A stretch of 64,000 nucleotides of DNA from an uncultured virus (IMG/VR IMGVR_UViG_3300030116_004105) (IMGVR_UViG_3300030116_004105:1-64000), one strand, 5' to 3'. Positions 1 through 64,000 are shown, numbered from the stretch's first letter. The notes: generated by a model from the letters alone, not told the origin. Program-made: numbers and translations.

Positions 1-2355
1 CAAAATAAACAAACTATTTGCTTCGCTCCAGTTTTGATTGTATTCTCCGTCAGAACCATTTAAATTAGTCATGTTAGAAAAAATAACACCTCTATTAGAA
101 TTATTACCCCAAAAACCTCTACCAACCATTCTAATTCTGTCTCCAGCATTTAAATTTATAGGTATAGGATCCCCTTGTAAATCTTCTCCATCAACATCAG
201 GAAACATTTGTGTAACAGTTGATTGACTTCTTGCAGGCCCATCTTGACAACATCCAAGAGCTCCTGAAAATGGATCACCATTTTCATCAGCATGAGCATA
301 ATAAGTTACGTTATCCTTTATAACTTCTATTCTAATTTGTATAGGTTCACATTGATTACCACTACCATTATTTCTAAAATACCAAGATCTATATGATAAT
401 GACGTAATAGTCATAGTTGCTGGTATAACTATTTCATCCCCGTTAGGACAAAAAGTTGCAAAAGCTTCAGTATTATCTAAAACACTATGATTAGCTAAAT
501 CAAATGTACATGGAGCGCTCCAACCACTACCAGGTAATGCTGGACCATCTGGATTAAAACTAGCTCCTCTATATATTCTAAGAGTTCCAGAATAATCTAC
601 ACCAATAGCATCTGTACCCGCACTATTTGAAAGTTCAAAAAAACTAGGATGTTGAGGCTCATGCCCATTATCTTCATATTGTATTTGACTAATAGAAGAA
701 AATCTTTCATTACTATTAGAAGGAAAATGATGATGTCTAACTCTTCGATTAGCAAGATTGTTTATAGGTTCACCAGTATCAAAAGAAGTTTCATCCCAAA
801 CTTCAAAATTTTCATTTGCAGGATACAACTCATTAGCATTTTCCCAATAGTTCATACCTCTTTCTAAAGGATCCATTTCTGGTAAACTAGTATCCGTTAC
901 GTGGAATACTTTAGCATGAGGACTTAAGTTTGCTAAATTTGAATAAGGATTACTGCTAGATACACTAGATAATTTAGTAGTTTCTCCAGCATATGTATCT
1001 CTTCCAGGTATATGATAAGCATAAGACATACTACCATCGTGAAGTACAAATGCAATGTAAAAAGCATAAACTTCATCTCTCATATATCCTCTATACCTGT
1101 AATTTAATTTATCAGATCTATAAGATTTTTCATCATCTATTTCTTGAACTATTGAAGATGATCCTGTACTATCAACAGGTTTAGTACCAAATCCAGTTTC
1201 AAAATTATCTACAGAAGCAATAAAAGTATCAAACTGGTTTATTCTTTTTGTAACTGCTTGTACTTTTATATTGTTAGCATATTTTTGATACCCTATATCT
1301 TTATTACTTGTAGTATTACCTAAATATAATACGTCATCTAATTGTGTTATATTTTTAGCTGTATCATAACCTATAGTATCTACTATTACACTTTCTAAAG
1401 GAGCGGCTGATAAATTTTCAGTACCATTAAAAGTTACACCGTTATTAATAACAGTACCTATTTCAATATCATTTAGTTTATAAGCATCTGTAGCTGTACC
1501 TTGTTTTCTAATTACTACCGGTCTAATATATTTATAATCAACTGCGCCTGTATTAGAAACTGTCCATTTAATAGATTTTGACGTTTGAGTACCTGCTTTA
1601 GCTCCATCAATTTTAGTAGTAGGTCTAGTAGAGTCAAACTCTTCTATAATAGATACTGGATTTGATACTGATAAAAAATTTGTAGCAACAAGATCTTCAT
1701 CGACATAAGCTATTGCTAAATAATATACACCTGTTGTTAATCCTCCTCCTTCAGAAATTGCTGGATCTTCACTTACTTCTGGTAATGATATAGCTGGTAT
1801 AGGACCAGAGCTTGGAAATAAATTTAATAAATCTATATGATTTGCATGAGAGTCAGAAGGGTTTATACCATATAAATTAGTTTTAGGTTGCCCTGACTCT
1901 AAACTACGTTCTTGTCTAGTAACATTAAAAGCTCTCGGAGGATTTAAATCATCTGTAAAATAAACAATTAAATCGTTGTTAGAGTTTATTTTATAAGTAC
2001 CTTCTATTAAATATTGTGTATTAAAATTTAATTTAGGGTCAGATTCAGTTGTAACAGGTTGATAAAGAGCTCTATATGTATCTTTTTCCCATATACCTAT
2101 TTCATCACGCATTACAGGTTGTACGCTTTCTGTTTGTCTTAAAAATAATACTACTCTATTATCAGAAATTTCAATAGCACCAATAACTACAAAACCTGGT
2201 TCTAATTCACCTGCTTTAATTGTACCTTTTTCATTAGATATAGAACCTTTAATTCTGTTAACAACAGCGTTTAAAGCGTATCTCCAAGTTCCTTCTGGTT
2301 GATCAATTTGTCCAGTATCTTTGAATAATCCTTTTATAAATCTTTTATCTGCCAT
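1..2355 (-). CDS. crAss-like tail stabilization/muzzle protein, partial (runs off the left edge; missing from the ORF track)
   Basis: ATG at 2355 overlaps the upstream stop (TAATG). It translates MADKRFIKGLFKDTGQIDQPEGTWRYALNAV..., contains YFTDDLNPPR and GYMRDEVYAFYIAFVLHDGSMSYAYHIPGR, and is open in frame at the points checked (about 1140 and 60-1). It follows the tail tubular gene, as in crAss-like phages. Confidence 0.8.
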   Translation of the reverse strand, partial: MADKRFIKGLFKDTGQIDQPEGTWRYALNAVVNRIKGSISNEKGTIKAGELEPGFVVIGAIEISDNRVVLFLRQTESVQPVMRDEIGIWEKDTYRALYQPVTTESDPKLNFNTQYLIEGTYKINSNNDLIVYFTDDLNPPRAFNVTRQERSLESGQPKTNLYGINPSDSHANHIDLLNLFPSSGPIPAISLPEVSEDPAISEGGGLTTGVYYLAIAYVDEDLVATNFLSVSNPVSIIEEFDSTRPTTKIDGAKAGTQTSKSIKWTVSNTGAVDYKYIRPVVIRKQGTATDAYKLNDIEIGTVINNGVTFNGTENLSAAPLESVIVDTIGYDTAKNITQLDDVLYLGNTTSNKDIGYQKYANNIKVQAVTKRINQFDTFIASVDNFETGFGTKPVDSTGSSSIVQEIDDEKSYRSDKLNYRYRGYMRDEVYAFYIAFVLHDGSMSYAYHIPGRDTYAGETTKLSSVSSSNPYSNLANLSPHAKVFHVTDTSLPEMDPLERGMNYWENANELYPANENFEVWDETSFDTGEPINNLANRRVRHHHFPSNSNERFSSISQIQYEDNGHEPQHPSFFELSNSAGTDAIGVDYSGTLRIYRGASFNPDGPALPGSGWSAPCTFDLANHSVLDNTEAFATFCPNGDEIVIPATMTITSLSYRSWYFRNNGSGNQCEPIQIRIEVIKDNVTYYAHADENGDPFSGALGCCQDGPARSQSTVTQMFPDVDGEDLQGDPIPINLNAGDRIRMVGRGFWGNNSNRGVIFSNMTNLNGSDGEYNQNWSEANSLFIL

Positions 2356-3236
2356 TATCGTTCAAAGTTTCCTTTTGCGTTTAATTGTTCAAATGCTAAA
2401 TCATGTTTATCTAATGATGGTACTAATTGTACCCACTGATTCATAAATGATTCGTATCTATCTATATCTGGGTAATTTGCAGTGTTTCTAGCTTGTGTGC
2501 AATAATACTTCCATTGCTCTTCTGCAAAACTATAATCTACACCATTGTTTAATATTGTAGGATAAGACAATAATAATTTTTTATATATGTACCAAAACAT
2601 AGCTTCTTTAAAACTTATATCAGCTGGAACTAATGGGAAATTGTCACCGTCAGTTGGAAAAGCTTTATAACTTATACATATATTTCCAGATTCAAATGAT
2701 GTTTTTATATATCCATTATCAATAATATATGTTTCTTCATGCTTAGCATTTAAATTAACACAATTTTCACAATGTATACTTTCATGAAAAGTGCTAGCTC
2801 CATATTGCAATGGCATTAAGTTAGCTTCATTTTGAAAAAATACATTTTCTAATACTACAATTCTATTATTAATTTCTTGTAGAGTTACTACTGTATTATC
2901 ATAAGGTAAACCTTCTTCTTGTGCAGCTGTAATTGTTTCAGTTAATGTTTTAACTTTTTCAACTAATGTGTCTAGCTCCGCAGATACTGTAGGAGAAATA
3001 GCTGAATTAACTGCAACTTGATTTATATAATATAAATCTTTAGGTAATAAATGTCTATGATCTTTTATAGGAAGAACACCTGTTTTAGTAACAAGCTGAG
3101 CACTAGAACCAATATGTTCTAATGCTTCTCCTATCCATTCAACTGCATCATCAATCCAATTATCATTTTGAAGTCTTAAGTCTCTAAATACTTTTCGTAT
3201 TACAACTTTGGCAGACTCTGTTCTGTATATAGCCAT
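2355..3236 (-). CDS. Tail tubular/ring protein (crAss Ttub-like)
   Basis: 293 aa. EWIGEALEHIG, YIKTSFESG-ICISY-AFPTDGDNFPLVP and W-YYC-QAR motifs; lies just upstream of the stabilization protein. Confidence 0.7.
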   Translation of the reverse strand: MAIYRTESAKVVIRKVFRDLRLQNDNWIDDAVEWIGEALEHIGSSAQLVTKTGVLPIKDHRHLLPKDLYYINQVAVNSAISPTVSAELDTLVEKVKTLTETITAAQEEGLPYDNTVVTLQEINNRIVVLENVFFQNEANLMPLQYGASTFHESIHCENCVNLNAKHEETYIIDNGYIKTSFESGNICISYKAFPTDGDNFPLVPADISFKEAMFWYIYKKLLLSYPTILNNGVDYSFAEEQWKYYCTQARNTANYPDIDRYESFMNQWVQLVPSLDKHDLAFEQLNAKGNFER

Positions 3237-3242
3237 TGTATA

Positions 3243-3419
3243 TTATATTATATCATCTAAATTTACTACAGAAGGTTCATCAATAAAACCGCCATAACGA
3301 TTTATTTTTACACACTTGTCTTTACCGTTTACAGTTCCATCATATCTGTAACCTTCCCAACAAGCTTTACCGTCAGCTCCTTTTATTTTACCTTTTTTAT
3401 TTTTTGCTTTACTACTCAT
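3243..3419 (-). CDS. Small 58-aa protein with a CWEGY...C motif (below the ORF-track cutoff)
   Basis: Reads MSSKAKNKKGKIKGADGKACWEGYRYDGTVNGKDKCVKINRYGGFIDEPSVVNLDDII*. It fills the gap exactly and overlaps the previous stop (ATGA). Confidence 0.7.
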   Translation of the reverse strand: MSSKAKNKKGKIKGADGKACWEGYRYDGTVNGKDKCVKINRYGGFIDEPSVVNLDDII

Positions 3420-3892
3420 CGCTTTTTAAATTTTAAATATGCTAACTCGTCTGTTTTTAATAAATTTATAAGTTTATCTTTATTTCCTTTAATACCTCTA
3501 GTAGCATCAAATCTATAAACTGATTTATTTTTTATTTTACATTTTCCTTTATTCCAATAAAATTTGCAATAAAAAGGATCTGTATGATAAACAAACCATT
3601 GTTCTCCTTTTCCTGTATCAGGGTTAAATACTTCTTTTCCTTCTGCTATTAATTCTTTTCTATATTTATTGCTTTCACCCCAATCTATTCTAGGATTACG
3701 CGGATCTCTATCGTGTCTGGTTATTGATATGGAAGATAGATTAAAGCCCATATTAAAATCTTTACCTTCCAAGATATAGTCCATAATTCCTATATTAAAC
3801 TCTGAACATATATCTCGAAATGTAAGATTATCTATTGAAGGATCAACTTCTTTAGAATAGGCTTTATATACATCTTTTAAAGTAAAAGACAT
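3416..3892 (-). CDS. crAss-like IHF/HU-related protein
   Basis: 158 aa with an IDWGES motif and YCKFYWNK; conserved position next to Ttub in crAss-like phages. Confidence 0.55.
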   Translation of the reverse strand: MSFTLKDVYKAYSKEVDPSIDNLTFRDICSEFNIGIMDYILEGKDFNMGFNLSSISITRHDRDPRNPRIDWGESNKYRKELIAEGKEVFNPDTGKGEQWFVYHTDPFYCKFYWNKGKCKIKNKSVYRFDATRGIKGNKDKLINLLKTDELAYLKFKKR

Positions 3893-4656
3893 TAGTACTT
3901 GTACCCTCCTCGTTTTCTGCGCTTTCTAAGAGCAGACTTCATGCTTTCTTTTCTATTTCCGTCTTTATCAAAATCTAAATAATCAGGTTTAACTCCACCA
4001 GATTTATATTTCATTTTCTTTAACCCACCAGAGCCCATTTTATTTCCTCCTCTAGGAATTTTATCAAACACACTCTTACTTGTAAGTCTTCTAGCTAGAT
4101 CTTGAGAAACACCACTGTTTCCAGTGTTTATTTTTTTAGGCTTACTAGAAGTAGTAGCTTTAGGTTTCTTTTTCTTTGCTAAATCCTCTTTTGTATTAGT
4201 AGAATACTTTTTACCTTTATACATAAATGTTTTACCAGGCCCTAACATTTTACGATTTTCTTTAAATGTTTCACCAAAAGATTTTTCTTTTGTTTGAATC
4301 TTTTTAGCACCAGGAGAATTAACTTTAGCTTTAGGCTTAGGTGCTTCTATTTTAGATCCAGGACTTTTTTTAGGTTTCATTTTTGACAAACCACTACTTG
4401 CATTAATTTTTGCAGTAGTACTTTTATTTCCTGCTGGAGTTGTAGAAGCTACTTTTTCTATTTGAGCTGCTTGAGCATCTGTTGTAGAAGTACCAGACTT
4501 CTTTTTATTTTTACCTGTAAGTTTATTTTTTACTTTTTTTACAAGTTTTTTAAGCCCACCTTTTTTATAGAGTTGACGTTCAGCCTCTAGGTGTAATGCA
4601 TCTAGATCATCATAAGATGGATCTAATAAAAAATCGTCAAAATTATTCTTTGCCAT
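3892..4656 (-). CDS. Lys-rich basic protein, possibly an internal virion or DNA-condensing protein
   Basis: 254 aa, very K-rich. Contains SFGETFKENRK...TFMYKGKKYST, a DxDxDG loop (DFDKDG) and several xxGG motifs. Confidence 0.6.
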   Translation of the reverse strand: MAKNNFDDFLLDPSYDDLDALHLEAERQLYKKGGLKKLVKKVKNKLTGKNKKKSGTSTTDAQAAQIEKVASTTPAGNKSTTAKINASSGLSKMKPKKSPGSKIEAPKPKAKVNSPGAKKIQTKEKSFGETFKENRKMLGPGKTFMYKGKKYSTNTKEDLAKKKKPKATTSSKPKKINTGNSGVSQDLARRLTSKSVFDKIPRGGNKMGSGGLKKMKYKSGGVKPDYLDFDKDGNRKESMKSALRKRRKRGGYKY

Positions 4657-4667
4657 TTTAATTTAAT

Positions 4668-5417
4668 TTATTGTTCGTTTTGTTGTTGTTGCCTAGGTCT
4701 TGATGCCCCACCGCTTTTCGATTGAGGATCTTGAGATCTATCATTTAAAGTATCGGAGAAAGTTCCAGACAACAAAGTCAACTCTCCGTTTGTTATTCCT
4801 TGATTAATTAAATTTACCATGTCTACAGGTATTGGATACGGATCTTTTGTAGGGTCATAACATTCAGTGTAATACTCTCCTGTTTCAGGATCTTGTTTTC
4901 CACATTGAGAAAATTTAGAAACTTCTTCAGGGTTTTCAAATACTCCCCTAATATTAATTGTATCTATACCATCAGAATTATGGATGTATAAATAATCTCC
5001 AATCATATAAGCTTTATATCTACCTTTAGTATAAGTATCATATGATAAAAATTGAAGTGTGTTTGGATTAATTAATGGTATAGTTTTAGTACCAGTAACA
5101 TCTCCAATATAAGTTAAAGCACTTTGAAAGTTAAGTCTTAAAGCTCTAGGAATAGGATTTACAGTTCTAAGGACTTTAGTTCCAACAGGTAGATTACAAC
5201 ATTTAGATCCATCTATAATCCGTAAATCTACGCATCCTAAATCTTGTTCTATATGATTTGAAATATACCCATTACGAGCAAAATCTCTCCTAATAAACAT
5301 TGCTCTGTAATGCCTAATGTTAAATTTAATTTGATCTAAAGATATATCTTCATCTTGATTAGACAAACCTCCTCTAATCAAATTTAATAAGTTATATGCT
5401 ATCTCATCTAATGTCAT
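4668..5417 (-). CDS. Head-tail connector/ring protein (crAss gene73-like)
   Basis: 249 aa. MTLDEIAYNL start, YLYI and GVFENPEEV-F motifs, YPIP C-terminal motif. Confidence 0.6.
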   Translation of the reverse strand: MTLDEIAYNLLNLIRGGLSNQDEDISLDQIKFNIRHYRAMFIRRDFARNGYISNHIEQDLGCVDLRIIDGSKCCNLPVGTKVLRTVNPIPRALRLNFQSALTYIGDVTGTKTIPLINPNTLQFLSYDTYTKGRYKAYMIGDYLYIHNSDGIDTINIRGVFENPEEVSKFSQCGKQDPETGEYYTECYDPTKDPYPIPVDMVNLINQGITNGELTLLSGTFSDTLNDRSQDPQSKSGGASRPRQQQQNEQ

Positions 5418-5803
5418 TATTTTTTTCTAATTTTTTCTATAGATCTTCCTGCAAAGTAAGCTCCATAAACAGTTATCAATAAAGTTTGATATATTGGTAT
5501 ATAGGCTGGAGCTATTTCAAATCCTCCAGCATTTCCATCAAAAATTGAAATAATAACAAACATTGCTGTTAAAAATATACATATTAATGGACGTATATTT
5601 TTGCTAAGCCAATTATCAGATTTCATATCAGCTTCCCAACGCCTAGTAACTTGTTCCTGAGCATCTGCTTCAGCTTGCATAAGAACTTCTTTCATAGCTT
5701 GCTTAGCAGCTAATCTTTCTTCTTCAGTAGTAGTTAAATTATCTATTACTCCTCCTACCTTTTCTATTACGTTTCCGCCTAATATTTTTAATAGTTTACT
5801 CAT
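5417..5803 (-). CDS. Holin (GTA 3TM-holin-like)
   Basis: RWEADMKSDNWLSKNIRP followed by hydrophobic helices and YFAGRSIEK; adjacent to the endolysin. Confidence 0.75.
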   Translation of the reverse strand: MSKLLKILGGNVIEKVGGVIDNLTTTEEERLAAKQAMKEVLMQAEADAQEQVTRRWEADMKSDNWLSKNIRPLICIFLTAMFVIISIFDGNAGGFEIAPAYIPIYQTLLITVYGAYFAGRSIEKIRKK

Positions 5804-6270
5804 TATAATATAATTATGTCTGGAGCATATCTATATCTAGTATCTCCATCCTTATCTTTATAAGCTTCTAATACTTCTTTTCTATTGTCTTTCTTTTTAA
5901 GAGATATATGTATCCATGCAAAATCAAACTCATTAATCATTTGATCAAATTCTAATCCTGATTGTAAAACCCAGTCATATATTTCTTTATTAGACATTTG
6001 GCCTTCTTTCCAAAATTGTAAATCCAAAGCTTCACCTTTACAGTGCTGCGACTTAGAGCTGCCACCAATAGCACGATTGAGTTCCGGGTTGCGATAACCA
6101 CTACTAATCCTGATAGGACCAAGATGGTCGCGCATAGGTTGTATAAGGTTTGTAATAATCCTTTGGATACCTTCCATATGTTTTTTCGTTGGCTCATTAC
6201 TTATGCCTAATCTTTTTGCTGTATTGCTTCGAGTAATCTCGGATAATACAAAATTTTTACTTAATCTCAT
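5803..6270 (-). CDS. Endolysin, peptidase M15A family
   Basis: SSGYRNPELNRAIGGSSKSQHCKGEALD and WIHIS Zn-ligand motifs. Confidence 0.9.
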   Translation of the reverse strand: MRLSKNFVLSEITRSNTAKRLGISNEPTKKHMEGIQRIITNLIQPMRDHLGPIRISSGYRNPELNRAIGGSSKSQHCKGEALDLQFWKEGQMSNKEIYDWVLQSGLEFDQMINEFDFAWIHISLKKKDNRKEVLEAYKDKDGDTRYRYAPDIIIL

Positions 6271-6288
6271 AATTTTTAATTAAAAATT

Positions 6289-6624
6289 TTAAAATGCTTC
6301 CATTACAATTTCATCTATAGAATTCTGTACTTCTTTTTTAGTAGCTTCCATAGTCATCATAATATTTGCTTGAAATCTTTTTACCTCTTCGTTATTATTA
6401 AATATTACAATAGTAGGTACAACTACTATTTTATATTCACTTGCCCATCTAGAGTCAGATGTTATATCCACTCTTTCTGTTTCACAGTCTGATAACTTTG
6501 GTAACCATTCTACCTGGTTAGCTGCATTAAAACTAGCATTAAACTCAACAGCAACCATTCCATCAGGAAAGTCTTGAGCCATAGCGCCAGTATAAATACA
6601 AAATAAAACAAATAGTTTTTTCAT
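6289..6624 (-). CDS. Exported thioredoxin-fold protein lacking CXXC
   Basis: Signal peptide MKKLFVLFCIYTGAMA|QD. VEFNASFN replaces the usual VDFxAxWCxxC; YKIVVVPTIVIFNNNEEVKRF matches the Trx cis-Pro strand. Confidence 0.7.
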   Translation of the reverse strand: MKKLFVLFCIYTGAMAQDFPDGMVAVEFNASFNAANQVEWLPKLSDCETERVDITSDSRWASEYKIVVVPTIVIFNNNEEVKRFQANIMMTMEATKKEVQNSIDEIVMEAF

Positions 6625-6630
6625 AAGATA

Positions 6631-6915
6631 TTATTTTAAGTCATCTATCTTTTCTTCAAGACGTAGCATATGTCCTTTAATTTCTTTTACATCATCTTGA
6701 GTTGTCATAATAGTTTGACGGATTAATTGATCTTTCATATCATACTCCATGCGGGTAATCTCAGGATCAGGAGGCAGAGGTAATTTTTTAGCCTCTGCTA
6801 TATCTGCTTGCAGTACAAACCATCCACTAATGGCTGCAGCCATTAATACTGCTATACCTGCTAAAGTTTTTAAACTTATATTAAAAGATGTTTCTTCGCT
6901 TAATTCTTTTGCCAT
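6631..6915 (-). CDS. Single-pass membrane protein with a Pro-rich linker and C-terminal coiled coil
   Basis: TM segment LAGIAVLMAAAISGWFVL, then KLPLPPDPE, then heptad-like DVKEIKGHMLRLEEKIDDLK. Confidence 0.65.
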   Translation of the reverse strand: MAKELSEETSFNISLKTLAGIAVLMAAAISGWFVLQADIAEAKKLPLPPDPEITRMEYDMKDQLIRQTIMTTQDDVKEIKGHMLRLEEKIDDLK

Positions 6916-6917
6916 TT

Positions 6918-8018
6918 TTAAAATATTACATAGTTAAGACCAACGCTAAAGTTGTGCCATTGTCTGTTCCAATACTTATTGTATCTACCTTCTATAAATA
7001 CACCTAAGCTTTTATTAAATCTATATCCATATATTAGTCCTGCTGAATAATCTAACCATTGTTTACCCTTGTAATTATAATAAGAGTATTCATTACCTGT
7101 GTCTACATGGTAAGGCATAAGATTACCCCAGCTGTGAAACCAGAAATCTTTTGTAAAATGATAATAATCAAATCCTAATACTGCAGAGTATTCTACTATA
7201 TTAGATATAGAATTTCTTTGATCTTCTACATAGTCATCTATTACTTGAGGTATAACAACCTCTTCCCACACTTCTTGACTAGTTGCTACTACCTCTCCAT
7301 TGGGTGCTGAATACTGTCCATCTAATGTTATAGTGTATCCCTCTTGAAGTGCCAAGTATGTATAATGTAAAGTCCCATTGTCCAGCACCCAGTCTGCTAA
7401 AGGGTCAAAACCGTATGGTTCTGCAAGCCTTTGAACAGCTCCTAAGTTAAAAGATAATTTACCTGTTTCTCCTATTTGCAATCTAAACCTTTCAGACGCT
7501 TCAAAATATTTTATATCTGCAAATCCGTCTTCTAAGTACTCTACTTTACTTACCCATTTGTCAGCAACGTATCTTACAAAATGATGTTGGTTTGTAAAGT
7601 TAACACCTAAACGGCGTACAAAATCAGCTTCGAATAAATACTCAAAGCCATCGACTCTACCAATTGTGGCTGCATCACTGTATGAATTTTCTGTACCATT
7701 ATAAAAGGTAAGAGCTCTATTTTCATATCCAAATCTTTTTATTTTTCTTATACCTATAGATAATGTGTAATCAAAAGGTGTTTGTACTGTTTGCTCTTCT
7801 AATGTTCCAGAAGTAATAGACCATATTTGATCATCACCTAATGATGTCCCACCATTGACAGCAGCATAAAACGTAGAATATTTAAATATTTTATGTAATC
7901 CTTGAGCATTACAAGAAGGAGCTGCTATAGTAAAAAATATTAAATAAAATAAAACTAGTACTATCCAAAATGATAAGTACGCAACGTCAGGTGTAAAAAA
8001 TTCTTTTAATCTTTTCAT
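6918..8018 (-). CDS. Putative outer-membrane beta-barrel protein
   Basis: N-terminal hydrophobic signal ending CNA|QG, aromatic-rich alternating beta strands, and C-terminal NFSVGLNYVIF (BAM-type terminal Phe). Confidence 0.65.
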   Translation of the reverse strand: MKRLKEFFTPDVAYLSFWIVLVLFYLIFFTIAAPSCNAQGLHKIFKYSTFYAAVNGGTSLGDDQIWSITSGTLEEQTVQTPFDYTLSIGIRKIKRFGYENRALTFYNGTENSYSDAATIGRVDGFEYLFEADFVRRLGVNFTNQHHFVRYVADKWVSKVEYLEDGFADIKYFEASERFRLQIGETGKLSFNLGAVQRLAEPYGFDPLADWVLDNGTLHYTYLALQEGYTITLDGQYSAPNGEVVATSQEVWEEVVIPQVIDDYVEDQRNSISNIVEYSAVLGFDYYHFTKDFWFHSWGNLMPYHVDTGNEYSYYNYKGKQWLDYSAGLIYGYRFNKSLGVFIEGRYNKYWNRQWHNFSVGLNYVIF

Positions 8019-10489
8019 TTCTTTAATACTTTTCTTGTGCTAATGTTACCATTATATGTTACGCTAAAATTATATATACCTGCTGGTAATAAACTTACAT
8101 CTAATTGATTTAATCCTTTATGCGTTTGATTTTCTTTAACTCGTATTACAAGCTTACCTGATATATCATACACTTCTATACCTACAGGACCATTTGTTAA
8201 TATGTTTAACACATCTCCCATAGGGTTAGGATACATAACTACATTATGTCCTCTAAGTAAATCTCTTGTATCTAATGGACTATCCCAAGAACAACTCCAA
8301 TATATTTGTTCACATTTATCATCCCACTCATTATTACAACAATAAGGATCTATCATAATTACCCAAGCGTAACATGTATCATTTAACCAATACGGCACAC
8401 CAGGGCCACCAACACATCCTGCATCATATAAACAACTTCCATCATCTGTATTATATACTGCATCGTAGTTATGAGCTAAAGGATCCATACAACCTTCTAG
8501 CACATCTATACATCCACCATTGTCTGTATTAGCTAATGGATCGTAATTAAATGCTGTATCATCTGTACAACCATATACCACATCTATACAAGAAAAATCT
8601 TCTGTATTTGCATCCGGATTGTAATTAAAAGCATTAGGATCTGTACATCCTGGTGTTACTGGAATACAAGATCCATTATCGGTGTTAGCAACAGGGTCAT
8701 AATTAAATGCAATAGTATCAGTACAACCAAATATAAAAGGTATACAGTTATCGCTTGCCGTGTTTGCTTCTTCATTATAATTATACATTGTAGGATCCAT
8801 GCATCCTATTATAACGGGGATGCAACTACCGTCATTGACATTAGCGTCTACTTCAAAATTAAATGCTTCTGGATCAGTACACCCTGGAACGGGGTATATA
8901 CAATTATCATTATTTACGTTTGCTGTACTATCGTAGTTAAGAGCTAACTCATCAGTACAACCAAAATATAAACAAGACTCATCGGCAGTATTTGCTTCAG
9001 GGTTATAGTTCCATGCTGAATTATCCATACAACCAACTACTACAGCTACACAAGAACTATCGTCTACATTAGCAAGCGAGTTATAATTAAATGCGAAGGG
9101 TGAGGTACAACCTTCTACTATCTCAATACAAGAACCATCGTCTGTGTTTGCGTTAGAGTTGTAGTTTAAAGCTTGTTCATCCAAACACCCATATACTTTA
9201 GGTATACAATAGTCTCCACAGAATGGAAGCGCATCGTATATATGCCAGAATGGTGGTTTGTAAGCTTTAAGTGCTCCTTGTCCATTATTAGAAAATGGAA
9301 ACACACCACCTTGCAAAGTTACATCACCATTTGAGTTTATAAGTTTAAAAGAATTATGCATAGTCTGAAACGCAACTTCTGCAGGAGGAGTTTGCGGACT
9401 AGCTATTTCAAAGTAGTATACCTTGACAGGCTTATCTGTTTCTAGTGTTATACCAAACTCTTGTGAGTAAGGCCCAGGACCCATTGTGTATGTACCAAGT
9501 ATACTGTCTTCTTGTACAACACCTATATAACAATCACCCCAGCCGTCGCCACCGTCATCTTCTATGATAAGAGTGTAATTACATGTAGGCACTATTTCAT
9601 TTAATGTAGCTTGTGGATTAAAGTTAAATGCGTTAGGATTTATACATCCCAATGTGTGTAATGTCTCACAAGACCCATCATCAAAATTAGCTTGAGGATT
9701 AAATTCTATATATGTATTATTAGTACATCCTTCTATTATAGGTAAGTCACATTGTTGTAGCCATATAGGGCCTGAATATGCAGCATTACCAAACCCTGGA
9801 TCTTCTAATGCCCATAAGGTATCTAAACTACCACAAGGCTCTGCATCACCAAGCATAATAAAATCTCCATCTGTACCACCAAATAAAGATCCTTCTAAAC
9901 CATCACCGTATGTATCACTTAATATAAGCTCTACACCTGTTTCAGGCACGCACAAATCATATATAATAGTTTGATTTGCTTGCTCATAGGAATACTCGCC
10001 AGCTACTACATTGTCTACAGGTTGCCCTGTTGTTATATCTGTTAGTATCCATCCTGTTTCACCAGGATATTGATCTAGTGTAAGCTTAAGTATCATTTTA
10101 GCCTCACCATCAGAACAGCTTATACCAATGCAGCTGTCATTATCAACTTCAGCCCAAGGATTGAAATTAGGAGCTTCTGGATTAGTACATCCAAATACAG
10201 GATAATTGCATGAGCCGTCATTAAAATTAGCTTCAGGCACATAGTTTAACGCTAACATATCTGTACATCCTGGTACAGTATCTATAGGTAGTGGGCAGTC
10301 TTCTGCATCATACCCAAACTCCTCACAGTTAAAGTCTATTACGTTTCCGCCCCATGTGTAGGAACCGTCATCGCAAAACCCATCGCCTAGCCAAGAAATA
10401 GGTGCTTCTGTTCCAGAGCAGTCTAAGATAGTATCTTGAGCATTTACTGTTAGCGTTAATAATAATAAAATATTTATTAGTCTTAACAT
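8015..10489 (-). CDS. Secreted Cys-rich repeat protein with a T9SS (Por) type-A C-terminal sorting domain
   Basis: Signal peptide MLRLINILLLLTLTVNA|QD. LNR-like WLGDGFCDD...NCEEFGYDAEDC, 14 GCTD-x-A-NY-x-A-x-DDGSC repeats, and C-terminal MYPNP...IEVYDISGKLV...LDVSLLPAGIYNF...TRKVLKK. Confidence 0.85.
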   Translation of the reverse strand: MLRLINILLLLTLTVNAQDTILDCSGTEAPISWLGDGFCDDGSYTWGGNVIDFNCEEFGYDAEDCPLPIDTVPGCTDMLALNYVPEANFNDGSCNYPVFGCTNPEAPNFNPWAEVDNDSCIGISCSDGEAKMILKLTLDQYPGETGWILTDITTGQPVDNVVAGEYSYEQANQTIIYDLCVPETGVELILSDTYGDGLEGSLFGGTDGDFIMLGDAEPCGSLDTLWALEDPGFGNAAYSGPIWLQQCDLPIIEGCTNNTYIEFNPQANFDDGSCETLHTLGCINPNAFNFNPQATLNEIVPTCNYTLIIEDDGGDGWGDCYIGVVQEDSILGTYTMGPGPYSQEFGITLETDKPVKVYYFEIASPQTPPAEVAFQTMHNSFKLINSNGDVTLQGGVFPFSNNGQGALKAYKPPFWHIYDALPFCGDYCIPKVYGCLDEQALNYNSNANTDDGSCIEIVEGCTSPFAFNYNSLANVDDSSCVAVVVGCMDNSAWNYNPEANTADESCLYFGCTDELALNYDSTANVNNDNCIYPVPGCTDPEAFNFEVDANVNDGSCIPVIIGCMDPTMYNYNEEANTASDNCIPFIFGCTDTIAFNYDPVANTDNGSCIPVTPGCTDPNAFNYNPDANTEDFSCIDVVYGCTDDTAFNYDPLANTDNGGCIDVLEGCMDPLAHNYDAVYNTDDGSCLYDAGCVGGPGVPYWLNDTCYAWVIMIDPYCCNNEWDDKCEQIYWSCSWDSPLDTRDLLRGHNVVMYPNPMGDVLNILTNGPVGIEVYDISGKLVIRVKENQTHKGLNQLDVSLLPAGIYNFSVTYNGNISTRKVLKK
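8432..9190 (-). repeat. Ten tandem ~26-aa (~78-bp) GC[TM]DxxAxNYNxxANxDDGSC coding repeats
   Basis: Counted in the translation from GCLDEQ to AVYNTDDGSC; boundaries approximate. Confidence 0.85.
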
Positions 10490-10794
10490 TACTTTTTCTT
10501 TTTTGTTTTGTTTCTAGATTTTCTTATAGCTTCTTTACCTCTTTTAAAAATAGATGCAACCTGTGTTTTGCCCATTACCTTAGCTCTTTGTTCTCCTACA
10601 GTTAGTATTTGAATTTTACGAGCGTATGGTTTACTAATACGTTTTACTTTTGCTACAGTAGCCCTAGCATCTGCAGGTGTAGCAAACTTAATTCTAACTG
10701 TATCTTTTGGGTTCTCATCTGTATACAATCTTCTTCCTGAACCTTTGGGTTTTTTACCAGTTCCCTTTTTAGGATCTCTACTTTTTCTTGGCAC
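10489..10794 (-). CDS. Small basic conserved phage protein
   Basis: Likely GTG start at 10794 overlapping the upstream gene end; PKKGTGKKPKGSGRRLYTDENPKDTV motif. Confidence 0.65.
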   Translation of the reverse strand: MPRKSRDPKKGTGKKPKGSGRRLYTDENPKDTVRIKFATPADARATVAKVKRISKPYARKIQILTVGEQRAKVMGKTQVASIFKRGKEAIRKSRNKTKKKK

Positions 10795-11059
10795 GTCTTG
10801 TTGTTTTAGTTTTTCTTTTTCTAATTGCAGAAGTTCTCCTGCCCATACCAACGCGCTTCTTCTCAGCTACTACTGCAGCTTTACGTTTACCAAGGCCTTT
10901 CCATGTAACAGGAGTTTTAGAAGACACACGCTTAGAAGGCCGACACTTCTTTGTGTTTTTATTCTTACGAGAACCACATGGATTGCCTTTCTCATCTTTC
11001 CATTTCTCTTTGAACCATCTTTTTAAGTTGAGGCCCGCTTGTGTTTTTCTAACTGCCAT
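10778..11059 (-). CDS. Small basic protein (DUF5872-like)
   Basis: LKRWFKEKW...CG...CRPSKRVSSKTPVT motif; very K/R-rich. Confidence 0.6.
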   Translation of the reverse strand: MAVRKTQAGLNLKRWFKEKWKDEKGNPCGSRKNKNTKKCRPSKRVSSKTPVTWKGLGKRKAAVVAEKKRVGMGRRTSAIRKRKTKTTRRAKKK

Positions 11060-11061
11060 AT

Positions 11062-11379
11062 CTATTTCTTTTTACCTGCTTTACGTTTTCTACATTTAGC
11101 TATTGCGCCAGACGCGTATGCGCTAGGGAATACTCTATATCTAGCTTTCACTGAATGATAACAAGCATCCTTTACAGTCCCGCCTTTTTTATACTTCTTT
11201 ACAGCAGTAGTTTTAGCTTTAGATTTTGCTTTAGGTTTAGCTTTAGTTTTAGCCTTAGCCTTAGGTTTTGGTTTAGTATGACCATAGCCTTTAGCTTTCA
11301 AAGCTAAATGTTCTTTCATAGTTTTAGCTACAACTACTTTGCTGCCTTTATACATTTTATGTTTTTTAAAAGCTGCCAT
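11062..11379 (-). CDS. Small basic protein (DUF5872-like) with a KAK/KPK repeat
   Basis: DACYHSVKARYRVFPSAYASGAIAKCRK; histone-H1-like KPKAKAKTKAKPK tract. Confidence 0.6.
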   Translation of the reverse strand: MAAFKKHKMYKGSKVVVAKTMKEHLALKAKGYGHTKPKPKAKAKTKAKPKAKSKAKTTAVKKYKKGGTVKDACYHSVKARYRVFPSAYASGAIAKCRKRKAGKKK

Positions 11380-11381
11380 AT

Positions 11382-11597
11382 CTATTTATCTTTAGCAAAT
11401 TTTTCAACGCCTGATATACCAAAGCAACCAAGGACTACCCATACAAATGAATTATATACATACTCATTTATAACTAAGTCTTGGCCTACCCAGCCAGTTA
11501 CGAGATCAGCTATCATAATTAGACACATAACTGCAAAGGCTATAAATCCTACGACAGCTTTCTCGTTCCAGGCGTTATCGTTTTTAAATATCTCCAT
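11382..11597 (-). CDS. Small two-TM membrane protein
   Basis: Two hydrophobic helices; ends GISGVEKFAKDK. Confidence 0.6.
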   Translation of the reverse strand: MEIFKNDNAWNEKAVVGFIAFAVMCLIMIADLVTGWVGQDLVINEYVYNSFVWVVLGCFGISGVEKFAKDK

Positions 11598-11887
11598 TAT
11601 TTCTTTTTTCCGTATCCACCCATCATTTTCTTCATAGCCTTATCTTGCTCTTTAATAGCTTTCATAAGACCTCCCATTGCTTTCTGGATCATCATACCAC
11701 CTTTCTTAAGTTTTGCAGGATCAAATCCCATATTCTTAACAGCTTCTCTTCCTTTAGGAGATTTAGCTAATGCTTTTAATCCAGCTTTTGATTTACCACC
11801 TTTTTTCATCATAGCTGGTTTAGCTTTTTTACCACCGGCCATCATTTTCTTTTTACCGCCGTATGCCATTTTCTTCCCGTGTTTCAT
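11597..11887 (-). CDS. Met/Lys/Gly-rich small basic protein
   Basis: Repeated KKMxxGG units. Confidence 0.6.
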   Translation of the reverse strand: MKHGKKMAYGGKKKMMAGGKKAKPAMMKKGGKSKAGLKALAKSPKGREAVKNMGFDPAKLKKGGMMIQKAMGGLMKAIKEQDKAMKKMMGGYGKKK

Positions 11888-11999
11888 TTTGTTTTACTTT
11901 TTTGCGATTGTACTTCTTTTTATTTTTATGAACTTTTGGAGATGTCTGTTCCCAGATCTCGTCGGGCGTCAAGTTAACCCATTTATAATTTTTACTCAT
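11853..11999 (-). CDS. Small 48-aa hypothetical protein (below the ORF-track cutoff)
   Basis: Reads MSKNYKWVNLTPDEIWEQTSPKVHKNKKKYNRKK...; ATG overlaps the upstream TGA and fills the gap. Confidence 0.5.
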   Translation of the reverse strand: MSKNYKWVNLTPDEIWEQTSPKVHKNKKKYNRKKVKQNETREENGIRR

Positions 12000-12304
12000 G
12001 ACTGATTAAATGTTACTAAATGTGATCCTCTAGATATACTATCAGCTGTTATAAGTCTAAGATTAAATTTTTTATTTACTACAGAGTTATCATTTGCTGT
12101 AAAAAAACAAAAAGGATAACCTCTCTTAGCGTTAAATGTACCTACTACTACACCACCAGAACCAGTAAACTGAATTCTAGCACTGCTAGGAGCAGCTGCA
12201 AAATTAGTATAGAAAGTACTAAACTCTCTACTATACATTTTTTTCCTTACTGCAGGTTTTCTAATCATTGATTTAGATCCTGCCATTCCGTTACCGTACC
12301 CCAT
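11996..12304 (-). CDS. Hypothetical protein
   Basis: 102-aa ORF tightly packed in the operon. Confidence 0.55.
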   Translation of the reverse strand: MGYGNGMAGSKSMIRKPAVRKKMYSREFSTFYTNFAAAPSSARIQFTGSGGVVVGTFNAKRGYPFCFFTANDNSVVNKKFNLRLITADSISRGSHLVTFNQS

Positions 12305-12306
12305 AA

Positions 12307-12654
12307 TTATGATAATACTACAGTTGGTCCGTGCCCTCTTTTATGTAAAAGTATGGCATTAGCAGATCCGCCACTACCAATTGTAACTGCTGTTATATTA
12401 CCATAAAAAACATCTCCGTTTGCTATAGTAATATCATCTGTTATTGCTACACCATCTACAGTCATAGCATTAATTACAACTCCTCCGGTACCTAAACCGT
12501 CAGCTTTTATTCCATAGAAAGACCCTGTAATCTCAGTAGTATAACCTTCTACAGCAATAGTTACGCCGTGACGAGCATAGTCTAGATCCATTTGTTCTTG
12601 GATCTTAGTTTCTAGTCGTGCTAGTTGTTTTGATAAATCTCTATTTCTATCCAT
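12307..12654 (-). CDS. Hypothetical beta-rich protein, possibly virion-associated
   Basis: 115-aa ORF, G/T/I/V-rich. Confidence 0.55.
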   Translation of the reverse strand: MDRNRDLSKQLARLETKIQEQMDLDYARHGVTIAVEGYTTEITGSFYGIKADGLGTGGVVINAMTVDGVAITDDITIANGDVFYGNITAVTIGSGGSANAILLHKRGHGPTVVLS

Positions 12655-12665
12655 TTTATTTTAGT

Positions 12666-15600
12666 TTAACATGATTCACAATATTCAGCATTACACATAT
12701 CTGTAAGCTTTTGAATATACATATCTATTTTAGTTTGGTTATTTTCTATAACCGCTTGTTTATATCCATCATAAAGAGCATATATCTTTAAAGCTCTTTC
12801 TGCTTCTTTTGTGTCACAATCTGTTAAAGACAGTGAGAATAAAGAATTTTTAACACACTGCTCAAATCCAGCATCAAAACAATTACCATCATCCATCGCT
12901 GCATGTGAATTGTAATTAGCTGCAGTAGGGTCCGTACAACCATAAACAACAGGTCTAATAGTTATTGTATCAAATGTATGTGAAGAGTTTTTATAAGTTT
13001 TATTTATAATCATTTCTCCATACTCAGATTTTAACTGATACTTATAATCAAATTTTGACGTATTCTTAAATCTTACACCAATTCTTGTTTCTTTACTTAT
13101 AGGAAAACTATTAATATAAGACTGACCCATGACATATTCTTCTGTATCAGAAGTTCTAAATAATGTTTTACCTGTATCTAAATTATAGATTTCAGCTATA
13201 AACAATTGATCAGAAGGTATTGTGGTTGATACTTCAAATGTAAATTGAATATCAGTAAATTCTTTAACATCTTTTTTAACATTTGTTATACAATAATCTG
13301 TTAATATTCTACCATTAACTGCACTCTCACATCCTAATTTACAAGAACTATTATATGATAAAAGCTGTGTTCCTGAAGTAATCTCAGGATTAACTATATT
13401 TGCTCCATAGCTTAGAATTGATATAGGTGAAGAGTTTTTATTTATTAATAAAACTATATTTTTCCACTCATCTTCTGATTTAAATCCTATAGGAACAAAA
13501 TATAAACAAGAGCTTTCTGGAAGAGGAGATGAAAAATATCCATTTTGTTGGAAAGTACCTGGATATAATCCAAAGTTTGCTTGAAGAACCTCTCCATAAG
13601 AATTATATAAAACCCATTTTAATTTAGTAGGATCAGAAGGGAAACCAATTAATTCTATATCATCAGTAAAAGATCCCTCAATATACGTACATGTTCCATT
13701 ATCAACTGTAGCAAGCGGATTATAATTACTAGCTAATTGATCTGTACAACCATAAACGGCACCTGTTATAAAATTTGTAAAGTCTATTGAAAACTCATAT
13801 GGATGCCCTGTAACAGGATTTAGTCTAGGTATAACTTCATACATATGATACACATCAGTAGAAAATGGTGGAACAGGATTATTTTGCGCATCTACCTCAT
13901 TAGGATTTGTTACCGGAGATATACTTGTATTAATACCTTTTTGAAGATTACCTATACCATCTATTGTATTATTAAATAATGGGTCTGGTATATACTCTGA
14001 ACCATCAGCTGCTTTTATAGATAATATCTTATCCTCATGCTGACTAAATATTTGTTGTATAGAGTAAGTATTTAAATTTAACCCTGCATGTAATCTAAAA
14101 TAATATCTAACTGAATATATGTTAGGATCACCTGGTTCAAAACTTGGAACATCTGCATATGAAGGATCATAAACAAGAGGTTCTCCAGCACCTAAAGCTT
14201 CTTGTCCTGGAGAGTCAGGTGTGTATCCATATATTATTTCTCCATTTTGAGCTGGGTTTGTTATTTGAAGTATAGGACTTCCAATAGCTCCTGGTGCTGA
14301 TACTATAACTTGACATTTAAAAGTATAAAAAGGTTGGTCATAGTAAAGATTTGCACCGTAAAACTCATTGTATTGTAAGAAACGATCTGGGTTTTGATTA
14401 ATGAATTGTAGATTTGCAAACTGAGTTCCAATAAAATAGTTACCTTCTACATAAGTACTAGGTCCTGTAGTGTCTATACCTATAGCATCTAACTCAGTAA
14501 GTAAAGAAGCGTATAAACAATTACCATCGTCTTCGGTTGCTTCTGAATCAAAGTTTACAGCAGTTGAGTCTGTACACCCAAAACAAGCATTATACTCAAG
14601 ACCTTCAGGCAACCAACAAACACCACAATCATCAAGCTCAGGTTGTTGGCCTGTAATATAACATAAACCATCACAACCTAATGATTGACCCTCACAGCAG
14701 TCTCCATTTGCTAAAGATCCTCCTACTCTTACTCCGCCTAAAGTACAATCATCACATTCATTTAAAGCATATTCATATTCCCATTCAGAACCATTCCATT
14801 CAGCACAATTACCTTCACAATCTGTTTGACTAGGGTGTCCTACTGGATTACCATCTGGATAAGTATAATCCGCAGGTCTACAACCACCAGTACCAAAAGC
14901 ACATGAGTCCCAAACATAACCTTGACAACATCTGTTGTTCTCGTTAGTCTGATTAAAAAATGAGACAAGAGGTTGCGGTGTGTCATCACATTCACATTTA
15001 TATAAAGTACTGTTTCCATCTATTACTTGATAGAATCCTTCTGCTGCACTTTCATAATCTATAAAAGTAGTTGGATAAGTTCCACATTCGCTACAATCGT
15101 TTGGTGTGAATGCAGCTACTATATTTTGCCACTGCTGAGCATTTAATTGTTGTGTTGGTTGTATACCATACGGAGAACCAGCCTCAGCACATGGATTACA
15201 AGAAGTTATAAAAGATTCTGAAGAAGAACCGCCGCCTCCCCAAGTTACAGTATATTCATTAGGTCCAGTTAAAAATACAGAAACAAAACCATCATCAGGA
15301 ACATCTCCTTCGCTTTCAAACATAGTTGCTATACAACTATTACATTGATCAACTAAACCAGCAGCAAGATCAGTTTCAAATATACCTGTTACACCCTCAC
15401 AACATGGAAGTTCAGCTTCTGATGGAGGAACACAGCTACCACATTCATTTAATACTCCACTTCCATAATAATCATTAGAGTATATGTTTCCTGGCGCAGT
15501 ACCTGGAGGTACAAAGGGTAGCAACGCAGCAATAGACTCATTGCTCCACACTTTCCATTTACATTCTCCATTACAATCATATTGTTGTCCTTCTGCAGCA

Positions 15601-18600
15601 TCCTCTGCAGTAATACCTGTAGTTTCACCTATTTGTAAAAGTATACCCTCATCAGTTGCACACTCGTCACATTGGTTATAATTAACTGCAGTTCCAAGAT
15701 CGCCTGATAGTATATATTCTGATTCAAGATCTTCAGGACTAATAACAATACCATTTCTTATATCGTAGTAAGCACCTACATTTGGTGCTAATGCATTAGG
15801 GTGAAACACAAGCATTTCCTGAGTTATTTCACAAATATATCTTCTAGGTATATCACAAGCAGGGATACCATTACCATCTACATCTTCATAGTAAAGAGTA
15901 GCTGCTGTATTACAGTCACAAAATACTTGATCAGCTATAAAAGAACCTCCACCAGCATCAAGCTCTCCGTCACAATTACAATTTGGTCCAAATAGCTCGC
16001 TAGCAAGCGCTCCATTACAGTTACAAATACTTGAGTTACTAAATTGTTCCGGCTCTACTACAACACCGTTCTCACAATAACATCCGTATTCTGCTCCAGT
16101 AGCAACAGTACCTTCACAATCACAATACTCTCCTTGTTCTTGTCCTTGACTATTAAAATATGGTACAGGATTGTTATCACAATCACAAGTAGGTTTTTTT
16201 AGAAATATAAAATCAGGATCATTAGGATTTGATGGGTCGTCTGCCCCACAACTACCACAATACATTGAACCATATAAAGAGCCGCTAAATACAGGATCCC
16301 CTCCAAGGTATTGATTACAAGTACATACAATACCTAAGTCTATCATTGTATCAGGATAATACGGATCAGGATACACGTCAGTAGGAGAATAAGTACAACC
16401 TGTCTGTACTGTCATTTGAGGATCTAAAGCAGGATTATAATTACATGCATCTGGGTCTGTACATCCATACTCTCCACACAAATCAGAATTAGAAGTCACC
16501 CACTGATAGTAAGTTTCTTCATCTCCTGAGGTATATCCACCACCATTTTGATCATAAAATGGAGCATCTTCTTCTAAACAATGCTGACAATATGTAGGAT
16601 CAAAGTCACTTACTGGTTCAAAATTAGATGGATTCTCCCCTACATGTATACACCAATCATTTATAATAGGCTCTCCAGTTTCAGGATCTACTGGTTGAAT
16701 AGGCTCTCCAGGATATGTATCTATATATGTCCATTGCCCATCACCATTTTCCTGAGTTGTAATAGGTATAAACACCCATGTACCAGATACAGTAATTAGG
16801 TTACAGCCAGCACCATCTTCTTCTATGCCTACAGGGCCTGCCCAAGGACCAGCTATTATTGTATCTGTTTCTGCCTCATATGTAACTGCTATTTCAACTA
16901 TATAAGTTGCTTGACAGCCGCAGTTTATATTATTAAAACAAGTAACATTAAATGCTGATAGAAAATTTGTATAATCATTACTTCTTGCCGTCGCTAAAAA
17001 AGATGAAACTAAATCTGATCTACCACCACCCTGACATGTAAATAATGCATTTTCAAACTCAGCATCTAAATACTCAACCACCTCAGCAAAGTTAGGTATA
17101 TTATAAGAACTTGCAGAACCCCAACCATAACCTAAATCTGGACATTCTGCATCAGTACAACCATCGGTATCAAGAGATGCTAAATTAGTTAAATCAATAT
17201 TAGAATTAGTATCAAGATCTTGAGAATAAACACAACTACCATCATTTACAGTAGCATTAACATTGTAATTAATTGCTGCTATATCCATGCATCCAAATTG
17301 GATTGCCCCTAAATTAGTAATTTCCTCAAAAACCTCATCGTAATCTTCCTCATCTATTTTAGTCCCTGATGTACTAGCTGGAGATATTGGGGTAATCCCT
17401 ACAGAACCATAAAAGTTAGCAAGAAACCCTCCAGGATCTCTTGTAACTCCTAGTACTTGATTTAATGTAACAACTCTTGCATTTTTATGTAACCTTGCAG
17501 CTAGAGTGTTTTCAGAAGCCGTAATAACTCCTGTCATTTGAATTATAGGCTCATCTTCAATTTGTTGAGGATGAGTAAGAGATACAAAAATATTATTATC
17601 AGGACTTCTATACAGACCTGTCATTGTAGAGTTAGCTCTATATACTAGATTTCCTTGGTAAGAATTTCCATCACTATCAAATGTAAATAAATCTGAATAT
17701 AATGAAAGAGCGCCTTGTGATGAGTATGACTCAGATTCTTGAACAGGCCCATCTAATCGGAATGCTGAAGGTTCTGAAATATTTGTTTTATCAATATCTA
17801 TTCTTATTAATCTTGAAGATGCATGTCCATCATTAAGAGTACCAAAACTATCTTGAGAAAATACATCTTCAGTTTGACGATGCTGCCCTATTAATACATA
17901 AAGTTTTTGATTATTAGGAGAAAACTCCATACCTCTTACTATAGCGTCCACCATAATAGAGCTAGGATCATTAGGACTTATACCTTCTTTTCGTAAAAAG
18001 TCATTAGTGGTTAATTTAATTGTAGAACCAATTTTATCTCCTAAAAGTAACGGGTTGCGATTGTCACTGTCTTTATTAAAATTAAATAAACTTATTGTTA
18101 TTTCATTAAAGGTCTCTTCATGAAGAACAGAAGTTGCTATAGCTATATATAGACCGTTTCTAGAAACACGCATAGTAGTAAATATTTTACCATTATGAAC
18201 ATTATTAGCGATAACATCTGATATAGTATGAACAAATTGTTTATCACTCTGGTCACTCGCAAGAAAGCCCTGTGCGCTAGCTGACGATAAACTTCTTTTA
18301 TTTATAGATAAGTAATTTATATAAATGTCTGTAATTCTGTATTCATGTATAACCGAACCAGAACTAGACGTAGTCGTACTAGTATAAAATCCCTGTGTTG
18401 AAATAATTTTAAATGTATTTTCAGTCTCATATATTTCTATCCCAGGAATTATTTTATAAAAAGTGTTAAGTGCAGATCCACTAACTGCCGCACTTCTAAG
18501 TAATTCATATCTAGGTGATACAGAATATTCAGGATTATTAATAGAACCTGCTACACTAACAATTTTGTATGAATATAAAGGTGGATAAGTTCCATTTGTA

Positions 18601-21600
18601 TCAACCATGGAATGGTCATTCTTATTATAAAAACCAACAAAATACTCCTGATTACTAAGAGGTAATATAAAACTTGAATTTTGCGTATCAAGAGACTTAT
18701 AATACGTAAGTACAGGTGAATTTGTTCCTTCAGGTACATCATAAGAAAGAGAACTATCTAGCTCATTATCGTTTTTACCATATAATTTTAACTTATTACC
18801 CCAAGTAGCATATGTATATAAAACTACATCATTTGATGCTCCATTTGCAGTTTGTGTTGCATTAGATAAAGGAAGAAGAGCTGGATCATGTATATTTGGA
18901 ATTACTGTTTGAGATATACTATCATATGTAACACCAGCACCTATTATTTTAGAATTATAAAAATTATTAAGTATCGGTGCTACAAAAGCGCCAGCTGATT
19001 CTACTGGTATAGAAGAATTAAAAGCATCAATAGAAGAATATATAAACCTTCTATCATCTTCTGTATTTTGTACATCTGTGCCTTGAGCTGAAAATTCTAA
19101 TCTTGCTACGTCTAAAATAGAGTCTCTATAAAAAGACGAAGGTAAATAATCTGTAGTAACTTCAAATACTTCAGGATTGTCTACAAAGGCAGTTACACTG
19201 TCGTATAGATCTGGAGAAGAAATTTTATGAAATTGCCCACTATCAGACCAGATATAAATTGCACCATCTGATTGCAATGTTATTCTTTCAAGGCTACCAG
19301 CAAATACATTATCGACAACTTTTACAGTAGAAGTAACTGCGCTTTGACCGGCTGCCTCAACGCATCCAGTATTATTACCACCTGGGTGTATATTATATAT
19401 TGCAATTTTTCTATCCGTACTATCCTGAGGATTTTGTATTATAGTATATAGGTGAGTATCACTAGCTGAAAACTCCATAGCTATAGGACTCCACCCTCCA
19501 TTAAAGTTAGCCATATCAGGATCTCCTCCTGGTATATGGACTTCCAAACCTCCTTCAGTTCCTGGAGGTATAATAGAAAAATTAGTGTTATTTATTTTTG
19601 TTAATAGTATACCATGATTAACTGCTATTGCTAAATGAAAATCTCCAATATGGTTAAGATTATCAACTGTTTCTGTTAAGCTTAAATTATATGATTCAAG
19701 AAAACCTTGAGTATAACCAGGAAACTGTGGAATATAAATATTAGTAGCTTGGGCAGATACATGATTAGGGTTAGCAAAATAAGAATTATAAAAAAGTTTA
19801 TTTCCTATAGTAACAGGTAGTTCTCTATATCTATCTATGCTTAAATATCTACTTGCACCGCCTGTAAATTTATTAGATCCAGCACTCCAAGTATTTACAA
19901 CCGTATTCTCAAATTTAGATAATTGAAAACTAAATCCTGTAGAAAAAGGTCTTAATACTAAAAGTTTTCCATTTTGAGATGAAAACTGAGGAGATATATC
20001 CATAGGAGTATTTCTGGCGGATAAAGTATTACTATTATTCTCATCAACGTGTAAAAGAGCAGTATCATTTACTTCATTTCCTAAGTTATTTGCAATCGTA
20101 TCTTGGTCCATATAACCAACAATATCAGGGGCTTGAGAATCTCCAAAAACAGTGGCTAATTTTGGGTCTAGTGAGTTAGGCTCAAAATCATTGTAATTAA
20201 TTATATGCGTTAGGTTGTCAGCTGACATAAGTCTAAATAATCTAGCTATAGGAGCAAAGGGGTCTAAATTAATAGCTACCAAACCTGTGTAAGTAGGTAA
20301 CATAAAGTTTTTAAAACTTTTTATATTGACATCGTAATCATACTCAGCATCATCTTGTTGCAATACACTAGGAGATTCTGTCAAGCTACCTATTATATAA
20401 TGATCTAGCCGTCTTTGCATCATAAAGTAAGTTATTCCTGGGACACTTCCAGCAGGATTATAACCATCTCTAGCTCCTGATACTACATCTGTATTAACTA
20501 CTACTTTTCCATCATTACTAACACTTAGATAATCGCCACTAGTTTTATCTTTATAAGCAAAATTATATTGATGCATTTGAGCTGACTTCACATTCCCATA
20601 CATTAAAGTATCACTGTCGCAGTAAGGTACAGGAGTACCTTCTGGTGTAAATTGTTGTAAAGTATCATCTAATTCTATTTTTCTTAATTCTCCTTGAGAA
20701 CCAAACCAATATAAAAGATGCTTATTATTTGTATTTTGTATATAATGAATTTTAAAATTAGAGGTATGCAAATAATCTTCTACAGGTGAACCTAATAATG
20801 AATAATTAAAATCATTTATAAGATTGCTTGTTAATCCACTAAGCCTTGCTCCATGATGATTAAAAATATCTATATCTCCAGAGTTATTTGCTATAACATA
20901 GTATCTTATAATTCCTGTACTATCTCCATATTCAGACGCACCTTTATCTGTTATAACTAAACTAGTAAGTTGAGAATTGTTATCAGAAAAAGATGGAGAC
21001 AAAGTTAAAGGCTCGCTAGAGCTATTACTAATGGATGTAAGGGTGTTGTCAACATCTCCAAACACACCGCCCTGTATTGCATAGTAACCTTCAGGTTGTA
21101 ATAACACATACTCAGGATAGGGCTCATTTATATATCTAGCTCCTATTCTTGGCATCATTAAAGTTACGTTAGCTCTCGGGTCCTCGTATACACAGCCCCC
21201 ACCTTCAATAGTTGCCTCTGGATTATAGTTTGTTGCATTAGGATCTGTACATCCTAAAATATAAGGTCTTCTTCCTGTAGTAATTCCATATACATTTACT
21301 ATACCTTTTTTAATTACTGGGTAATCAACTAGTATACTTTTATTTATACTACCATCAGATTCAACTGTTAATTTTGACACAGAAGGATAAAAGGTAGATA
21401 AGAATTTAGTATTCATAGGGCTTACCTTTTGAGTTCTAGGCACCCGAAGCAGCAAACCTATATTATATACTAAGTAGTTTAATAATAAATATTTACCACT
21501 AGGCATTCCAGTAAAAGCCCAGTTCAACCCAGACTTTAATTGTATAGCTGGAGAACCATAAGTAATCTGAACTCTGCTAGTTATATTAGAAACACTAATA

Positions 21601-21878
21601 GTTATGTCGGAAGTAGTATCTGATTTTACAAAACTTAAAGCTATATACTCCCCATATAAAGAGTTGAATAAAAGCTCCCATTGTTTAAATGCATTTTGAA
21701 CTTCAACATCAAATGCATGTTTTGTTATGTATGTATTTGGTAAAACTTTTACATCTTTAAGTGTTGGATGGTCTACCAATAAATTATCAAAATTTTGAAT
21801 AGAATAATTTAAAACAACTGGAGCAACTTCATTAGAAGTTTTACCCTTATTTATTGCGTCTCTTAAAGTAGTTAACAT
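12666..21878 (-). CDS. Giant 3070-aa putative tail/virion-associated protein
   Basis: Degenerate matrixin-like N-terminus, beta-propeller-like MEFS repeats, a long Cys-rich region, six GCTD repeats and C-terminal CxxxxCxxC; no signal peptide. Confidence 0.7.
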   Translation of the reverse strand: MLTTLRDAINKGKTSNEVAPVVLNYSIQNFDNLLVDHPTLKDVKVLPNTYITKHAFDVEVQNAFKQWELLFNSLYGEYIALSFVKSDTTSDITISVSNITSRVQITYGSPAIQLKSGLNWAFTGMPSGKYLLLNYLVYNIGLLLRVPRTQKVSPMNTKFLSTFYPSVSKLTVESDGSINKSILVDYPVIKKGIVNVYGITTGRRPYILGCTDPNATNYNPEATIEGGGCVYEDPRANVTLMMPRIGARYINEPYPEYVLLQPEGYYAIQGGVFGDVDNTLTSISNSSSEPLTLSPSFSDNNSQLTSLVITDKGASEYGDSTGIIRYYVIANNSGDIDIFNHHGARLSGLTSNLINDFNYSLLGSPVEDYLHTSNFKIHYIQNTNNKHLLYWFGSQGELRKIELDDTLQQFTPEGTPVPYCDSDTLMYGNVKSAQMHQYNFAYKDKTSGDYLSVSNDGKVVVNTDVVSGARDGYNPAGSVPGITYFMMQRRLDHYIIGSLTESPSVLQQDDAEYDYDVNIKSFKNFMLPTYTGLVAINLDPFAPIARLFRLMSADNLTHIINYNDFEPNSLDPKLATVFGDSQAPDIVGYMDQDTIANNLGNEVNDTALLHVDENNSNTLSARNTPMDISPQFSSQNGKLLVLRPFSTGFSFQLSKFENTVVNTWSAGSNKFTGGASRYLSIDRYRELPVTIGNKLFYNSYFANPNHVSAQATNIYIPQFPGYTQGFLESYNLSLTETVDNLNHIGDFHLAIAVNHGILLTKINNTNFSIIPPGTEGGLEVHIPGGDPDMANFNGGWSPIAMEFSASDTHLYTIIQNPQDSTDRKIAIYNIHPGGNNTGCVEAAGQSAVTSTVKVVDNVFAGSLERITLQSDGAIYIWSDSGQFHKISSPDLYDSVTAFVDNPEVFEVTTDYLPSSFYRDSILDVARLEFSAQGTDVQNTEDDRRFIYSSIDAFNSSIPVESAGAFVAPILNNFYNSKIIGAGVTYDSISQTVIPNIHDPALLPLSNATQTANGASNDVVLYTYATWGNKLKLYGKNDNELDSSLSYDVPEGTNSPVLTYYKSLDTQNSSFILPLSNQEYFVGFYNKNDHSMVDTNGTYPPLYSYKIVSVAGSINNPEYSVSPRYELLRSAAVSGSALNTFYKIIPGIEIYETENTFKIISTQGFYTSTTTSSSGSVIHEYRITDIYINYLSINKRSLSSASAQGFLASDQSDKQFVHTISDVIANNVHNGKIFTTMRVSRNGLYIAIATSVLHEETFNEITISLFNFNKDSDNRNPLLLGDKIGSTIKLTTNDFLRKEGISPNDPSSIMVDAIVRGMEFSPNNQKLYVLIGQHRQTEDVFSQDSFGTLNDGHASSRLIRIDIDKTNISEPSAFRLDGPVQESESYSSQGALSLYSDLFTFDSDGNSYQGNLVYRANSTMTGLYRSPDNNIFVSLTHPQQIEDEPIIQMTGVITASENTLAARLHKNARVVTLNQVLGVTRDPGGFLANFYGSVGITPISPASTSGTKIDEEDYDEVFEEITNLGAIQFGCMDIAAINYNVNATVNDGSCVYSQDLDTNSNIDLTNLASLDTDGCTDAECPDLGYGWGSASSYNIPNFAEVVEYLDAEFENALFTCQGGGRSDLVSSFLATARSNDYTNFLSAFNVTCFNNINCGCQATYIVEIAVTYEAETDTIIAGPWAGPVGIEEDGAGCNLITVSGTWVFIPITTQENGDGQWTYIDTYPGEPIQPVDPETGEPIINDWCIHVGENPSNFEPVSDFDPTYCQHCLEEDAPFYDQNGGGYTSGDEETYYQWVTSNSDLCGEYGCTDPDACNYNPALDPQMTVQTGCTYSPTDVYPDPYYPDTMIDLGIVCTCNQYLGGDPVFSGSLYGSMYCGSCGADDPSNPNDPDFIFLKKPTCDCDNNPVPYFNSQGQEQGEYCDCEGTVATGAEYGCYCENGVVVEPEQFSNSSICNCNGALASELFGPNCNCDGELDAGGGSFIADQVFCDCNTAATLYYEDVDGNGIPACDIPRRYICEITQEMLVFHPNALAPNVGAYYDIRNGIVISPEDLESEYILSGDLGTAVNYNQCDECATDEGILLQIGETTGITAEDAAEGQQYDCNGECKWKVWSNESIAALLPFVPPGTAPGNIYSNDYYGSGVLNECGSCVPPSEAELPCCEGVTGIFETDLAAGLVDQCNSCIATMFESEGDVPDDGFVSVFLTGPNEYTVTWGGGGSSSESFITSCNPCAEAGSPYGIQPTQQLNAQQWQNIVAAFTPNDCSECGTYPTTFIDYESAAEGFYQVIDGNSTLYKCECDDTPQPLVSFFNQTNENNRCCQGYVWDSCAFGTGGCRPADYTYPDGNPVGHPSQTDCEGNCAEWNGSEWEYEYALNECDDCTLGGVRVGGSLANGDCCEGQSLGCDGLCYITGQQPELDDCGVCWLPEGLEYNACFGCTDSTAVNFDSEATEDDGNCLYASLLTELDAIGIDTTGPSTYVEGNYFIGTQFANLQFINQNPDRFLQYNEFYGANLYYDQPFYTFKCQVIVSAPGAIGSPILQITNPAQNGEIIYGYTPDSPGQEALGAGEPLVYDPSYADVPSFEPGDPNIYSVRYYFRLHAGLNLNTYSIQQIFSQHEDKILSIKAADGSEYIPDPLFNNTIDGIGNLQKGINTSISPVTNPNEVDAQNNPVPPFSTDVYHMYEVIPRLNPVTGHPYEFSIDFTNFITGAVYGCTDQLASNYNPLATVDNGTCTYIEGSFTDDIELIGFPSDPTKLKWVLYNSYGEVLQANFGLYPGTFQQNGYFSSPLPESSCLYFVPIGFKSEDEWKNIVLLINKNSSPISILSYGANIVNPEITSGTQLLSYNSSCKLGCESAVNGRILTDYCITNVKKDVKEFTDIQFTFEVSTTIPSDQLFIAEIYNLDTGKTLFRTSDTEEYVMGQSYINSFPISKETRIGVRFKNTSKFDYKYQLKSEYGEMIINKTYKNSSHTFDTITIRPVVYGCTDPTAANYNSHAAMDDGNCFDAGFEQCVKNSLFSLSLTDCDTKEAERALKIYALYDGYKQAVIENNQTKIDMYIQKLTDMCNAEYCESC

Positions 21879-21884
21879 GTATTA

Positions 21885-23468
21885 TTATTTTAAAGGTATT
21901 ACTTGCAATGCATACACACTAACGTCAGTGGCAGCAGTTGCATTATTTACATCTACACTTATTGTAATTTTTTGATCCCAGTCTAGTGATAAAGTATTAT
22001 TAGCTCCAGCTGATACAGCATCTAAATCTGCACCAACAATAACAAATCCAAAAGCTATTGACTTTGGAGTGTCAGAGTGTAAAACTGTAGCCTCGTGATG
22101 TATGAATTCTGCATTAGGAGCTGTTGTTGTAGTTAAAGTAGTCGGTAAAACTTGAGTCCCATTTATACCAATAGCAACAGTTTTTGTATTACCATTTGCT
22201 GCTGCAAGAGAATGTGCTACAATTTTAAAACCTGAACCAATTGGATATTCTCTTAAATCTACATCTATAGACATTACTGTTTCATATGCACCTGTAGTAG
22301 TTGCTCTTTCACCAGCATTAATATCACTAGTAACAAAAGTTTTTACTCCTTGGGAAGTTTCTGCTCCTGAAGAAACATTACTCTCTAAATACCATTTATC
22401 TTGTCCATCATTATATAACTTTACAGAAGCATTATTTGCATTTATTAAATATGTTCTAGATCCTTGTATAGTATTACCACCAGAGGTAACTAATGTTATA
22501 TTATTTCTTACTGAGTTACCGTATTCATCTTTAATTAAATACTTTAATATTTTAGGATTTGAAAGTCTACCTATGGAAGGCAAAGTTAGTGTAACTGTAT
22601 TTCTTCTACAATCTACACCGACAATACCTTTATCTTGTTCTGTTAAAGTATAGTTAGGAATAGATACAATAGTTCTATTATACTCACTACCAAGCTCTAA
22701 AGCTCTTTTATATTTTTGAGGTGTTAGGGCAGAGTCTTCGGCATCTAAACTTGTTAAATCTTCTTCAGTTGCCACTCTTAATATACCTGCTTTTTCTTCT
22801 GTTGAAAATACTACATTAGTATTTACTATTGCAAACTGATGTCCTACAGCGCCATGCGTACCTCCTTGAGAATCTTCTATACACAATAACAAATCTCCTA
22901 CTTGAACCTCTGGGCCATCTGTAGCAAACATAGCAATATCTTCTTCAATTATAAAAGAATCCCCCGCAGATGCTCTAGGATAACCATTAGTTCCTTTTTC
23001 TCTTTTAATTGTTTTTAAAGTAGCTTTTAGTTCATCGTCTACAAACTTTTTTGTAATAATATCATTTTCTTTAAATGACTGTGGAGCAGTTCTATAAGAT
23101 AAATTATTTGCTAAAGGAACTGTACCATCATTTTTAATAACATTATTTGTAATATTATCTACGTAAGATTTTGTTGCTAAGTGATTCGCAGCTTGAGGTG
23201 TTGAAGCAGATACTGGACCATTAAATGATGCCGAGTCTTTATTTATAGTTTTTTTACTAACCTGTCTTTGCACAGATCTAACTTCAGATGATACAGTTTT
23301 TATTGCATCCTCTACATGCCTCAATAAGTCTAATTTACTTATTTGTTTTTTAACTCCTCCTTGAAGAATTTCTATGATGTCACTATTAGAACTTATAGAT
23401 GTTCTGCCAGAGTTTGTATTTGAGTTTCTATTTCTACGTCTACCTGTAGAACCATATCCGTTTGCCAT
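21885..23468 (-). CDS. Putative tail fiber protein
   Basis: PQAANHLATKSYVD and IITKKFVD knob motifs, GILRVATEED...ALTP, and a VTLTLP...IKDE-G...NNITL module, all typical of fibers. Confidence 0.6.
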   Translation of the reverse strand: MANGYGSTGRRRNRNSNTNSGRTSISSNSDIIEILQGGVKKQISKLDLLRHVEDAIKTVSSEVRSVQRQVSKKTINKDSASFNGPVSASTPQAANHLATKSYVDNITNNVIKNDGTVPLANNLSYRTAPQSFKENDIITKKFVDDELKATLKTIKREKGTNGYPRASAGDSFIIEEDIAMFATDGPEVQVGDLLLCIEDSQGGTHGAVGHQFAIVNTNVVFSTEEKAGILRVATEEDLTSLDAEDSALTPQKYKRALELGSEYNRTIVSIPNYTLTEQDKGIVGVDCRRNTVTLTLPSIGRLSNPKILKYLIKDEYGNSVRNNITLVTSGGNTIQGSRTYLINANNASVKLYNDGQDKWYLESNVSSGAETSQGVKTFVTSDINAGERATTTGAYETVMSIDVDLREYPIGSGFKIVAHSLAAANGNTKTVAIGINGTQVLPTTLTTTTAPNAEFIHHEATVLHSDTPKSIAFGFVIVGADLDAVSAGANNTLSLDWDQKITISVDVNNATAATDVSVYALQVIPLK

Positions 23469-23483
23469 AATTAAATATTTTTA

Positions 23484-24131
23484 TCAGTAAGAGATTTTTA
23501 ATTCGATTGCCATGTCTTCTAAAATTTTATTAAATAATTCCCTGTCCTCTACAGAAAGATAGTCTACTGTAGTTTCAGCAGAAACACCACCTTTAACTAT
23601 AAGATTACGTTGCTTTAAATCCTCAAAGTTTTTAGGATAAGGAGAAAATACTAAAATACTGTCATTATACATTCCTGTAGGAGGAAACGAAATAGTTACC
23701 GTTTGAGATCTACGAATATAACTAAAGCTAAAATCTCTATTACTGTATGTAGAAGGATCATTTAATAGATTTTCAAAGTTAGTAGTATCAACATTATTAT
23801 CAAGTTCTGATAGATTATATAATGTAAAAGCTGCAATAGTCGTAAACTCTCCTTCAATATTATCAACTCCTATCGTAAGTTTTTGCGGTCCTCTTTCTAG
23901 TGCGGGCACTGGAAAAGACATAGGCTTAGGAGAAGTTGCTATTATACTTGACGGTACAGTAATTTTAGAAGACATAAATGAAATCCAAGCTGACATTAAA
24001 TTAAATTTTTGCAGTTGACTTGGATTTGTGTTTCCAGTAGATAATCTGTCTGCTATCAAAGCGCCGTATTTATCTAACGCTTCATTAGCTTTCATGTATC
24101 TATTGTGTAAATATTCTGTTGATATGGCCAT
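23484..24131 (-). CDS. Hypothetical structural protein (tail hub-like)
   Basis: 215-aa ORF in the tail block; function from position only. Confidence 0.45.
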   Translation of the reverse strand: MAISTEYLHNRYMKANEALDKYGALIADRLSTGNTNPSQLQKFNLMSAWISFMSSKITVPSSIIATSPKPMSFPVPALERGPQKLTIGVDNIEGEFTTIAAFTLYNLSELDNNVDTTNFENLLNDPSTYSNRDFSFSYIRRSQTVTISFPPTGMYNDSILVFSPYPKNFEDLKQRNLIVKGGVSAETTVDYLSVEDRELFNKILEDMAIELKISY

Positions 24132-24138
24132 AGTATAA

Positions 24139-27100
24139 TTAATTGTCGGTAAATATAGTTAAATTAGTAATTTTATTTATAACTTTGCGCATTTTTTTAG
24201 CTCTTTCTTCTTGAGCGTTACTAGGCAGCGCTAGTCCTGGTATAAAGTTTTTACTATAAAATAGTTCATATAATTGAACTCCTGTATCTATATCAAATGC
24301 ATAATACTTTCTTTCCTCAATCCCATAAAGAGATATAACTATAAAATATCCTGTATAAGCATTTCCTGAACCATCAAATAATAATACAGAAACATTCATA
24401 AAATATGGAACAGAAACTCTGCTATATCGATACTGTTTAGGATTTAAATATTTTCTTACTGTCTCTATAGAATCTGAATAATAGTTTCTTTGATCTTGTG
24501 AGAGTGATAATGAAGTTCCATCTACTATTTCTCCCAAAGTGCTTGTGCCAACTATATACTTACCCTGACTAGTTTCCACACTATCACAGCTTCCTTCTGA
24601 ACTTGCAATGAACTCATCATACATTGAAAAGAAAGTAGCATCTGTTATATAACCACCTGTAAATGCTTCTTGATTATTACAGTTTTGAGGAGTTACATAG
24701 TCAACAGGAGCTGAGACACATCCTTGTAGTTTATTAGTTACTGTAGTATTAGCATAGCTAAGTAAATAGCAACCTCCACTACCATCAGGTAAAATTGGGT
24801 TTTCTATACAATTATATCTTCTTTGCCTTTTAAATACTGGTAGTTGATTATAACCATCTACAACCTCTAAACCACATACTTCTCTTAAAGCTTGTAAAAG
24901 CGCATCATTAAACATATCATCATCTGTCTCTATTAGGTGACCGTCGGGAGATGCACTAGGAAAATCATCTCCATTTTCTGTTTGAATATTATAAATATGA
25001 TTACTATTAGTAGTTAATAAAAAAACTTTACCTTCAGCTGGGTCAAACGAGGATGTATTTAAGACTGTCTCCCCATAAGGAAAATCTACAAAGTCTGATA
25101 AAGAAGTATCTTGCACAAGTTCTCTTTCTTCAGCAGGTATAAACCCATTTATTTCTCCTGTAGCTGTATTTCTGTAATAACTTATAGGTTCATTATTGTT
25201 ACAAAACTCAAGACCTTTATTATCTGGTATTCGTGAGTCTATACATACTAATTTAACAATTGGTTTAACAGATGTTACAGTATATTGGCACAGTGAGTTG
25301 TTGTTTGGATCTAATTCATCTAATCCAACTAATTCTGATTGTCCTTCAATAATAGATTCTAATCCTCCATAATTAACAGCTTGATTAAAAAGCGTAGCAT
25401 TAAACCCAGCAGAAAAATCTCCTGAAGCAGCAGGATCAGTACATAAAAGAGTAAAACAAGATCCATCATCAGTATTTATATTAGGGTTATGAGTTCCTAG
25501 TCCATAACCAGAAAGAAATACTTCCTGGGTAGCCCCTTGATACATATAATTAATAGCCCATTCTTGAGTACAACCATAGATATGATCAATACATGTACCA
25601 TCATCATAATTTGCGTCAGGATTGTAATTAAATTTATCTGGGTCCGTACAGCCACCCACCCAAGTATCAAGATTAGTTCCTTTTACTACCAGAGCAAAAT
25701 AATCAAGAAACTGCGCAATACTATTAGGTGTTAAAGGGACAGGATTTTCTTTATATGCCTGCTCATCAGCCCAAACCTGTCTATACATAACAGGTACATC
25801 TGAATCTGAATTAAAGTATACATTTGCAGCTCTTACAAAATCATGGTCCATAAATCTATGTTCCATGTTTGCACCCACTCCCTCATACACAGAAAGCTCA
25901 TTCATATATAAAGGATTATACTCTCCATATAAATCTTTATAATATTCCTGTTTTGGGTTAGGATCAAATAAATGAGTGCTATCAGCAGCAGTTCCAGAAT
26001 GTGCTATATATCCAGCAGTTTCAGAAAAATGTTTAGCTAGTGGATTGTAATACGGATTACGTGGTTCTGTTGAACCTACAGCATATCTACTTTTTATATT
26101 TTCTCCTCCAGGATAAGTTCCCATGTATAAAGTATAATTATCTTCATTTAAACCAGACGCACAAAGTCTAAGCCTTCTTTTATGATTTAAAAGGCTTACA
26201 TCTTTGCTTACAGGAGGAAGTATATATAAATCTTCTGGCATATAAAATTGCTCATTTCTTATCTTCAGTATGTAATCTCTATTTTCATCACCGATTGAAT
26301 TGTTTCCGTAATTAGTATAGTCTTGTAGAATAGTTTTACGTTCAATCTGATATGAATTGGGTAGAGTAGTCATCCAATTAAATCCACAATACCCTATAAC
26401 ATAAGGAAGATTTAAAAATGTTCCATCATTATATTCATGCATTTTTAATATAGCACCACTGTTATTTAAATTCTCATGATTATGAGTATTAAACAACCAC
26501 ATAGCTGCTGCTCTATCTGCAGTCTTATCTACAGTGGTCATTTCTCCATCTCCTTGAATATAAGAACCATACTGATAACCTGTTGTACTTATTCTGGTTC
26601 CGTATGTTCCATAACTATTAATAATAGTAGTATTATCAGTAGTAGTAACAGAACTTCCATCTAGACCACTATCTCTTTTACAATAATTTTTACTGTATAT
26701 TTGATGCAAAGCCCAAGGATTTGCATTTGGACCTAAAACTTTATATTCTAAAAGTAACTCAGACCCATCATAATATGTCTGAGATTCATATAAGCAAGGA
26801 CAATAAGTTTCTCTTGTTAAATCTGTAACAGGAGTATTATTAGGGTATGCAGGGAAATCGGGATTATAAGCATTAAAATTATGTATAAAAAAAGGATCTA
26901 CAGAATTGGTTTGCTCACCTTGTGAATTAAGCACACAAAAAGGTCTGCGAGTAGTTACATCCGGGCCTATTCTATTTCCATCTATATCTGTTGGATTAAC
27001 AACAATCTCTGTTATGATAGAATTATCTGCAAGTAAATCCACTCGTAATACTTCTTGGTCTCTAGCTTCCGGGTCAGCCTCTGAAGTAACTATAAGATTA

Positions 27101-29121
27101 ATGTATCTATTATCTATAATTGCAGCATAAGCTGTAGGTAGATTATTTAGTACTGCATCATTTGTTCTTTGTTGTGCTTCTTGGGTACTCATAAAAAACT
27201 CACCATCATTAGGCGATCCAACAATACCAGTTATACCCTCTGGAGTTGTATACTCTGTGTTATAAGTTGGGGCATTTTTAATAATATAAGAACCTCCCCA
27301 AAAAGAATTTAATCCAAGTATTAAGCTTTGAAGTGTGCTTAGATACTCAGTAGCTTTAATACCAGCTGGTTTAGTACCAGAATCAGGGTCTAAGTATGTA
27401 ACCTCACCCCCATTTGGTATTTGTGTATTTATATTTATATACGCTCTAGTTGAATTTTCAACACTACCTCCAGGTATAAATGTTACTTTTCTAGTAAAGT
27501 CTTGAGTATAATAAGGAACAAGTTTATTTATAACAAACTCTACATACTCTTTTTCGTCAGAGTTCCATAAACCTCCTTCTACTTCTTCTGAATAGTTTCC
27601 TTCTATATACTGAGGTGTGCTATCAAGTTTATTTTGTAAATTAAGTTTTCTTTGATTATAGTGATCGATATTTGATTGATATGTAGCTGGATTATAGCCT
27701 CCCACTTGATCAATAATCTCATCTATATTTGCAACATCGGCACTGGCTTTTTCTACATCTCTAAGAGCTAAATCATAAGTGTCATTGTATATAGAATAGG
27801 TAAAAGGTGGCTTTAAATCTTCATTAACATGTCTGCCTAGATAACTAGATAGTTCATTTTTATTTACATACCCTGCAACTAAACTACCTCTACCAACAAA
27901 AGACTCTGCTGCAAGTGTTCCATCTTCACCTACATTAGGTGATGCGAATATGTCATATCTTGCTAGTGTCAAGTCAAAATAAGCATGTCCTGCACCTACA
28001 GTATGAAAAAACTCATGATAAAATGTATCAGCTGTTATAGCACCAATATTAGTATTTATTATAGCTCCGGCATAAGGAGTTGAAGTTGCTGATAAATTAT
28101 TTATACTGTTAAATTGAGACTGATTAATTACATAAGAAAAGTTTTTTAATATTGATTTACCCGTGGACTCATAGTGACCATGAGCAAAAATAAATGTATC
28201 ACCTTCTAATTCAGGATAATTTACTGCGTCAGTTGCACTACCAATAGTAATTCTACCTATATTTCCTGAGAACGAATTTCCATTTACAATTCTTTGTATT
28301 TGTTGTAATTTATTATAAAACTCTAAATTAAAAATATTTAAATCCCAATCAATACGTCCAGGATAATCTTGGTGAAAAGTAAAATATTCTTCATAGAAAT
28401 ATGTTGGAATTGACTGCCCTAACTTTTCAAACGCATCTAGCACGTTAACATATAAGTAGTCTTCACTAAATAAGCCTGCTAATAAATACTCTGATTTAAT
28501 TATTGTTGGAAAAAAGAATTGAATATTTACTTTAGATTCTTGTAAAGATTTAAAAGGAACATATTCCTCTATATATTGCCCACTAGTTGGGCTATTTCGA
28601 TCTGTATCTAAAATTTGTTCTCCTGTATAATATCCAAAAGTTCTTAAGTCTGCAGTTCTAACATCATATATTAAATCAACATCATTAATAGAATTAGGAG
28701 TATTATTAGGAACCACTATTCCTGTTATATCTCGTATGTCTTCACTTGGTAAATCAGTGTTATTACTAAAAAGTTTATTTAATTTACCTACAGCGTATAC
28801 TACATTATCATAAATTTGTTGTGATTGTACGCTAATACCAGATAAAGTAACTGATGAAGGAATATTTGAGTGATATTTACGAACAACTATTACAGGCACA
28901 TAAACAGTTTCACAGGAGCCATCTGCGCAATCAACTCCTCCAGAACTACTAGAGCGAGAACTTAGTATTGCATCTACAACACTACCTAATCTAAAATATA
29001 AATCTTCTTCAGAGTTACCATGGTCCAAAACACAAGTATGCTTTGAATCAGTTGATTCATATATTTTAGAATAGTTATTTAATCTATCCACTCCTACTGA
29101 TATATAGGGTCTTTTAGCCAT
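24139..29121 (-). CDS. Large 1660-aa protein with a metzincin Zn-metalloprotease motif (M43/pappalysin-like)
   Basis: HEFFHTVGAGH at 27985-28017, N-terminal YVPVIVV strand and GCTD repeats. Confidence 0.7.
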   Translation of the reverse strand: MAKRPYISVGVDRLNNYSKIYESTDSKHTCVLDHGNSEEDLYFRLGSVVDAILSSRSSSSGGVDCADGSCETVYVPVIVVRKYHSNIPSSVTLSGISVQSQQIYDNVVYAVGKLNKLFSNNTDLPSEDIRDITGIVVPNNTPNSINDVDLIYDVRTADLRTFGYYTGEQILDTDRNSPTSGQYIEEYVPFKSLQESKVNIQFFFPTIIKSEYLLAGLFSEDYLYVNVLDAFEKLGQSIPTYFYEEYFTFHQDYPGRIDWDLNIFNLEFYNKLQQIQRIVNGNSFSGNIGRITIGSATDAVNYPELEGDTFIFAHGHYESTGKSILKNFSYVINQSQFNSINNLSATSTPYAGAIINTNIGAITADTFYHEFFHTVGAGHAYFDLTLARYDIFASPNVGEDGTLAAESFVGRGSLVAGYVNKNELSSYLGRHVNEDLKPPFTYSIYNDTYDLALRDVEKASADVANIDEIIDQVGGYNPATYQSNIDHYNQRKLNLQNKLDSTPQYIEGNYSEEVEGGLWNSDEKEYVEFVINKLVPYYTQDFTRKVTFIPGGSVENSTRAYININTQIPNGGEVTYLDPDSGTKPAGIKATEYLSTLQSLILGLNSFWGGSYIIKNAPTYNTEYTTPEGITGIVGSPNDGEFFMSTQEAQQRTNDAVLNNLPTAYAAIIDNRYINLIVTSEADPEARDQEVLRVDLLADNSIITEIVVNPTDIDGNRIGPDVTTRRPFCVLNSQGEQTNSVDPFFIHNFNAYNPDFPAYPNNTPVTDLTRETYCPCLYESQTYYDGSELLLEYKVLGPNANPWALHQIYSKNYCKRDSGLDGSSVTTTDNTTIINSYGTYGTRISTTGYQYGSYIQGDGEMTTVDKTADRAAAMWLFNTHNHENLNNSGAILKMHEYNDGTFLNLPYVIGYCGFNWMTTLPNSYQIERKTILQDYTNYGNNSIGDENRDYILKIRNEQFYMPEDLYILPPVSKDVSLLNHKRRLRLCASGLNEDNYTLYMGTYPGGENIKSRYAVGSTEPRNPYYNPLAKHFSETAGYIAHSGTAADSTHLFDPNPKQEYYKDLYGEYNPLYMNELSVYEGVGANMEHRFMDHDFVRAANVYFNSDSDVPVMYRQVWADEQAYKENPVPLTPNSIAQFLDYFALVVKGTNLDTWVGGCTDPDKFNYNPDANYDDGTCIDHIYGCTQEWAINYMYQGATQEVFLSGYGLGTHNPNINTDDGSCFTLLCTDPAASGDFSAGFNATLFNQAVNYGGLESIIEGQSELVGLDELDPNNNSLCQYTVTSVKPIVKLVCIDSRIPDNKGLEFCNNNEPISYYRNTATGEINGFIPAEERELVQDTSLSDFVDFPYGETVLNTSSFDPAEGKVFLLTTNSNHIYNIQTENGDDFPSASPDGHLIETDDDMFNDALLQALREVCGLEVVDGYNQLPVFKRQRRYNCIENPILPDGSGGCYLLSYANTTVTNKLQGCVSAPVDYVTPQNCNNQEAFTGGYITDATFFSMYDEFIASSEGSCDSVETSQGKYIVGTSTLGEIVDGTSLSLSQDQRNYYSDSIETVRKYLNPKQYRYSRVSVPYFMNVSVLLFDGSGNAYTGYFIVISLYGIEERKYYAFDIDTGVQLYELFYSKNFIPGLALPSNAQEERAKKMRKVINKITNLTIFTDN

Positions 29122-30704
29122 TATATAAAGTTATCAGTTATGTTATTAATTTTAGATACTGTGTCTGACATATTAATAGCTCTAGTAGAGGTATTAAAGT
29201 TAGAATCGTAGATATAAAGAGATCCAGTTATATCTTGATCTCGTCTAGTTTTATCATCACAAAGTAATGCTGGATCTGTTATAGGGTCGTCGACATCAAA
29301 AAAATTGTCATCTATAGATGTACATTTACTAGGTAAACCATGATTTAAAATATGATTTAAAACTCCGCCATATATATTACCTTTATCATCTAAGTAATTT
29401 AATCCAATATTTGCATGCATTCTTAATGCTTGATTAGGAGTAAATCCATACCTCATATTTAAAACGTCTGAATATATGGTATCAGACATAACATTGTTTG
29501 TTCTAGTTGCCTTGAAATTATCGTCATTATATACTGTTGTATCTATACAATACTCTGCATCTAGTAATCCACCTTCAATAATTGTATTATAATAAATAGT
29601 AGGTGAAGAGTCTGGACTGCAATCTGCACAAAAATCCTTTTTTGTAAAGTCATAGTAAACACAGTTATTATTACAAGAGTCAGTATAGTAACTATCATCA
29701 ATATTATCTAATCCCGCTTGAAGAATATTACCTATCCCTATAGAGGTTTCAAATTGATTAAAAGTATTAAGATTTGCTAATCCAAATGCATGCCCTAAAC
29801 CTTTTAATAGTGGTTTAGCTGGATGTATTCTAGCTCCATAATAAGCAATGGCAGGATTAACAGCCCCAATACCCTCCTCAATTTCTATTGTAGATCTTCT
29901 AACTTCCGTATGAACCTTATCTTTCCCTCTATATGCATAACCTAGCCCAGAATCTCCTAAAGCCCAAAAAGGAAGTGTTATAGAGAACTCTTCCTCATCA
30001 CCATTGTCAAATATAAAAGGGTTATTAGAAACACAAGATATATGTCCTCCATATAAATTTTCAGAAAATGTGTTTATTAAAAAAACATTTATAGCTGATT
30101 TACCTGCTCTTTGATCTTTTGATTTATATATTTGATTATAGGCTATATCGTGAATAGTATTTAAAGGCACACCAATAACATCTTGTTTATCTATTACAGA
30201 TTTCTTACCAGAGTCCCTAGTATACCAAGACATTGAATTATTAACTTTTGCTCCAAACTCTGCATAAGAAACAGTTCTTACTTCTCCGTTAGGTAATTGA
30301 ATACGAGAAACAATATTAGATCCATTTACAATATTTACACCCGCAAGAGGGCTATTGTTAATTACTGCAGGACAAAATTTAATGTTTGCAGTCTTAAATA
30401 CTTCATTTATTCTTTGTAATAATATATTTACCTTAAATTGAAATTTTCCAGAATCTTCTCTCCCACGTATTAAAGAAGGGTCATCTACAATAAAATGAAA
30501 TACAATTGGAAAAGTTTTAATTGAGGTATTTACAGTAGACGGTCTACCACCTAAGAATCTAGATATATCTGATGAAATAGCATTTTCATAAATACTTAAA
30601 TCTATATTATTTTTAGATTCTGCAGCTTGAGATAATAAATCATACCAGTTATCTATGGCATATTTATATGTACTATTTTGGAATAAAAAGTCTGCTACTG
30701 CCAT
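29121..30704 (-). CDS. M43-like metalloprotease homologue with a degenerate Zn site
   Basis: FPIVFHFI, INEVF...NIKFC, AINVF, KGLGHAFGLAN in place of HExxHxxGxxH, and a Met-turn-like NNVMSD. Confidence 0.55.
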   Translation of the reverse strand: MAVADFLFQNSTYKYAIDNWYDLLSQAAESKNNIDLSIYENAISSDISRFLGGRPSTVNTSIKTFPIVFHFIVDDPSLIRGREDSGKFQFKVNILLQRINEVFKTANIKFCPAVINNSPLAGVNIVNGSNIVSRIQLPNGEVRTVSYAEFGAKVNNSMSWYTRDSGKKSVIDKQDVIGVPLNTIHDIAYNQIYKSKDQRAGKSAINVFLINTFSENLYGGHISCVSNNPFIFDNGDEEEFSITLPFWALGDSGLGYAYRGKDKVHTEVRRSTIEIEEGIGAVNPAIAYYGARIHPAKPLLKGLGHAFGLANLNTFNQFETSIGIGNILQAGLDNIDDSYYTDSCNNNCVYYDFTKKDFCADCSPDSSPTIYYNTIIEGGLLDAEYCIDTTVYNDDNFKATRTNNVMSDTIYSDVLNMRYGFTPNQALRMHANIGLNYLDDKGNIYGGVLNHILNHGLPSKCTSIDDNFFDVDDPITDPALLCDDKTRRDQDITGSLYIYDSNFNTSTRAINMSDTVSKINNITDNFI

Positions 30705-30708
30705 TTAA

Positions 30709-31278
30709 TTATATGGTTTTTAAAATCTCTAATAAACTTTTAGCTAATAAAGCTTCTTTAATGTCTGAGTCATCACAATCCTCACACCCAAGATTAACCA
30801 CACTCATCATTTTCTCTACAGCTTTCTGAGAGTTGCATATACTTTTAAATTCAACTTTAAACTCTTGACTATAGTTTTGTTGAATATCATTAAAGTTAAT
30901 TACTACTTCATATAATGTATCCTCTACAACTTCTTGCATGGCATTATATGCTTCTGGTAATTCTGGAAGATTGGCTACTTCCGTAGAAATATCATATGAT
31001 GGTATTGAAACCTTAAAACCTCGATACGAATCTTCAGCTGGATAATATACAATATTACCAAAATTAGGAACAGCTATAGGTACAACATATTGCTCTCCGT
31101 CTATTACTACATAGACAACAATGTGAGCTTGTATATTGTAAGTATCTCTGTTACCGTTTATATTAAATCCTCCCCAACCACCTGGATTGGAATCTGAATA
31201 ACCTCCAGTTACATCTTCTATAACTAAGTTTTTACAATCTTCTGAGGTTCTTATATCTAGTTTTAAGTCTAAAGGCAT
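30709..31278 (-). CDS. Putative tail hub/structural protein
   Basis: DVTGGY...NPGGWG N-terminus and C-terminal CEDC; position after the capsid block. Confidence 0.5.
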   Translation of the reverse strand: MPLDLKLDIRTSEDCKNLVIEDVTGGYSDSNPGGWGGFNINGNRDTYNIQAHIVVYVVIDGEQYVVPIAVPNFGNIVYYPAEDSYRGFKVSIPSYDISTEVANLPELPEAYNAMQEVVEDTLYEVVINFNDIQQNYSQEFKVEFKSICNSQKAVEKMMSVVNLGCEDCDDSDIKEALLAKSLLEILKTI

Positions 31279-31289
31279 AGGTAAAAATT

Positions 31290-31323
31290 AAAAAAGGGCA
31301 GACAGAAAAGCTGCCTGCCCTTT
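31290..31323 (-). terminator. Intrinsic terminator after the capsid operon
   Basis: AAAGGGCAG...CTGCCCTTT stem with an A run at 31290-31295 (U tract on the minus strand). Confidence 0.75.
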
Positions 31324-31345
31324 AATTATTAATATAAAATATTTA

Positions 31346-32638
31346 TTAACTAGCTGCTAAAATATCTGTAATTCCATCAATGTTAACAACAAGATCATTT
31401 AAGTGATCTTGTAAACTGTCAGCATCTCCAGGAAGAGCTAGTACAACAGTGCCTTTGATTGGTCCTCCTGCTGCAATTGCATTACTATCATTTCCAGGTA
31501 ATACATAATCAAAACTAATAAGATCATATGGTTGAGCTACATCAGCTTTTAATTCAGCATAAGATTCAACAGAAGGGAAACCATTACCAGTCCAAGTACC
31601 AGATCCTGGAGAGTTCTTAGAAAGACCAAACCATTCTAAATCTGAAATTGCTTCTCCAGCAGTATTAGATTTTGCTGCTTCAGTACTTGTATCAGAAACA
31701 GTATCACCAAACCCGTCTAATTGGAAATCAAATACAACTTTGTGGTAAGGGTATAAACCTGCTTTATAATATGCATCTAAACCTGTTAATTTAATACCAC
31801 AATTAGAAGCATTCATAACTGCAGCTGTAAGAGATTTAGAATCTGCTCCAGAAGCACCAGCTTCTTGAGAAGGTATATCTAAAGTAATGTTAGAACCACT
31901 AACCGCTTTAATTCTGTATACAGGAACACTTGCACCAGAAGTTTGACGAAGATACATACCTGCACTTAATTCGTGATCAGCTGCAGATGCAACTACTTGA
32001 TCAGAACCACGAGTCCAAGTTAAAGTTGTAGAGTTAGCAGTATCTACTTCAGTAGTAGCTGCTGAAAAGCGTTGAACTGCTACTTTAGCTCTGTTAGGAC
32101 CCACTGTAGAACCATCAGCAAAATCCATAGCTCCTATTTTTTGAACAATACCATTTGCAATTTCAATTTGACTTGCATTTCCATCAGATACGTACTCAAA
32201 AAAGTATTGATCTTTTTGTTCAGAATACAACTCGCTATCATTAATAAAGTTTAATCGTAAAGTATAACGATTAGAGTTTATTACATCAATTGAGTTTCCA
32301 GTATTAACATCAGTATACCCAATGTTAGAAATTTGTTCTGCTTCTGCAATAGCACCTGCACCGTTTGAAGCATCACCATGCTCGACAACTGCACCTTTTC
32401 TAATATCATCAAATTTGATAAAAGGAGAAGCTTTTAAAGAACCATCAGTATTAAGTTGTACAACTCTAAATACATCACCTGTAGTTAAAGCTGTAGTGTT
32501 TGCTAGTAAACCAGATTCTAGTTCAATTGCAAACTCACTAGTGTCTGTAGATGCAGCAGTTAAATCTGCTATTGTCTTAGAAGCACCGTGAAAGAATTTT
32601 CCGATAAATATATCGAAATTATGTCCGTAAATTGCCAT
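31346..32638 (-). CDS. Putative auxiliary capsid/structural protein
   Basis: 430 aa, acidic and A/S/T/D-rich; last gene before a terminator in the MCP operon. Confidence 0.55.
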   Translation of the reverse strand: MAIYGHNFDIFIGKFFHGASKTIADLTAASTDTSEFAIELESGLLANTTALTTGDVFRVVQLNTDGSLKASPFIKFDDIRKGAVVEHGDASNGAGAIAEAEQISNIGYTDVNTGNSIDVINSNRYTLRLNFINDSELYSEQKDQYFFEYVSDGNASQIEIANGIVQKIGAMDFADGSTVGPNRAKVAVQRFSAATTEVDTANSTTLTWTRGSDQVVASAADHELSAGMYLRQTSGASVPVYRIKAVSGSNITLDIPSQEAGASGADSKSLTAAVMNASNCGIKLTGLDAYYKAGLYPYHKVVFDFQLDGFGDTVSDTSTEAAKSNTAGEAISDLEWFGLSKNSPGSGTWTGNGFPSVESYAELKADVAQPYDLISFDYVLPGNDSNAIAAGGPIKGTVVLALPGDADSLQDHLNDLVVNIDGITDILAAS

Positions 32639-32664
32639 TTGTTTTCTATTTTAAAAATTAACTA

Positions 32665-33201
32665 TTAATTGTCTAATGTAATATCCGCTACATTAGTGCA
32701 GAATGCTTTCACAAACCATGAAGTACCATCAGATACTAGAGATACTCTATCTCCTTTCATAGCTGAAGTTGCGAAAGTAATCTTTGTATTTGCAGCCACA
32801 CCAGTGTCACCATCAGTACCTGCATTTTCTTTCTCAGAAGTAAAGACATGACCAAAGAAATCTTCCGAAGCAGCAGCTTGAACAATAGTACAAGCAGTTG
32901 TTGCATTATTTGCTGTTAGGATAATTTCAAAGTTAAGTCCTTCTTCGCAAGAAGGTAAAGTAATATCAACTCCTGTAGGTCCCATAAGAATTATTTTACC
33001 AGAGTCACTTGATAGTAAAGTAGCGTCTGCAGTAACTGTTTTAGTTGCTACAACACCCATTCTACTAGCAGCAGTCTGACTAACATAATCCCCAACAAGA
33101 TCATTAAAATCTTGTGCTCGAACTGGAGTGTTACCAACTAGTCCTCCTTTATTAAAAGAAGGAGCTACATTAGCATTTGTTATTTTTGCTGTTCTTGCCA
33201 T
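32665..33201 (-). CDS. Putative head fiber/decoration protein
   Basis: TVTADATLLSSDSGKII...ITLP...GD-V-LVSDGTSWFV beta module. Confidence 0.5.
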   Translation of the reverse strand: MARTAKITNANVAPSFNKGGLVGNTPVRAQDFNDLVGDYVSQTAASRMGVVATKTVTADATLLSSDSGKIILMGPTGVDITLPSCEEGLNFEIILTANNATTACTIVQAAASEDFFGHVFTSEKENAGTDGDTGVAANTKITFATSAMKGDRVSLVSDGTSWFVKAFCTNVADITLDN

Positions 33202-33202
33202 T

Positions 33203-33931
33203 TTATTCTATTTCATTAAGTTCTATTTTACTTGATTGGTATCGTGGACTCTCTATTCCTTCTAGAGCTTCTACGACAGCCATCCTTACAATCTCTCTGT
33301 GTGTATGATTAGGTAAGATACAATCTTGTCCAGATGATATACTTAAAGGTTCTCTAATATAGTGTAAAATGTATTGACTTATAGCAGTATCTTCTGAATG
33401 AATTAATATTACTTGTTTATTGTAATCTTCATCAGAACTATCTAGTCTATACACACTATTTTTTTCAGGCTTATTAAAAGGGTCATCCATAATTTTTGTA
33501 TAACGATCATGCGTTATAGGTTTTACAGAAACTCTTATTAGGTTAGCATCATCCTGATTTTCTTGTGAAGAAGAACTAGGAATAACTAAAGCCTCTTCCA
33601 TTATAGAATGCCTATATCCTCCACTAAATGTCCCAGAAGACGGTAGAGTAAAAGTAGCACTGTTAGGAATAACTCCTGTAGCTAAACCTTCTATATCTGG
33701 ATTGTTAATTCTAATACGACTTATTAATGTTCGTAGATCATCTCTACGTTTCTGATCTTCTTCAAAAGAAGTTCGTCTTACATTATTACCAAATGCCCGT
33801 TTGTTTACAAATTTATCTTGGGATATATTCAAAAGCTTGTCTATTTCTTCTGAAAGAAATAAAGGGTTAGCAGATGAATCTACCTTATCCATTAAAAATT
33901 TAAACTCACTATGCATTTGATCTCTAGTCAT
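33203..33931 (-). CDS. Head-tail adaptor ring protein (crAss gene74-like)
   Basis: EEIDKLLNISQ, FEEDQKRRDDLRTL and YIREP...LPNHTHREIVRMAV motifs. Confidence 0.65.
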   Translation of the reverse strand: MTRDQMHSEFKFLMDKVDSSANPLFLSEEIDKLLNISQDKFVNKRAFGNNVRRTSFEEDQKRRDDLRTLISRIRINNPDIEGLATGVIPNSATFTLPSSGTFSGGYRHSIMEEALVIPSSSSQENQDDANLIRVSVKPITHDRYTKIMDDPFNKPEKNSVYRLDSSDEDYNKQVILIHSEDTAISQYILHYIREPLSISSGQDCILPNHTHREIVRMAVVEALEGIESPRYQSSKIELNEIE

Positions 33932-33932
33932 A

Positions 33933-34808
33933 CTACTTTGCTATAGACATTTTACCTTTTAAATCTAAATACACTTCCTGATTATCAGGATTTTGTAAAT
34001 ATTCAATAGTCTGCTCAAGTGTGTAACCTACAACATCTCCACCTGGAAGTTGATATTTAGTACCATTTTTTACAAGAACTCTTGCTGCTAAACAATCGTC
34101 AATAAAAGCTCTCATTTTAAATGTTGGGTCTTCTACAGTATTAATAAAATCTTGAGGATCTTCAGTTACAATTTTATCAAGCTGTGCTTCAACAAAATCA
34201 ATAGATGATTCATCACCTGCTCTTTTACCCATAACTTTAAGAACGTCTCTCATTTCTGTAGTAGACATGTTACTAAATATTTTGTAAGCTCTACGCTTAA
34301 GTTTAGACTTTTGGTTTTCTACTTTTGCTTCTTGCTCATCAGATGTCATTACATACTCTGCAAATGGTGTATCAAAACGTTCCATCTCAGAGTTTGCAAC
34401 TCTTTGGTGAGCTTTTAAAACTAAGTATTTAACCTCATCTTCTGGATTAGCTAAATCTAAAACAACTCCTTCTTTAGGTACATCTACTTTAAAATTTGCC
34501 CAATAATCTCTATTGTACTTAGATAGTGTACCTGGAGCCATATGCATTTTAGTTTCAAGACGAACTTCGTCTTCCTCAGTCATTCCAGTATTAAGTACTC
34601 CTGTACCTTTTGCTGCCTGAACAGTTAAACGCTCAAAGCATTTAGAATAACGGAGGCTCCCGTCGTGATCGTCGGGAAGCCATCCGTGTTTCTTTATAGG
34701 TTTAAGAGTAACTTTATCTCTTCTAACACTTTCTCTCTTCACTGGAGCAGTCTTTACTACCTCAGATACTTCTGGAGTAGTTTCTGTTTTTGCTACTTTT
34801 TTTGCCAT
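33933..34808 (-). CDS. Conserved crAss protein downstream of MCP (gene75-like)
   Basis: LDLANPEDEVKY motif; directly after the MCP. Confidence 0.6.
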   Translation of the reverse strand: MAKKVAKTETTPEVSEVVKTAPVKRESVRRDKVTLKPIKKHGWLPDDHDGSLRYSKCFERLTVQAAKGTGVLNTGMTEEDEVRLETKMHMAPGTLSKYNRDYWANFKVDVPKEGVVLDLANPEDEVKYLVLKAHQRVANSEMERFDTPFAEYVMTSDEQEAKVENQKSKLKRRAYKIFSNMSTTEMRDVLKVMGKRAGDESSIDFVEAQLDKIVTEDPQDFINTVEDPTFKMRAFIDDCLAARVLVKNGTKYQLPGGDVVGYTLEQTIEYLQNPDNQEVYLDLKGKMSIAK

Positions 34809-34836
34809 CTTCTTTCGTGTTTATTGTTTAATTATC

Positions 34837-36288
34837 TTATACTTCTGACGAGTAAATCAATTCCGCACAAGACATTGGGTTTTGAATTAAAACACCTTGT
34901 TGCGCTTGAGCAAATAATTGATAACCATCCACAGGAGATGAAGAACCTGATGAGAACGATGTGTTTGGTCCTAACGGTGAAGTTGAACCAGCAACGTGCC
35001 ACATTAATTCTTTACGTCCTTTAGGATATACTCGACGAATATTCTTCTCACCACCTGAAGTACCCATGTTTAGGATAGTGTAACGGTAAGACTCAGTGTA
35101 TCCACCTTTTGGATGTGGCACACGGTTACGAATCTCATCATCATACATTGGTAAGTGAACTAGAGTAAACTTGATACCTTGTGGTCCCATGTATTCTCTG
35201 TACTGACCTTGGAATGATAAGTTTTGTCCCGCACCACCGATACGCTTAGAGTCTAATGGTTGGAATCTTGCAGCGTGGTTTTCAAGAGCTCTGTGGAATT
35301 GTACCATACCTCTTTCACCTGTAAACGCTACAAAGTGACGCTGATCTTCTGGAAGTAAGTTAATTGATAAGTTCAATAATACATCTTCTAGATAGTCAAT
35401 TGTAAAGTCTGTATAATGGAATTTGTAAGACGGAGAAATTTGCTCACGTAAACCTGCACCTTCAACGATAGCAGATCCAGAAGCACCCATCATATCATAA
35501 GTACCATTAACTTGTTTATTAGACTTAGAGAACCAAAGCATACGCTCTTTTTCTTTCATCCACTGACACATAAACTCATACTCAGCGTATTGAGTCCAGA
35601 TCTTAGTAGTCGCATTTGACTTAGGATCCATCATCTCAATAACTAGAGGACGTTGGTGCATGTTACCAGGAATAGTGTAAGTCTTAGATAAGAAAGACAT
35701 TGCATTACGCATTTTGAATGGAGAACTGTAATGAGTTTCACCGTAAGTTCTATTCAAAGTTCTTTCTTGTGGAGAGTACTCTTTACTTGCACGTGATCCC
35801 GCAGAAATTAAACTTGGAGGAATAAAGTCTGCAGCATTTGAAGTCATTAAAGCACAAGGGTATACATAAATAGACCCTTCCATATAAGGTTCTTGCATTA
35901 CACGAACAGCTGTTTCACCATCATCTAATACTAACTTATCAGACATAGCAAAGTATTTTTCTGCCATTCTAAGATTTACAATAGCCCCATATTGACCAGG
36001 CTTAGCAGAAAGTCCGCCTCCACTATAACCTTGAATAACTATAGCTTTCTCATCGTCACCTTTTAGGTACCACTCGAAATCGTTATCTGTGTCAAGCTCT
36101 TGCTCTCCACCACCTACAGATAGGAAGTAATCCATACCTGCGTATTGATTCATACCGAATACTCTACTAATGATATTAGATACCAAAGTAGGCTCGGCAG
36201 CAAATACGCTTCCTAGGTGGTTCTCTGTCGTAAGGCCAGACCAGCTCTTAGGAGCGTACAATTGTAATGAACTAATTGTGTTTGCCAT
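34837..36288 (-). CDS. Major capsid protein
   Basis: 483 aa with the crAss MCP-like GLTTENHL N-terminus, GAGLREQI and TGERGM; portal-scaffold-MCP synteny. Confidence 0.85.
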   Translation of the reverse strand: MANTISSLQLYAPKSWSGLTTENHLGSVFAAEPTLVSNIISRVFGMNQYAGMDYFLSVGGGEQELDTDNDFEWYLKGDDEKAIVIQGYSGGGLSAKPGQYGAIVNLRMAEKYFAMSDKLVLDDGETAVRVMQEPYMEGSIYVYPCALMTSNAADFIPPSLISAGSRASKEYSPQERTLNRTYGETHYSSPFKMRNAMSFLSKTYTIPGNMHQRPLVIEMMDPKSNATTKIWTQYAEYEFMCQWMKEKERMLWFSKSNKQVNGTYDMMGASGSAIVEGAGLREQISPSYKFHYTDFTIDYLEDVLLNLSINLLPEDQRHFVAFTGERGMVQFHRALENHAARFQPLDSKRIGGAGQNLSFQGQYREYMGPQGIKFTLVHLPMYDDEIRNRVPHPKGGYTESYRYTILNMGTSGGEKNIRRVYPKGRKELMWHVAGSTSPLGPNTSFSSGSSSPVDGYQLFAQAQQGVLIQNPMSCAELIYSSEV

Positions 36289-36333
36289 TTTAATTTAAAT
36301 TTAATTATTACTTGTTGTTTATATAAATAGCTC

Positions 36334-37494
36334 CTATCGTAGAGATTTTCTCATAGTGTCAAAATTAACAGCTTTTGAGGTACCTCTACTTGGTCTGGAA
36401 CCAGTTTTTTTCGTACTCTTTATAACGTCTGCCAACTTCCGTGTTGATTTAGTTGTTGACTGACGTTCAAACGCTGAAAAATCCCACTTTAGGACTGTAG
36501 CTAAATATGCTATTTTTAAATCAAACTCAGGATCTTTTTCACGTAATCTCATAATTTCGTTCTTACCCTGTCTGTCTAATTTAGTTATACCCTTATATAA
36601 ATTGTCTTTATCTTTTGGTGACAATTTAAATCCAGGTAAAATTTCTTCTTTTTTACCGATGTGATCTTTTAAATCTACTAACCATTTTTCATGAGCTTCA
36701 ATTCTTTGTTGTTGCTCAAGTTTTTTGTTTTGCACAAACTGTTCTTTCTCTTGCTTTTGCATTTCAACTAAAGATGATAATGCTTCCTCCGCTTCTTCAT
36801 GGAGTACTCCTGCATCTTCGTAACGTTGAATCTTTTTATTTGCACGTTCTTCAGACCAACCTGTTTTTATTAAAAGATCTCTCACTACATTCTTTTGTAA
36901 TGAATCGCTTTTTTGCAAGGCCTCCACTGATATAGCTTCATACGCTTGCTCTTTATTTTGCATATTTATTAAATCTCCTAGAGGGACACCTGCCTCATAG
37001 TTATCTAATAAATATTTAATTTCTGACGGGATAGTATCCTTATACTCATTTACTTTATATTCAATGGTTTCAGAAATCTTGCTTAATAACCACTCATCGT
37101 TTTCTTCAAACTCTTCGTCTTTGAAATCAATTAGGCCTTTATCTCTCTGCATTTCTGCAAAGATTCTAAAAGCATTTTCCGTTTCTTCTTCAGTTTCGCT
37201 AGCTTCAGTTGTTTCTGAAACCGGCTCTTCTTTATCTTCTGTTTTAGTTTCTGAAGCGGGTTCATCTTTGATTTCTTCTTTTACTTCTTCCGAAGGTTCT
37301 ACTTCTTCTACTTTAACCTCTTCTTTTTTCTCTTCAGGTATTTCATCAACTTCCTGAATTTTTAGTTGAGGTTCAAAGATAGATGGTGATTCATCTTTTT
37401 CTTTGTCTTTTTTGGCATCCTCATCAGGATTTACAGTGATGTTTTGCAACACACTTAAATCCAATCCTTCTAATGCATCTTCTCCAATTGCCAT
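36334..37494 (-). CDS. Putative scaffolding protein
   Basis: Highly acidic N-terminus and helical body; lies between portal and MCP. Confidence 0.6.
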   Translation of the reverse strand: MAIGEDALEGLDLSVLQNITVNPDEDAKKDKEKDESPSIFEPQLKIQEVDEIPEEKKEEVKVEEVEPSEEVKEEIKDEPASETKTEDKEEPVSETTEASETEEETENAFRIFAEMQRDKGLIDFKDEEFEENDEWLLSKISETIEYKVNEYKDTIPSEIKYLLDNYEAGVPLGDLINMQNKEQAYEAISVEALQKSDSLQKNVVRDLLIKTGWSEERANKKIQRYEDAGVLHEEAEEALSSLVEMQKQEKEQFVQNKKLEQQQRIEAHEKWLVDLKDHIGKKEEILPGFKLSPKDKDNLYKGITKLDRQGKNEIMRLREKDPEFDLKIAYLATVLKWDFSAFERQSTTKSTRKLADVIKSTKKTGSRPSRGTSKAVNFDTMRKSLR

Positions 37495-37516
37495 ATTAAT
37501 AATTTTTATTAGTGAA

Positions 37517-37546
37517 CAAAAATATAAACTTTACGTTTATTATCAA
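37517..37546 (-). promoter_or_regulatory. Bacteroidota primary-sigma promoter for the scaffold/MCP operon
   Basis: Minus strand TTG-N19-TATTTTTG, matching the -33 TTTG / -7 TAnnTTTG consensus. Confidence 0.65.
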
Positions 37547-37599
37547 GACCTCTAAATAATTAAAGGTTTTATTTTATAGCTAAAATATAATGTTCTAGA

Positions 37600-39843
37600 T
37601 TATATTTCGTTTGATTTTTTAGATTCATTATTCATTTTAGCTATTTCCAGTTTCGTACGGTTATCCTCAGTATTGCGAGCATCCTCTCTATTTTCTTTTT
37701 CTTGCTCGAACTTAAGCTTTGCCATTTCCATTTCTTGCTGGGCTTGTTGTTGTTCTCTTGCTTGTTGCAGTTGCATTTCTTGCATTTGCATGCTTCTTTG
37801 CTCAGCTTCTTTTTCAGATTGTTCAATTTTATTTCTAATATCTGACAATGAACTTGAGTTATAAATACTAATAACATCTGATATAGACATCTTATCATTC
37901 TGTAATGAGGCTTGAGTTAAAGATTTTAGAGCTTCTAAAGCCTGTAGATCTTGGGTGGAATTAGATACAAATACTCCATACTCAGAGTATCCAAACTTAT
38001 CTCCTATTAAATTAAAAGTCATTGTAGCTAAATTATCAGTTACATATTGGAACTTTTTTGTTTTTCCTTTGTATACATCTTTTGCTACATCTAGTAATGT
38101 TTGTAATACTCTAACTTTAGTGTGGTTGTGTATCTCATACCATTTTTCTGTAATGTGAGAAGATTGTTGTACAGCTCTTTCTGTTGTACCTACAAGCTCT
38201 GAAGATGTTATACTTCCAAGTCTTTGTCTAGTTACCCCGGATAAAGACTGCACTTTACTTTCTACAAACTCTAATAATTGTATATGTTGTTGTATATAAT
38301 TACCAGTTTCCATATCCAACACTTTATTTTGTGTAGATATATTACCTGCTAATTTACCAGTGGACTGTCCTTTCTTTCCTTCATTAAAAGAATCTACAAA
38401 ACCAAACTTCATTGATTGTGCATAGTACATCCACTTTTCTACTTCCCATCCATCAGGAACTAGTGACAAATCTATAAGAGCGATCTTACCCTGGTTAGCA
38501 GATATTGCTAACTCTAATCTGTACCATAACGTGATATACAAATATACCCATGGAACTAATCTATCCATGAGTGAAACTGACTGTGAGTTATTAGCATTAT
38601 AAACTGTACCCACATATCCAGATTTACAAACAGATAAATTATCCATTCGTCTAAACTGTTGTCTTTTTGGTCTAATGTTTACATAAGTGCTTTCACCAAT
38701 CTTGGTTCCCTCCCAGTATTCATTAACCCACATGTATTCTATTTCCTCTCCAGCTTCTTGATCTAATTTATAGCTTTCATTAACTATAGTTTCTTGTCTT
38801 AAACCTAGCTCATCAATATAAGTTAGCTTACCTATTTTACGCATGGATTTCCAAGTTATTTTTGTAACTCGGATATTACCATCTTGATCGTAGTAGTTAA
38901 ATAGATTACTGTCTGAACCTGCATCAGGATCTAAATCTTGTATGTATAGTTTTTCAGGTGTAGGATAGTTTAGTATACTTTGACTATCCATGCTACCTCT
39001 CATGCCTTGTTCTTTTTCTAACTTATCTATTTGTGCAGGAGTAAGATCTTCGTAATAATTATCTATGATAGTATTAAGGGACATAAATGTATCCTCAACT
39101 ATTACTTCTGCGTCATCTACATAATCAGAGTTATGTGGTAATAAACAATAAAACTCTAGAGGATTTACTCTACGAGCACTAGGTTCTTGTGCTACTTGTT
39201 CTATATTATATATTTCTTCACCAGCTATCAAAGCGTCTTCCCATCCAGTTCTAAACATTGTCTTTAAGTCTAGATCTCTTTCTAGGAAACTAAGAAGTTT
39301 GTGAGCTACCGACTCATTCATATCTTGAAAGTCGTAGCTAAAGTATTTTTCTAATCGTTTTAGATTCTCAGGTATACTATTTGAAAGCTGTTCTGGACTA
39401 GCTTGTGGATTTTGTTGGGACGCTTGATCTCTATATTGATTTATGAGACCGGCAAACATATCCACCACAGCATTCTGCATCTCCTCTTCTTTACTAGTAA
39501 TTGCGTCTTCATTTACAGAACGAACTACGTAGCTAAATTTACGCTTGGCTTCTTCACCAAATAGTAAATTAAATATTGGAGATACAATATCATAGTATTG
39601 TAAAGTTGCAGGAAGTTCTGCAACTCCGCCCAGGCCTAGGGGATCTGTAACATATTCTAGATCCTTTTTATCAAACTGACCATTATAAAGATCGTAGTTC
39701 CGCTTTTTCTTAAAGCGAGAACTACGTCTTGTATGATCATATATACCTATTAAACCTAAAGCAGATTCTATGCATTCTTCTCCCCACTTTTGAGTCTTTT
39801 TCCTTCGACTCAGTTTTTGTCTGGGAAAATCTATACGAGGCAT
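37600..39843 (-). CDS. Portal protein
   Basis: 747 aa. FPRQKLS...KT-KW, NYDLYNG and WVNEYWEG-KIG motifs; Q-rich C-terminal coil; terminase-portal-MCP synteny. Confidence 0.85.
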   Translation of the reverse strand: MPRIDFPRQKLSRRKKTQKWGEECIESALGLIGIYDHTRRSSRFKKKRNYDLYNGQFDKKDLEYVTDPLGLGGVAELPATLQYYDIVSPIFNLLFGEEAKRKFSYVVRSVNEDAITSKEEEMQNAVVDMFAGLINQYRDQASQQNPQASPEQLSNSIPENLKRLEKYFSYDFQDMNESVAHKLLSFLERDLDLKTMFRTGWEDALIAGEEIYNIEQVAQEPSARRVNPLEFYCLLPHNSDYVDDAEVIVEDTFMSLNTIIDNYYEDLTPAQIDKLEKEQGMRGSMDSQSILNYPTPEKLYIQDLDPDAGSDSNLFNYYDQDGNIRVTKITWKSMRKIGKLTYIDELGLRQETIVNESYKLDQEAGEEIEYMWVNEYWEGTKIGESTYVNIRPKRQQFRRMDNLSVCKSGYVGTVYNANNSQSVSLMDRLVPWVYLYITLWYRLELAISANQGKIALIDLSLVPDGWEVEKWMYYAQSMKFGFVDSFNEGKKGQSTGKLAGNISTQNKVLDMETGNYIQQHIQLLEFVESKVQSLSGVTRQRLGSITSSELVGTTERAVQQSSHITEKWYEIHNHTKVRVLQTLLDVAKDVYKGKTKKFQYVTDNLATMTFNLIGDKFGYSEYGVFVSNSTQDLQALEALKSLTQASLQNDKMSISDVISIYNSSSLSDIRNKIEQSEKEAEQRSMQMQEMQLQQAREQQQAQQEMEMAKLKFEQEKENREDARNTEDNRTKLEIAKMNNESKKSNEI

Positions 39844-39852
39844 AAATTATGT

Positions 39853-40242
39853 TTAGTCTACTTCTAGTAGTAAAAACTCTACTGTAGGAGTGTTAGCTGA
39901 TGATTTAACTTGAATCTTAGTATTATCTGCTGTTGGGTAAAAGAAAAACTCACCCGGAGATAATCTTGCAAAAACTTGATCTCCATCATCTGCAAAGATT
40001 AAGTCGTCAGTTGAATCAATATTTTTAGCATATACATATGCTTTTTTACCTCCTTGAGTAGATCCTGATAAAGCTTCTACATTAATATCTGCGAAACTAG
40101 TACTAGTTATCATTGTTGTTAAACCTTGTCGGTTATCACCATCTATTGTTAAAGCATCTGATACAGTTTTAGATAAATTAATAGAATTAAATAAATCTGT
40201 ACTGGTAATGCTAAATGTTACGTTTAGTGTTGCACTTGCCAT
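39853..40242 (-). CDS. Small beta-rich structural protein, paralog 1
   Basis: Similar to the neighbouring gene (AYVYAKN, LSPGEFFFYP, VEFLLLE). Confidence 0.65.
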   Translation of the reverse strand: MASATLNVTFSITSTDLFNSINLSKTVSDALTIDGDNRQGLTTMITSTSFADINVEALSGSTQGGKKAYVYAKNIDSTDDLIFADDGDQVFARLSPGEFFFYPTADNTKIQVKSSANTPTVEFLLLEVD

Positions 40243-40260
40243 ATCTATATTATTTTAAAA

Positions 40261-40671
40261 TTATGCTGCTTTTTCCATTAGTACATATTCAACTACAGGG
40301 TTACCTGCAGCTGCTTCAATATCTATATCCTGCATATCCGAGATAGGCATAAACATAAACTCGCCAGGTCCTAAAACTGCAAACCAGTCACCTGCTCCTG
40401 AGTCTGTACCGTGAGTTGCGCATAATCCAATTTTAACATATTCACCAGACGTGCTACTTAAATTGTGTAAAAATACGTATGCTCTATCGTCTGTACCATC
40501 TAAAGCTTTTAATGATATATTATCTTCTGTTCCTGAACCAGTAGTCACCAAGCGGCCTACTAGCATTTGATCCCCTGCAGGAGAAAGTGAGTCTGTCTCT
40601 GTAAAGCTTACTGTCTGCTTTGCAAACAAGTCTGAGCTAGAAAGACTCAATGTTACATTTACTGTTGCCAT
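40261..40671 (-). CDS. Small beta-rich structural protein, paralog 2
   Basis: AYVFLHN, LGPGEFMFMP, VEYVLME. Confidence 0.65.
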   Translation of the reverse strand: MATVNVTLSLSSSDLFAKQTVSFTETDSLSPAGDQMLVGRLVTTGSGTEDNISLKALDGTDDRAYVFLHNLSSTSGEYVKIGLCATHGTDSGAGDWFAVLGPGEFMFMPISDMQDIDIEAAAGNPVVEYVLMEKAA

Positions 40672-40706
40672 ATTAATATTTTTTAAAATTCGCGAATTAC
40701 AATGGA

Positions 40707-40737
40707 CAAAAATATAAATTTTAACAATTGTTCCAAA
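40707..40737 (-). promoter_or_regulatory. Bacteroidota primary-sigma promoter upstream of the paralog pair and portal
   Basis: Minus strand TTTG-N19-TATTTTTG. Confidence 0.7.
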
Positions 40738-40779
40738 TAATAATCTACGAAATTAGATTTTTAATTATAGACTTTATAG

Positions 40780-42891
40780 CTAAAACTTTTTTGTACCTCT
40801 TGAAAAAAGTTTCTTATTCCAGAAACCTTGATCATATATAGTAGATACTTTCTTTTCTTTTTCTACTTTAATTTTTTTCACCTCTTCTAGATGATACATA
40901 ACCATCATCATAGCCATGACCCTATCAAAGTTGCCATAATTATTGTAAGCAATAAGTTCTTTTAGTAAACCTACACTACGTATTCTATGTAAATTTAATA
41001 GGCCATCTGTTTCATAAGGCTCCAACAACCACATTTTTATAAGTTCCTCACCGTAAGATTTTAACTGTTTAGACATATGCATACCTTTTTGTCTAGAAAC
41101 TTTACTGTGTTGCACAACATCTTTAATAATCTCAGGCTGATCAGATAAAAGATATGTTTCATGTTTATGTTCTAAATACTGAAACAGTCCTTTTCTTTCA
41201 TTCTCATACAAACACTTTGCATTATAAAACTTAAGTAGACGCCTAACATTTTCATAATACTGATTTGCAGTATCTGGTCTGCCTGTATATTCTGCTACTA
41301 TTCTGTTTGTAAGTTTATTTAGTATCAGTGTAGATCCTAACGAAGAGGTGGTAGATTCATCATGATCATAAGGGTCAGTACCTGCAAGATACATGCCATA
41401 AGGAATATCTCCATCTCTGTCTTCATAAGGCATTTCATATATTAACACACACCCTGCTATATCATCAGTTCCTCTTACAGGAAACTCATATATGGGTTTT
41501 AGCTTTGGATCTGGTTTCCATTTTATTTTTTTAGAGGCAGAATCTATATAAAGTTTTCCTACATAATCATGGTTGCGTTCTCTATTAGAAGACTCTAACT
41601 CTGCTAATCTATTTAGTAAATCTGCCACTGGAAACAGGTTACCTGTACGTGTAAGAAATACTTCTGATGGTACAAGCGGTCTGTTTTGTAGTTCTGCATC
41701 AAGAGCACTCCTTGCATTCTTACCTTTTTTTAGTTTTTCTCTAAACTTATCTAGATAATCTTTTGCTGGTTGTTCTTGCGTATTTCCATTTTTATCTTTA
41801 AATTGGTTTAAACCTCTATATGCAGGTACAAAATAAGAGATCTTTCCTTTATTTTCCCACTCGTCATTGAACGAGATCATGTCATAGACATCAGGGTTAT
41901 AAAACATATCGCGGGCGTCAACGGTACCCCCGCCTTCCATATCACCCCCCGTGCCTAAATACATGCAGCTTCCAAACTTGTATGCCCCGTTTTTCATACA
42001 CTCCACGGAAGCTTCATGTGAGGCTTTTAAGTTATTAAACATACCAATCTCTTCCATTACCATTACAGCAGGACGAGTACCATTGGCAGCAAATGGATTA
42101 TCTTTAAATGTTCTATGTTTTATTTTGGATTTTGTACCTAGAAGTTTCCAGGTACCTCCCAACTTTTTCTTGTACTCGGCAACTATTTCTTTACCAGAGT
42201 ACCAACTACCCCCATATTGTTTAGAAAAAGGGGAGGGGTAAAATTTATCTCCAATTTCTATGCCACCTGGTAAATTATCTAAACCAAATTGCGTTTTCTT
42301 TAATATATCTCCAGAATATTTAGCATCTCCTGCGCCAACAACTATTTCTGTAGATGGAGTGTTATTTATAGAATCTGGATCATAAGACTTCATACCATCA
42401 AATACAAACTCATGCCCTGCAACTCCACCAGCTACAGAATATGACTTACCAAATCCACGGCTACCCATCATCATAAAGTTCTTAGCTTCATTATCAAACA
42501 ATGGTTTACCTAAATGTTTTTTGTGTATCTTTCTTAAATATTCTCTAGCTGGTATATAATTATCTTGGCCTATGTAATCTCTATTACAAGTGTAGGTATC
42601 ATCTTCAAAACCAGAGAATCCTCTAGCCTCAACCCAGTTGTAAAAAAATTCCCATTCAAGATCTCGTAGAAAAGGTTTGCCAGGTGTTTTGCTTTTAGAG
42701 TGCGCAGTCTTATTTAAAAGTATAGTCCAGTAATTTATGTAAAAATATAAATTACCAGGCATCCATTTACCTCCAGCCCAACATCCTTCAATACATTTTC
42801 TTTTTTCTTCTCTCCAGAATAAAAGATACTCTTCACTTGCAGGGTGTAGTTTTGGTATTTCAGTGAGTATAAAAGCTTTATTAGAAATCAT
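40780..42891 (-). CDS. terL: Terminase large subunit
   Basis: Walker A GSRGFGKS, Walker B VMEEIG, GTGG motif, nuclease GTDPYD and NFDRV. Confidence 0.9.
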   Translation of the reverse strand: MISNKAFILTEIPKLHPASEEYLLFWREEKRKCIEGCWAGGKWMPGNLYFYINYWTILLNKTAHSKSKTPGKPFLRDLEWEFFYNWVEARGFSGFEDDTYTCNRDYIGQDNYIPAREYLRKIHKKHLGKPLFDNEAKNFMMMGSRGFGKSYSVAGGVAGHEFVFDGMKSYDPDSINNTPSTEIVVGAGDAKYSGDILKKTQFGLDNLPGGIEIGDKFYPSPFSKQYGGSWYSGKEIVAEYKKKLGGTWKLLGTKSKIKHRTFKDNPFAANGTRPAVMVMEEIGMFNNLKASHEASVECMKNGAYKFGSCMYLGTGGDMEGGGTVDARDMFYNPDVYDMISFNDEWENKGKISYFVPAYRGLNQFKDKNGNTQEQPAKDYLDKFREKLKKGKNARSALDAELQNRPLVPSEVFLTRTGNLFPVADLLNRLAELESSNRERNHDYVGKLYIDSASKKIKWKPDPKLKPIYEFPVRGTDDIAGCVLIYEMPYEDRDGDIPYGMYLAGTDPYDHDESTTSSLGSTLILNKLTNRIVAEYTGRPDTANQYYENVRRLLKFYNAKCLYENERKGLFQYLEHKHETYLLSDQPEIIKDVVQHSKVSRQKGMHMSKQLKSYGEELIKMWLLEPYETDGLLNLHRIRSVGLLKELIAYNNYGNFDRVMAMMMVMYHLEEVKKIKVEKEKKVSTIYDQGFWNKKLFSRGTKKF

Positions 42892-43409
42892 ATTAATCCC
42901 TTCTCGGAGGCTGATTCTTCAGCTCCACCTTTTGTAGCACCTTCGTTATTTTCTTTATCCACGAGTTTAAGAAGACGTTCATAATCCTCAAACAATTTAA
43001 CATTTGTTTTAAGTAGTCCTTCAATAGTATCTGCATTATCTTCATAAGTAAGTGTATCTAAATATAAAGTTTTCTCATCCATCTTTTTATTCCATACCAT
43101 TAGTTGTCTTTTAGCAGGGCTTATTAAAGACCTTTCATAAAAAACTATGGCATCCTTATATATATCCCAGTTAAATTTTTCATCTTTTAGATAGTCTTTA
43201 GCAATCATTGACTGTCTATTATTATAGGATATATTTGAAAATTTAGAATCAGGGTCCACTAAAAGAGCAATAGCCCACATTACCTGTGAGCTTTTGCTTT
43301 TAGATTTGCTTTTATCTTGTTTATAGATAACAGCAAACGGAAGGGGGATTTTTAGTTGAGGATTAATTTTCCAAAAATTCGCATCGGTGTCAAATCCATT
43401 AAGTATCAT
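42888..43409 (-). CDS. Hypothetical protein, candidate terminase small subunit
   Basis: 173-aa helical protein overlapping the terL start; function by position only. Confidence 0.45.
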   Translation of the reverse strand: MILNGFDTDANFWKINPQLKIPLPFAVIYKQDKSKSKSKSSQVMWAIALLVDPDSKFSNISYNNRQSMIAKDYLKDEKFNWDIYKDAIVFYERSLISPAKRQLMVWNKKMDEKTLYLDTLTYEDNADTIEGLLKTNVKLFEDYERLLKLVDKENNEGATKGGAEESASEKGLI

Positions 43410-43681
43410 TTTACAATACCTAAAACATCAAACATGTTCATTTGGAAATACTCTACATCTTCTACCTTAACCATAAACCCTTGGCCTTTTGGTATAACAA
43501 TATCTCCAACTTTAACCGATTTAACTTCTTTACTGACTGCTACAACCTTAGCATGCCCATCTCTTTTGTCTCTTTCTTCTTTTAACATAGACTCGGATTT
43601 AATAATCCCGCCATCTGTTTCTCTCGCCACTTCTGGCATTTCAACAACTATATGTTGTCCTAAAGGTTCGTACTTAATCAT
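43406..43681 (-). CDS. groES: GroES-like co-chaperonin
   Basis: YEPLGQHIVVE...ETDGGII...VVAVS...VKVGDIV...DVLGIV. Confidence 0.8.
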   Translation of the reverse strand: MIKYEPLGQHIVVEMPEVARETDGGIIKSESMLKEERDKRDGHAKVVAVSKEVKSVKVGDIVIPKGQGFMVKVEDVEYFQMNMFDVLGIVK

Positions 43682-43684
43682 AAT

Positions 43685-43924
43685 TTACCATTTTTTAAGT
43701 GGGCAGTGTGATTGCATTGATCTTGTTTTTGCAACCAATGGACACCCACATTTTTTACATCTACTCTTAACATTGTATTCACAAGTTGCACATATTGCAG
43801 CTCTTGCTTTTGCAATTTTTTCTATGTGTTCATTTGGGAATACAACGTTTTTCCAACCGTTATATATCTCAGACAGTTTTGAAGCAACTGTGCTGGCGTT
43901 ATCTTTCTTTGGTTCGTTTTCCAT
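43685..43924 (-). CDS. Small Cys-rich zinc-finger protein
   Basis: RAAICATC...CKKCGCPL-AK-R...CPLKKW. Confidence 0.7.
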   Translation of the reverse strand: MENEPKKDNASTVASKLSEIYNGWKNVVFPNEHIEKIAKARAAICATCEYNVKSRCKKCGCPLVAKTRSMQSHCPLKKW

Positions 43925-44108
43925 TTTTATAATAACTAAATCTATTCTTTTTTACTGTAAAAATGCCTAAGTGTTTTAATCTAATTGATTTAAAATTACC
44001 AGACTCTATTGCATCTTTTAATAACCCAAATTGAGCTTTAATAATTAACTCTGTTCTAAACTCACTAATATTATACTTCTTAGCTAACTTCTTTACTATT
44101 TTGTCCAT
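43899..44108 (-). CDS. HU/IHF-like DNA-binding protein
   Basis: Helical N-terminus followed by SIRLKHLGIFTVK, typical of the HU fold. Confidence 0.65.
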   Translation of the reverse strand: MDKIVKKLAKKYNISEFRTELIIKAQFGLLKDAIESGNFKSIRLKHLGIFTVKKNRFSYYKNGKRTKER

Positions 44109-44443
44109 GTTAACTTGTAAGTTACCTCTATACCATCTTTTTTAATAGCACTTAAGATATTTGGGTTTATCTTTTTTTCTACAATCATTTGCTTTTTTCT
44201 AAGCATAGTAATATGATTATTAAAAGATGCTTCAGACATTCCAATTTGTTTTCTAACAAGTTTTCTAACTGGAGTGGAAAATAATTTTTTATTCACCTCT
44301 TTGTTATCTCTGTTAGACTGCCATATAGATAAAAAACTAGATAGCACTTCTATTTCTTTATCCTTTAGTTTTAATATAGGATTAAGAACTTGAAGATATG
44401 CCTTCATAGATTTTGGTATGTCACTATTAATTGGAATTATCAT
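44096..44443 (-). CDS. Putative winged-HTH DNA-binding protein
   Basis: LKDKEIEVL...RKLVRKQIGMSEASFNNHITMLRKKQMI...INP. Confidence 0.55.
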   Translation of the reverse strand: MIIPINSDIPKSMKAYLQVLNPILKLKDKEIEVLSSFLSIWQSNRDNKEVNKKLFSTPVRKLVRKQIGMSEASFNNHITMLRKKQMIVEKKINPNILSAIKKDGIEVTYKLTWTK

Positions 44444-44461
44444 GCTCCAAATATAATAAAA

Positions 44462-45235
44462 TTAATTATAATCCAACATGTTTATAATTTCTTTACTATA
44501 GTCTGCACATTTAATAAGTTTATACTTAGCATTATTTTCATTAAACCAAACTATAAAACAATCTTCTATTTTAAGTTTAGTTTCGTACTCTATTATATAT
44601 TTATATAAGGAAAGTTGTAATGAGTATGTAGAAAATTCACACTCGTCTAGGTGGGAAACAGGGCCAAGCATCTTTTTTTGGTACCTGCTTTTGTAATTCA
44701 TTTTTTTGTTTGTCTTCCAGTCAAATATAACAAGCCCTTCAAGAGGAGTTGAATAGTAGAGCTGGTCAACCATACCGCATATCCCAAGATCGCGAGAACC
44801 AACGCACAACTCAGAGCGAATAGGTATAAGGCTTTCTTTTGATTCTTCATAAAATTCTATAAAGTAGGATTCAATCTTATCGTATGCCTTTTGATCTAGA
44901 TCAAAGTCATACATTGTATTGGTGAGTATCTTATTATTTATGTAGTTTTCTGCAAAAGCGTGGAATTTACTACCCTTATTACATGCACGTAAACTAATTG
45001 AATCCCACTTATCAAGAATATCTTGCAGTTTTACATTTTCTTTTTCTGCAGAACGGGCTGCCCAAAAGTCTCTCTCAAAAGTTTCTTTAAATTGCCCAAT
45101 GAAGGTGGTCACAGATGTAGCTTGTTTACCCCCCACAGTATACGTGTGCCCCCTTTCTGTGAACACTACTTCATTAAACTTATTTAATTCCTTAAAAATA
45201 TCAATCTTCACACCCTTCTCCATCTTCATACACAC
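44462..45235 (-). CDS. PD-(D/E)XK exonuclease (true start probably ~20-30 nt downstream of the annotated ATG)
   Basis: HTY...SVTT, GSKFH, E...GMVDQL...IFDWKT and YSLQLSLY motifs. Confidence 0.8.
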   Translation of the reverse strand: MCMKMEKGVKIDIFKELNKFNEVVFTERGHTYTVGGKQATSVTTFIGQFKETFERDFWAARSAEKENVKLQDILDKWDSISLRACNKGSKFHAFAENYINNKILTNTMYDFDLDQKAYDKIESYFIEFYEESKESLIPIRSELCVGSRDLGICGMVDQLYYSTPLEGLVIFDWKTNKKMNYKSRYQKKMLGPVSHLDECEFSTYSLQLSLYKYIIEYETKLKIEDCFIVWFNENNAKYKLIKCADYSKEIINMLDYN

Positions 45236-45308
45236 ATTCTTCTTCAGCAGTAGAATCTGTTATCCAAGATTCCCATATTATCTTTGCTTGTTCTTTTGGA
45301 TCTGTCAT
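45201..45308 (-). CDS. Small acidic 35-aa peptide
   Basis: Reads MTDPKEQAKIIWESWITDSTAEEECVYEDGEGCED*; first ORF of the leftward arm. Confidence 0.45.
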   Translation of the reverse strand: MTDPKEQAKIIWESWITDSTAEEECVYEDGEGCED

Positions 45309-45481
45309 ATCTCACACTTAATTGTTAAAAGAAAAGTGGCCAAAAGAAAACCAAACTGAAATGCCACTAACTTTTCAATCGGGAGAGTCATTGATGGTTC
45401 AACTCTCAAACATCAAACGAAGATACTTGTCTGTTCCAACAATCGTCTCTGATTGAAGTGCTAGTTCGGTAACTCAGTTTG

Positions 45482-45489
45482 CAAACGTA
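45482..45489 (-). promoter_or_regulatory. Leftward -7 element (TACGTTTG) at the strand switch
   Basis: Matches TAnnTTTG and is preceded by long A/T tracts; no clear -33 box. Confidence 0.5.
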
Positions 45490-45675
45490 AAAAAAATTTT
45501 TTTATAAAAAAAATATTTTCTGAGAAAATGAGTGTGTGGACCTCCTAACCTGCTACCCCTACCAAGTTTTGGTTGGATCAAACACCCCCGGGTGTTCGAC
45601 TCCACCCAATCGTGAAAGGCAGTAACGGTTGCTAGCTGTTGCTGCTATATTTATTAACCCTAAATAATATAAACT

Positions 45676-46308
45676 ATGGGAAAATTAGCAAAAGGAGCTA
45701 CGACTCCACAGTCAATTAGTGAGCTATCTGCAAAGGTAGGACAAACTGTTGTAAATGATGCGGAGGCGTCAGCTCAAAGAAAACAGTATCCAAAGTCTAA
45801 GCTTGGTGTTCAAGAAGAGTTATCTGAATTCTTCAGAGTAATGAAGATAGTGCAGTCTGCAAAGAATCCAGACTACATTATACTAACCGTAGCTGAGGCA
45901 GATAGGCTTAAGTATGACAAGCTTGGTGTCAACACTCCAGTTAAAACGGATCGGTTGAGAAACCACTGGTTTGGTACTACTTACCTTGGTGATGGTATGA
46001 CAGTTAAAGACGTTGATCCTTCAACTATGGTGTCTTTGTATGACCTTGTTCACGGTAAGTATGACAAAGATGGTAATGAAATCATTCCATCTTACCTAAG
46101 TCAAGATCATGATAATGTTGTGGATATACCACAAGATTACTATCTGTACAATGCTCAGGTTAAACGTTCTACTACAACTGAACAACCGACTGAGAAACAC
46201 AAGTTGGTAGACATTGTTGATGACAACGGTAAAGTTGTTGAAGCAAATGTGTACAGAGTTACAGAACTTGTAGGCTTGGATGGCACTCCAATAGAATCAG
46301 TGGAGTAA
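45676..46308 (+). CDS. Hypothetical protein, first gene of the rightward arm
   Basis: 210 aa with an AT-rich leader and its own terminator. Confidence 0.7.
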   Translation: MGKLAKGATTPQSISELSAKVGQTVVNDAEASAQRKQYPKSKLGVQEELSEFFRVMKIVQSAKNPDYIILTVAEADRLKYDKLGVNTPVKTDRLRNHWFGTTYLGDGMTVKDVDPSTMVSLYDLVHGKYDKDGNEIIPSYLSQDHDNVVDIPQDYYLYNAQVKRSTTTEQPTEKHKLVDIVDDNGKVVEANVYRVTELVGLDGTPIESVE

Positions 46309-46319
46309 GCTAGCTAATT

Positions 46320-46349
46320 AAGGGATGTACTATGTACATCTCTTTTTTT
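46320..46349 (+). terminator. Intrinsic terminator
   Basis: AAGGGATGTAC-TAT-GTACATCTCTT followed by a T run. Confidence 0.8.
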
Positions 46350-47024
46350 AATCTCGCCTTTGACTCCTACTAATCTTTGGAGTGGACGGTGCTTGACAGC
46401 ATATGCTCGCCTTAAACTCCTACTAAAGTATGGTAAGCGTACAAATAGTGACACTCTACGTGACATTGTGGTTACCAACTATCAAACCCAGTAAATCATA
46501 ACAAATCAAATTGTAATCAAACTTATCTGATTATAATATATAGCTAAATTACAATAAGTACAACTTAATGAAAGCCGTGCAATGATGCTCTGTTAAAGAA
46601 CTATATCGGTGAATGTTGTACTTATTTTTCAATAACATTACAGCAAGCTATTTAGCTCTTAAGTACAAGGAAGACAAATATAATGCAAAACTTAACATCT
46701 AGAGATGATTCCATAACTAATTGGGTGCGCACTAGGTTTTGTTGGTTTGTGGATACTGTAATGTTTTACAATACAAAATGGGTTGTCCATATCTACACTA
46801 TGGTGGTGTAGGTATTTGAGATTATTAAACATGTGGTGAGTTAACCAGCTCATGATACATGTTTTATAATTGCCTGCAGATAAAATCCCCATTGATACAC
46901 TCATTAACTAATGACAATGAATAAAAAGGCCCAAATGGATGGGACAGTTAGTGGTGTAGGCAAAAAAGTTTACTTGTGTCGTAAAGAGTCATGACTTTAC
47001 AATCAAGTAAACTGGGATAGTTAT

Positions 47025-47091
47025 AAAGCATATGGTACAAGCACACTTATGTAATGGTGCTTGGCAGGTTCGATTCCTGCATGCTTTACTA
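47025..47091 (+). ncRNA. tRNA-like RNA lacking a D stem
   Basis: 7-bp acceptor AAAGCAT/ATGCTTT plus ACTA end, canonical T arm GCAGG-TTCGATT-CCTGC, and a 7-bp stem CAAGCAC/GTGCTTG with a 12-nt loop. Confidence 0.55.
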
Positions 47092-47142
47092 TGCATAATG
47101 CATAACTCTGAAATCAATTTATTAATTTAAAACAACAGTAAA

Positions 47143-47664
47143 ATGTTAGAAAACAAAACAACAACAGAAGTAAGAGTAGACCAAATTCTTTCAACAGACA
47201 ATGCAGATGTATTTACATTGGTTTTGAGACAAGAAATTAAGAAACCTGAAACATCAGGCGACTTAGGATTCTTTATGCCAGGTATTATAGGCTCAAATCT
47301 TGAGAAGCGTGTTGCATTCCGTAATGTTGATGCTACATTCATTGAGATGTACAATATTTACGAGTCTGAAAATGACAACATCTGTTTCTTTGCAGACCAA
47401 ATTGCTACTGTTACAGATAAGGCAGTAAACTGTAAGATAGTCATCCAAGAAACGCATAACCAAAGAACTTGGGATGGTGGTGAGCAAAAGCCTAAAATAA
47501 ATCCTAAGACAGGTGATGTGTTGACAAAAGACGGTAAACTAATTTATCGTAATACTTGGGTTACATTTGACATGAGTGAAGAAGATACTTATATCGCTCA
47601 CGACAAGGCAACAGTTTCGGCTCCAGCAGCTCAACCTGTAGCAACTGAGGATATACCATTTTAA
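47143..47664 (+). CDS. Putative single-stranded DNA-binding protein
   Basis: 173 aa beta-rich body, Ala/Pro linker and an SSB-type acidic tip EDIPF. Confidence 0.5.
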   Translation: MLENKTTTEVRVDQILSTDNADVFTLVLRQEIKKPETSGDLGFFMPGIIGSNLEKRVAFRNVDATFIEMYNIYESENDNICFFADQIATVTDKAVNCKIVIQETHNQRTWDGGEQKPKINPKTGDVLTKDGKLIYRNTWVTFDMSEEDTYIAHDKATVSAPAAQPVATEDIPF

Positions 47665-47684
47665 TCCTCCCCTTAATTAGCTAT

Positions 47685-47716
47685 GAATAGGCAGTATATC
47701 ACTGCCTATTCTTTTT
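47685..47716 (+). terminator. Intrinsic terminator
   Basis: GAATAGGCAGT-ATATC-ACTGCCTATTC-TTTTT. Confidence 0.85.
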
Positions 47717-47724
47717 ATTAACTT

Positions 47725-47985
47725 ATGATTCTTAGTAAAATGACAACTTTAAACTTAATTTTAGTTCTTGTAGCTGTTGGTTTATCAGCTTATAATACTC
47801 TATCAATGTTAGCAATGAATGATAGAATAAACAGTAATGAATATGGCATCAAAGAGTGTGCTTCACGCACAACAAGAAATGCCACTGGTATTAATACTAT
47901 AGAGGTTGCAGTGCGACACATAGAAAATGCTGTAAGAAAGAAGAAAGCAGGCAGACCAAAGAAGAAAACAGATGGAAAGCAATAA
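47725..47985 (+). CDS. Small membrane-anchored protein with a C-terminal AT-hook-like KKAGRPKKK
   Basis: N-terminal hydrophobic helix and a GRP motif. Confidence 0.55.
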   Translation: MILSKMTTLNLILVLVAVGLSAYNTLSMLAMNDRINSNEYGIKECASRTTRNATGINTIEVAVRHIENAVRKKKAGRPKKKTDGKQ

Positions 47986-48265
47986 AGAGTTTATAACTCG
48001 TATGGTATTACTTATCAATGAGTTACCAGAAGATAAGAAGCGTGATTATTTCACGCTTCTTTCTTTTCTTGGCTTTCAACTAAGTATGAGAGATAACTTG
48101 TTTATTACAGAATTATTTGATAAACTTGATCTCCATTTACTAAATAAAATCGATTGGTATGGTAGAGCAAAACTCAAACAAGAAATTAGACAAGCGCTTA
48201 GAGATTTCTGTAAAGCAAGTCAAAATTCTTTCACGTTTCATGACAATCACAAAGAAATTGTCTAA
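47972..48265 (+). CDS. Hypothetical protein
   Basis: 97-aa ORF overlapping the upstream gene. Confidence 0.55.
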   Translation: MESNKEFITRMVLLINELPEDKKRDYFTLLSFLGFQLSMRDNLFITELFDKLDLHLLNKIDWYGRAKLKQEIRQALRDFCKASQNSFTFHDNHKEIV

Positions 48266-48324
48266 TAAATACTGGACAGTAAGACAGATAGATAAGATAT
48301 TAAGAATACTAAATCAAGATCTCA

Positions 48325-50202
48325 ATGATAAAATTCGTAGGAAATCCTAGACTACTACCTTGCTGTAAAGATGCAACTATATATGATGTAGTAGACTATT
48401 GTAAAACTAAAGAAGTTCTTGCAATAGATACTGAGACAACAGGTTTAAATCATGTGGAGGATAAAATGATTATGCTTCAGATTGGTGATAACTACACTCA
48501 ATTTATTATTGATGTTAGATGCATAGATATATCTCCTCTTAAAAGTATTCTTGAAGATAAAAGCATAGTTAAAATACTACACAATGTTAAGTTTGACTAT
48601 AAGTTTATTCTTAATTATAACATAAGACTTAATAATGTGTGGGATACTATGCTAATGTCACAGGTTATACATTGTGGTAAGGATTTATCTCATAGTCTAG
48701 ATAGTGTACTTAGTAGAACACTACAAATAGATATGGATAAGACTACAAGATCTAGTTTTATAAACAGAGGTAGCGATGAATTTACTGAGTCTGAGATAAT
48801 GTACGGTGCTAAAGATATTGAATATCTTATACAATTGTATGACAATCAACAAGATACATGTTTTAGACTAGATCTTACAAAGACAGCAGAACTTGAGAAC
48901 AAAGCTTCGCTAGCTTATGCAGACATCGAGTACAATGGTATTGGTTTGGATAAAGATAACTGGCTTAAGCTTGCAAAGAAAGCAGCTTACAAGGTTAAAA
49001 GTATGTGTGATGTACTTGATACATACATAGAATCTAATCCAAAACTTAATAAGTTTGTAGATGACTATATACAAGGTGATTTATTTATGGATGTCTCACA
49101 GTTAAGAAAAGTGAATGTAAAATGGTCATCACCAAAACAAGTGTTGGATGTATTTAATACATATGGATTGAAGATAAAAGATGTAAATGCTAAAAATTTA
49201 CACGTGCATAGTAAGAATGATTTTGTCAAAACATATATTAAGTACAAAGAACAAGCCAAACTGGCTACTAGTTATGGTGATAAGTTCCTTGAGAATGTAG
49301 ATAGTGACGGTAGAATCCGTACAAACTTCAAGCAAATACTAAATACAGGTAGGGTTGCATCAGGTAAACCTAATATGCAACAGATACCTGCACACAATGA
49401 CTATCGTAACTGCTTTGTAAGTGGTTATGATGATTGGGTATTTGTATCAGGCGACTACAGCTCACAGGAGCTATGTATTATAGCCACAGGGAGTAAAGAT
49501 CCCGTGTGGATTAAGGCGTTGGAAGATGGAGAAGATCTTCATAGCGTGTGTGCAGATTTAGTTTATGGTAGAGAGTGGTATGAAGCTGCTGAAGAGGACT
49601 GTGCTTATTTTGTAGGCGATGCCAAACAAAAATGCAATTGTCCTAAACATAAAAAGCTGCGCACAAATGTAAAGAGTATAAACTTTGGTTTAGCCTATGG
49701 TATGGGCCCACACAAACTAGCTGATACATTGCTTATTAGTATGAATCAAGCAGAGAAATTGATACAGAAATACTTTACAGCATTTCCTGCAATCAAAAAT
49801 TTTCTAGACTCTCTTGGTAATTATGGTAAGCAACATGGACATATTAAAACATATGCACCATATCGTCGTATCAGATGGTTTGATAAATGGGACGGTGATG
49901 ATACAGATGAGATTGTAATGGGTAAGATAGAGCGTGCTAGCAAAAACACACCTATACAAGGTAGTGGTGCCGACATGTGTAAGTCTGCACTTGTTATGGT
50001 TCGTGATCATATACATTACAACAACTTACCTGTTAAACTAGTGATGACAGTCCATGATCAGATTGATACTATTGTACACAAAAGCTACGCAGACACGTGG
50101 AAGTACACATTGCAAGACATCATGGAGACATCAACTCTAGATATTATACCATCAGGACTATTAAAAGCAGAAACAGAAATATCAACAGTATGGAAGAAGT
50201 AA
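48325..50202 (+). CDS. polA: DNA polymerase family A with a 3'-5' exonuclease domain
   Basis: ExoI DTETTG, ExoII HNVKFD, TGR...PNMQQIP, motif A DYSSQEL, motif B RTNVKSINFGLAYG, motif C VHDQ. Confidence 0.95.
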   Translation: MIKFVGNPRLLPCCKDATIYDVVDYCKTKEVLAIDTETTGLNHVEDKMIMLQIGDNYTQFIIDVRCIDISPLKSILEDKSIVKILHNVKFDYKFILNYNIRLNNVWDTMLMSQVIHCGKDLSHSLDSVLSRTLQIDMDKTTRSSFINRGSDEFTESEIMYGAKDIEYLIQLYDNQQDTCFRLDLTKTAELENKASLAYADIEYNGIGLDKDNWLKLAKKAAYKVKSMCDVLDTYIESNPKLNKFVDDYIQGDLFMDVSQLRKVNVKWSSPKQVLDVFNTYGLKIKDVNAKNLHVHSKNDFVKTYIKYKEQAKLATSYGDKFLENVDSDGRIRTNFKQILNTGRVASGKPNMQQIPAHNDYRNCFVSGYDDWVFVSGDYSSQELCIIATGSKDPVWIKALEDGEDLHSVCADLVYGREWYEAAEEDCAYFVGDAKQKCNCPKHKKLRTNVKSINFGLAYGMGPHKLADTLLISMNQAEKLIQKYFTAFPAIKNFLDSLGNYGKQHGHIKTYAPYRRIRWFDKWDGDDTDEIVMGKIERASKNTPIQGSGADMCKSALVMVRDHIHYNNLPVKLVMTVHDQIDTIVHKSYADTWKYTLQDIMETSTLDIIPSGLLKAETEISTVWKK

Positions 50203-51368
50203 GTAACAGGACCGAAAGACAGCTAGAAATTGTTCAGAAGTTTGCGGACAATAAAGGTAGAGGTACACTGCTAGCTGCTACAGGTTTCGGTAAAACATTT
50301 ACAGCTATAATGGTTATACTTAGGATGCTTAAATCTAGGCCTAAGTGTAAGATTATAGTTGTAGTGCCTACAATTAATCTTAAGAATCAATGGGCTAAAG
50401 AGCTCAAGAGATACAAGGCCCACAAGAATTGTGAAGTTCTTGTTATCAATACTGCATACAAGACAGAAGCTACGTGCGATCTTCTTATATGCGATGAGAT
50501 ACATGCTTACGGTGCAGAGCAGTTCATTAAAGTATTTGATAAGATCAAGTATGAATATATTTTTGGTCTTACAGCTACTATTGAGCGCTCAGATGGTATG
50601 CATGAAATACTACTTGAGTATGCACCTGTGATTGATGAAGTGCCTATCGATGAGTGTCACGCAAATGGCTGGGTTAGTGATTACCTTGTGTACAATCTAT
50701 CCGTGCCTATGTATGATGACGAGCAAGAAGCATATGATAAAGCCAATAAGAAGTTTAGATATGCTGCAGGTAGGCTAGGCTTTGGTGGCTCTAGTTCTTT
50801 CAACAATGCTAAGTCATTGCTGAGAGATAAGAGTGCTGCACCAGAGCAGAGACAAGTTGCTGCTATCTATTACAACTCTATGCGTGAGCGTGGTGATATA
50901 TGCAAGAACTCTCAAGCTAAGATACCTGTTATCAAACAGTTGCTTGAGAAGTTTGAAGATCGTAAGGCTCTACTATTCAGTGCATCTACTAAGTTTGCTG
51001 ATGATGTGCAAGAAGAGCTTGGTGATGTGTGTCTTAGTTTTCACAGTAAGCGTACCAAGAAAGAGCAGACAGAGATACTCAAGAAGTTCAAAGACGGTCG
51101 TACAAAGCAGCGTGTAATCAGCAGTGTCAAAGCTCTGAATGCAGGCTTCGATGTACCTGATTGTTCTCTTGGTATTGTGGCTGCAGGTAATTCTAAGAAA
51201 CTAGATAACATACAGCGTACAGGCCGTATTATTCGGTATGTACCAGGTAAGACAGCAATTATTATTAATCTCTATGCACCTAACACGCAGGAAGTATCTT
51301 GGCTTAACAAACGTCAAGAAGGGCAGACTGTAACATGGGTGGATAGTATAGATGAGATTACAGTGTAA
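50190..51368 (+). CDS. Superfamily 2 DExH helicase
   Basis: AATGFGKT, DEIH, TAT and QRTGRIIR motifs; probable ATG at 50190 overlapping the polA end. Confidence 0.9.
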   Translation: MEEVSNRTERQLEIVQKFADNKGRGTLLAATGFGKTFTAIMVILRMLKSRPKCKIIVVVPTINLKNQWAKELKRYKAHKNCEVLVINTAYKTEATCDLLICDEIHAYGAEQFIKVFDKIKYEYIFGLTATIERSDGMHEILLEYAPVIDEVPIDECHANGWVSDYLVYNLSVPMYDDEQEAYDKANKKFRYAAGRLGFGGSSSFNNAKSLLRDKSAAPEQRQVAAIYYNSMRERGDICKNSQAKIPVIKQLLEKFEDRKALLFSASTKFADDVQEELGDVCLSFHSKRTKKEQTEILKKFKDGRTKQRVISSVKALNAGFDVPDCSLGIVAAGNSKKLDNIQRTGRIIRYVPGKTAIIINLYAPNTQEVSWLNKRQEGQTVTWVDSIDEITV

Positions 51369-51571
51369 ATTAGGCATGAGTGATTAACGGTTAAACTCTA
51401 ATCATCCCAGATACCGAGCGCGAGACTGCGATACCAAACCTGGGAGCCTATTTTCTACGTGAGCAAGCTACGTGAACGCTGCTTCATTTTTAATTAGGGG
51501 GGATAAGATCTTTAATGCGTTCGTCTGCAGTTATGCTTTGAACCCCTAATTATTAATTAAAAATTTATAAT

Positions 51572-51664
51572 ATGTATTTAGAAATATTTTTAGGTGTTAT
51601 ATGCGCTATAGCATTCTATATAACTTGGCAAATTGTTAAACATAATAAAACTTTAAAGAAATAA
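51572..51664 (+). CDS. 30-aa single-TM peptide
   Basis: Reads MYLEIFLGVICAIAFYITWQIVKHNKTLKK*; AT-rich leader and TAATG coupling to the next ORF. Confidence 0.55.
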   Translation: MYLEIFLGVICAIAFYITWQIVKHNKTLKK

Positions 51665-51834
51665 TGACACAGGAAGAATTAGAAATTATTGCTACTTTAC
51701 AAGCACAAATGCAAAGAATGCAAAATCTTATGGGACAGCTTATAGATAAAGTAACATCACTTGAAGCAGCTAATAATGTACAAAATTTTGTAAATGAAGT
51801 AAATTCAAATACTACAACTAATGACACTAAATGA
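51664..51834 (+). CDS. 56-aa coiled-coil peptide
   Basis: Begins MTQEELEIIATLQAQMQRMQNLMGQLIDKVTSLEAA; coupled to its neighbours on both sides. Confidence 0.55.
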   Translation: MTQEELEIIATLQAQMQRMQNLMGQLIDKVTSLEAANNVQNFVNEVNSNTTTNDTK

Positions 51835-52030
51835 AGATCAAATAACGGCACTTGTCCATATTATTTTATATTTGCATGAAGAAGAACGTGCAGATCAAGA
51901 AGAATGTGGGTGTGAAGATCACATGTTTTTCAATGTAGATAAGTTAAAAGATGCCTTACAGGATAACGGTATAGACATGGATAACGAACTTAAGATGTTT
52001 AACGAAGTCACCTACGATGATGAAACATGA
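51821..52030 (+). CDS. Small acidic hypothetical protein
   Basis: 69-aa ORF in an overlapping chain. Confidence 0.55.
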   Translation: MTLNEDQITALVHIILYLHEEERADQEECGCEDHMFFNVDKLKDALQDNGIDMDNELKMFNEVTYDDET

Positions 52031-52275
52031 AAAGAGAATACTTAGATTATAAACCTCTTATAAAACAAGAGAAGAAAGTAAAAGAAAATAAAAGTAATGT
52101 TTGTCCCTTTACAGGATTAAAACACCCTGAAGGAACTAAATTTGTTGAAGAAGACATATTTAAACTTATGTTTGGGTTTGATTACCCTAAATCATACATA
52201 AAAAATCATTACGTAGAAACAATTAGATACCCTAAAAACGACGGAAGCAATGGCAAAAACAGTAGATTTCGCTGA
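52027..52275 (+). CDS. Hypothetical protein
   Basis: 82-aa ORF with an ATGA overlap. Confidence 0.55.
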   Translation: MKREYLDYKPLIKQEKKVKENKSNVCPFTGLKHPEGTKFVEEDIFKLMFGFDYPKSYIKNHYVETIRYPKNDGSNGKNSRFR

Positions 52276-52993
52276 GTTGGGCTTGATAAAAGTCCCTGAG
52301 AAAACAGAGACTTACATACCAGTAAGTCACCAAGAATTATACACAAGAATTAAAGAAGCAGGTACAAAGCATTACAATACCTCACCTTTTGAAGAGAAAC
52401 TAGAAGTAAATCATAGAGGCCAACAAATGTTTGGTAGTATGACATTTCATGATGGCTCTCAGTTATCAGGTAGCGGTATGAATAGGAGTATTGGCTTTCG
52501 TAATTCTTACGACAAGACATTACCTATAGGTGTATGCGGCGGAGCATCAGTAGTTGTATGCTCTAACCTTATGTTTACAGGTGATATTATTAAAATGCGT
52601 AAACACACACAGAATGTAGAAGAAGATTTAGATATTCTTATACAAAAGTTATTTGATGACGTAGATCGTCGTTACTATGATTCTGTTGCAGCTAAAGGTG
52701 TTATGGAAGAAATAGAATTTAGCGATAGAGACACAGCTAATTATTTAGGACAATTATTTGTAAATGAAGGTGTTTTAAATGGTGCACAGTTAAACAAAGC
52801 AACTAAAGAATGGTTTGAATCTCCTGTATTTAAAGAGCGTACAGCATGGTCTGCATATAATGCATGCACTGAAGCACTCAAAGCTGCACACCCTATGAAC
52901 GCTTTGGAAAAATACACTAAATTACATACATTTACCAAAGAGTTTATATTAGATCCTTATGTTGAAATGACTAATGAGGATTTACCGTTTTAA
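52250..52993 (+). CDS. DUF932-family protein
   Basis: TYIPVSH, IGFRNSYDKT...G-SVVVCSNL...KHT and TAWSAYNACTEALK; ends EDLPF. Confidence 0.7.
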   Translation: MAKTVDFAELGLIKVPEKTETYIPVSHQELYTRIKEAGTKHYNTSPFEEKLEVNHRGQQMFGSMTFHDGSQLSGSGMNRSIGFRNSYDKTLPIGVCGGASVVVCSNLMFTGDIIKMRKHTQNVEEDLDILIQKLFDDVDRRYYDSVAAKGVMEEIEFSDRDTANYLGQLFVNEGVLNGAQLNKATKEWFESPVFKERTAWSAYNACTEALKAAHPMNALEKYTKLHTFTKEFILDPYVEMTNEDLPF

Positions 52994-53002
52994 TATTAAT
53001 GT

Positions 53003-53230
53003 ATGAAGAAGAGTCCTTATGCAGGCAAAGAAGTTAATCTTGCAGAAATTAGACATTTATATAATGTCTTAAAATTTTATTATGAGGACTTAAATGATCT
53101 TAGTATGGATGCTATTACAGATATAATACGTATGGAATTTGGTTGCAAAGTGACCAAAAATGATGTATATTTATATCTATTTACTGCACAATATTGGGAC
53201 AATGAAGGTAATTTATTGTGTCATGAATAA
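53003..53230 (+). CDS. Hypothetical protein
   Basis: 75-aa ORF. Confidence 0.5.
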   Translation: MKKSPYAGKEVNLAEIRHLYNVLKFYYEDLNDLSMDAITDIIRMEFGCKVTKNDVYLYLFTAQYWDNEGNLLCHE

Positions 53231-53322
53231 TTGTATTGAGTGCAGTAATGAATTAAGATGTTTATCAGATGATGCGCTGATGAATTTAAATGAAGAGGAA
53301 CTAGATAAATATTTAAACTGCG

Positions 53323-53862
53323 ATGAAAGTGTCTTTAAACTTAACCAAGTTGAAAGGCAACAAACTTACACCCAGCGAGTTCGTTTACATGCTCTTGAAA
53401 AGCGAGAGCAAGAAACAGCTTGACAAGTACCTAGAAATCTTACCTATAGACGAAGAAAAACTACAGAAGCGTGGCTTTATTAAAATAATGCCCGACGACT
53501 CTCTTACGCTCCGTCAAAAGGCACTAGATTTATTTACAGTACGAGGTTGTGAGGATTGTTGGAATCAATTTGTTATTGCCTATCCTATGAAGGATCAAGG
53601 CAGACCTCTACACAATGATATGAAACGTAATAAACTTAAGTACATAGCATTGATAGAAAAAAATCCAGACTTACATGATACTATAATAAAGGCTATTACA
53701 GCTGAACTAGAAGATAGAAAACGTGCAAGCTGGTCTGGTGAGTTCCGCCCAAGATGGAAGATGATGTCATCATATTTAAACCAAGAAGCTTGGACTATGT
53801 ATGATGGTATTGAGCCAGAAGAATCCACTGATGAACAAATGTATGGAGGAGATTTAATATGA
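53323..53862 (+). CDS. Putative replication initiator/helicase loader
   Basis: CWNQFVIAYPMK and MSSYLNQEAW motifs; directly upstream of the DnaB-like helicase. Confidence 0.55.
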   Translation: MKVSLNLTKLKGNKLTPSEFVYMLLKSESKKQLDKYLEILPIDEEKLQKRGFIKIMPDDSLTLRQKALDLFTVRGCEDCWNQFVIAYPMKDQGRPLHNDMKRNKLKYIALIEKNPDLHDTIIKAITAELEDRKRASWSGEFRPRWKMMSSYLNQEAWTMYDGIEPEESTDEQMYGGDLI

Positions 53863-54824
53863 GTGATGATGTAAAAGCATTACCTTGGCGTCACATCTCT
53901 CAATCATCTAATGCTGCACTACGGTATATAGATGGTAGAAGAAAAGGTGATATTAAATCTCTAACTACACCCTGGAAAAAGTTTAATACTATATCCATGG
54001 GAGGTATCGAGTGGCAGACTATCACAACTATTGCTGGTATGTCTGGTAGTGGTAAAACTGCAGTTCTTGGTCAGTTAGAAACCGGGTTAAAAGATTTAAA
54101 CCCTGACGAAGATTTTGCAATACTGTCATTTAACTTTGAGATGTTATCCTCAAGGCTTGTAGCCCGCAAGCTTAGTAATAAGATGAAAATTACTACACAG
54201 CAGTTGTATAGTGCGTCTGAGACATTTAGTCTTAATGACAATTACTATATGAATGCAGTAAAGGAAGCTCGTAAGTTGAATGAATATGATATATACTATG
54301 TCGATGTGCCTGGTAGTGTCAAATCTTTAGAAGCTACAGTACTAAAGTTTTCTAAAGAGATGGCTAAACCGGTGGTTGTCATGTTAGATCATACTTTACT
54401 TGTAAAGAAGGCAGGTGGTGCGCAAGATAGAGATCTTCTCTATGATTTGATGGCTATGTTTAATGGTTTGAAGAAACAAATTAAGGTATCTTTTATCTTA
54501 ATATCTCAGATGAACCGTAACATAGAAGCATCAGAACGCATACAGAACCCTGATTTACATTACCCTAAAAAGCAGGATATATTTGGTGCAGATGCATGTT
54601 ATATGTACTCAGATATTGTAGTGGTTACACACAGACCCGAGATGCTTGGAATTAGGGCGTACGGCCCAAAGAGGTGGCCCACAGATAATGCTATATTCTG
54701 GCACTATCTAAAGGTGCGTGAGGGTGAGCCTTGCATAGCCTTGATGGAAAACAATCTGGCTCATAATCAGATTGTAGATGCAAAACCTATTTATTCAACT
54801 AAAAACAAAAAAGAAAATGAGTGA
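53859..54824 (+). CDS. dnaB: Replicative DnaB-like (SF4) helicase
   Basis: AGMSGSGKT, FNFEM, MLDH, ISQMNR and KVREG motifs. Confidence 0.85.
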   Translation: MSDDVKALPWRHISQSSNAALRYIDGRRKGDIKSLTTPWKKFNTISMGGIEWQTITTIAGMSGSGKTAVLGQLETGLKDLNPDEDFAILSFNFEMLSSRLVARKLSNKMKITTQQLYSASETFSLNDNYYMNAVKEARKLNEYDIYYVDVPGSVKSLEATVLKFSKEMAKPVVVMLDHTLLVKKAGGAQDRDLLYDLMAMFNGLKKQIKVSFILISQMNRNIEASERIQNPDLHYPKKQDIFGADACYMYSDIVVVTHRPEMLGIRAYGPKRWPTDNAIFWHYLKVREGEPCIALMENNLAHNQIVDAKPIYSTKNKKENE

Positions 54825-54987
54825 TGAACCAATTGTGTGGGGTTGGGAAGAACCCACATACCAACGTAGTAAAGATCATAGAGAGTATCTTATAAAAAAG
54901 TATAATAAAGATAAACCTGAAGATCAACATGTGCATACTATTGAAGAATTAAATAATGCAATAAAAAAAGAAAGAGAGAATAAGTAA
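54817..54987 (+). CDS. Small hypothetical protein
   Basis: Begins MSDEPIVWGWEEP; overlaps the dnaB stop and has TAATG coupling to the next gene. Confidence 0.5.
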   Translation: MSDEPIVWGWEEPTYQRSKDHREYLIKKYNKDKPEDQHVHTIEELNNAIKKERENK

Positions 54988-55664
54988 TGGCACAAGAAGT
55001 ATTAATAGTTGGAGCAAGTGGGACAGGGAAATCCACTTCAATAGAAAACCTAAACCCTGAGTCTACATTCATTGTAAACGTGGCACGTAAAGCACTGCCA
55101 TTCAAAGGATGGAAGACTAAGTATCCTACATTCAACAAAGAAAATCCTGACGGTAGATTCTATTCTAGTGATGTACCACAAGAGATTCTTAAATGTTTGA
55201 ATTACATTAATGACAACCGTCCTGAGATAAAGACAATTGTTGTTGATGATTATCAATACACTATGGCAAACGAGTATATGCGTAGAGCTAACGAAACTGG
55301 TTTCAAGAAGTTTACTGAGATTGCTCAGAACGCTTGGTCTATAATCAATGCAGTTAAGTCTATGCGTGACGATTTGCTTGTAGTATTTATGATGCACTCA
55401 GAAGTTACATTCGATGCTCACGGTAATAAAGTTACCAAGGCTAAGACTATCGGTAAGATGATGGATAACGTTGTAACACTTGAGGGTATGTTTACTATTG
55501 TATTGTATACAGATGTCACGAAGAGTGAAACAGGTATGGAGTATGCATTCATTACACAAAATGATGGTACTAATACTGGTAAATCTCCAAAGGATATGTT
55601 TGGATCTGTTAAAATACCAAACGATTTAGCAATGGTAGCAAAGGCTATCGAAGATTATCAATAA
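54987..55664 (+). CDS. AAA_24/Sak4-like ATPase (putative recombinase)
   Basis: GASGTGKSTS, IVVDD and KTIGKMMD...EGMFTIVL motifs. Confidence 0.75.
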   Translation: MAQEVLIVGASGTGKSTSIENLNPESTFIVNVARKALPFKGWKTKYPTFNKENPDGRFYSSDVPQEILKCLNYINDNRPEIKTIVVDDYQYTMANEYMRRANETGFKKFTEIAQNAWSIINAVKSMRDDLLVVFMMHSEVTFDAHGNKVTKAKTIGKMMDNVVTLEGMFTIVLYTDVTKSETGMEYAFITQNDGTNTGKSPKDMFGSVKIPNDLAMVAKAIEDYQ

Positions 55665-55692
55665 GTAATAATTAATTTAAAAAGAGAGACAA

Positions 55693-56253
55693 ATGTACGG
55701 AAGTAATGTCGAAAGTAACAGTACTGGTGGAGTATCACCAGAGGTAGGTATCGTAGAAAATTGCGAACTAGTAAGTGTAACAATGAACACAGATAAAGGT
55801 GGTAGACTTGACTTTGAGTTCAAGCAGCCAAATGGTGCAACAGTTAAGCATGCAGAGTTCCCTGCTAATCCAGACTATGGTGATGTAGAGAAACAAGCTA
55901 CAGATGTATCACGTCGTGTAAAGCATATTGCTACTAAGTTTATGCCTGAATCAGAGTTTGTGATTACAGATGTAAGTAGCTTTGAAGAGTATGGCCACAA
56001 GGTTACAAGCTTGTTCGGTCAAAAATTCTTGGGTAGAAAATTCAGAATGCTATTTATCTACAAAGGTAAGTATGTATCTCTACCTAAGTATCCTAACTTT
56101 ATTGAAGGTATGGAGACAACTGCAGATAAGACTAACATCTATATCTCAGACTACAACAAGAAGAAGCTTGTTAAGCCTGAACCAGATGCAAGTCCAGTGA
56201 CTGCTGCAGCTATGGCTACTACAACAACTAATGGATCTGACATGCCATTCTGA
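55693..56253 (+). CDS. Putative SSB partner of the Sak4-like ATPase
   Basis: Follows the AAA_24 gene; flexible tail ending SDMPF. Confidence 0.55.
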   Translation: MYGSNVESNSTGGVSPEVGIVENCELVSVTMNTDKGGRLDFEFKQPNGATVKHAEFPANPDYGDVEKQATDVSRRVKHIATKFMPESEFVITDVSSFEEYGHKVTSLFGQKFLGRKFRMLFIYKGKYVSLPKYPNFIEGMETTADKTNIYISDYNKKKLVKPEPDASPVTAAAMATTTTNGSDMPF

Positions 56254-57326
56254 TGTATGGTAGCAGAGTAGTAGAACTTAGTGATGAGGAGATTCTAGGC
56301 AGAATTAACTGCCTAGACATCTACTCATACTACATAGGTAAAGATTTTAAATATGGGAGGGCTATGTGCTCTCCTTTACGTAAAGATAAATCTCCTTCTT
56401 TTACTATCTTCAAACATAATAGTGGTAAGTATTTTTTCAAAGACTTTAGTACTGGTGAGACAGGTGACTGTTTTACTTTTCTTACTAAACTCTTTGGGTT
56501 GAAACGGTTTGATACATACAAACTTGTAGATAATGACTTTCAGCTTGGAATATCTACTACTAGTTTTTCTACCCCTACAAGACAGTATGTTGGTGAGCGG
56601 GTAAAAGAGTTACAAGATATAGAACCATCTACTACTACTATACAAATTAAATCTCGTTCCTGGAATGCGCAGGAAGATAAAAATTTCTGGTCTAAATATG
56701 GAATATGTTGTAACATCCTTAATAAATTTCACGTCCGACCCGCAGAACACGTGTGGGTTAATGATCGTCTTATTGTTAGCGCTAATCGTTACAATCCGAT
56801 ATACGCTTATGATTTTGGGCAAGGACGAATGAAAATATATCAGCCTAATAGCAAATATAAATGGCTTAGTAATACTAGTGCATCAGACTTACAAGGTCTG
56901 AGTCAACTGCCTGATGGCGGAAACACACTAGTAATTACTAAATCATTGAAAGATGTTATGTGTTTGAGTATATGGGATATACCTGCGGTGGCGCCATCGT
57001 CAGAGAGTTGTGTCATTCCTGCAGATGTTGTTAAGAATTTATATGACAGATTTGCACGAATATATATATTGTATGACTTTGATCGCACTGGAATATCTTT
57101 TGCTAATAAGCATAGGAAGTTGTATGGATTTATACCGTTATTTTTTACTAATGGAAAATTTAATACCTTTGACTACAAAGCAAAAGATCTGTCAGACTTT
57201 ATTGCCAACAATGGCCTTAGAGCAGCTGCAGAGTTAATCGAGTACACATGCCAAGAGGGATATTCATACCAGGAAACGTACCGTCAAGCAAGAACGGTAG
57301 AAGATGGACGGGAAGATACTTTATAG
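56253..57326 (+). CDS. dnaG: DNA primase (degenerate CHC2 zinc finger plus Toprim)
   Basis: CSPLRKDKSPSF...FKDFSTG-GD, ITKSLKDVM, YDFDRTG and KDLSDF motifs. Confidence 0.8.
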   Translation: MYGSRVVELSDEEILGRINCLDIYSYYIGKDFKYGRAMCSPLRKDKSPSFTIFKHNSGKYFFKDFSTGETGDCFTFLTKLFGLKRFDTYKLVDNDFQLGISTTSFSTPTRQYVGERVKELQDIEPSTTTIQIKSRSWNAQEDKNFWSKYGICCNILNKFHVRPAEHVWVNDRLIVSANRYNPIYAYDFGQGRMKIYQPNSKYKWLSNTSASDLQGLSQLPDGGNTLVITKSLKDVMCLSIWDIPAVAPSSESCVIPADVVKNLYDRFARIYILYDFDRTGISFANKHRKLYGFIPLFFTNGKFNTFDYKAKDLSDFIANNGLRAAAELIEYTCQEGYSYQETYRQARTVEDGREDTL

Positions 57327-57634
57327 TTTCCAAACAAACCCAAAGATACTACAAGAATAGTAAGAAGTATTGGATAGAGCATAAGAAAGAATTCAAAAAA
57401 TTATTAAAAGGAAAAGATTCACAAAACAAAGCGCCGTATCGAATCACGTTTAAGTTTATTAGAAAGAGTAGACATAAGTTTGACTACATCAATCCAGCAC
57501 AAACTGTACAAGATCAGATGGTAAAATTCGGGTGGATAACTGATGATAATGCAGAAGAAATCATTCCTATATTCTTAGAGTTTGAATACGATAAAGATAA
57601 TCCAGGAGTTTATATTAATGTTTTAAAATCATAA
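57248..57634 (+). CDS. RusA-like Holliday junction resolvase
   Basis: GNVPSSKN...FDYIN...VQDQMV..GWITDDN motifs. Confidence 0.65.
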   Translation: MPRGIFIPGNVPSSKNGRRWTGRYFIVSKQTQRYYKNSKKYWIEHKKEFKKLLKGKDSQNKAPYRITFKFIRKSRHKFDYINPAQTVQDQMVKFGWITDDNAEEIIPIFLEFEYDKDNPGVYINVLKS

Positions 57635-57636
57635 TT

Positions 57637-57945
57637 ATGACAATTAAATACACAGAGGAATTTAAGACAAAGTGCTTTAATTATCTTAGGCACTTTATGG
57701 ACATTAGATTGCTAACATCTGCTATGGATAATGGCAGAGATGAAGTGGTTCGTTATTATATTGAGAAGGCACTAGATGATCCAGATTTATATGTGGACCA
57801 TATGGTAGATGATGCTGAAAGAAAGATAGCGAATGCTAAAATACATGCTCATGCTCAACGGCAGGAGCTATATAACGAGTATATGGAATTATTAACTAAA
57901 ACACTAGACACAGAAAATGTCCGATCAAAATTATTACGCAAATGA
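57637..57945 (+). CDS. Hypothetical protein
   Basis: 102-aa ORF in the operon. Confidence 0.55.
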   Translation: MTIKYTEEFKTKCFNYLRHFMDIRLLTSAMDNGRDEVVRYYIEKALDDPDLYVDHMVDDAERKIANAKIHAHAQRQELYNEYMELLTKTLDTENVRSKLLRK

Positions 57946-58891
57946 AGCTATATCAAATAGCGATTTAGGAGAATTAAAAATATCTCCACGAAGGTTTGTA
58001 ATGCGTAAGCGACAAGAAATACAAACTAAAAGTGCTGCAATGGAGTTAGGAACTCTTATTCATAAATTTACATTAGAACCAGATACATTTATTGTAGCTG
58101 ATGTAGAGCCAGTCGGTGGTAAGATGGGTGAGTATATTAAAGCCTATCATGAATTAGAGAAAGTTGGTACGCCTGAAGATAAAATAGCTAGTATGGCCTA
58201 TCAAATGTCCGGGTATAAACCCTCTCACTCTAAACCAGAGACTATACTAAAGAGTTTTCAAAAGAAAGAAGAGAATGTAGCTTACTATAATTTCTTAAAA
58301 GATTCTCAAGATAAGATTGCTCTTAGTAAAAGAGATAAGCAGATTATAGAAGGCTGTCTTATGTCTCTACGTGCTCATGTTGTAGCAAATAAATTATTAT
58401 TTACAGATTCAGATCTGCAAACATACAATGAGAAAGAAGTTTATTTCAAACATCATAATGTAGATTGCAAGTCTAAACTAGATAGAATTATTGTAGATGA
58501 TAAGAATAAAACTGTAACTATAGTAGATCTTAAAACAACAAGCTCTCAAGTTTACGGTGAATGTAAACCTCTTAATACTAATACTGGTATACTCTTTAGA
58601 GATTGGCACACTACAGGCTTTATGTATTCTTGTTTACAGTATGCATACTATAGACAACTAGCTTTTTATATTAAAGCTGCTCAAGCAGAGTATCCAGATT
58701 ACAAAATAGAATCTTTTATTATTGCTGTAGATACAAAAGGTTCTTATGATGTAGCTGTATACAAACTACCTGAAGAGTGGTTGAAAGAAGGAGATAATGA
58801 AATACAATGTTTATTATCTGAGTACAAACACTACAAAGAGAGTAATAATTTTAATGTCAAACAAGGGTTTGAAGAGGCTGTAGAATATTAA
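57917..58891 (+). CDS. RecE/exonuclease VIII-like PD-(D/E)XK nuclease (DUF3799-like)
   Basis: ISNSDL, GTLIH, KSKLDRI...VDLKTT and YYRQLAFY motifs. Confidence 0.8.
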   Translation: MSDQNYYANEAISNSDLGELKISPRRFVMRKRQEIQTKSAAMELGTLIHKFTLEPDTFIVADVEPVGGKMGEYIKAYHELEKVGTPEDKIASMAYQMSGYKPSHSKPETILKSFQKKEENVAYYNFLKDSQDKIALSKRDKQIIEGCLMSLRAHVVANKLLFTDSDLQTYNEKEVYFKHHNVDCKSKLDRIIVDDKNKTVTIVDLKTTSSQVYGECKPLNTNTGILFRDWHTTGFMYSCLQYAYYRQLAFYIKAAQAEYPDYKIESFIIAVDTKGSYDVAVYKLPEEWLKEGDNEIQCLLSEYKHYKESNNFNVKQGFEEAVEY

Positions 58892-58900
58892 TTTATAAAT

Positions 58901-59446
58901 ATGATGTTGAATAAATCGTACACATATGTATTACCGATGCTTTCCACAGAGATTGCATTGGTAAAAGAAGGATTAGTGAACACTTTTATTGGTGATCAAG
59001 AATATCCTCTGTATGATAATCACATCTTCTTACTTTATAAATTTAATGGTTCTAAAGAATTTTTGGAATACGAGGATTTTCTAAAGAATACACATTTATT
59101 TGTGTGTTCTTATGATCCTGACAGTACACATGTTATGTATGTGTTCGATGTTCCTGCCTTTTATCAGACGGACTATGATCTGTTTAAGAAAGGTAAGTAT
59201 TCTGAGATGAATAGAGATTACAAAGTTGTAATTTTTGCATTTCATAATATTATGGACCACGAGCACCGTGTTGCACAAGTTCTATTTAAACATCCTGATT
59301 TACGTGAAGAGTGGGAAGAGAGAACAGGCGAGAGTATCCCTGAGAATGCAGAGGTATCTTCAGTACCAGATTTAAATAAAGAAGTTTATAATGAATCTAT
59401 GAAAGTTATTAATCCTTTAAAACCCGAAGAAAAACCATTTGATTAA
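58901..59446 (+). CDS. Conserved hypothetical phage protein
   Basis: 181 aa; DYDLFKKGKYSE motif. Confidence 0.6.
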   Translation: MMLNKSYTYVLPMLSTEIALVKEGLVNTFIGDQEYPLYDNHIFLLYKFNGSKEFLEYEDFLKNTHLFVCSYDPDSTHVMYVFDVPAFYQTDYDLFKKGKYSEMNRDYKVVIFAFHNIMDHEHRVAQVLFKHPDLREEWEERTGESIPENAEVSSVPDLNKEVYNESMKVINPLKPEEKPFD

Positions 59447-61852
59447 ATGAAACTACAACAACAGAGGAACGTCGATGAAGTTATCGGCGTTCAAAAACAA
59501 CACAAGTTCAAAATCACGGACGGATCACAGGCTATCATTATGGATAGCCTTATTAATTTATACTCGGATCCTATTGGTTCGATTGTCCGTGAGATCACTT
59601 CTAATTGTATTGATGCAAATCGTGAGCGAGATCTTAAACTAGATAAGAAGATTCCTATGGAGTCTGAAGATGATACTAGTTTCTGGTCTAATAGGCAAAC
59701 GGTTTGTATCGAATACATTACGAAGAACACCATCCTTGGAGTGGATGAGTGTATGATGTTCCACGATTATGGTTGTGGTCTATCACAGAAGCGTGTGCAA
59801 GATGTATTTACTACATTTGGCGCATCTACTAAGAGAGATAACAACTATGAGATCGGTGGATTTGGCCTAGGTGCAAAATCACCTTTGGCTTATGCAGATA
59901 CCTTCTATGTATCTAGTAGACACAATGGTACCGAGACATATTATATGATCTATCGTAATAACGATAATGTTCCGCATATGGATCAGGTATATCAGGCAGC
60001 TACAGATCAGCAGAATGGTACTACTATTATTGTTCCTATTAAGCAAAGATATGATGCTTCTGACTTTAGCTCTGCTATTAGTAACCAGCTTGCATACTTT
60101 GATAATATTGTATTAAAGAATGTTGAAGAGGGTATAACTACAGTTCGTAACTATTATCATGGTAAGAATGTAATAGAAGAAACAGATTCTTATGTCATCA
60201 CTAATGATGGTGCAGATCCGTGCCTTCTTGTAGGTAGAGTTAGGTATCCTATTAACTGGGATTTACTAAAAGGTGTAGACAAGTATGATTTTAATGCTAG
60301 TGTAGCTTTTAAATTCAAAATTGGTGTGCTTGATCTTGTACCTTCTCGCGAAGAGATACGATATACACCTAAGACTATTGAACTTATTCAGAATGCTTTT
60401 AATAGTGTAAAGAAACAGTTTAAGGATGATTTGACAGCTAAGTACAATGATCTTACAGACTATATTGAATATATACTCGCTATATCTAATATAGGTAGTA
60501 ATAATTATAGATACTCAGCTCTTGAAAGCAGTGATCCGTCAGCTGTAAAAGCTAGTATGGCACAACTAACAGCTTTTGATGTGTCTTATAAACCTAATAT
60601 ACAACTTAGTCCTAGTAATAACTATAATGGTAATTACGGTTTTCATCAAATCTTTGATGGTATATCTGTATATCATTGTAAGAAAACTAGTAACTCTGCT
60701 GCTATAGGTGGTGAGACTATATACAACAAAGAGTTGTTTACCTGGTCTGAATTGTTTACAGCAATGAAGCAAGTAGAGCATATGTATTATGTACAGGGTA
60801 ACTTTAATAAACTTAAGAGTTATTCTATTATGAATGTTAGAGAAGAGCAATCTTTTGTAGCATTTAAAGTAGATAATACTAAAATAGGTGCTAAACTTGA
60901 TTCTAAATCTTATAATCTTACTGACTCTCGTAAGCCTTGGGAGAAGACAGCTACATTTAACACTGTATCTAATCTTCTTCTTAAATCTAAGCTTATGATG
61001 TCTTATGAGGATGTAGAAGATGCAGAGCTTGATGAGTCTTTTGGTGATGTGGTTGATAACAAGACCCGTCGTAAGATAAACAAGATGGTGTTTGCTCGTG
61101 ATGCTTATATTAAATGTACTGGTTATGAGGTAGGTATTAAACACTCTAATAACGAGTATAAGATTTCTGATCTTCAGGAAAAGCTGCAAGCAGAAGATCC
61201 TGTTCTAAAAGCTGTTGTCTATGCTGAGACTAAAGATATATGTGAACTTGATAAGGTTGCTAAGATACTTAGCAGCACCAAGGATTATATCTATAATCAG
61301 TATGGAGGCTATAATTATTACTTTGGAAAACAATATAAGGTTCTAAAAGTGTCTAAAGATGTAGCAAAAGAGTTTAAAGATTTAGAAGGATTTATAACAG
61401 CACATGAGTTTATGAAAAGCCCAAAACATCTGCAGAGATTTATTACTGCACAGCAAATCGGTAAGTATATAGAAAGTTTTAAATTCTTACGTAACTATGA
61501 TGAGTATAATAAGCCATTGTATGGTTTATATTGTTCTCTTAATAAGTATCATAATAGCAATACCAATAGTTGTTGGCGTTGTGATGATGATATGAAGCCT
61601 ATAGTTAAAGAGATTATGAAACTAGATATACCAGACGAGGTTAGGTATAATATGAAGATGATAAATAAGCTAGAAGAAGTGATAGAATACTCACAAGGTT
61701 TAGACCTTTTGAACCATGTAGACTTTACTTCTAAAGCTAGGAAATCTATAGAAGATTTCTTATCTTTAAAGGACAAAATGCCTGACAATCAACAAATTAA
61801 ATTAAAATTAACAGCTAAAAATCAAAATGAAAATGAACTACTTAGTAGCTAA
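59447..61852 (+). CDS. rIIA: rIIA-like protein with an N-terminal GHKL ATPase
   Basis: LYSDPIGSIVREITSNCIDA, DYGCGLS, STKR...IGGFGLGAKS, NGT and SREE motifs; paired with rIIB. Confidence 0.85.
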   Translation: MKLQQQRNVDEVIGVQKQHKFKITDGSQAIIMDSLINLYSDPIGSIVREITSNCIDANRERDLKLDKKIPMESEDDTSFWSNRQTVCIEYITKNTILGVDECMMFHDYGCGLSQKRVQDVFTTFGASTKRDNNYEIGGFGLGAKSPLAYADTFYVSSRHNGTETYYMIYRNNDNVPHMDQVYQAATDQQNGTTIIVPIKQRYDASDFSSAISNQLAYFDNIVLKNVEEGITTVRNYYHGKNVIEETDSYVITNDGADPCLLVGRVRYPINWDLLKGVDKYDFNASVAFKFKIGVLDLVPSREEIRYTPKTIELIQNAFNSVKKQFKDDLTAKYNDLTDYIEYILAISNIGSNNYRYSALESSDPSAVKASMAQLTAFDVSYKPNIQLSPSNNYNGNYGFHQIFDGISVYHCKKTSNSAAIGGETIYNKELFTWSELFTAMKQVEHMYYVQGNFNKLKSYSIMNVREEQSFVAFKVDNTKIGAKLDSKSYNLTDSRKPWEKTATFNTVSNLLLKSKLMMSYEDVEDAELDESFGDVVDNKTRRKINKMVFARDAYIKCTGYEVGIKHSNNEYKISDLQEKLQAEDPVLKAVVYAETKDICELDKVAKILSSTKDYIYNQYGGYNYYFGKQYKVLKVSKDVAKEFKDLEGFITAHEFMKSPKHLQRFITAQQIGKYIESFKFLRNYDEYNKPLYGLYCSLNKYHNSNTNSCWRCDDDMKPIVKEIMKLDIPDEVRYNMKMINKLEEVIEYSQGLDLLNHVDFTSKARKSIEDFLSLKDKMPDNQQIKLKLTAKNQNENELLSS

Positions 61853-62855
61853 AGTAACACCGAGTGATGTTACAGTAATTATTGATGGAAAGCATAAGAG
61901 AATCCGAAAGGATTCTCCTGATGCTGAACTGGTTATTGCTCTCGTAAAGCAATACAATTCTAGTAATGTTCTTGAAGAGAGACAAGATATTGTTACAAAG
62001 ATAGAAGAACTTTGCAATCCTGCAAAGAAAATTGAATTTAATTCTGATGGTAGATTTGAATTTNNNNNNNNNNAATTTGATGGTAATTCAGCTATGTATC
62101 TTAAAGGTACAAGCGATCCGATACCTGAGTTTCTAGCTAAAAAGCTTTTGGAATATATTGACAAAGGTTTGAATGTAGAAGCTCTGGTTAACTTCTGGAA
62201 GAACACGCTTCTTAATCCTGATAAAGGTGTAAGACAGCAGTTGTTCAGCTTCTTAGAACACAATGGTCATCCTATTACAGATAAGGGTTACTTCTTGGCT
62301 TACAAAGCCGTGGGTATTAAACGTAAGTTTGATGTAGAAACCGGTGAAGAGATAGTCAATGTAAGATATGATGAGGATACGGGAGAAAGAGTTGAGGAAA
62401 AACTTTCGCAGTCCATGACATTCAAACCTTTTCATTCTGGCTCACATGGTATGACAATTAAAGTCGGCACGCCTATAACAATGCCGAGAGAAGAGTGTGA
62501 CTCTGATCCTGATGTAACATGTTCAGCAGGTCTACACGTAGGTTCTATGGCGTATGTTCGCGATTTTGGACATAGTGATAGAGTAGTATTGGAGGTATTA
62601 GTTAGTCCTCGTAATGTTGTAGCGGTGCCATCTGACTACAATAATACGAAGATGCGATGCTGTGAGTATTATCCTATTGCTATTACAAATGGTGAGAATG
62701 AGAATATCTATCTTGAATCTGATTATGCTGCATATGATCATGCTTCTATGGAGGCTGACATTGTAAGCTATGAAGAATCTAAGAGAGATGTAATCAAGGA
62801 AATCGAGCGAGAGCTCGCAGAACGGAAAGCAATAGCTGAAGAATTAGTATCATGA
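61827..62855 (+). CDS. rIIB: rIIB-like protein (spans an assembly gap)
   Basis: LVNFW...NP, ITDKGYFLAYK, CSAGLHVGS and VVAVPSDYNNTKMRCCEY motifs. Confidence 0.85.
   Translation: MKMNYLVAKVTPSDVTVIIDGKHKRIRKDSPDAELVIALVKQYNSSNVLEERQDIVTKIEELCNPAKKIEFNSDGRFEFXXXXFDGNSAMYLKGTSDPIPEFLAKKLLEYIDKGLNVEALVNFWKNTLLNPDKGVRQQLFSFLEHNGHPITDKGYFLAYKAVGIKRKFDVETGEEIVNVRYDEDTGERVEEKLSQSMTFKPFHSGSHGMTIKVGTPITMPREECDSDPDVTCSAGLHVGSMAYVRDFGHSDRVVLEVLVSPRNVVAVPSDYNNTKMRCCEYYPIAITNGENENIYLESDYAAYDHASMEADIVSYEESKRDVIKEIERELAERKAIAEELVS
62064..62073. other. 10-N scaffold gap
   Basis: Run of n with AATTT duplicated on both flanks. Confidence 0.95.
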
Positions 62856-63538
62856 GCCATACTGCAGATACTATGATTAACACTCGTAATATTGCAGTAG
62901 ATACTATTGGTGAATCCTGGGCCCAACATTTGGGCTCAGAATTCTCCAAAGAATATATGGCTATTCTATCTGCAACTCTTAAACGAGAAAGAATGACGCA
63001 TACAATATACCCTGAACAACAGGATGTATTTAATGCGTATTTACATACACCTTACGACAAAGTTCGTGTCGTAATACTAGGCCAGGATCCGTATCATAAT
63101 GGTGCGGCGGACGGTCTAGCATTCAGTAGCAAAAAGCCTAACTTTATACCGCAGTCTTTGCGTAATATATTTAAAGAGATAGGCTATGATGCTGTAAAAA
63201 GTCCTAGTTTATATCGATGGGCAGATCAAGGTGTGTTATTACTTAACACATGTCTTACTGTTCGTAAAGGTATGGCAGGATCACATTCAAAGATTGGTTG
63301 GCAAGAGTTTACTCTTCGTACAATACAGGCTTTGAATGATAGACAAGATCAGATTATCTTTCTGCTTTGGGGTGCTCATGCACAAAAGTATGATGAGTAC
63401 ATAGAGCCTAAGCATATAACATTAAGGTCCGCTCACCCTTCACCGTTTTCTGCGCACAGAGGGTTTCTAGGTAGCGGACAATTTAAATGGGTAAATGATT
63501 ATTTTAGTAGTACAGGCCAGGATATAATAAACTGGTAA
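62852..63538 (+). CDS. ung: Uracil-DNA glycosylase, family 1
   Basis: GQDPYH, GLAFS, GVLLLN and HPSPFS motifs. Confidence 0.95.
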   Translation: MSHTADTMINTRNIAVDTIGESWAQHLGSEFSKEYMAILSATLKRERMTHTIYPEQQDVFNAYLHTPYDKVRVVILGQDPYHNGAADGLAFSSKKPNFIPQSLRNIFKEIGYDAVKSPSLYRWADQGVLLLNTCLTVRKGMAGSHSKIGWQEFTLRTIQALNDRQDQIIFLLWGAHAQKYDEYIEPKHITLRSAHPSPFSAHRGFLGSGQFKWVNDYFSSTGQDIINW

Positions 63539-63586
63539 GATCTAGCTGTGTTGTTGATTACTTGTTGTTGTTGCTAGGGATAGATT

Positions 63587-63610
63587 GAGGGGCTTTATGC
63601 CCCTCTTTCT
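63587..63610. terminator. Terminator hairpin between convergent arms
   Basis: GAGGGGC-TTTAT-GCCCCTC-TTTCT, between ung (+) and a minus-strand gene. Confidence 0.7.
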
Positions 63611-63611
63611 A

Positions 63612-64000
63612 TTAATCTTGACAAGCTACAAATACTTCTATTTGTATAGTACCACTAGATGACTTTGCAGCTATACTATCTATATTAGCTAAAGTCTCAC
63701 TTGTACTAAGCGCTGTATCACCATCCTCCATTGCATCCATTTTGTTGTTTCCTAGTAAGAAATGATCTTCTGATTCTAGTTTTACAAAATATTGCGAGTC
63801 TGTCATTTTTACTTTAAGAGTTATATCTGCAGATCCATCTAGGTTTGTAATACGTAAATATTGTACAGAGTCATCTTTAAATGTACCTGCTGATGCAGCT
63901 GCACCAAATTTAACTACATCTACGTATGCTGTACCTACATCCATAATTCTGTGTGATACTTCATTTACAGTTTCAGTGTGTGTATTTGTTGTACCTCTAT
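63612..64000 (-). CDS. Beta-rich putative structural protein, 5'-partial
   Basis: The frame stays open to the window end (…RGTTNTHTETVNEVSHRIMDV…); QYLRITNLD and IEVFVA motifs. Confidence 0.6.
   Translation of the reverse strand, partial: RGTTNTHTETVNEVSHRIMDVGTAYVDVVKFGAAASAGTFKDDSVQYLRITNLDGSADITLKVKMTDSQYFVKLESEDHFLLGNNKMDAMEDGDTALSTSETLANIDSIAAKSSSGTIQIEVFVACQD

Follow-up and report, generated by a model that had tools for sequence, protein, structure and literature searches.

The window analysed here is the stretch of 64,000 nt at positions 1-64000 of the uncultured virus record IMGVR_UViG_3300030116_004105, and the six ORFs of one cassette were verified in it, all on the minus strand. 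They encode, in order, an 824-aa Cys-rich putative T9SS type A cargo (8015-10489), a 366-aa predicted outer-membrane beta-barrel (6918-8018), a 94-aa predicted inner-membrane helical or coiled-coil protein (6631-6915), a 111-aa putatively periplasmic thioredoxin relative lacking CXXC (Trx; 6289-6624), an M15 endolysin of 155 aa without signal peptide (5803-6270) and a holin of 128 aa with a TM segment at residues 70-88 (5417-5803). The barrel, the 94-aa protein and Trx are called the trio below. The cargo stop and barrel start codons share ATGA, a 4-nt overlap, and gaps of 2 nt and then 6 nt follow on to the 94-aa and Trx genes, which confirmed that four tightly coupled genes lie upstream of endolysin and holin, as the preliminary description had stated. 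The Trx and endolysin genes are 18 nt apart, and the endolysin/holin and holin/Ring-2 junctions are 1-nt overlaps. The endolysin matched the Peptidase_M15_3 family (PF08291, 64.8 bits; phrog_894, E 5.8e-34) and the holin matched PF11351 GTA_holin_3TM (32.7 bits) and phrog_3427 (E 1.9e-27). The downstream edge of the cassette is formed by the gene of a crAss Ring-2 tail protein (4668-5417, minus strand; PF25702, 129.7 bits), and the repeated copy of the cassette described below starts exactly at 5416.

The phage context that had been claimed for these genes was borne out by Crass_capsid PF23898 (434 bits) and by PF24228, PF25702, PF25710 and PF25731 (Ring 1, 2, 3/4 and muzzle proteins), and the MCP was 33-34% identical to those of crAss-like phages. 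By these capsid and ring/muzzle markers, which are the test for Crassvirales, the source is an uncultured marine crAss-like phage. The host would be a member of the Bacteroidota, judging from the crAss-like kinship and from the Gln residues that follow the predicted signal peptides, a pattern known as the Bacteroidetes Q-rule (PMC5837995).

Predicted export signals and folds of the four envelope proteins

The C-terminus of the cargo (residues 752-824, nt 8018-8236) scored 45.8 bits against TIGR04183 (cut-off 23) and 47.3 bits against PF18962 (cut-off 27), so the search proposed in the preliminary description confirmed the type A sorting domain. At the other end, a Sec signal peptide, read from the sequence, occupies residues 1-17 (nt 10439-10489) and runs MLRLINILLLLTLTVNA followed by QD, with the predicted cleavage between VNA and Q. 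The protein contains 45 Cys and at least 8 copies of a repeat of about 26 aa, C..A.NY..A..D.SC, by regex count; at least 4 copies of the same repeat were counted in a giant 3070-aa protein of the phage (12666-21878, minus strand; 85 Cys, without signal peptide), for which family searches gave no match. PF18962 was above cut-off in 29/29 cargo homologues tested (36.0-55.3 bits), and all CTD-bearing homologues listed kept a hydrophobic N-terminus followed by Gln and were Cys-rich, with 35-73 Cys. The export signals that had been described for Sec, the outer-membrane barrel and T9SS type A are thus present and conserved, and the cargo may be secreted by T9SS. Within the block, variability is greatest in the cargo gene (670-1373 aa, 31-86% identity); the trio beside it is conserved, with identities of 59-100% for the coiled-coil protein and 53-97% for the barrel.

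The barrel has a predicted cleavage site between CNA and Q (38/39, read from the sequence), and Gln stands at +1 in all 24 barrel representatives. Its long-type signal peptides retain Cys at -3, which is compatible with lipidation. The AF2 model, which was of moderate confidence (pLDDT 66.5), consisted of 12 strands and of a helical segment inserted near residues 206-269. The last residues of the protein are NYVIF. Each of the best fold matches of the model was an outer-membrane barrel (VIA: CymA, Z 12.4, rmsd 4.5, 217 aligned; OmpG, 12.3; NanC, 11.4; Foldseek: NanC, E 2.3e-5). The barrel fold and terminal Phe predicted earlier for this gene were therefore upheld, and the protein shows the general features of outer-membrane beta-barrels, namely a signal peptide, an even strand count, an aromatic residue at the C-terminus and a fold similar to barrels of known structure. 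No match to a Pfam, NCBIfam or PHROG family was obtained, and none of its 3622 relatives (clusters at 90% identity) carried a functional name or a Pfam family; an Atlas score of 0.92 with 144 shared features against the cyanophage family Phage_OMP PF24653 is only a lead. A relationship to PorP/SprF was not detected: neither TIGR03519 nor Pfam matched the barrel or 23 distant relatives at E<=0.1, and hhalign of the barrel profile against 6 PorP/SprF proteins gave an alignment confined to the signal peptide (74 columns, probability 70.7%). The best 30 Atlas clusters were 100% viral, and a search of 185,579 species genomes returned only 7 matches, all on MAG contigs of mutually inconsistent taxa, which are probably mis-binned phage contigs, and no relative in isolate genomes. 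In the searches made, the trio is confined to phage DNA.

A Kyte-Doolittle scan of the 94-aa protein placed a single TM helix near residues 17-37. A linker rich in Pro comes next, and the C-terminal part, helical and about 55 aa long, has the invariant motif TRME.DMKD..IR.TI. The alignment of this family (n=17) had a mean column identity of 80%; no PDB or family match was found, apart from a weak PHROG hit (phrog_736, E 0.006). Trx carries a signal peptide with predicted cleavage between AMA and Q, read from the sequence, and the Gln at +1 is invariant in the alignment. WCGPC is replaced by FNA[SG][FW]N in this family, with a 5-residue deletion across the CXXC stretch. The cis-Pro loop, VPT, is retained, and the last residue is Phe. 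The single sequence scored 22.7 bits against Pfam Thioredoxin, just below the cut-off of 23.5, and the family profile matched the thioredoxin 2vim_A in the PDB at E 1.3e-6 (119 sequences at E<=1; all 60 matches listed were thioredoxin-type proteins). By profile similarity the protein is a member of the thioredoxin superfamily without the CXXC motif, in agreement with the earlier proposal of a CXXC-less thioredoxin; membership rests on the profile, the AF2 model being poor (pLDDT 56). The trio members would thus be placed in the inner membrane, the periplasm and the outer membrane.

Conservation of the cassette and assembly of the contig

A search for the four genes elsewhere had been proposed, and the comparison set for it consisted of 99 distinct related loci, in which cargo linkage was testable in 81 and the flank was adequate for lysis genes in 89. 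A tagged cargo adjoined the trio in 81/81 testable loci, in four gene orders and with barrels at least 53% identical, so co-occurrence was found in every testable case; one further locus (L090) has a cargo-like protein without detectable tail beside the trio. Viral contigs showed the same gene order at 92 or more distinct loci. An M15 endolysin, a phrog_3427 holin or both were found within 2 kb of the trio in 61/89 loci, and neither was found within this distance in the other 28. Three loci of one lineage (L052, L067, L059) have a weak holin-like ORF just downstream (phrog_199, E about 1e-5), and in another three (L027, L031, L033) tail-ring genes directly follow the trio. The suggested link between cassette and lysis genes is therefore frequent, but it is not universal.

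More distant relatives divide the set. L188 and L189 have the order coiled coil, Trx, barrel, M15 endolysin, holin, with a barrel about 34% identical, and no PF18962 protein was found in them. L189 is a non-crAss phage of HK97 type (Phage_portal, S78 protease, tail terminator), and the trio and the lysis genes therefore occur together on an unrelated backbone. In 17 other loci (L171-L187) only a coiled-coil protein and the barrel are present, and the partner of the barrel is a membrane protein of 215-233 aa with a two-segment periplasmic coiled coil of about 110 aa. This partner resembles an i-spanin. A lysis gene lies near the barrel in only 1/17 of these loci (L187, Phage_lysozyme 1.2 kb upstream), and in L172 the barrel immediately precedes the portal gene. 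Because these relatives keep the trio without the cargo, or the coiled coil and barrel alone, the four genes do not form the single indivisible system that had been described, and we read the locus as two separable parts, a phage-only envelope trio and a T9SS-secreted cargo.

The record is a contig of 95,981 bp, and its last 78 nt are identical to positions 8670-8747. A second copy of the cassette lies at 92719-95981 (85.7% nt identity). Identity between the two tail modules of the contig is only 28-31%, and a nearly identical cassette adjoins each of them; the shared block has 77-96% aa identity and extends from the stop codon of the holin gene to the C-terminal end of the cargo. A block of such identity between divergent tail modules indicates that lysis genes, trio and cargo recombine as one block. 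Sequencing depth also changes across the region. Based on the terminal match, the two cassettes and tail modules and the depth contrast, the contig is probably a rho-shaped assembly whose path re-enters at 8670-8747, in which case 1-8669 would belong to a co-occurring phage and form a spur, and 8670-95903 would close into a loop of about 87.2 kb. The 824-aa ORF may then be a chimera of two phage variants joined at about 8670, both of which encode the same architecture. The holin/Ring-2 junction at 5416 is bridged by independent public contigs, one of which covers 3961-5457, and no sign was seen of the host-DNA chimera that the preliminary description had considered. The present cassette is common to many co-occurring phage strains and misleads assemblers, so that a record labelled as 100% complete can hold more than one genome.

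Candidate roles at lysis and at the cell surface

We tentatively favour, at somewhat less than an even chance, a late-operon envelope module whose trio acts at lysis as a stand-in for spanins and whose T9SS cargo is separable from it. In this reading the inner-membrane member of the trio would be of type II, with a helical domain in the periplasm, Trx would be a redox-dead protein of the thioredoxin fold and the barrel would have 12 strands; together the three would occupy all three envelope compartments and assemble into a complex across the periplasm. Once the M15 endolysin has been let out by the holin and the wall is cut, the trio would help to break the outer membrane, doing the job of Rz/Rz1-type spanins with the barrel in place of the lipoprotein. 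The cargo would be exported by Sec and then by the host T9SS via its type A domain, so as to be on the cell or released from it before lysis; receptor masking and adhesion are guesses as to its role.

The lysis role is suggested by the confinement of the trio to phages, by the linkage to lysis genes, including that in L188 and L189, and by the lack of a recognisable spanin in the record. Among 65 genes scanned in the 96-kb record there was no match to spanin PHROG families, and no lipobox ORF was found on the same strand, which agrees with the earlier remark that no lipoprotein spanin is evident. Other exported or TM proteins were not found in the late region, nor was an ORF with the N-terminal lipobox and C-terminal TM of a unimolecular spanin. 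The likeness to two-component spanins such as lambda Rz/Rz1 lies in a small type II inner-membrane protein with an outer-membrane partner, and in a late-operon position that is in many cases immediately next to the endolysin and holin genes (in the window, in the 61 loci above and in L188 and L189, though not everywhere), in a phage without another candidate for the outer-membrane step. The 94-aa protein has the predicted N-terminal TM and periplasmic coiled coil of an i-spanin, at the short end of the range, and the partner of the L171 type has about 110 aa of coiled coil. However, the outer-membrane member is a 12-strand barrel and not a small lipoprotein with a lipobox Cys, a third periplasmic member with a Trx fold is added, PHROG spanin homology is lacking in the 65 genes, and the trio genes lie upstream of the endolysin gene, neither embedded in nor overlapping each other.

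Several observations weigh against a role in lysis. Lysis genes are absent within 2 kb in 28/89 loci, the periplasmic part of the 94-aa protein (about 55 aa) is short for spanning the periplasm, and the presence of the cargo at all 81 testable loci fits a cargo-linked role equally well. The moderate confidence of the barrel model and the poor Trx model also limit this reading. To our knowledge, no spanin has a beta-barrel or a thioredoxin fold. Unimolecular spanins are used by Bacteroidetes phages according to a 2025 survey (PMC12596118), and in principle such phages could do without a substitute, but no unimolecular spanin gene was seen in the 96-kb record. It is possible, though doubtful, that the trio is a new class of device for disrupting the outer membrane, a complex of three parts that is built on a barrel, spans the envelope and takes the place of lipoprotein spanins in Bacteroidota phages. 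Such a device would move between unrelated backbones with M15 endolysin and holin, and in marine crAss-like phages it would have acquired a Cys-rich surface protein, secreted by T9SS and displayed or set free shortly before the cell bursts.

An alternative which we consider unlikely is that all four genes form one surface-display system, in which the T9SS cargo would have its own anchor or shuttle in the outer membrane, namely the barrel, as type B cargo has in PorP/SprF. Trx would be a periplasmic holdase for the disulfide-rich cargo and the membrane protein a tether. The b' domain of PDI is a model for a CXXC-less Trx holdase. The constant adjacency of cargo and trio in four gene orders, the ATGA overlap, the Cys-richness of every CTD-bearing homologue and the combination of variable cargo with conserved trio, typical of a variable payload on fixed machinery, all argue for display, but L188 and L189 have the trio without a PF18962 protein and L171-L187 have barrel and coiled coil alone. 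The barrel shares with PorP/SprF, the outer-membrane partners of type B CTD cargo (Gorasia 2022, PMC9143113), a size of about 300-370 aa and a gene directly beside that of a T9SS cargo, and PorP-like anchors are known for type B cargo (PMC9143113, PMC12618676). However, the tail here is of type A, which uses the host PorV and not a PorP-like partner (PMC12618676); moreover, the barrel shows no detectable homology to PorP/SprF and also occurs without cargo.

Rather improbable in our judgement is the view that the module remodels the surface of the infected cell for exclusion or progeny protection, with receptors masked or replaced by barrel and cargo so that later phages or new progeny would be kept from adsorbing to the infected cell and its debris. 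Phage envelope proteins such as T5 Llp and lambda Lom/Bor are the model for such remodelling, and they share with the barrel and with Phage_OMP PF24653 a phage product inserted in the host outer membrane, but each of them is encoded by one gene that acts in exclusion or serum resistance and does not belong to a trio next to lysis genes. Genes for exclusion are as a rule early or lysogenic, whereas the present genes stand in a late structural/lysis operon, and the trio is highly conserved instead of diversifying; remodelling also leaves no role for the inner-membrane and periplasmic members. It would be consistent with products addressed to the outer membrane and the cell surface and with a cargo that is the most variable gene of its block, as an arms race would predict. 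Since one Cys repeat is common to the cargo and the giant protein of this phage, the cargo could bind what the virion binds, if the 3070-aa protein, for which no family match was obtained, has a part in the virion. Highly variable phage T9SS cargo is also reported by Bellas 2020 (PMC7468147). Finally, it is highly improbable, and already largely refuted, that the cassette is an artefact of host DNA or of a chimeric assembly placing bacterial envelope genes in a phage contig: the contig is indeed misassembled to some extent, as the duplicated cassette, the exact 78-nt terminal match, the second tail module and the depth shifts show, but both joined partners are phages with a complete cassette each, the gene order recurs in at least 92 viral-contig loci, public contigs bridge the junction at 5416 and no barrel relative was found in isolate genomes.

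The statement that no system of this kind has been described holds for the trio, of which literature searches found no description, but not for the cargo. Phage T9SS type A cargo is in print as variable genes of "Cryophage" (Bellas 2020, PMC7468147), and ORFs with T9SS sorting domains are reported in crAss-like cluster 2 (de Jonge 2019, PMC6949934). Those cargos resemble the present one in being variable phage genes with a type A domain and a presumed hijack of host secretion; they are glycoside hydrolases, PA14 or BACON proteins, whereas the cargo here consists of Cys repeats without known domain and is fixed beside a conserved envelope trio and lysis genes.

Little is understood of the way in which Bacteroidota phages pass the outer membrane when they lyse the cell, and few spanins are recognised in them. 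The large barrel family, confined to phage DNA in the searches made, is with its two partners a testable candidate for this step in an abundant group of ocean phages. If the lysis role is true, a barrel-based mechanism would join the short list of spanins and disruptins, and new tools for lysing Bacteroidota may become possible. The cargo is a large and conserved example of apparent phage use of the host T9SS, and it bears on how the cell surface may change before the burst.

Gene order and proteins of the cassette

The window comprises the first 64 kb of a 95,981-bp viral record in IMG/VR and belongs to a crAss-like phage. Crass_capsid matched at 34837-36288 with 434 bits, Ring 3/4, Ring 2, Ring 1, muzzle proteins, portal and terminase were all detected in the record, and the capsid protein was 33-34% identical to those of crAss-like phages of Bacteroides, Flavobacterium and Cellulophaga. 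The cassette genes belong to the late block, where a giant protein of 3070 aa flanks them on one side and the tail-ring genes on the other, and all are on the minus strand: the 824-aa Cys-rich cargo with a T9SS type A sorting domain (8015-10489), the barrel (6918-8018, 366 aa), the coiled-coil membrane protein (6631-6915, 94 aa), the thioredoxin (Trx) relative (6289-6624, 111 aa), the M15 endolysin (5803-6270) and the holin (5417-5803). Intergenic spacing from the cargo to the Ring-2 gene was, in order, -4, 2, 6, 18, -1 and -1 nt. Scanning for sigma-70 promoters gave no more sites than chance (40 found, 40.3 expected), and terminator-like sites were all intragenic. Directly upstream of the cargo (10489-12304, minus) are genes for basic Lys/Gly-rich small proteins (93-120 aa; DUF5872, phrog_727), which recur across related loci and could be packaged as internal proteins; because ORF 10489-10851 overlaps ORF 10778-11059, one of the two starts is uncertain. 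The early/replication block carries RIIA-like (phrog_612, E = 7.6e-67) and RIIB-like (phrog_609, E = 6.7e-42) genes at 59447-62855 on the plus strand.

All elements named in the preliminary description were present in the sequence. Three proteins, as read from the sequence, begin with hydrophobic signal peptides followed by Gln, and this Gln is invariant among relatives and matches the Bacteroidetes Q-rule as outlined in PMC5837995. The sorting domain of the cargo was borne out by scores above both curated cut-offs, and PF18962 was found in 29 of 29 cargo homologues tested. These homologues have 670 to 1373 aa and 35-73 Cys, and because every one of them retains the Sec signal peptide, we rejected the cargo as a virion fibre. 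The 3070-aa giant protein (12666-21878, minus) is presumably virion-associated; it contains 85 Cys, lacks a signal peptide and matched no family, and it carries at least four copies of the cargo's C..A.NY..A..D.SC repeat, which points to domain exchange between the giant protein and the secreted cargo.

The 366-aa barrel had no family match, but the barrel fold proposed for it was recovered in an AF2 model from 24 relatives (12 strands, pLDDT 66.5). The top structural matches of this model were all outer-membrane barrels (VIA: CymA, Z 12.4, rmsd 4.5, 217 aligned; OmpG, 12.3; NanC, 11.4; Foldseek: NanC, E = 2.3e-5). Neither list singled out PorV, PorP or any single barrel family, and PorV (6h3i_F, Z 9.7) ranked 22 amid generic barrels. 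Comparison of PDB sequences with the barrel profile (alignment A2) and the coiled-coil profile (A3) gave nothing meaningful. The nearest named Atlas clusters to the barrel, DUF6850, Phenol_MetA_deg, OMP_b-brl and Phage_OMP (0.92-0.94, 131-145 shared features), are leads only. Two types of N-terminus occur among the 24 relatives: a short one with a classical signal peptide (GNA followed by QG), and a long one that has a conserved Cys at position -3 relative to the Gln ([ST]C[NKR]A followed by QG), for which lipoprotein-type processing is conceivable.

The 111-aa Trx protein alone fell just below the Pfam thioredoxin cut-off. A profile built from 22 of its relatives found PDB thioredoxins (best E = 1.3e-6), in an alignment that lacks the WCGPC stretch and keeps the cis-Pro VPT loop. 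The AF2 model of the Trx protein was poor (pLDDT 56.4, pTM 0.29). In the 94-aa protein, a single TM helix is followed by a Pro-rich linker and then by a C-terminal helical part that is invariant. A complex predicted without controls for the barrel (residues 39-366), the coiled-coil protein (37-94) and the Trx partner (17-111) had ipSAE values of 0.02 and 0.00 and a mark of 0.32, which speaks neither for nor against contacts among the three. The C-terminus of the periplasmic partner is always aromatic: the Trx ends in EAF, SGF or NKF (Phe in at least 90% of alignment A4), and in loci without Trx (L171, L175, L187) the long coiled-coil protein ends in GRF. This residue recalls the terminal Phe of barrel proteins and may be a docking motif. 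Nine longer or fused Trx forms were found, seven of which were singletons from short contigs that carry unrelated Pfam domains and are probably miscalls. In P0309 (217 aa) and P0310 (207 aa), the coiled-coil protein and Trx are fused by read-through, with the Trx signal peptide retained; such fusions are rare (two clusters versus thousands of separate genes) and are weak evidence at most.

Conservation and splitting of the gene set

The 158 loci examined gave 99 distinct ones, and co-occurrence of the four genes elsewhere was confirmed: the full trio of barrel, coiled-coil protein and Trx was present in 92 of the 99, and a cargo bearing the T9SS C-terminal sorting domain adjoins 81 of these trios. 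Nine of the 11 remaining trio loci are cut at a contig edge where the cargo is expected, the cargo itself is cut in L049, and L090 has a 745-aa cargo-like Cys-repeat protein with no detectable tail. The order was cargo, barrel, coiled-coil, Trx in 74 loci, barrel, coiled-coil, Trx, cargo in five, and coiled-coil, Trx, cargo, barrel in two and in L090. Of the 89 loci whose flanks are long enough, 61 have an M15 endolysin, a phrog_3427 holin or both within 2 kb. A weak holin-like ORF takes their place in L052, L067 and L059, and in L027, L031 and L033 the cassette runs directly into the tail-ring genes. In one locus, the coiled-coil and Trx genes are separated by an inserted 100-aa ORF (L034:9331-9633) assigned to the PHROG "lipoprotein" phrog_26616 (E = 1.2e-6).

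Cargo-free trios were sought with distant barrels present in IMG/VR as queries. Two loci with a barrel about 34% identical (L188, L189) carry coiled-coil, Trx, barrel, M15 endolysin (phrog_894) and holin (phrog_3427) genes in tight order, and no PF18962 protein is present in either. L189 is an HK97-type phage and not crAss-like (Phage_portal, Mu F, S78 protease, head-tail adaptors, tail terminator). A further 17 loci (L171-L187) have a barrel about 31% identical and, directly upstream of it, just one membrane protein of 215-233 aa, which has a cytoplasmic domain, a TM helix and a periplasmic coiled coil of about 110 aa; both Trx and cargo are absent. A lysozyme gene is nearby in L187 only, and the barrel of L172 comes before the portal gene. 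The four genes are thus not the one fixed set that had been supposed. The conserved core is therefore the barrel plus the membrane-anchored coiled-coil protein, and Trx and cargo are lineage-specific additions to it.

Among 90% clusters the barrel had 3622 relatives, of which none carried a functional name or belonged to a Pfam family, and the family comprised 396 representatives at 50% identity; the best 30 Atlas clusters were all viral. By tblastn, the 50,697 GenBank phage records contained no match for the barrel or its distant relatives P0172, P0255 and P0205, blastn with the whole cassette returned one 164-nt match only, and IMG/VR held no locus for the distant barrels P0138, P0171 and P0125. 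The scan of 185,579 species genomes found seven barrel loci, all on MAG contigs. Their labels (Flavobacteriales, Sphingobacteriales, Parvibaculum, Winogradskyella, Nitrosopelagicus or Rickettsiales) are so scattered that mis-binned phage contigs explain them best.

Structure of the assembled record

Region 5416-8747 repeats at the very end of the record (92719-95981) with 85.7% nucleotide identity. Protein identity between the two cassette copies was 96% for the holin, 77% for the endolysin, 96% for Trx, 79% for the coiled-coil protein, 92% for the barrel and 92% for the cargo C-terminus, and the tail genes downstream of the two copies (Ring 2, Ring 1, muzzle) were only 28-31% identical or barely alignable. 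Capsid, portal, terminase and a giant protein of 4898 aa each occur once in the record, yet there are two tail modules, the first at window 1-8747 and the second, with its cassette copy, at record 82155-95981 (L084). The record's final 78 nt match 8670-8747 exactly, after 100-nt windows that are 81-92% identical, which is the signature of an assembly path re-entering an already used node. In public dataset X1, the best one, depth was 7.3-9.0 for contigs over 50-5457 and 17.9-26.8 over 9386-12000, and the cassette was fragmented into many small contigs with a summed depth of 30-170. Each tail context also occurs separately in related contigs: L006 has the second tail type with the same upstream basic proteins, and L016 has the first tail type.

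We read the loop of about 87.2 kb (8670-95903) as one phage and 1-8669 as a spur from a co-occurring phage sharing the cassette; the "100% complete" record of 95,981 bp is probably a rho-shaped assembly of these two. It follows that the 824-aa ORF could be a chimera joined at about 8670, although the architecture is the same in both cargo versions. A host-DNA chimera at the cassette edge had been considered, but the holin/Ring-2 junction is bridged by X1 record 4 (3961-5457) and X4 record 30, so there is none at this edge. The second cassette copy alone has a 387-aa exonuclease gene between holin and Ring 2 (record 91560-92723, L084:13560-14723, minus; phrog_704, E = 3e-54), whose product by eye resembles a homing-endonuclease DNA-binding motif at its N-terminus. 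L187 also has a related exonuclease (phrog_284; L187:2986-4170), placed between its lysozyme and its coiled-coil/barrel pair. The exonuclease gene may be a mobile element promoting cassette exchange.

Possible role of the trio

No PHROG spanin family was found among the 65 genes of the record scanned, and the record has no lipobox ORF on the same strand and no other exported late protein; a 2025 survey describes only unimolecular spanins in Bacteroidetes phages (PMC12596118). We tentatively favour, at somewhat below even chance, a lysis accessory that would work like a spanin yet stand outside the spanin family, because a spanin was not detected, the trio would span inner membrane, periplasm and outer membrane, it co-occurs with endolysin and holin on unrelated phage backbones, and within the record the trio and these lysis genes recombine together, in a single block bounded precisely by the stop codon of the holin. 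The main rival assigns all four genes to a single T9SS display unit, in which the barrel would anchor the Cys-rich cargo and Trx would serve as its holdase. Cargo and trio do stand together in 81 of 81 testable loci, but loci with a cargo-free trio or barrel exist, the cargo tail is type A, and the barrel has no detectable PorP/SprF homology. A role of the cassette in surface remodelling or exclusion is possible, as the repeat common to cargo and giant protein hints.

The preliminary description knew of no system of this kind. For the cargo this does not stand, since phage-encoded T9SS type A cargo appears in Bellas 2020 (PMC7468147) and T9SS sorting-domain ORFs of crAss-like phages in de Jonge 2019 (PMC6949934). 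For the trio it does, as full-text literature searches found no description of the set. New in our analysis are the trio that accompanies lysis genes without cargo on a backbone that is not crAss-like, the third lineage with just the two core members, the negative outcome of testing the barrel against PorP/SprF, and the probable rho shape of record IMGVR_UViG_3300030116_004105. The cassette is a real and conserved feature, confined in these searches to phage DNA.
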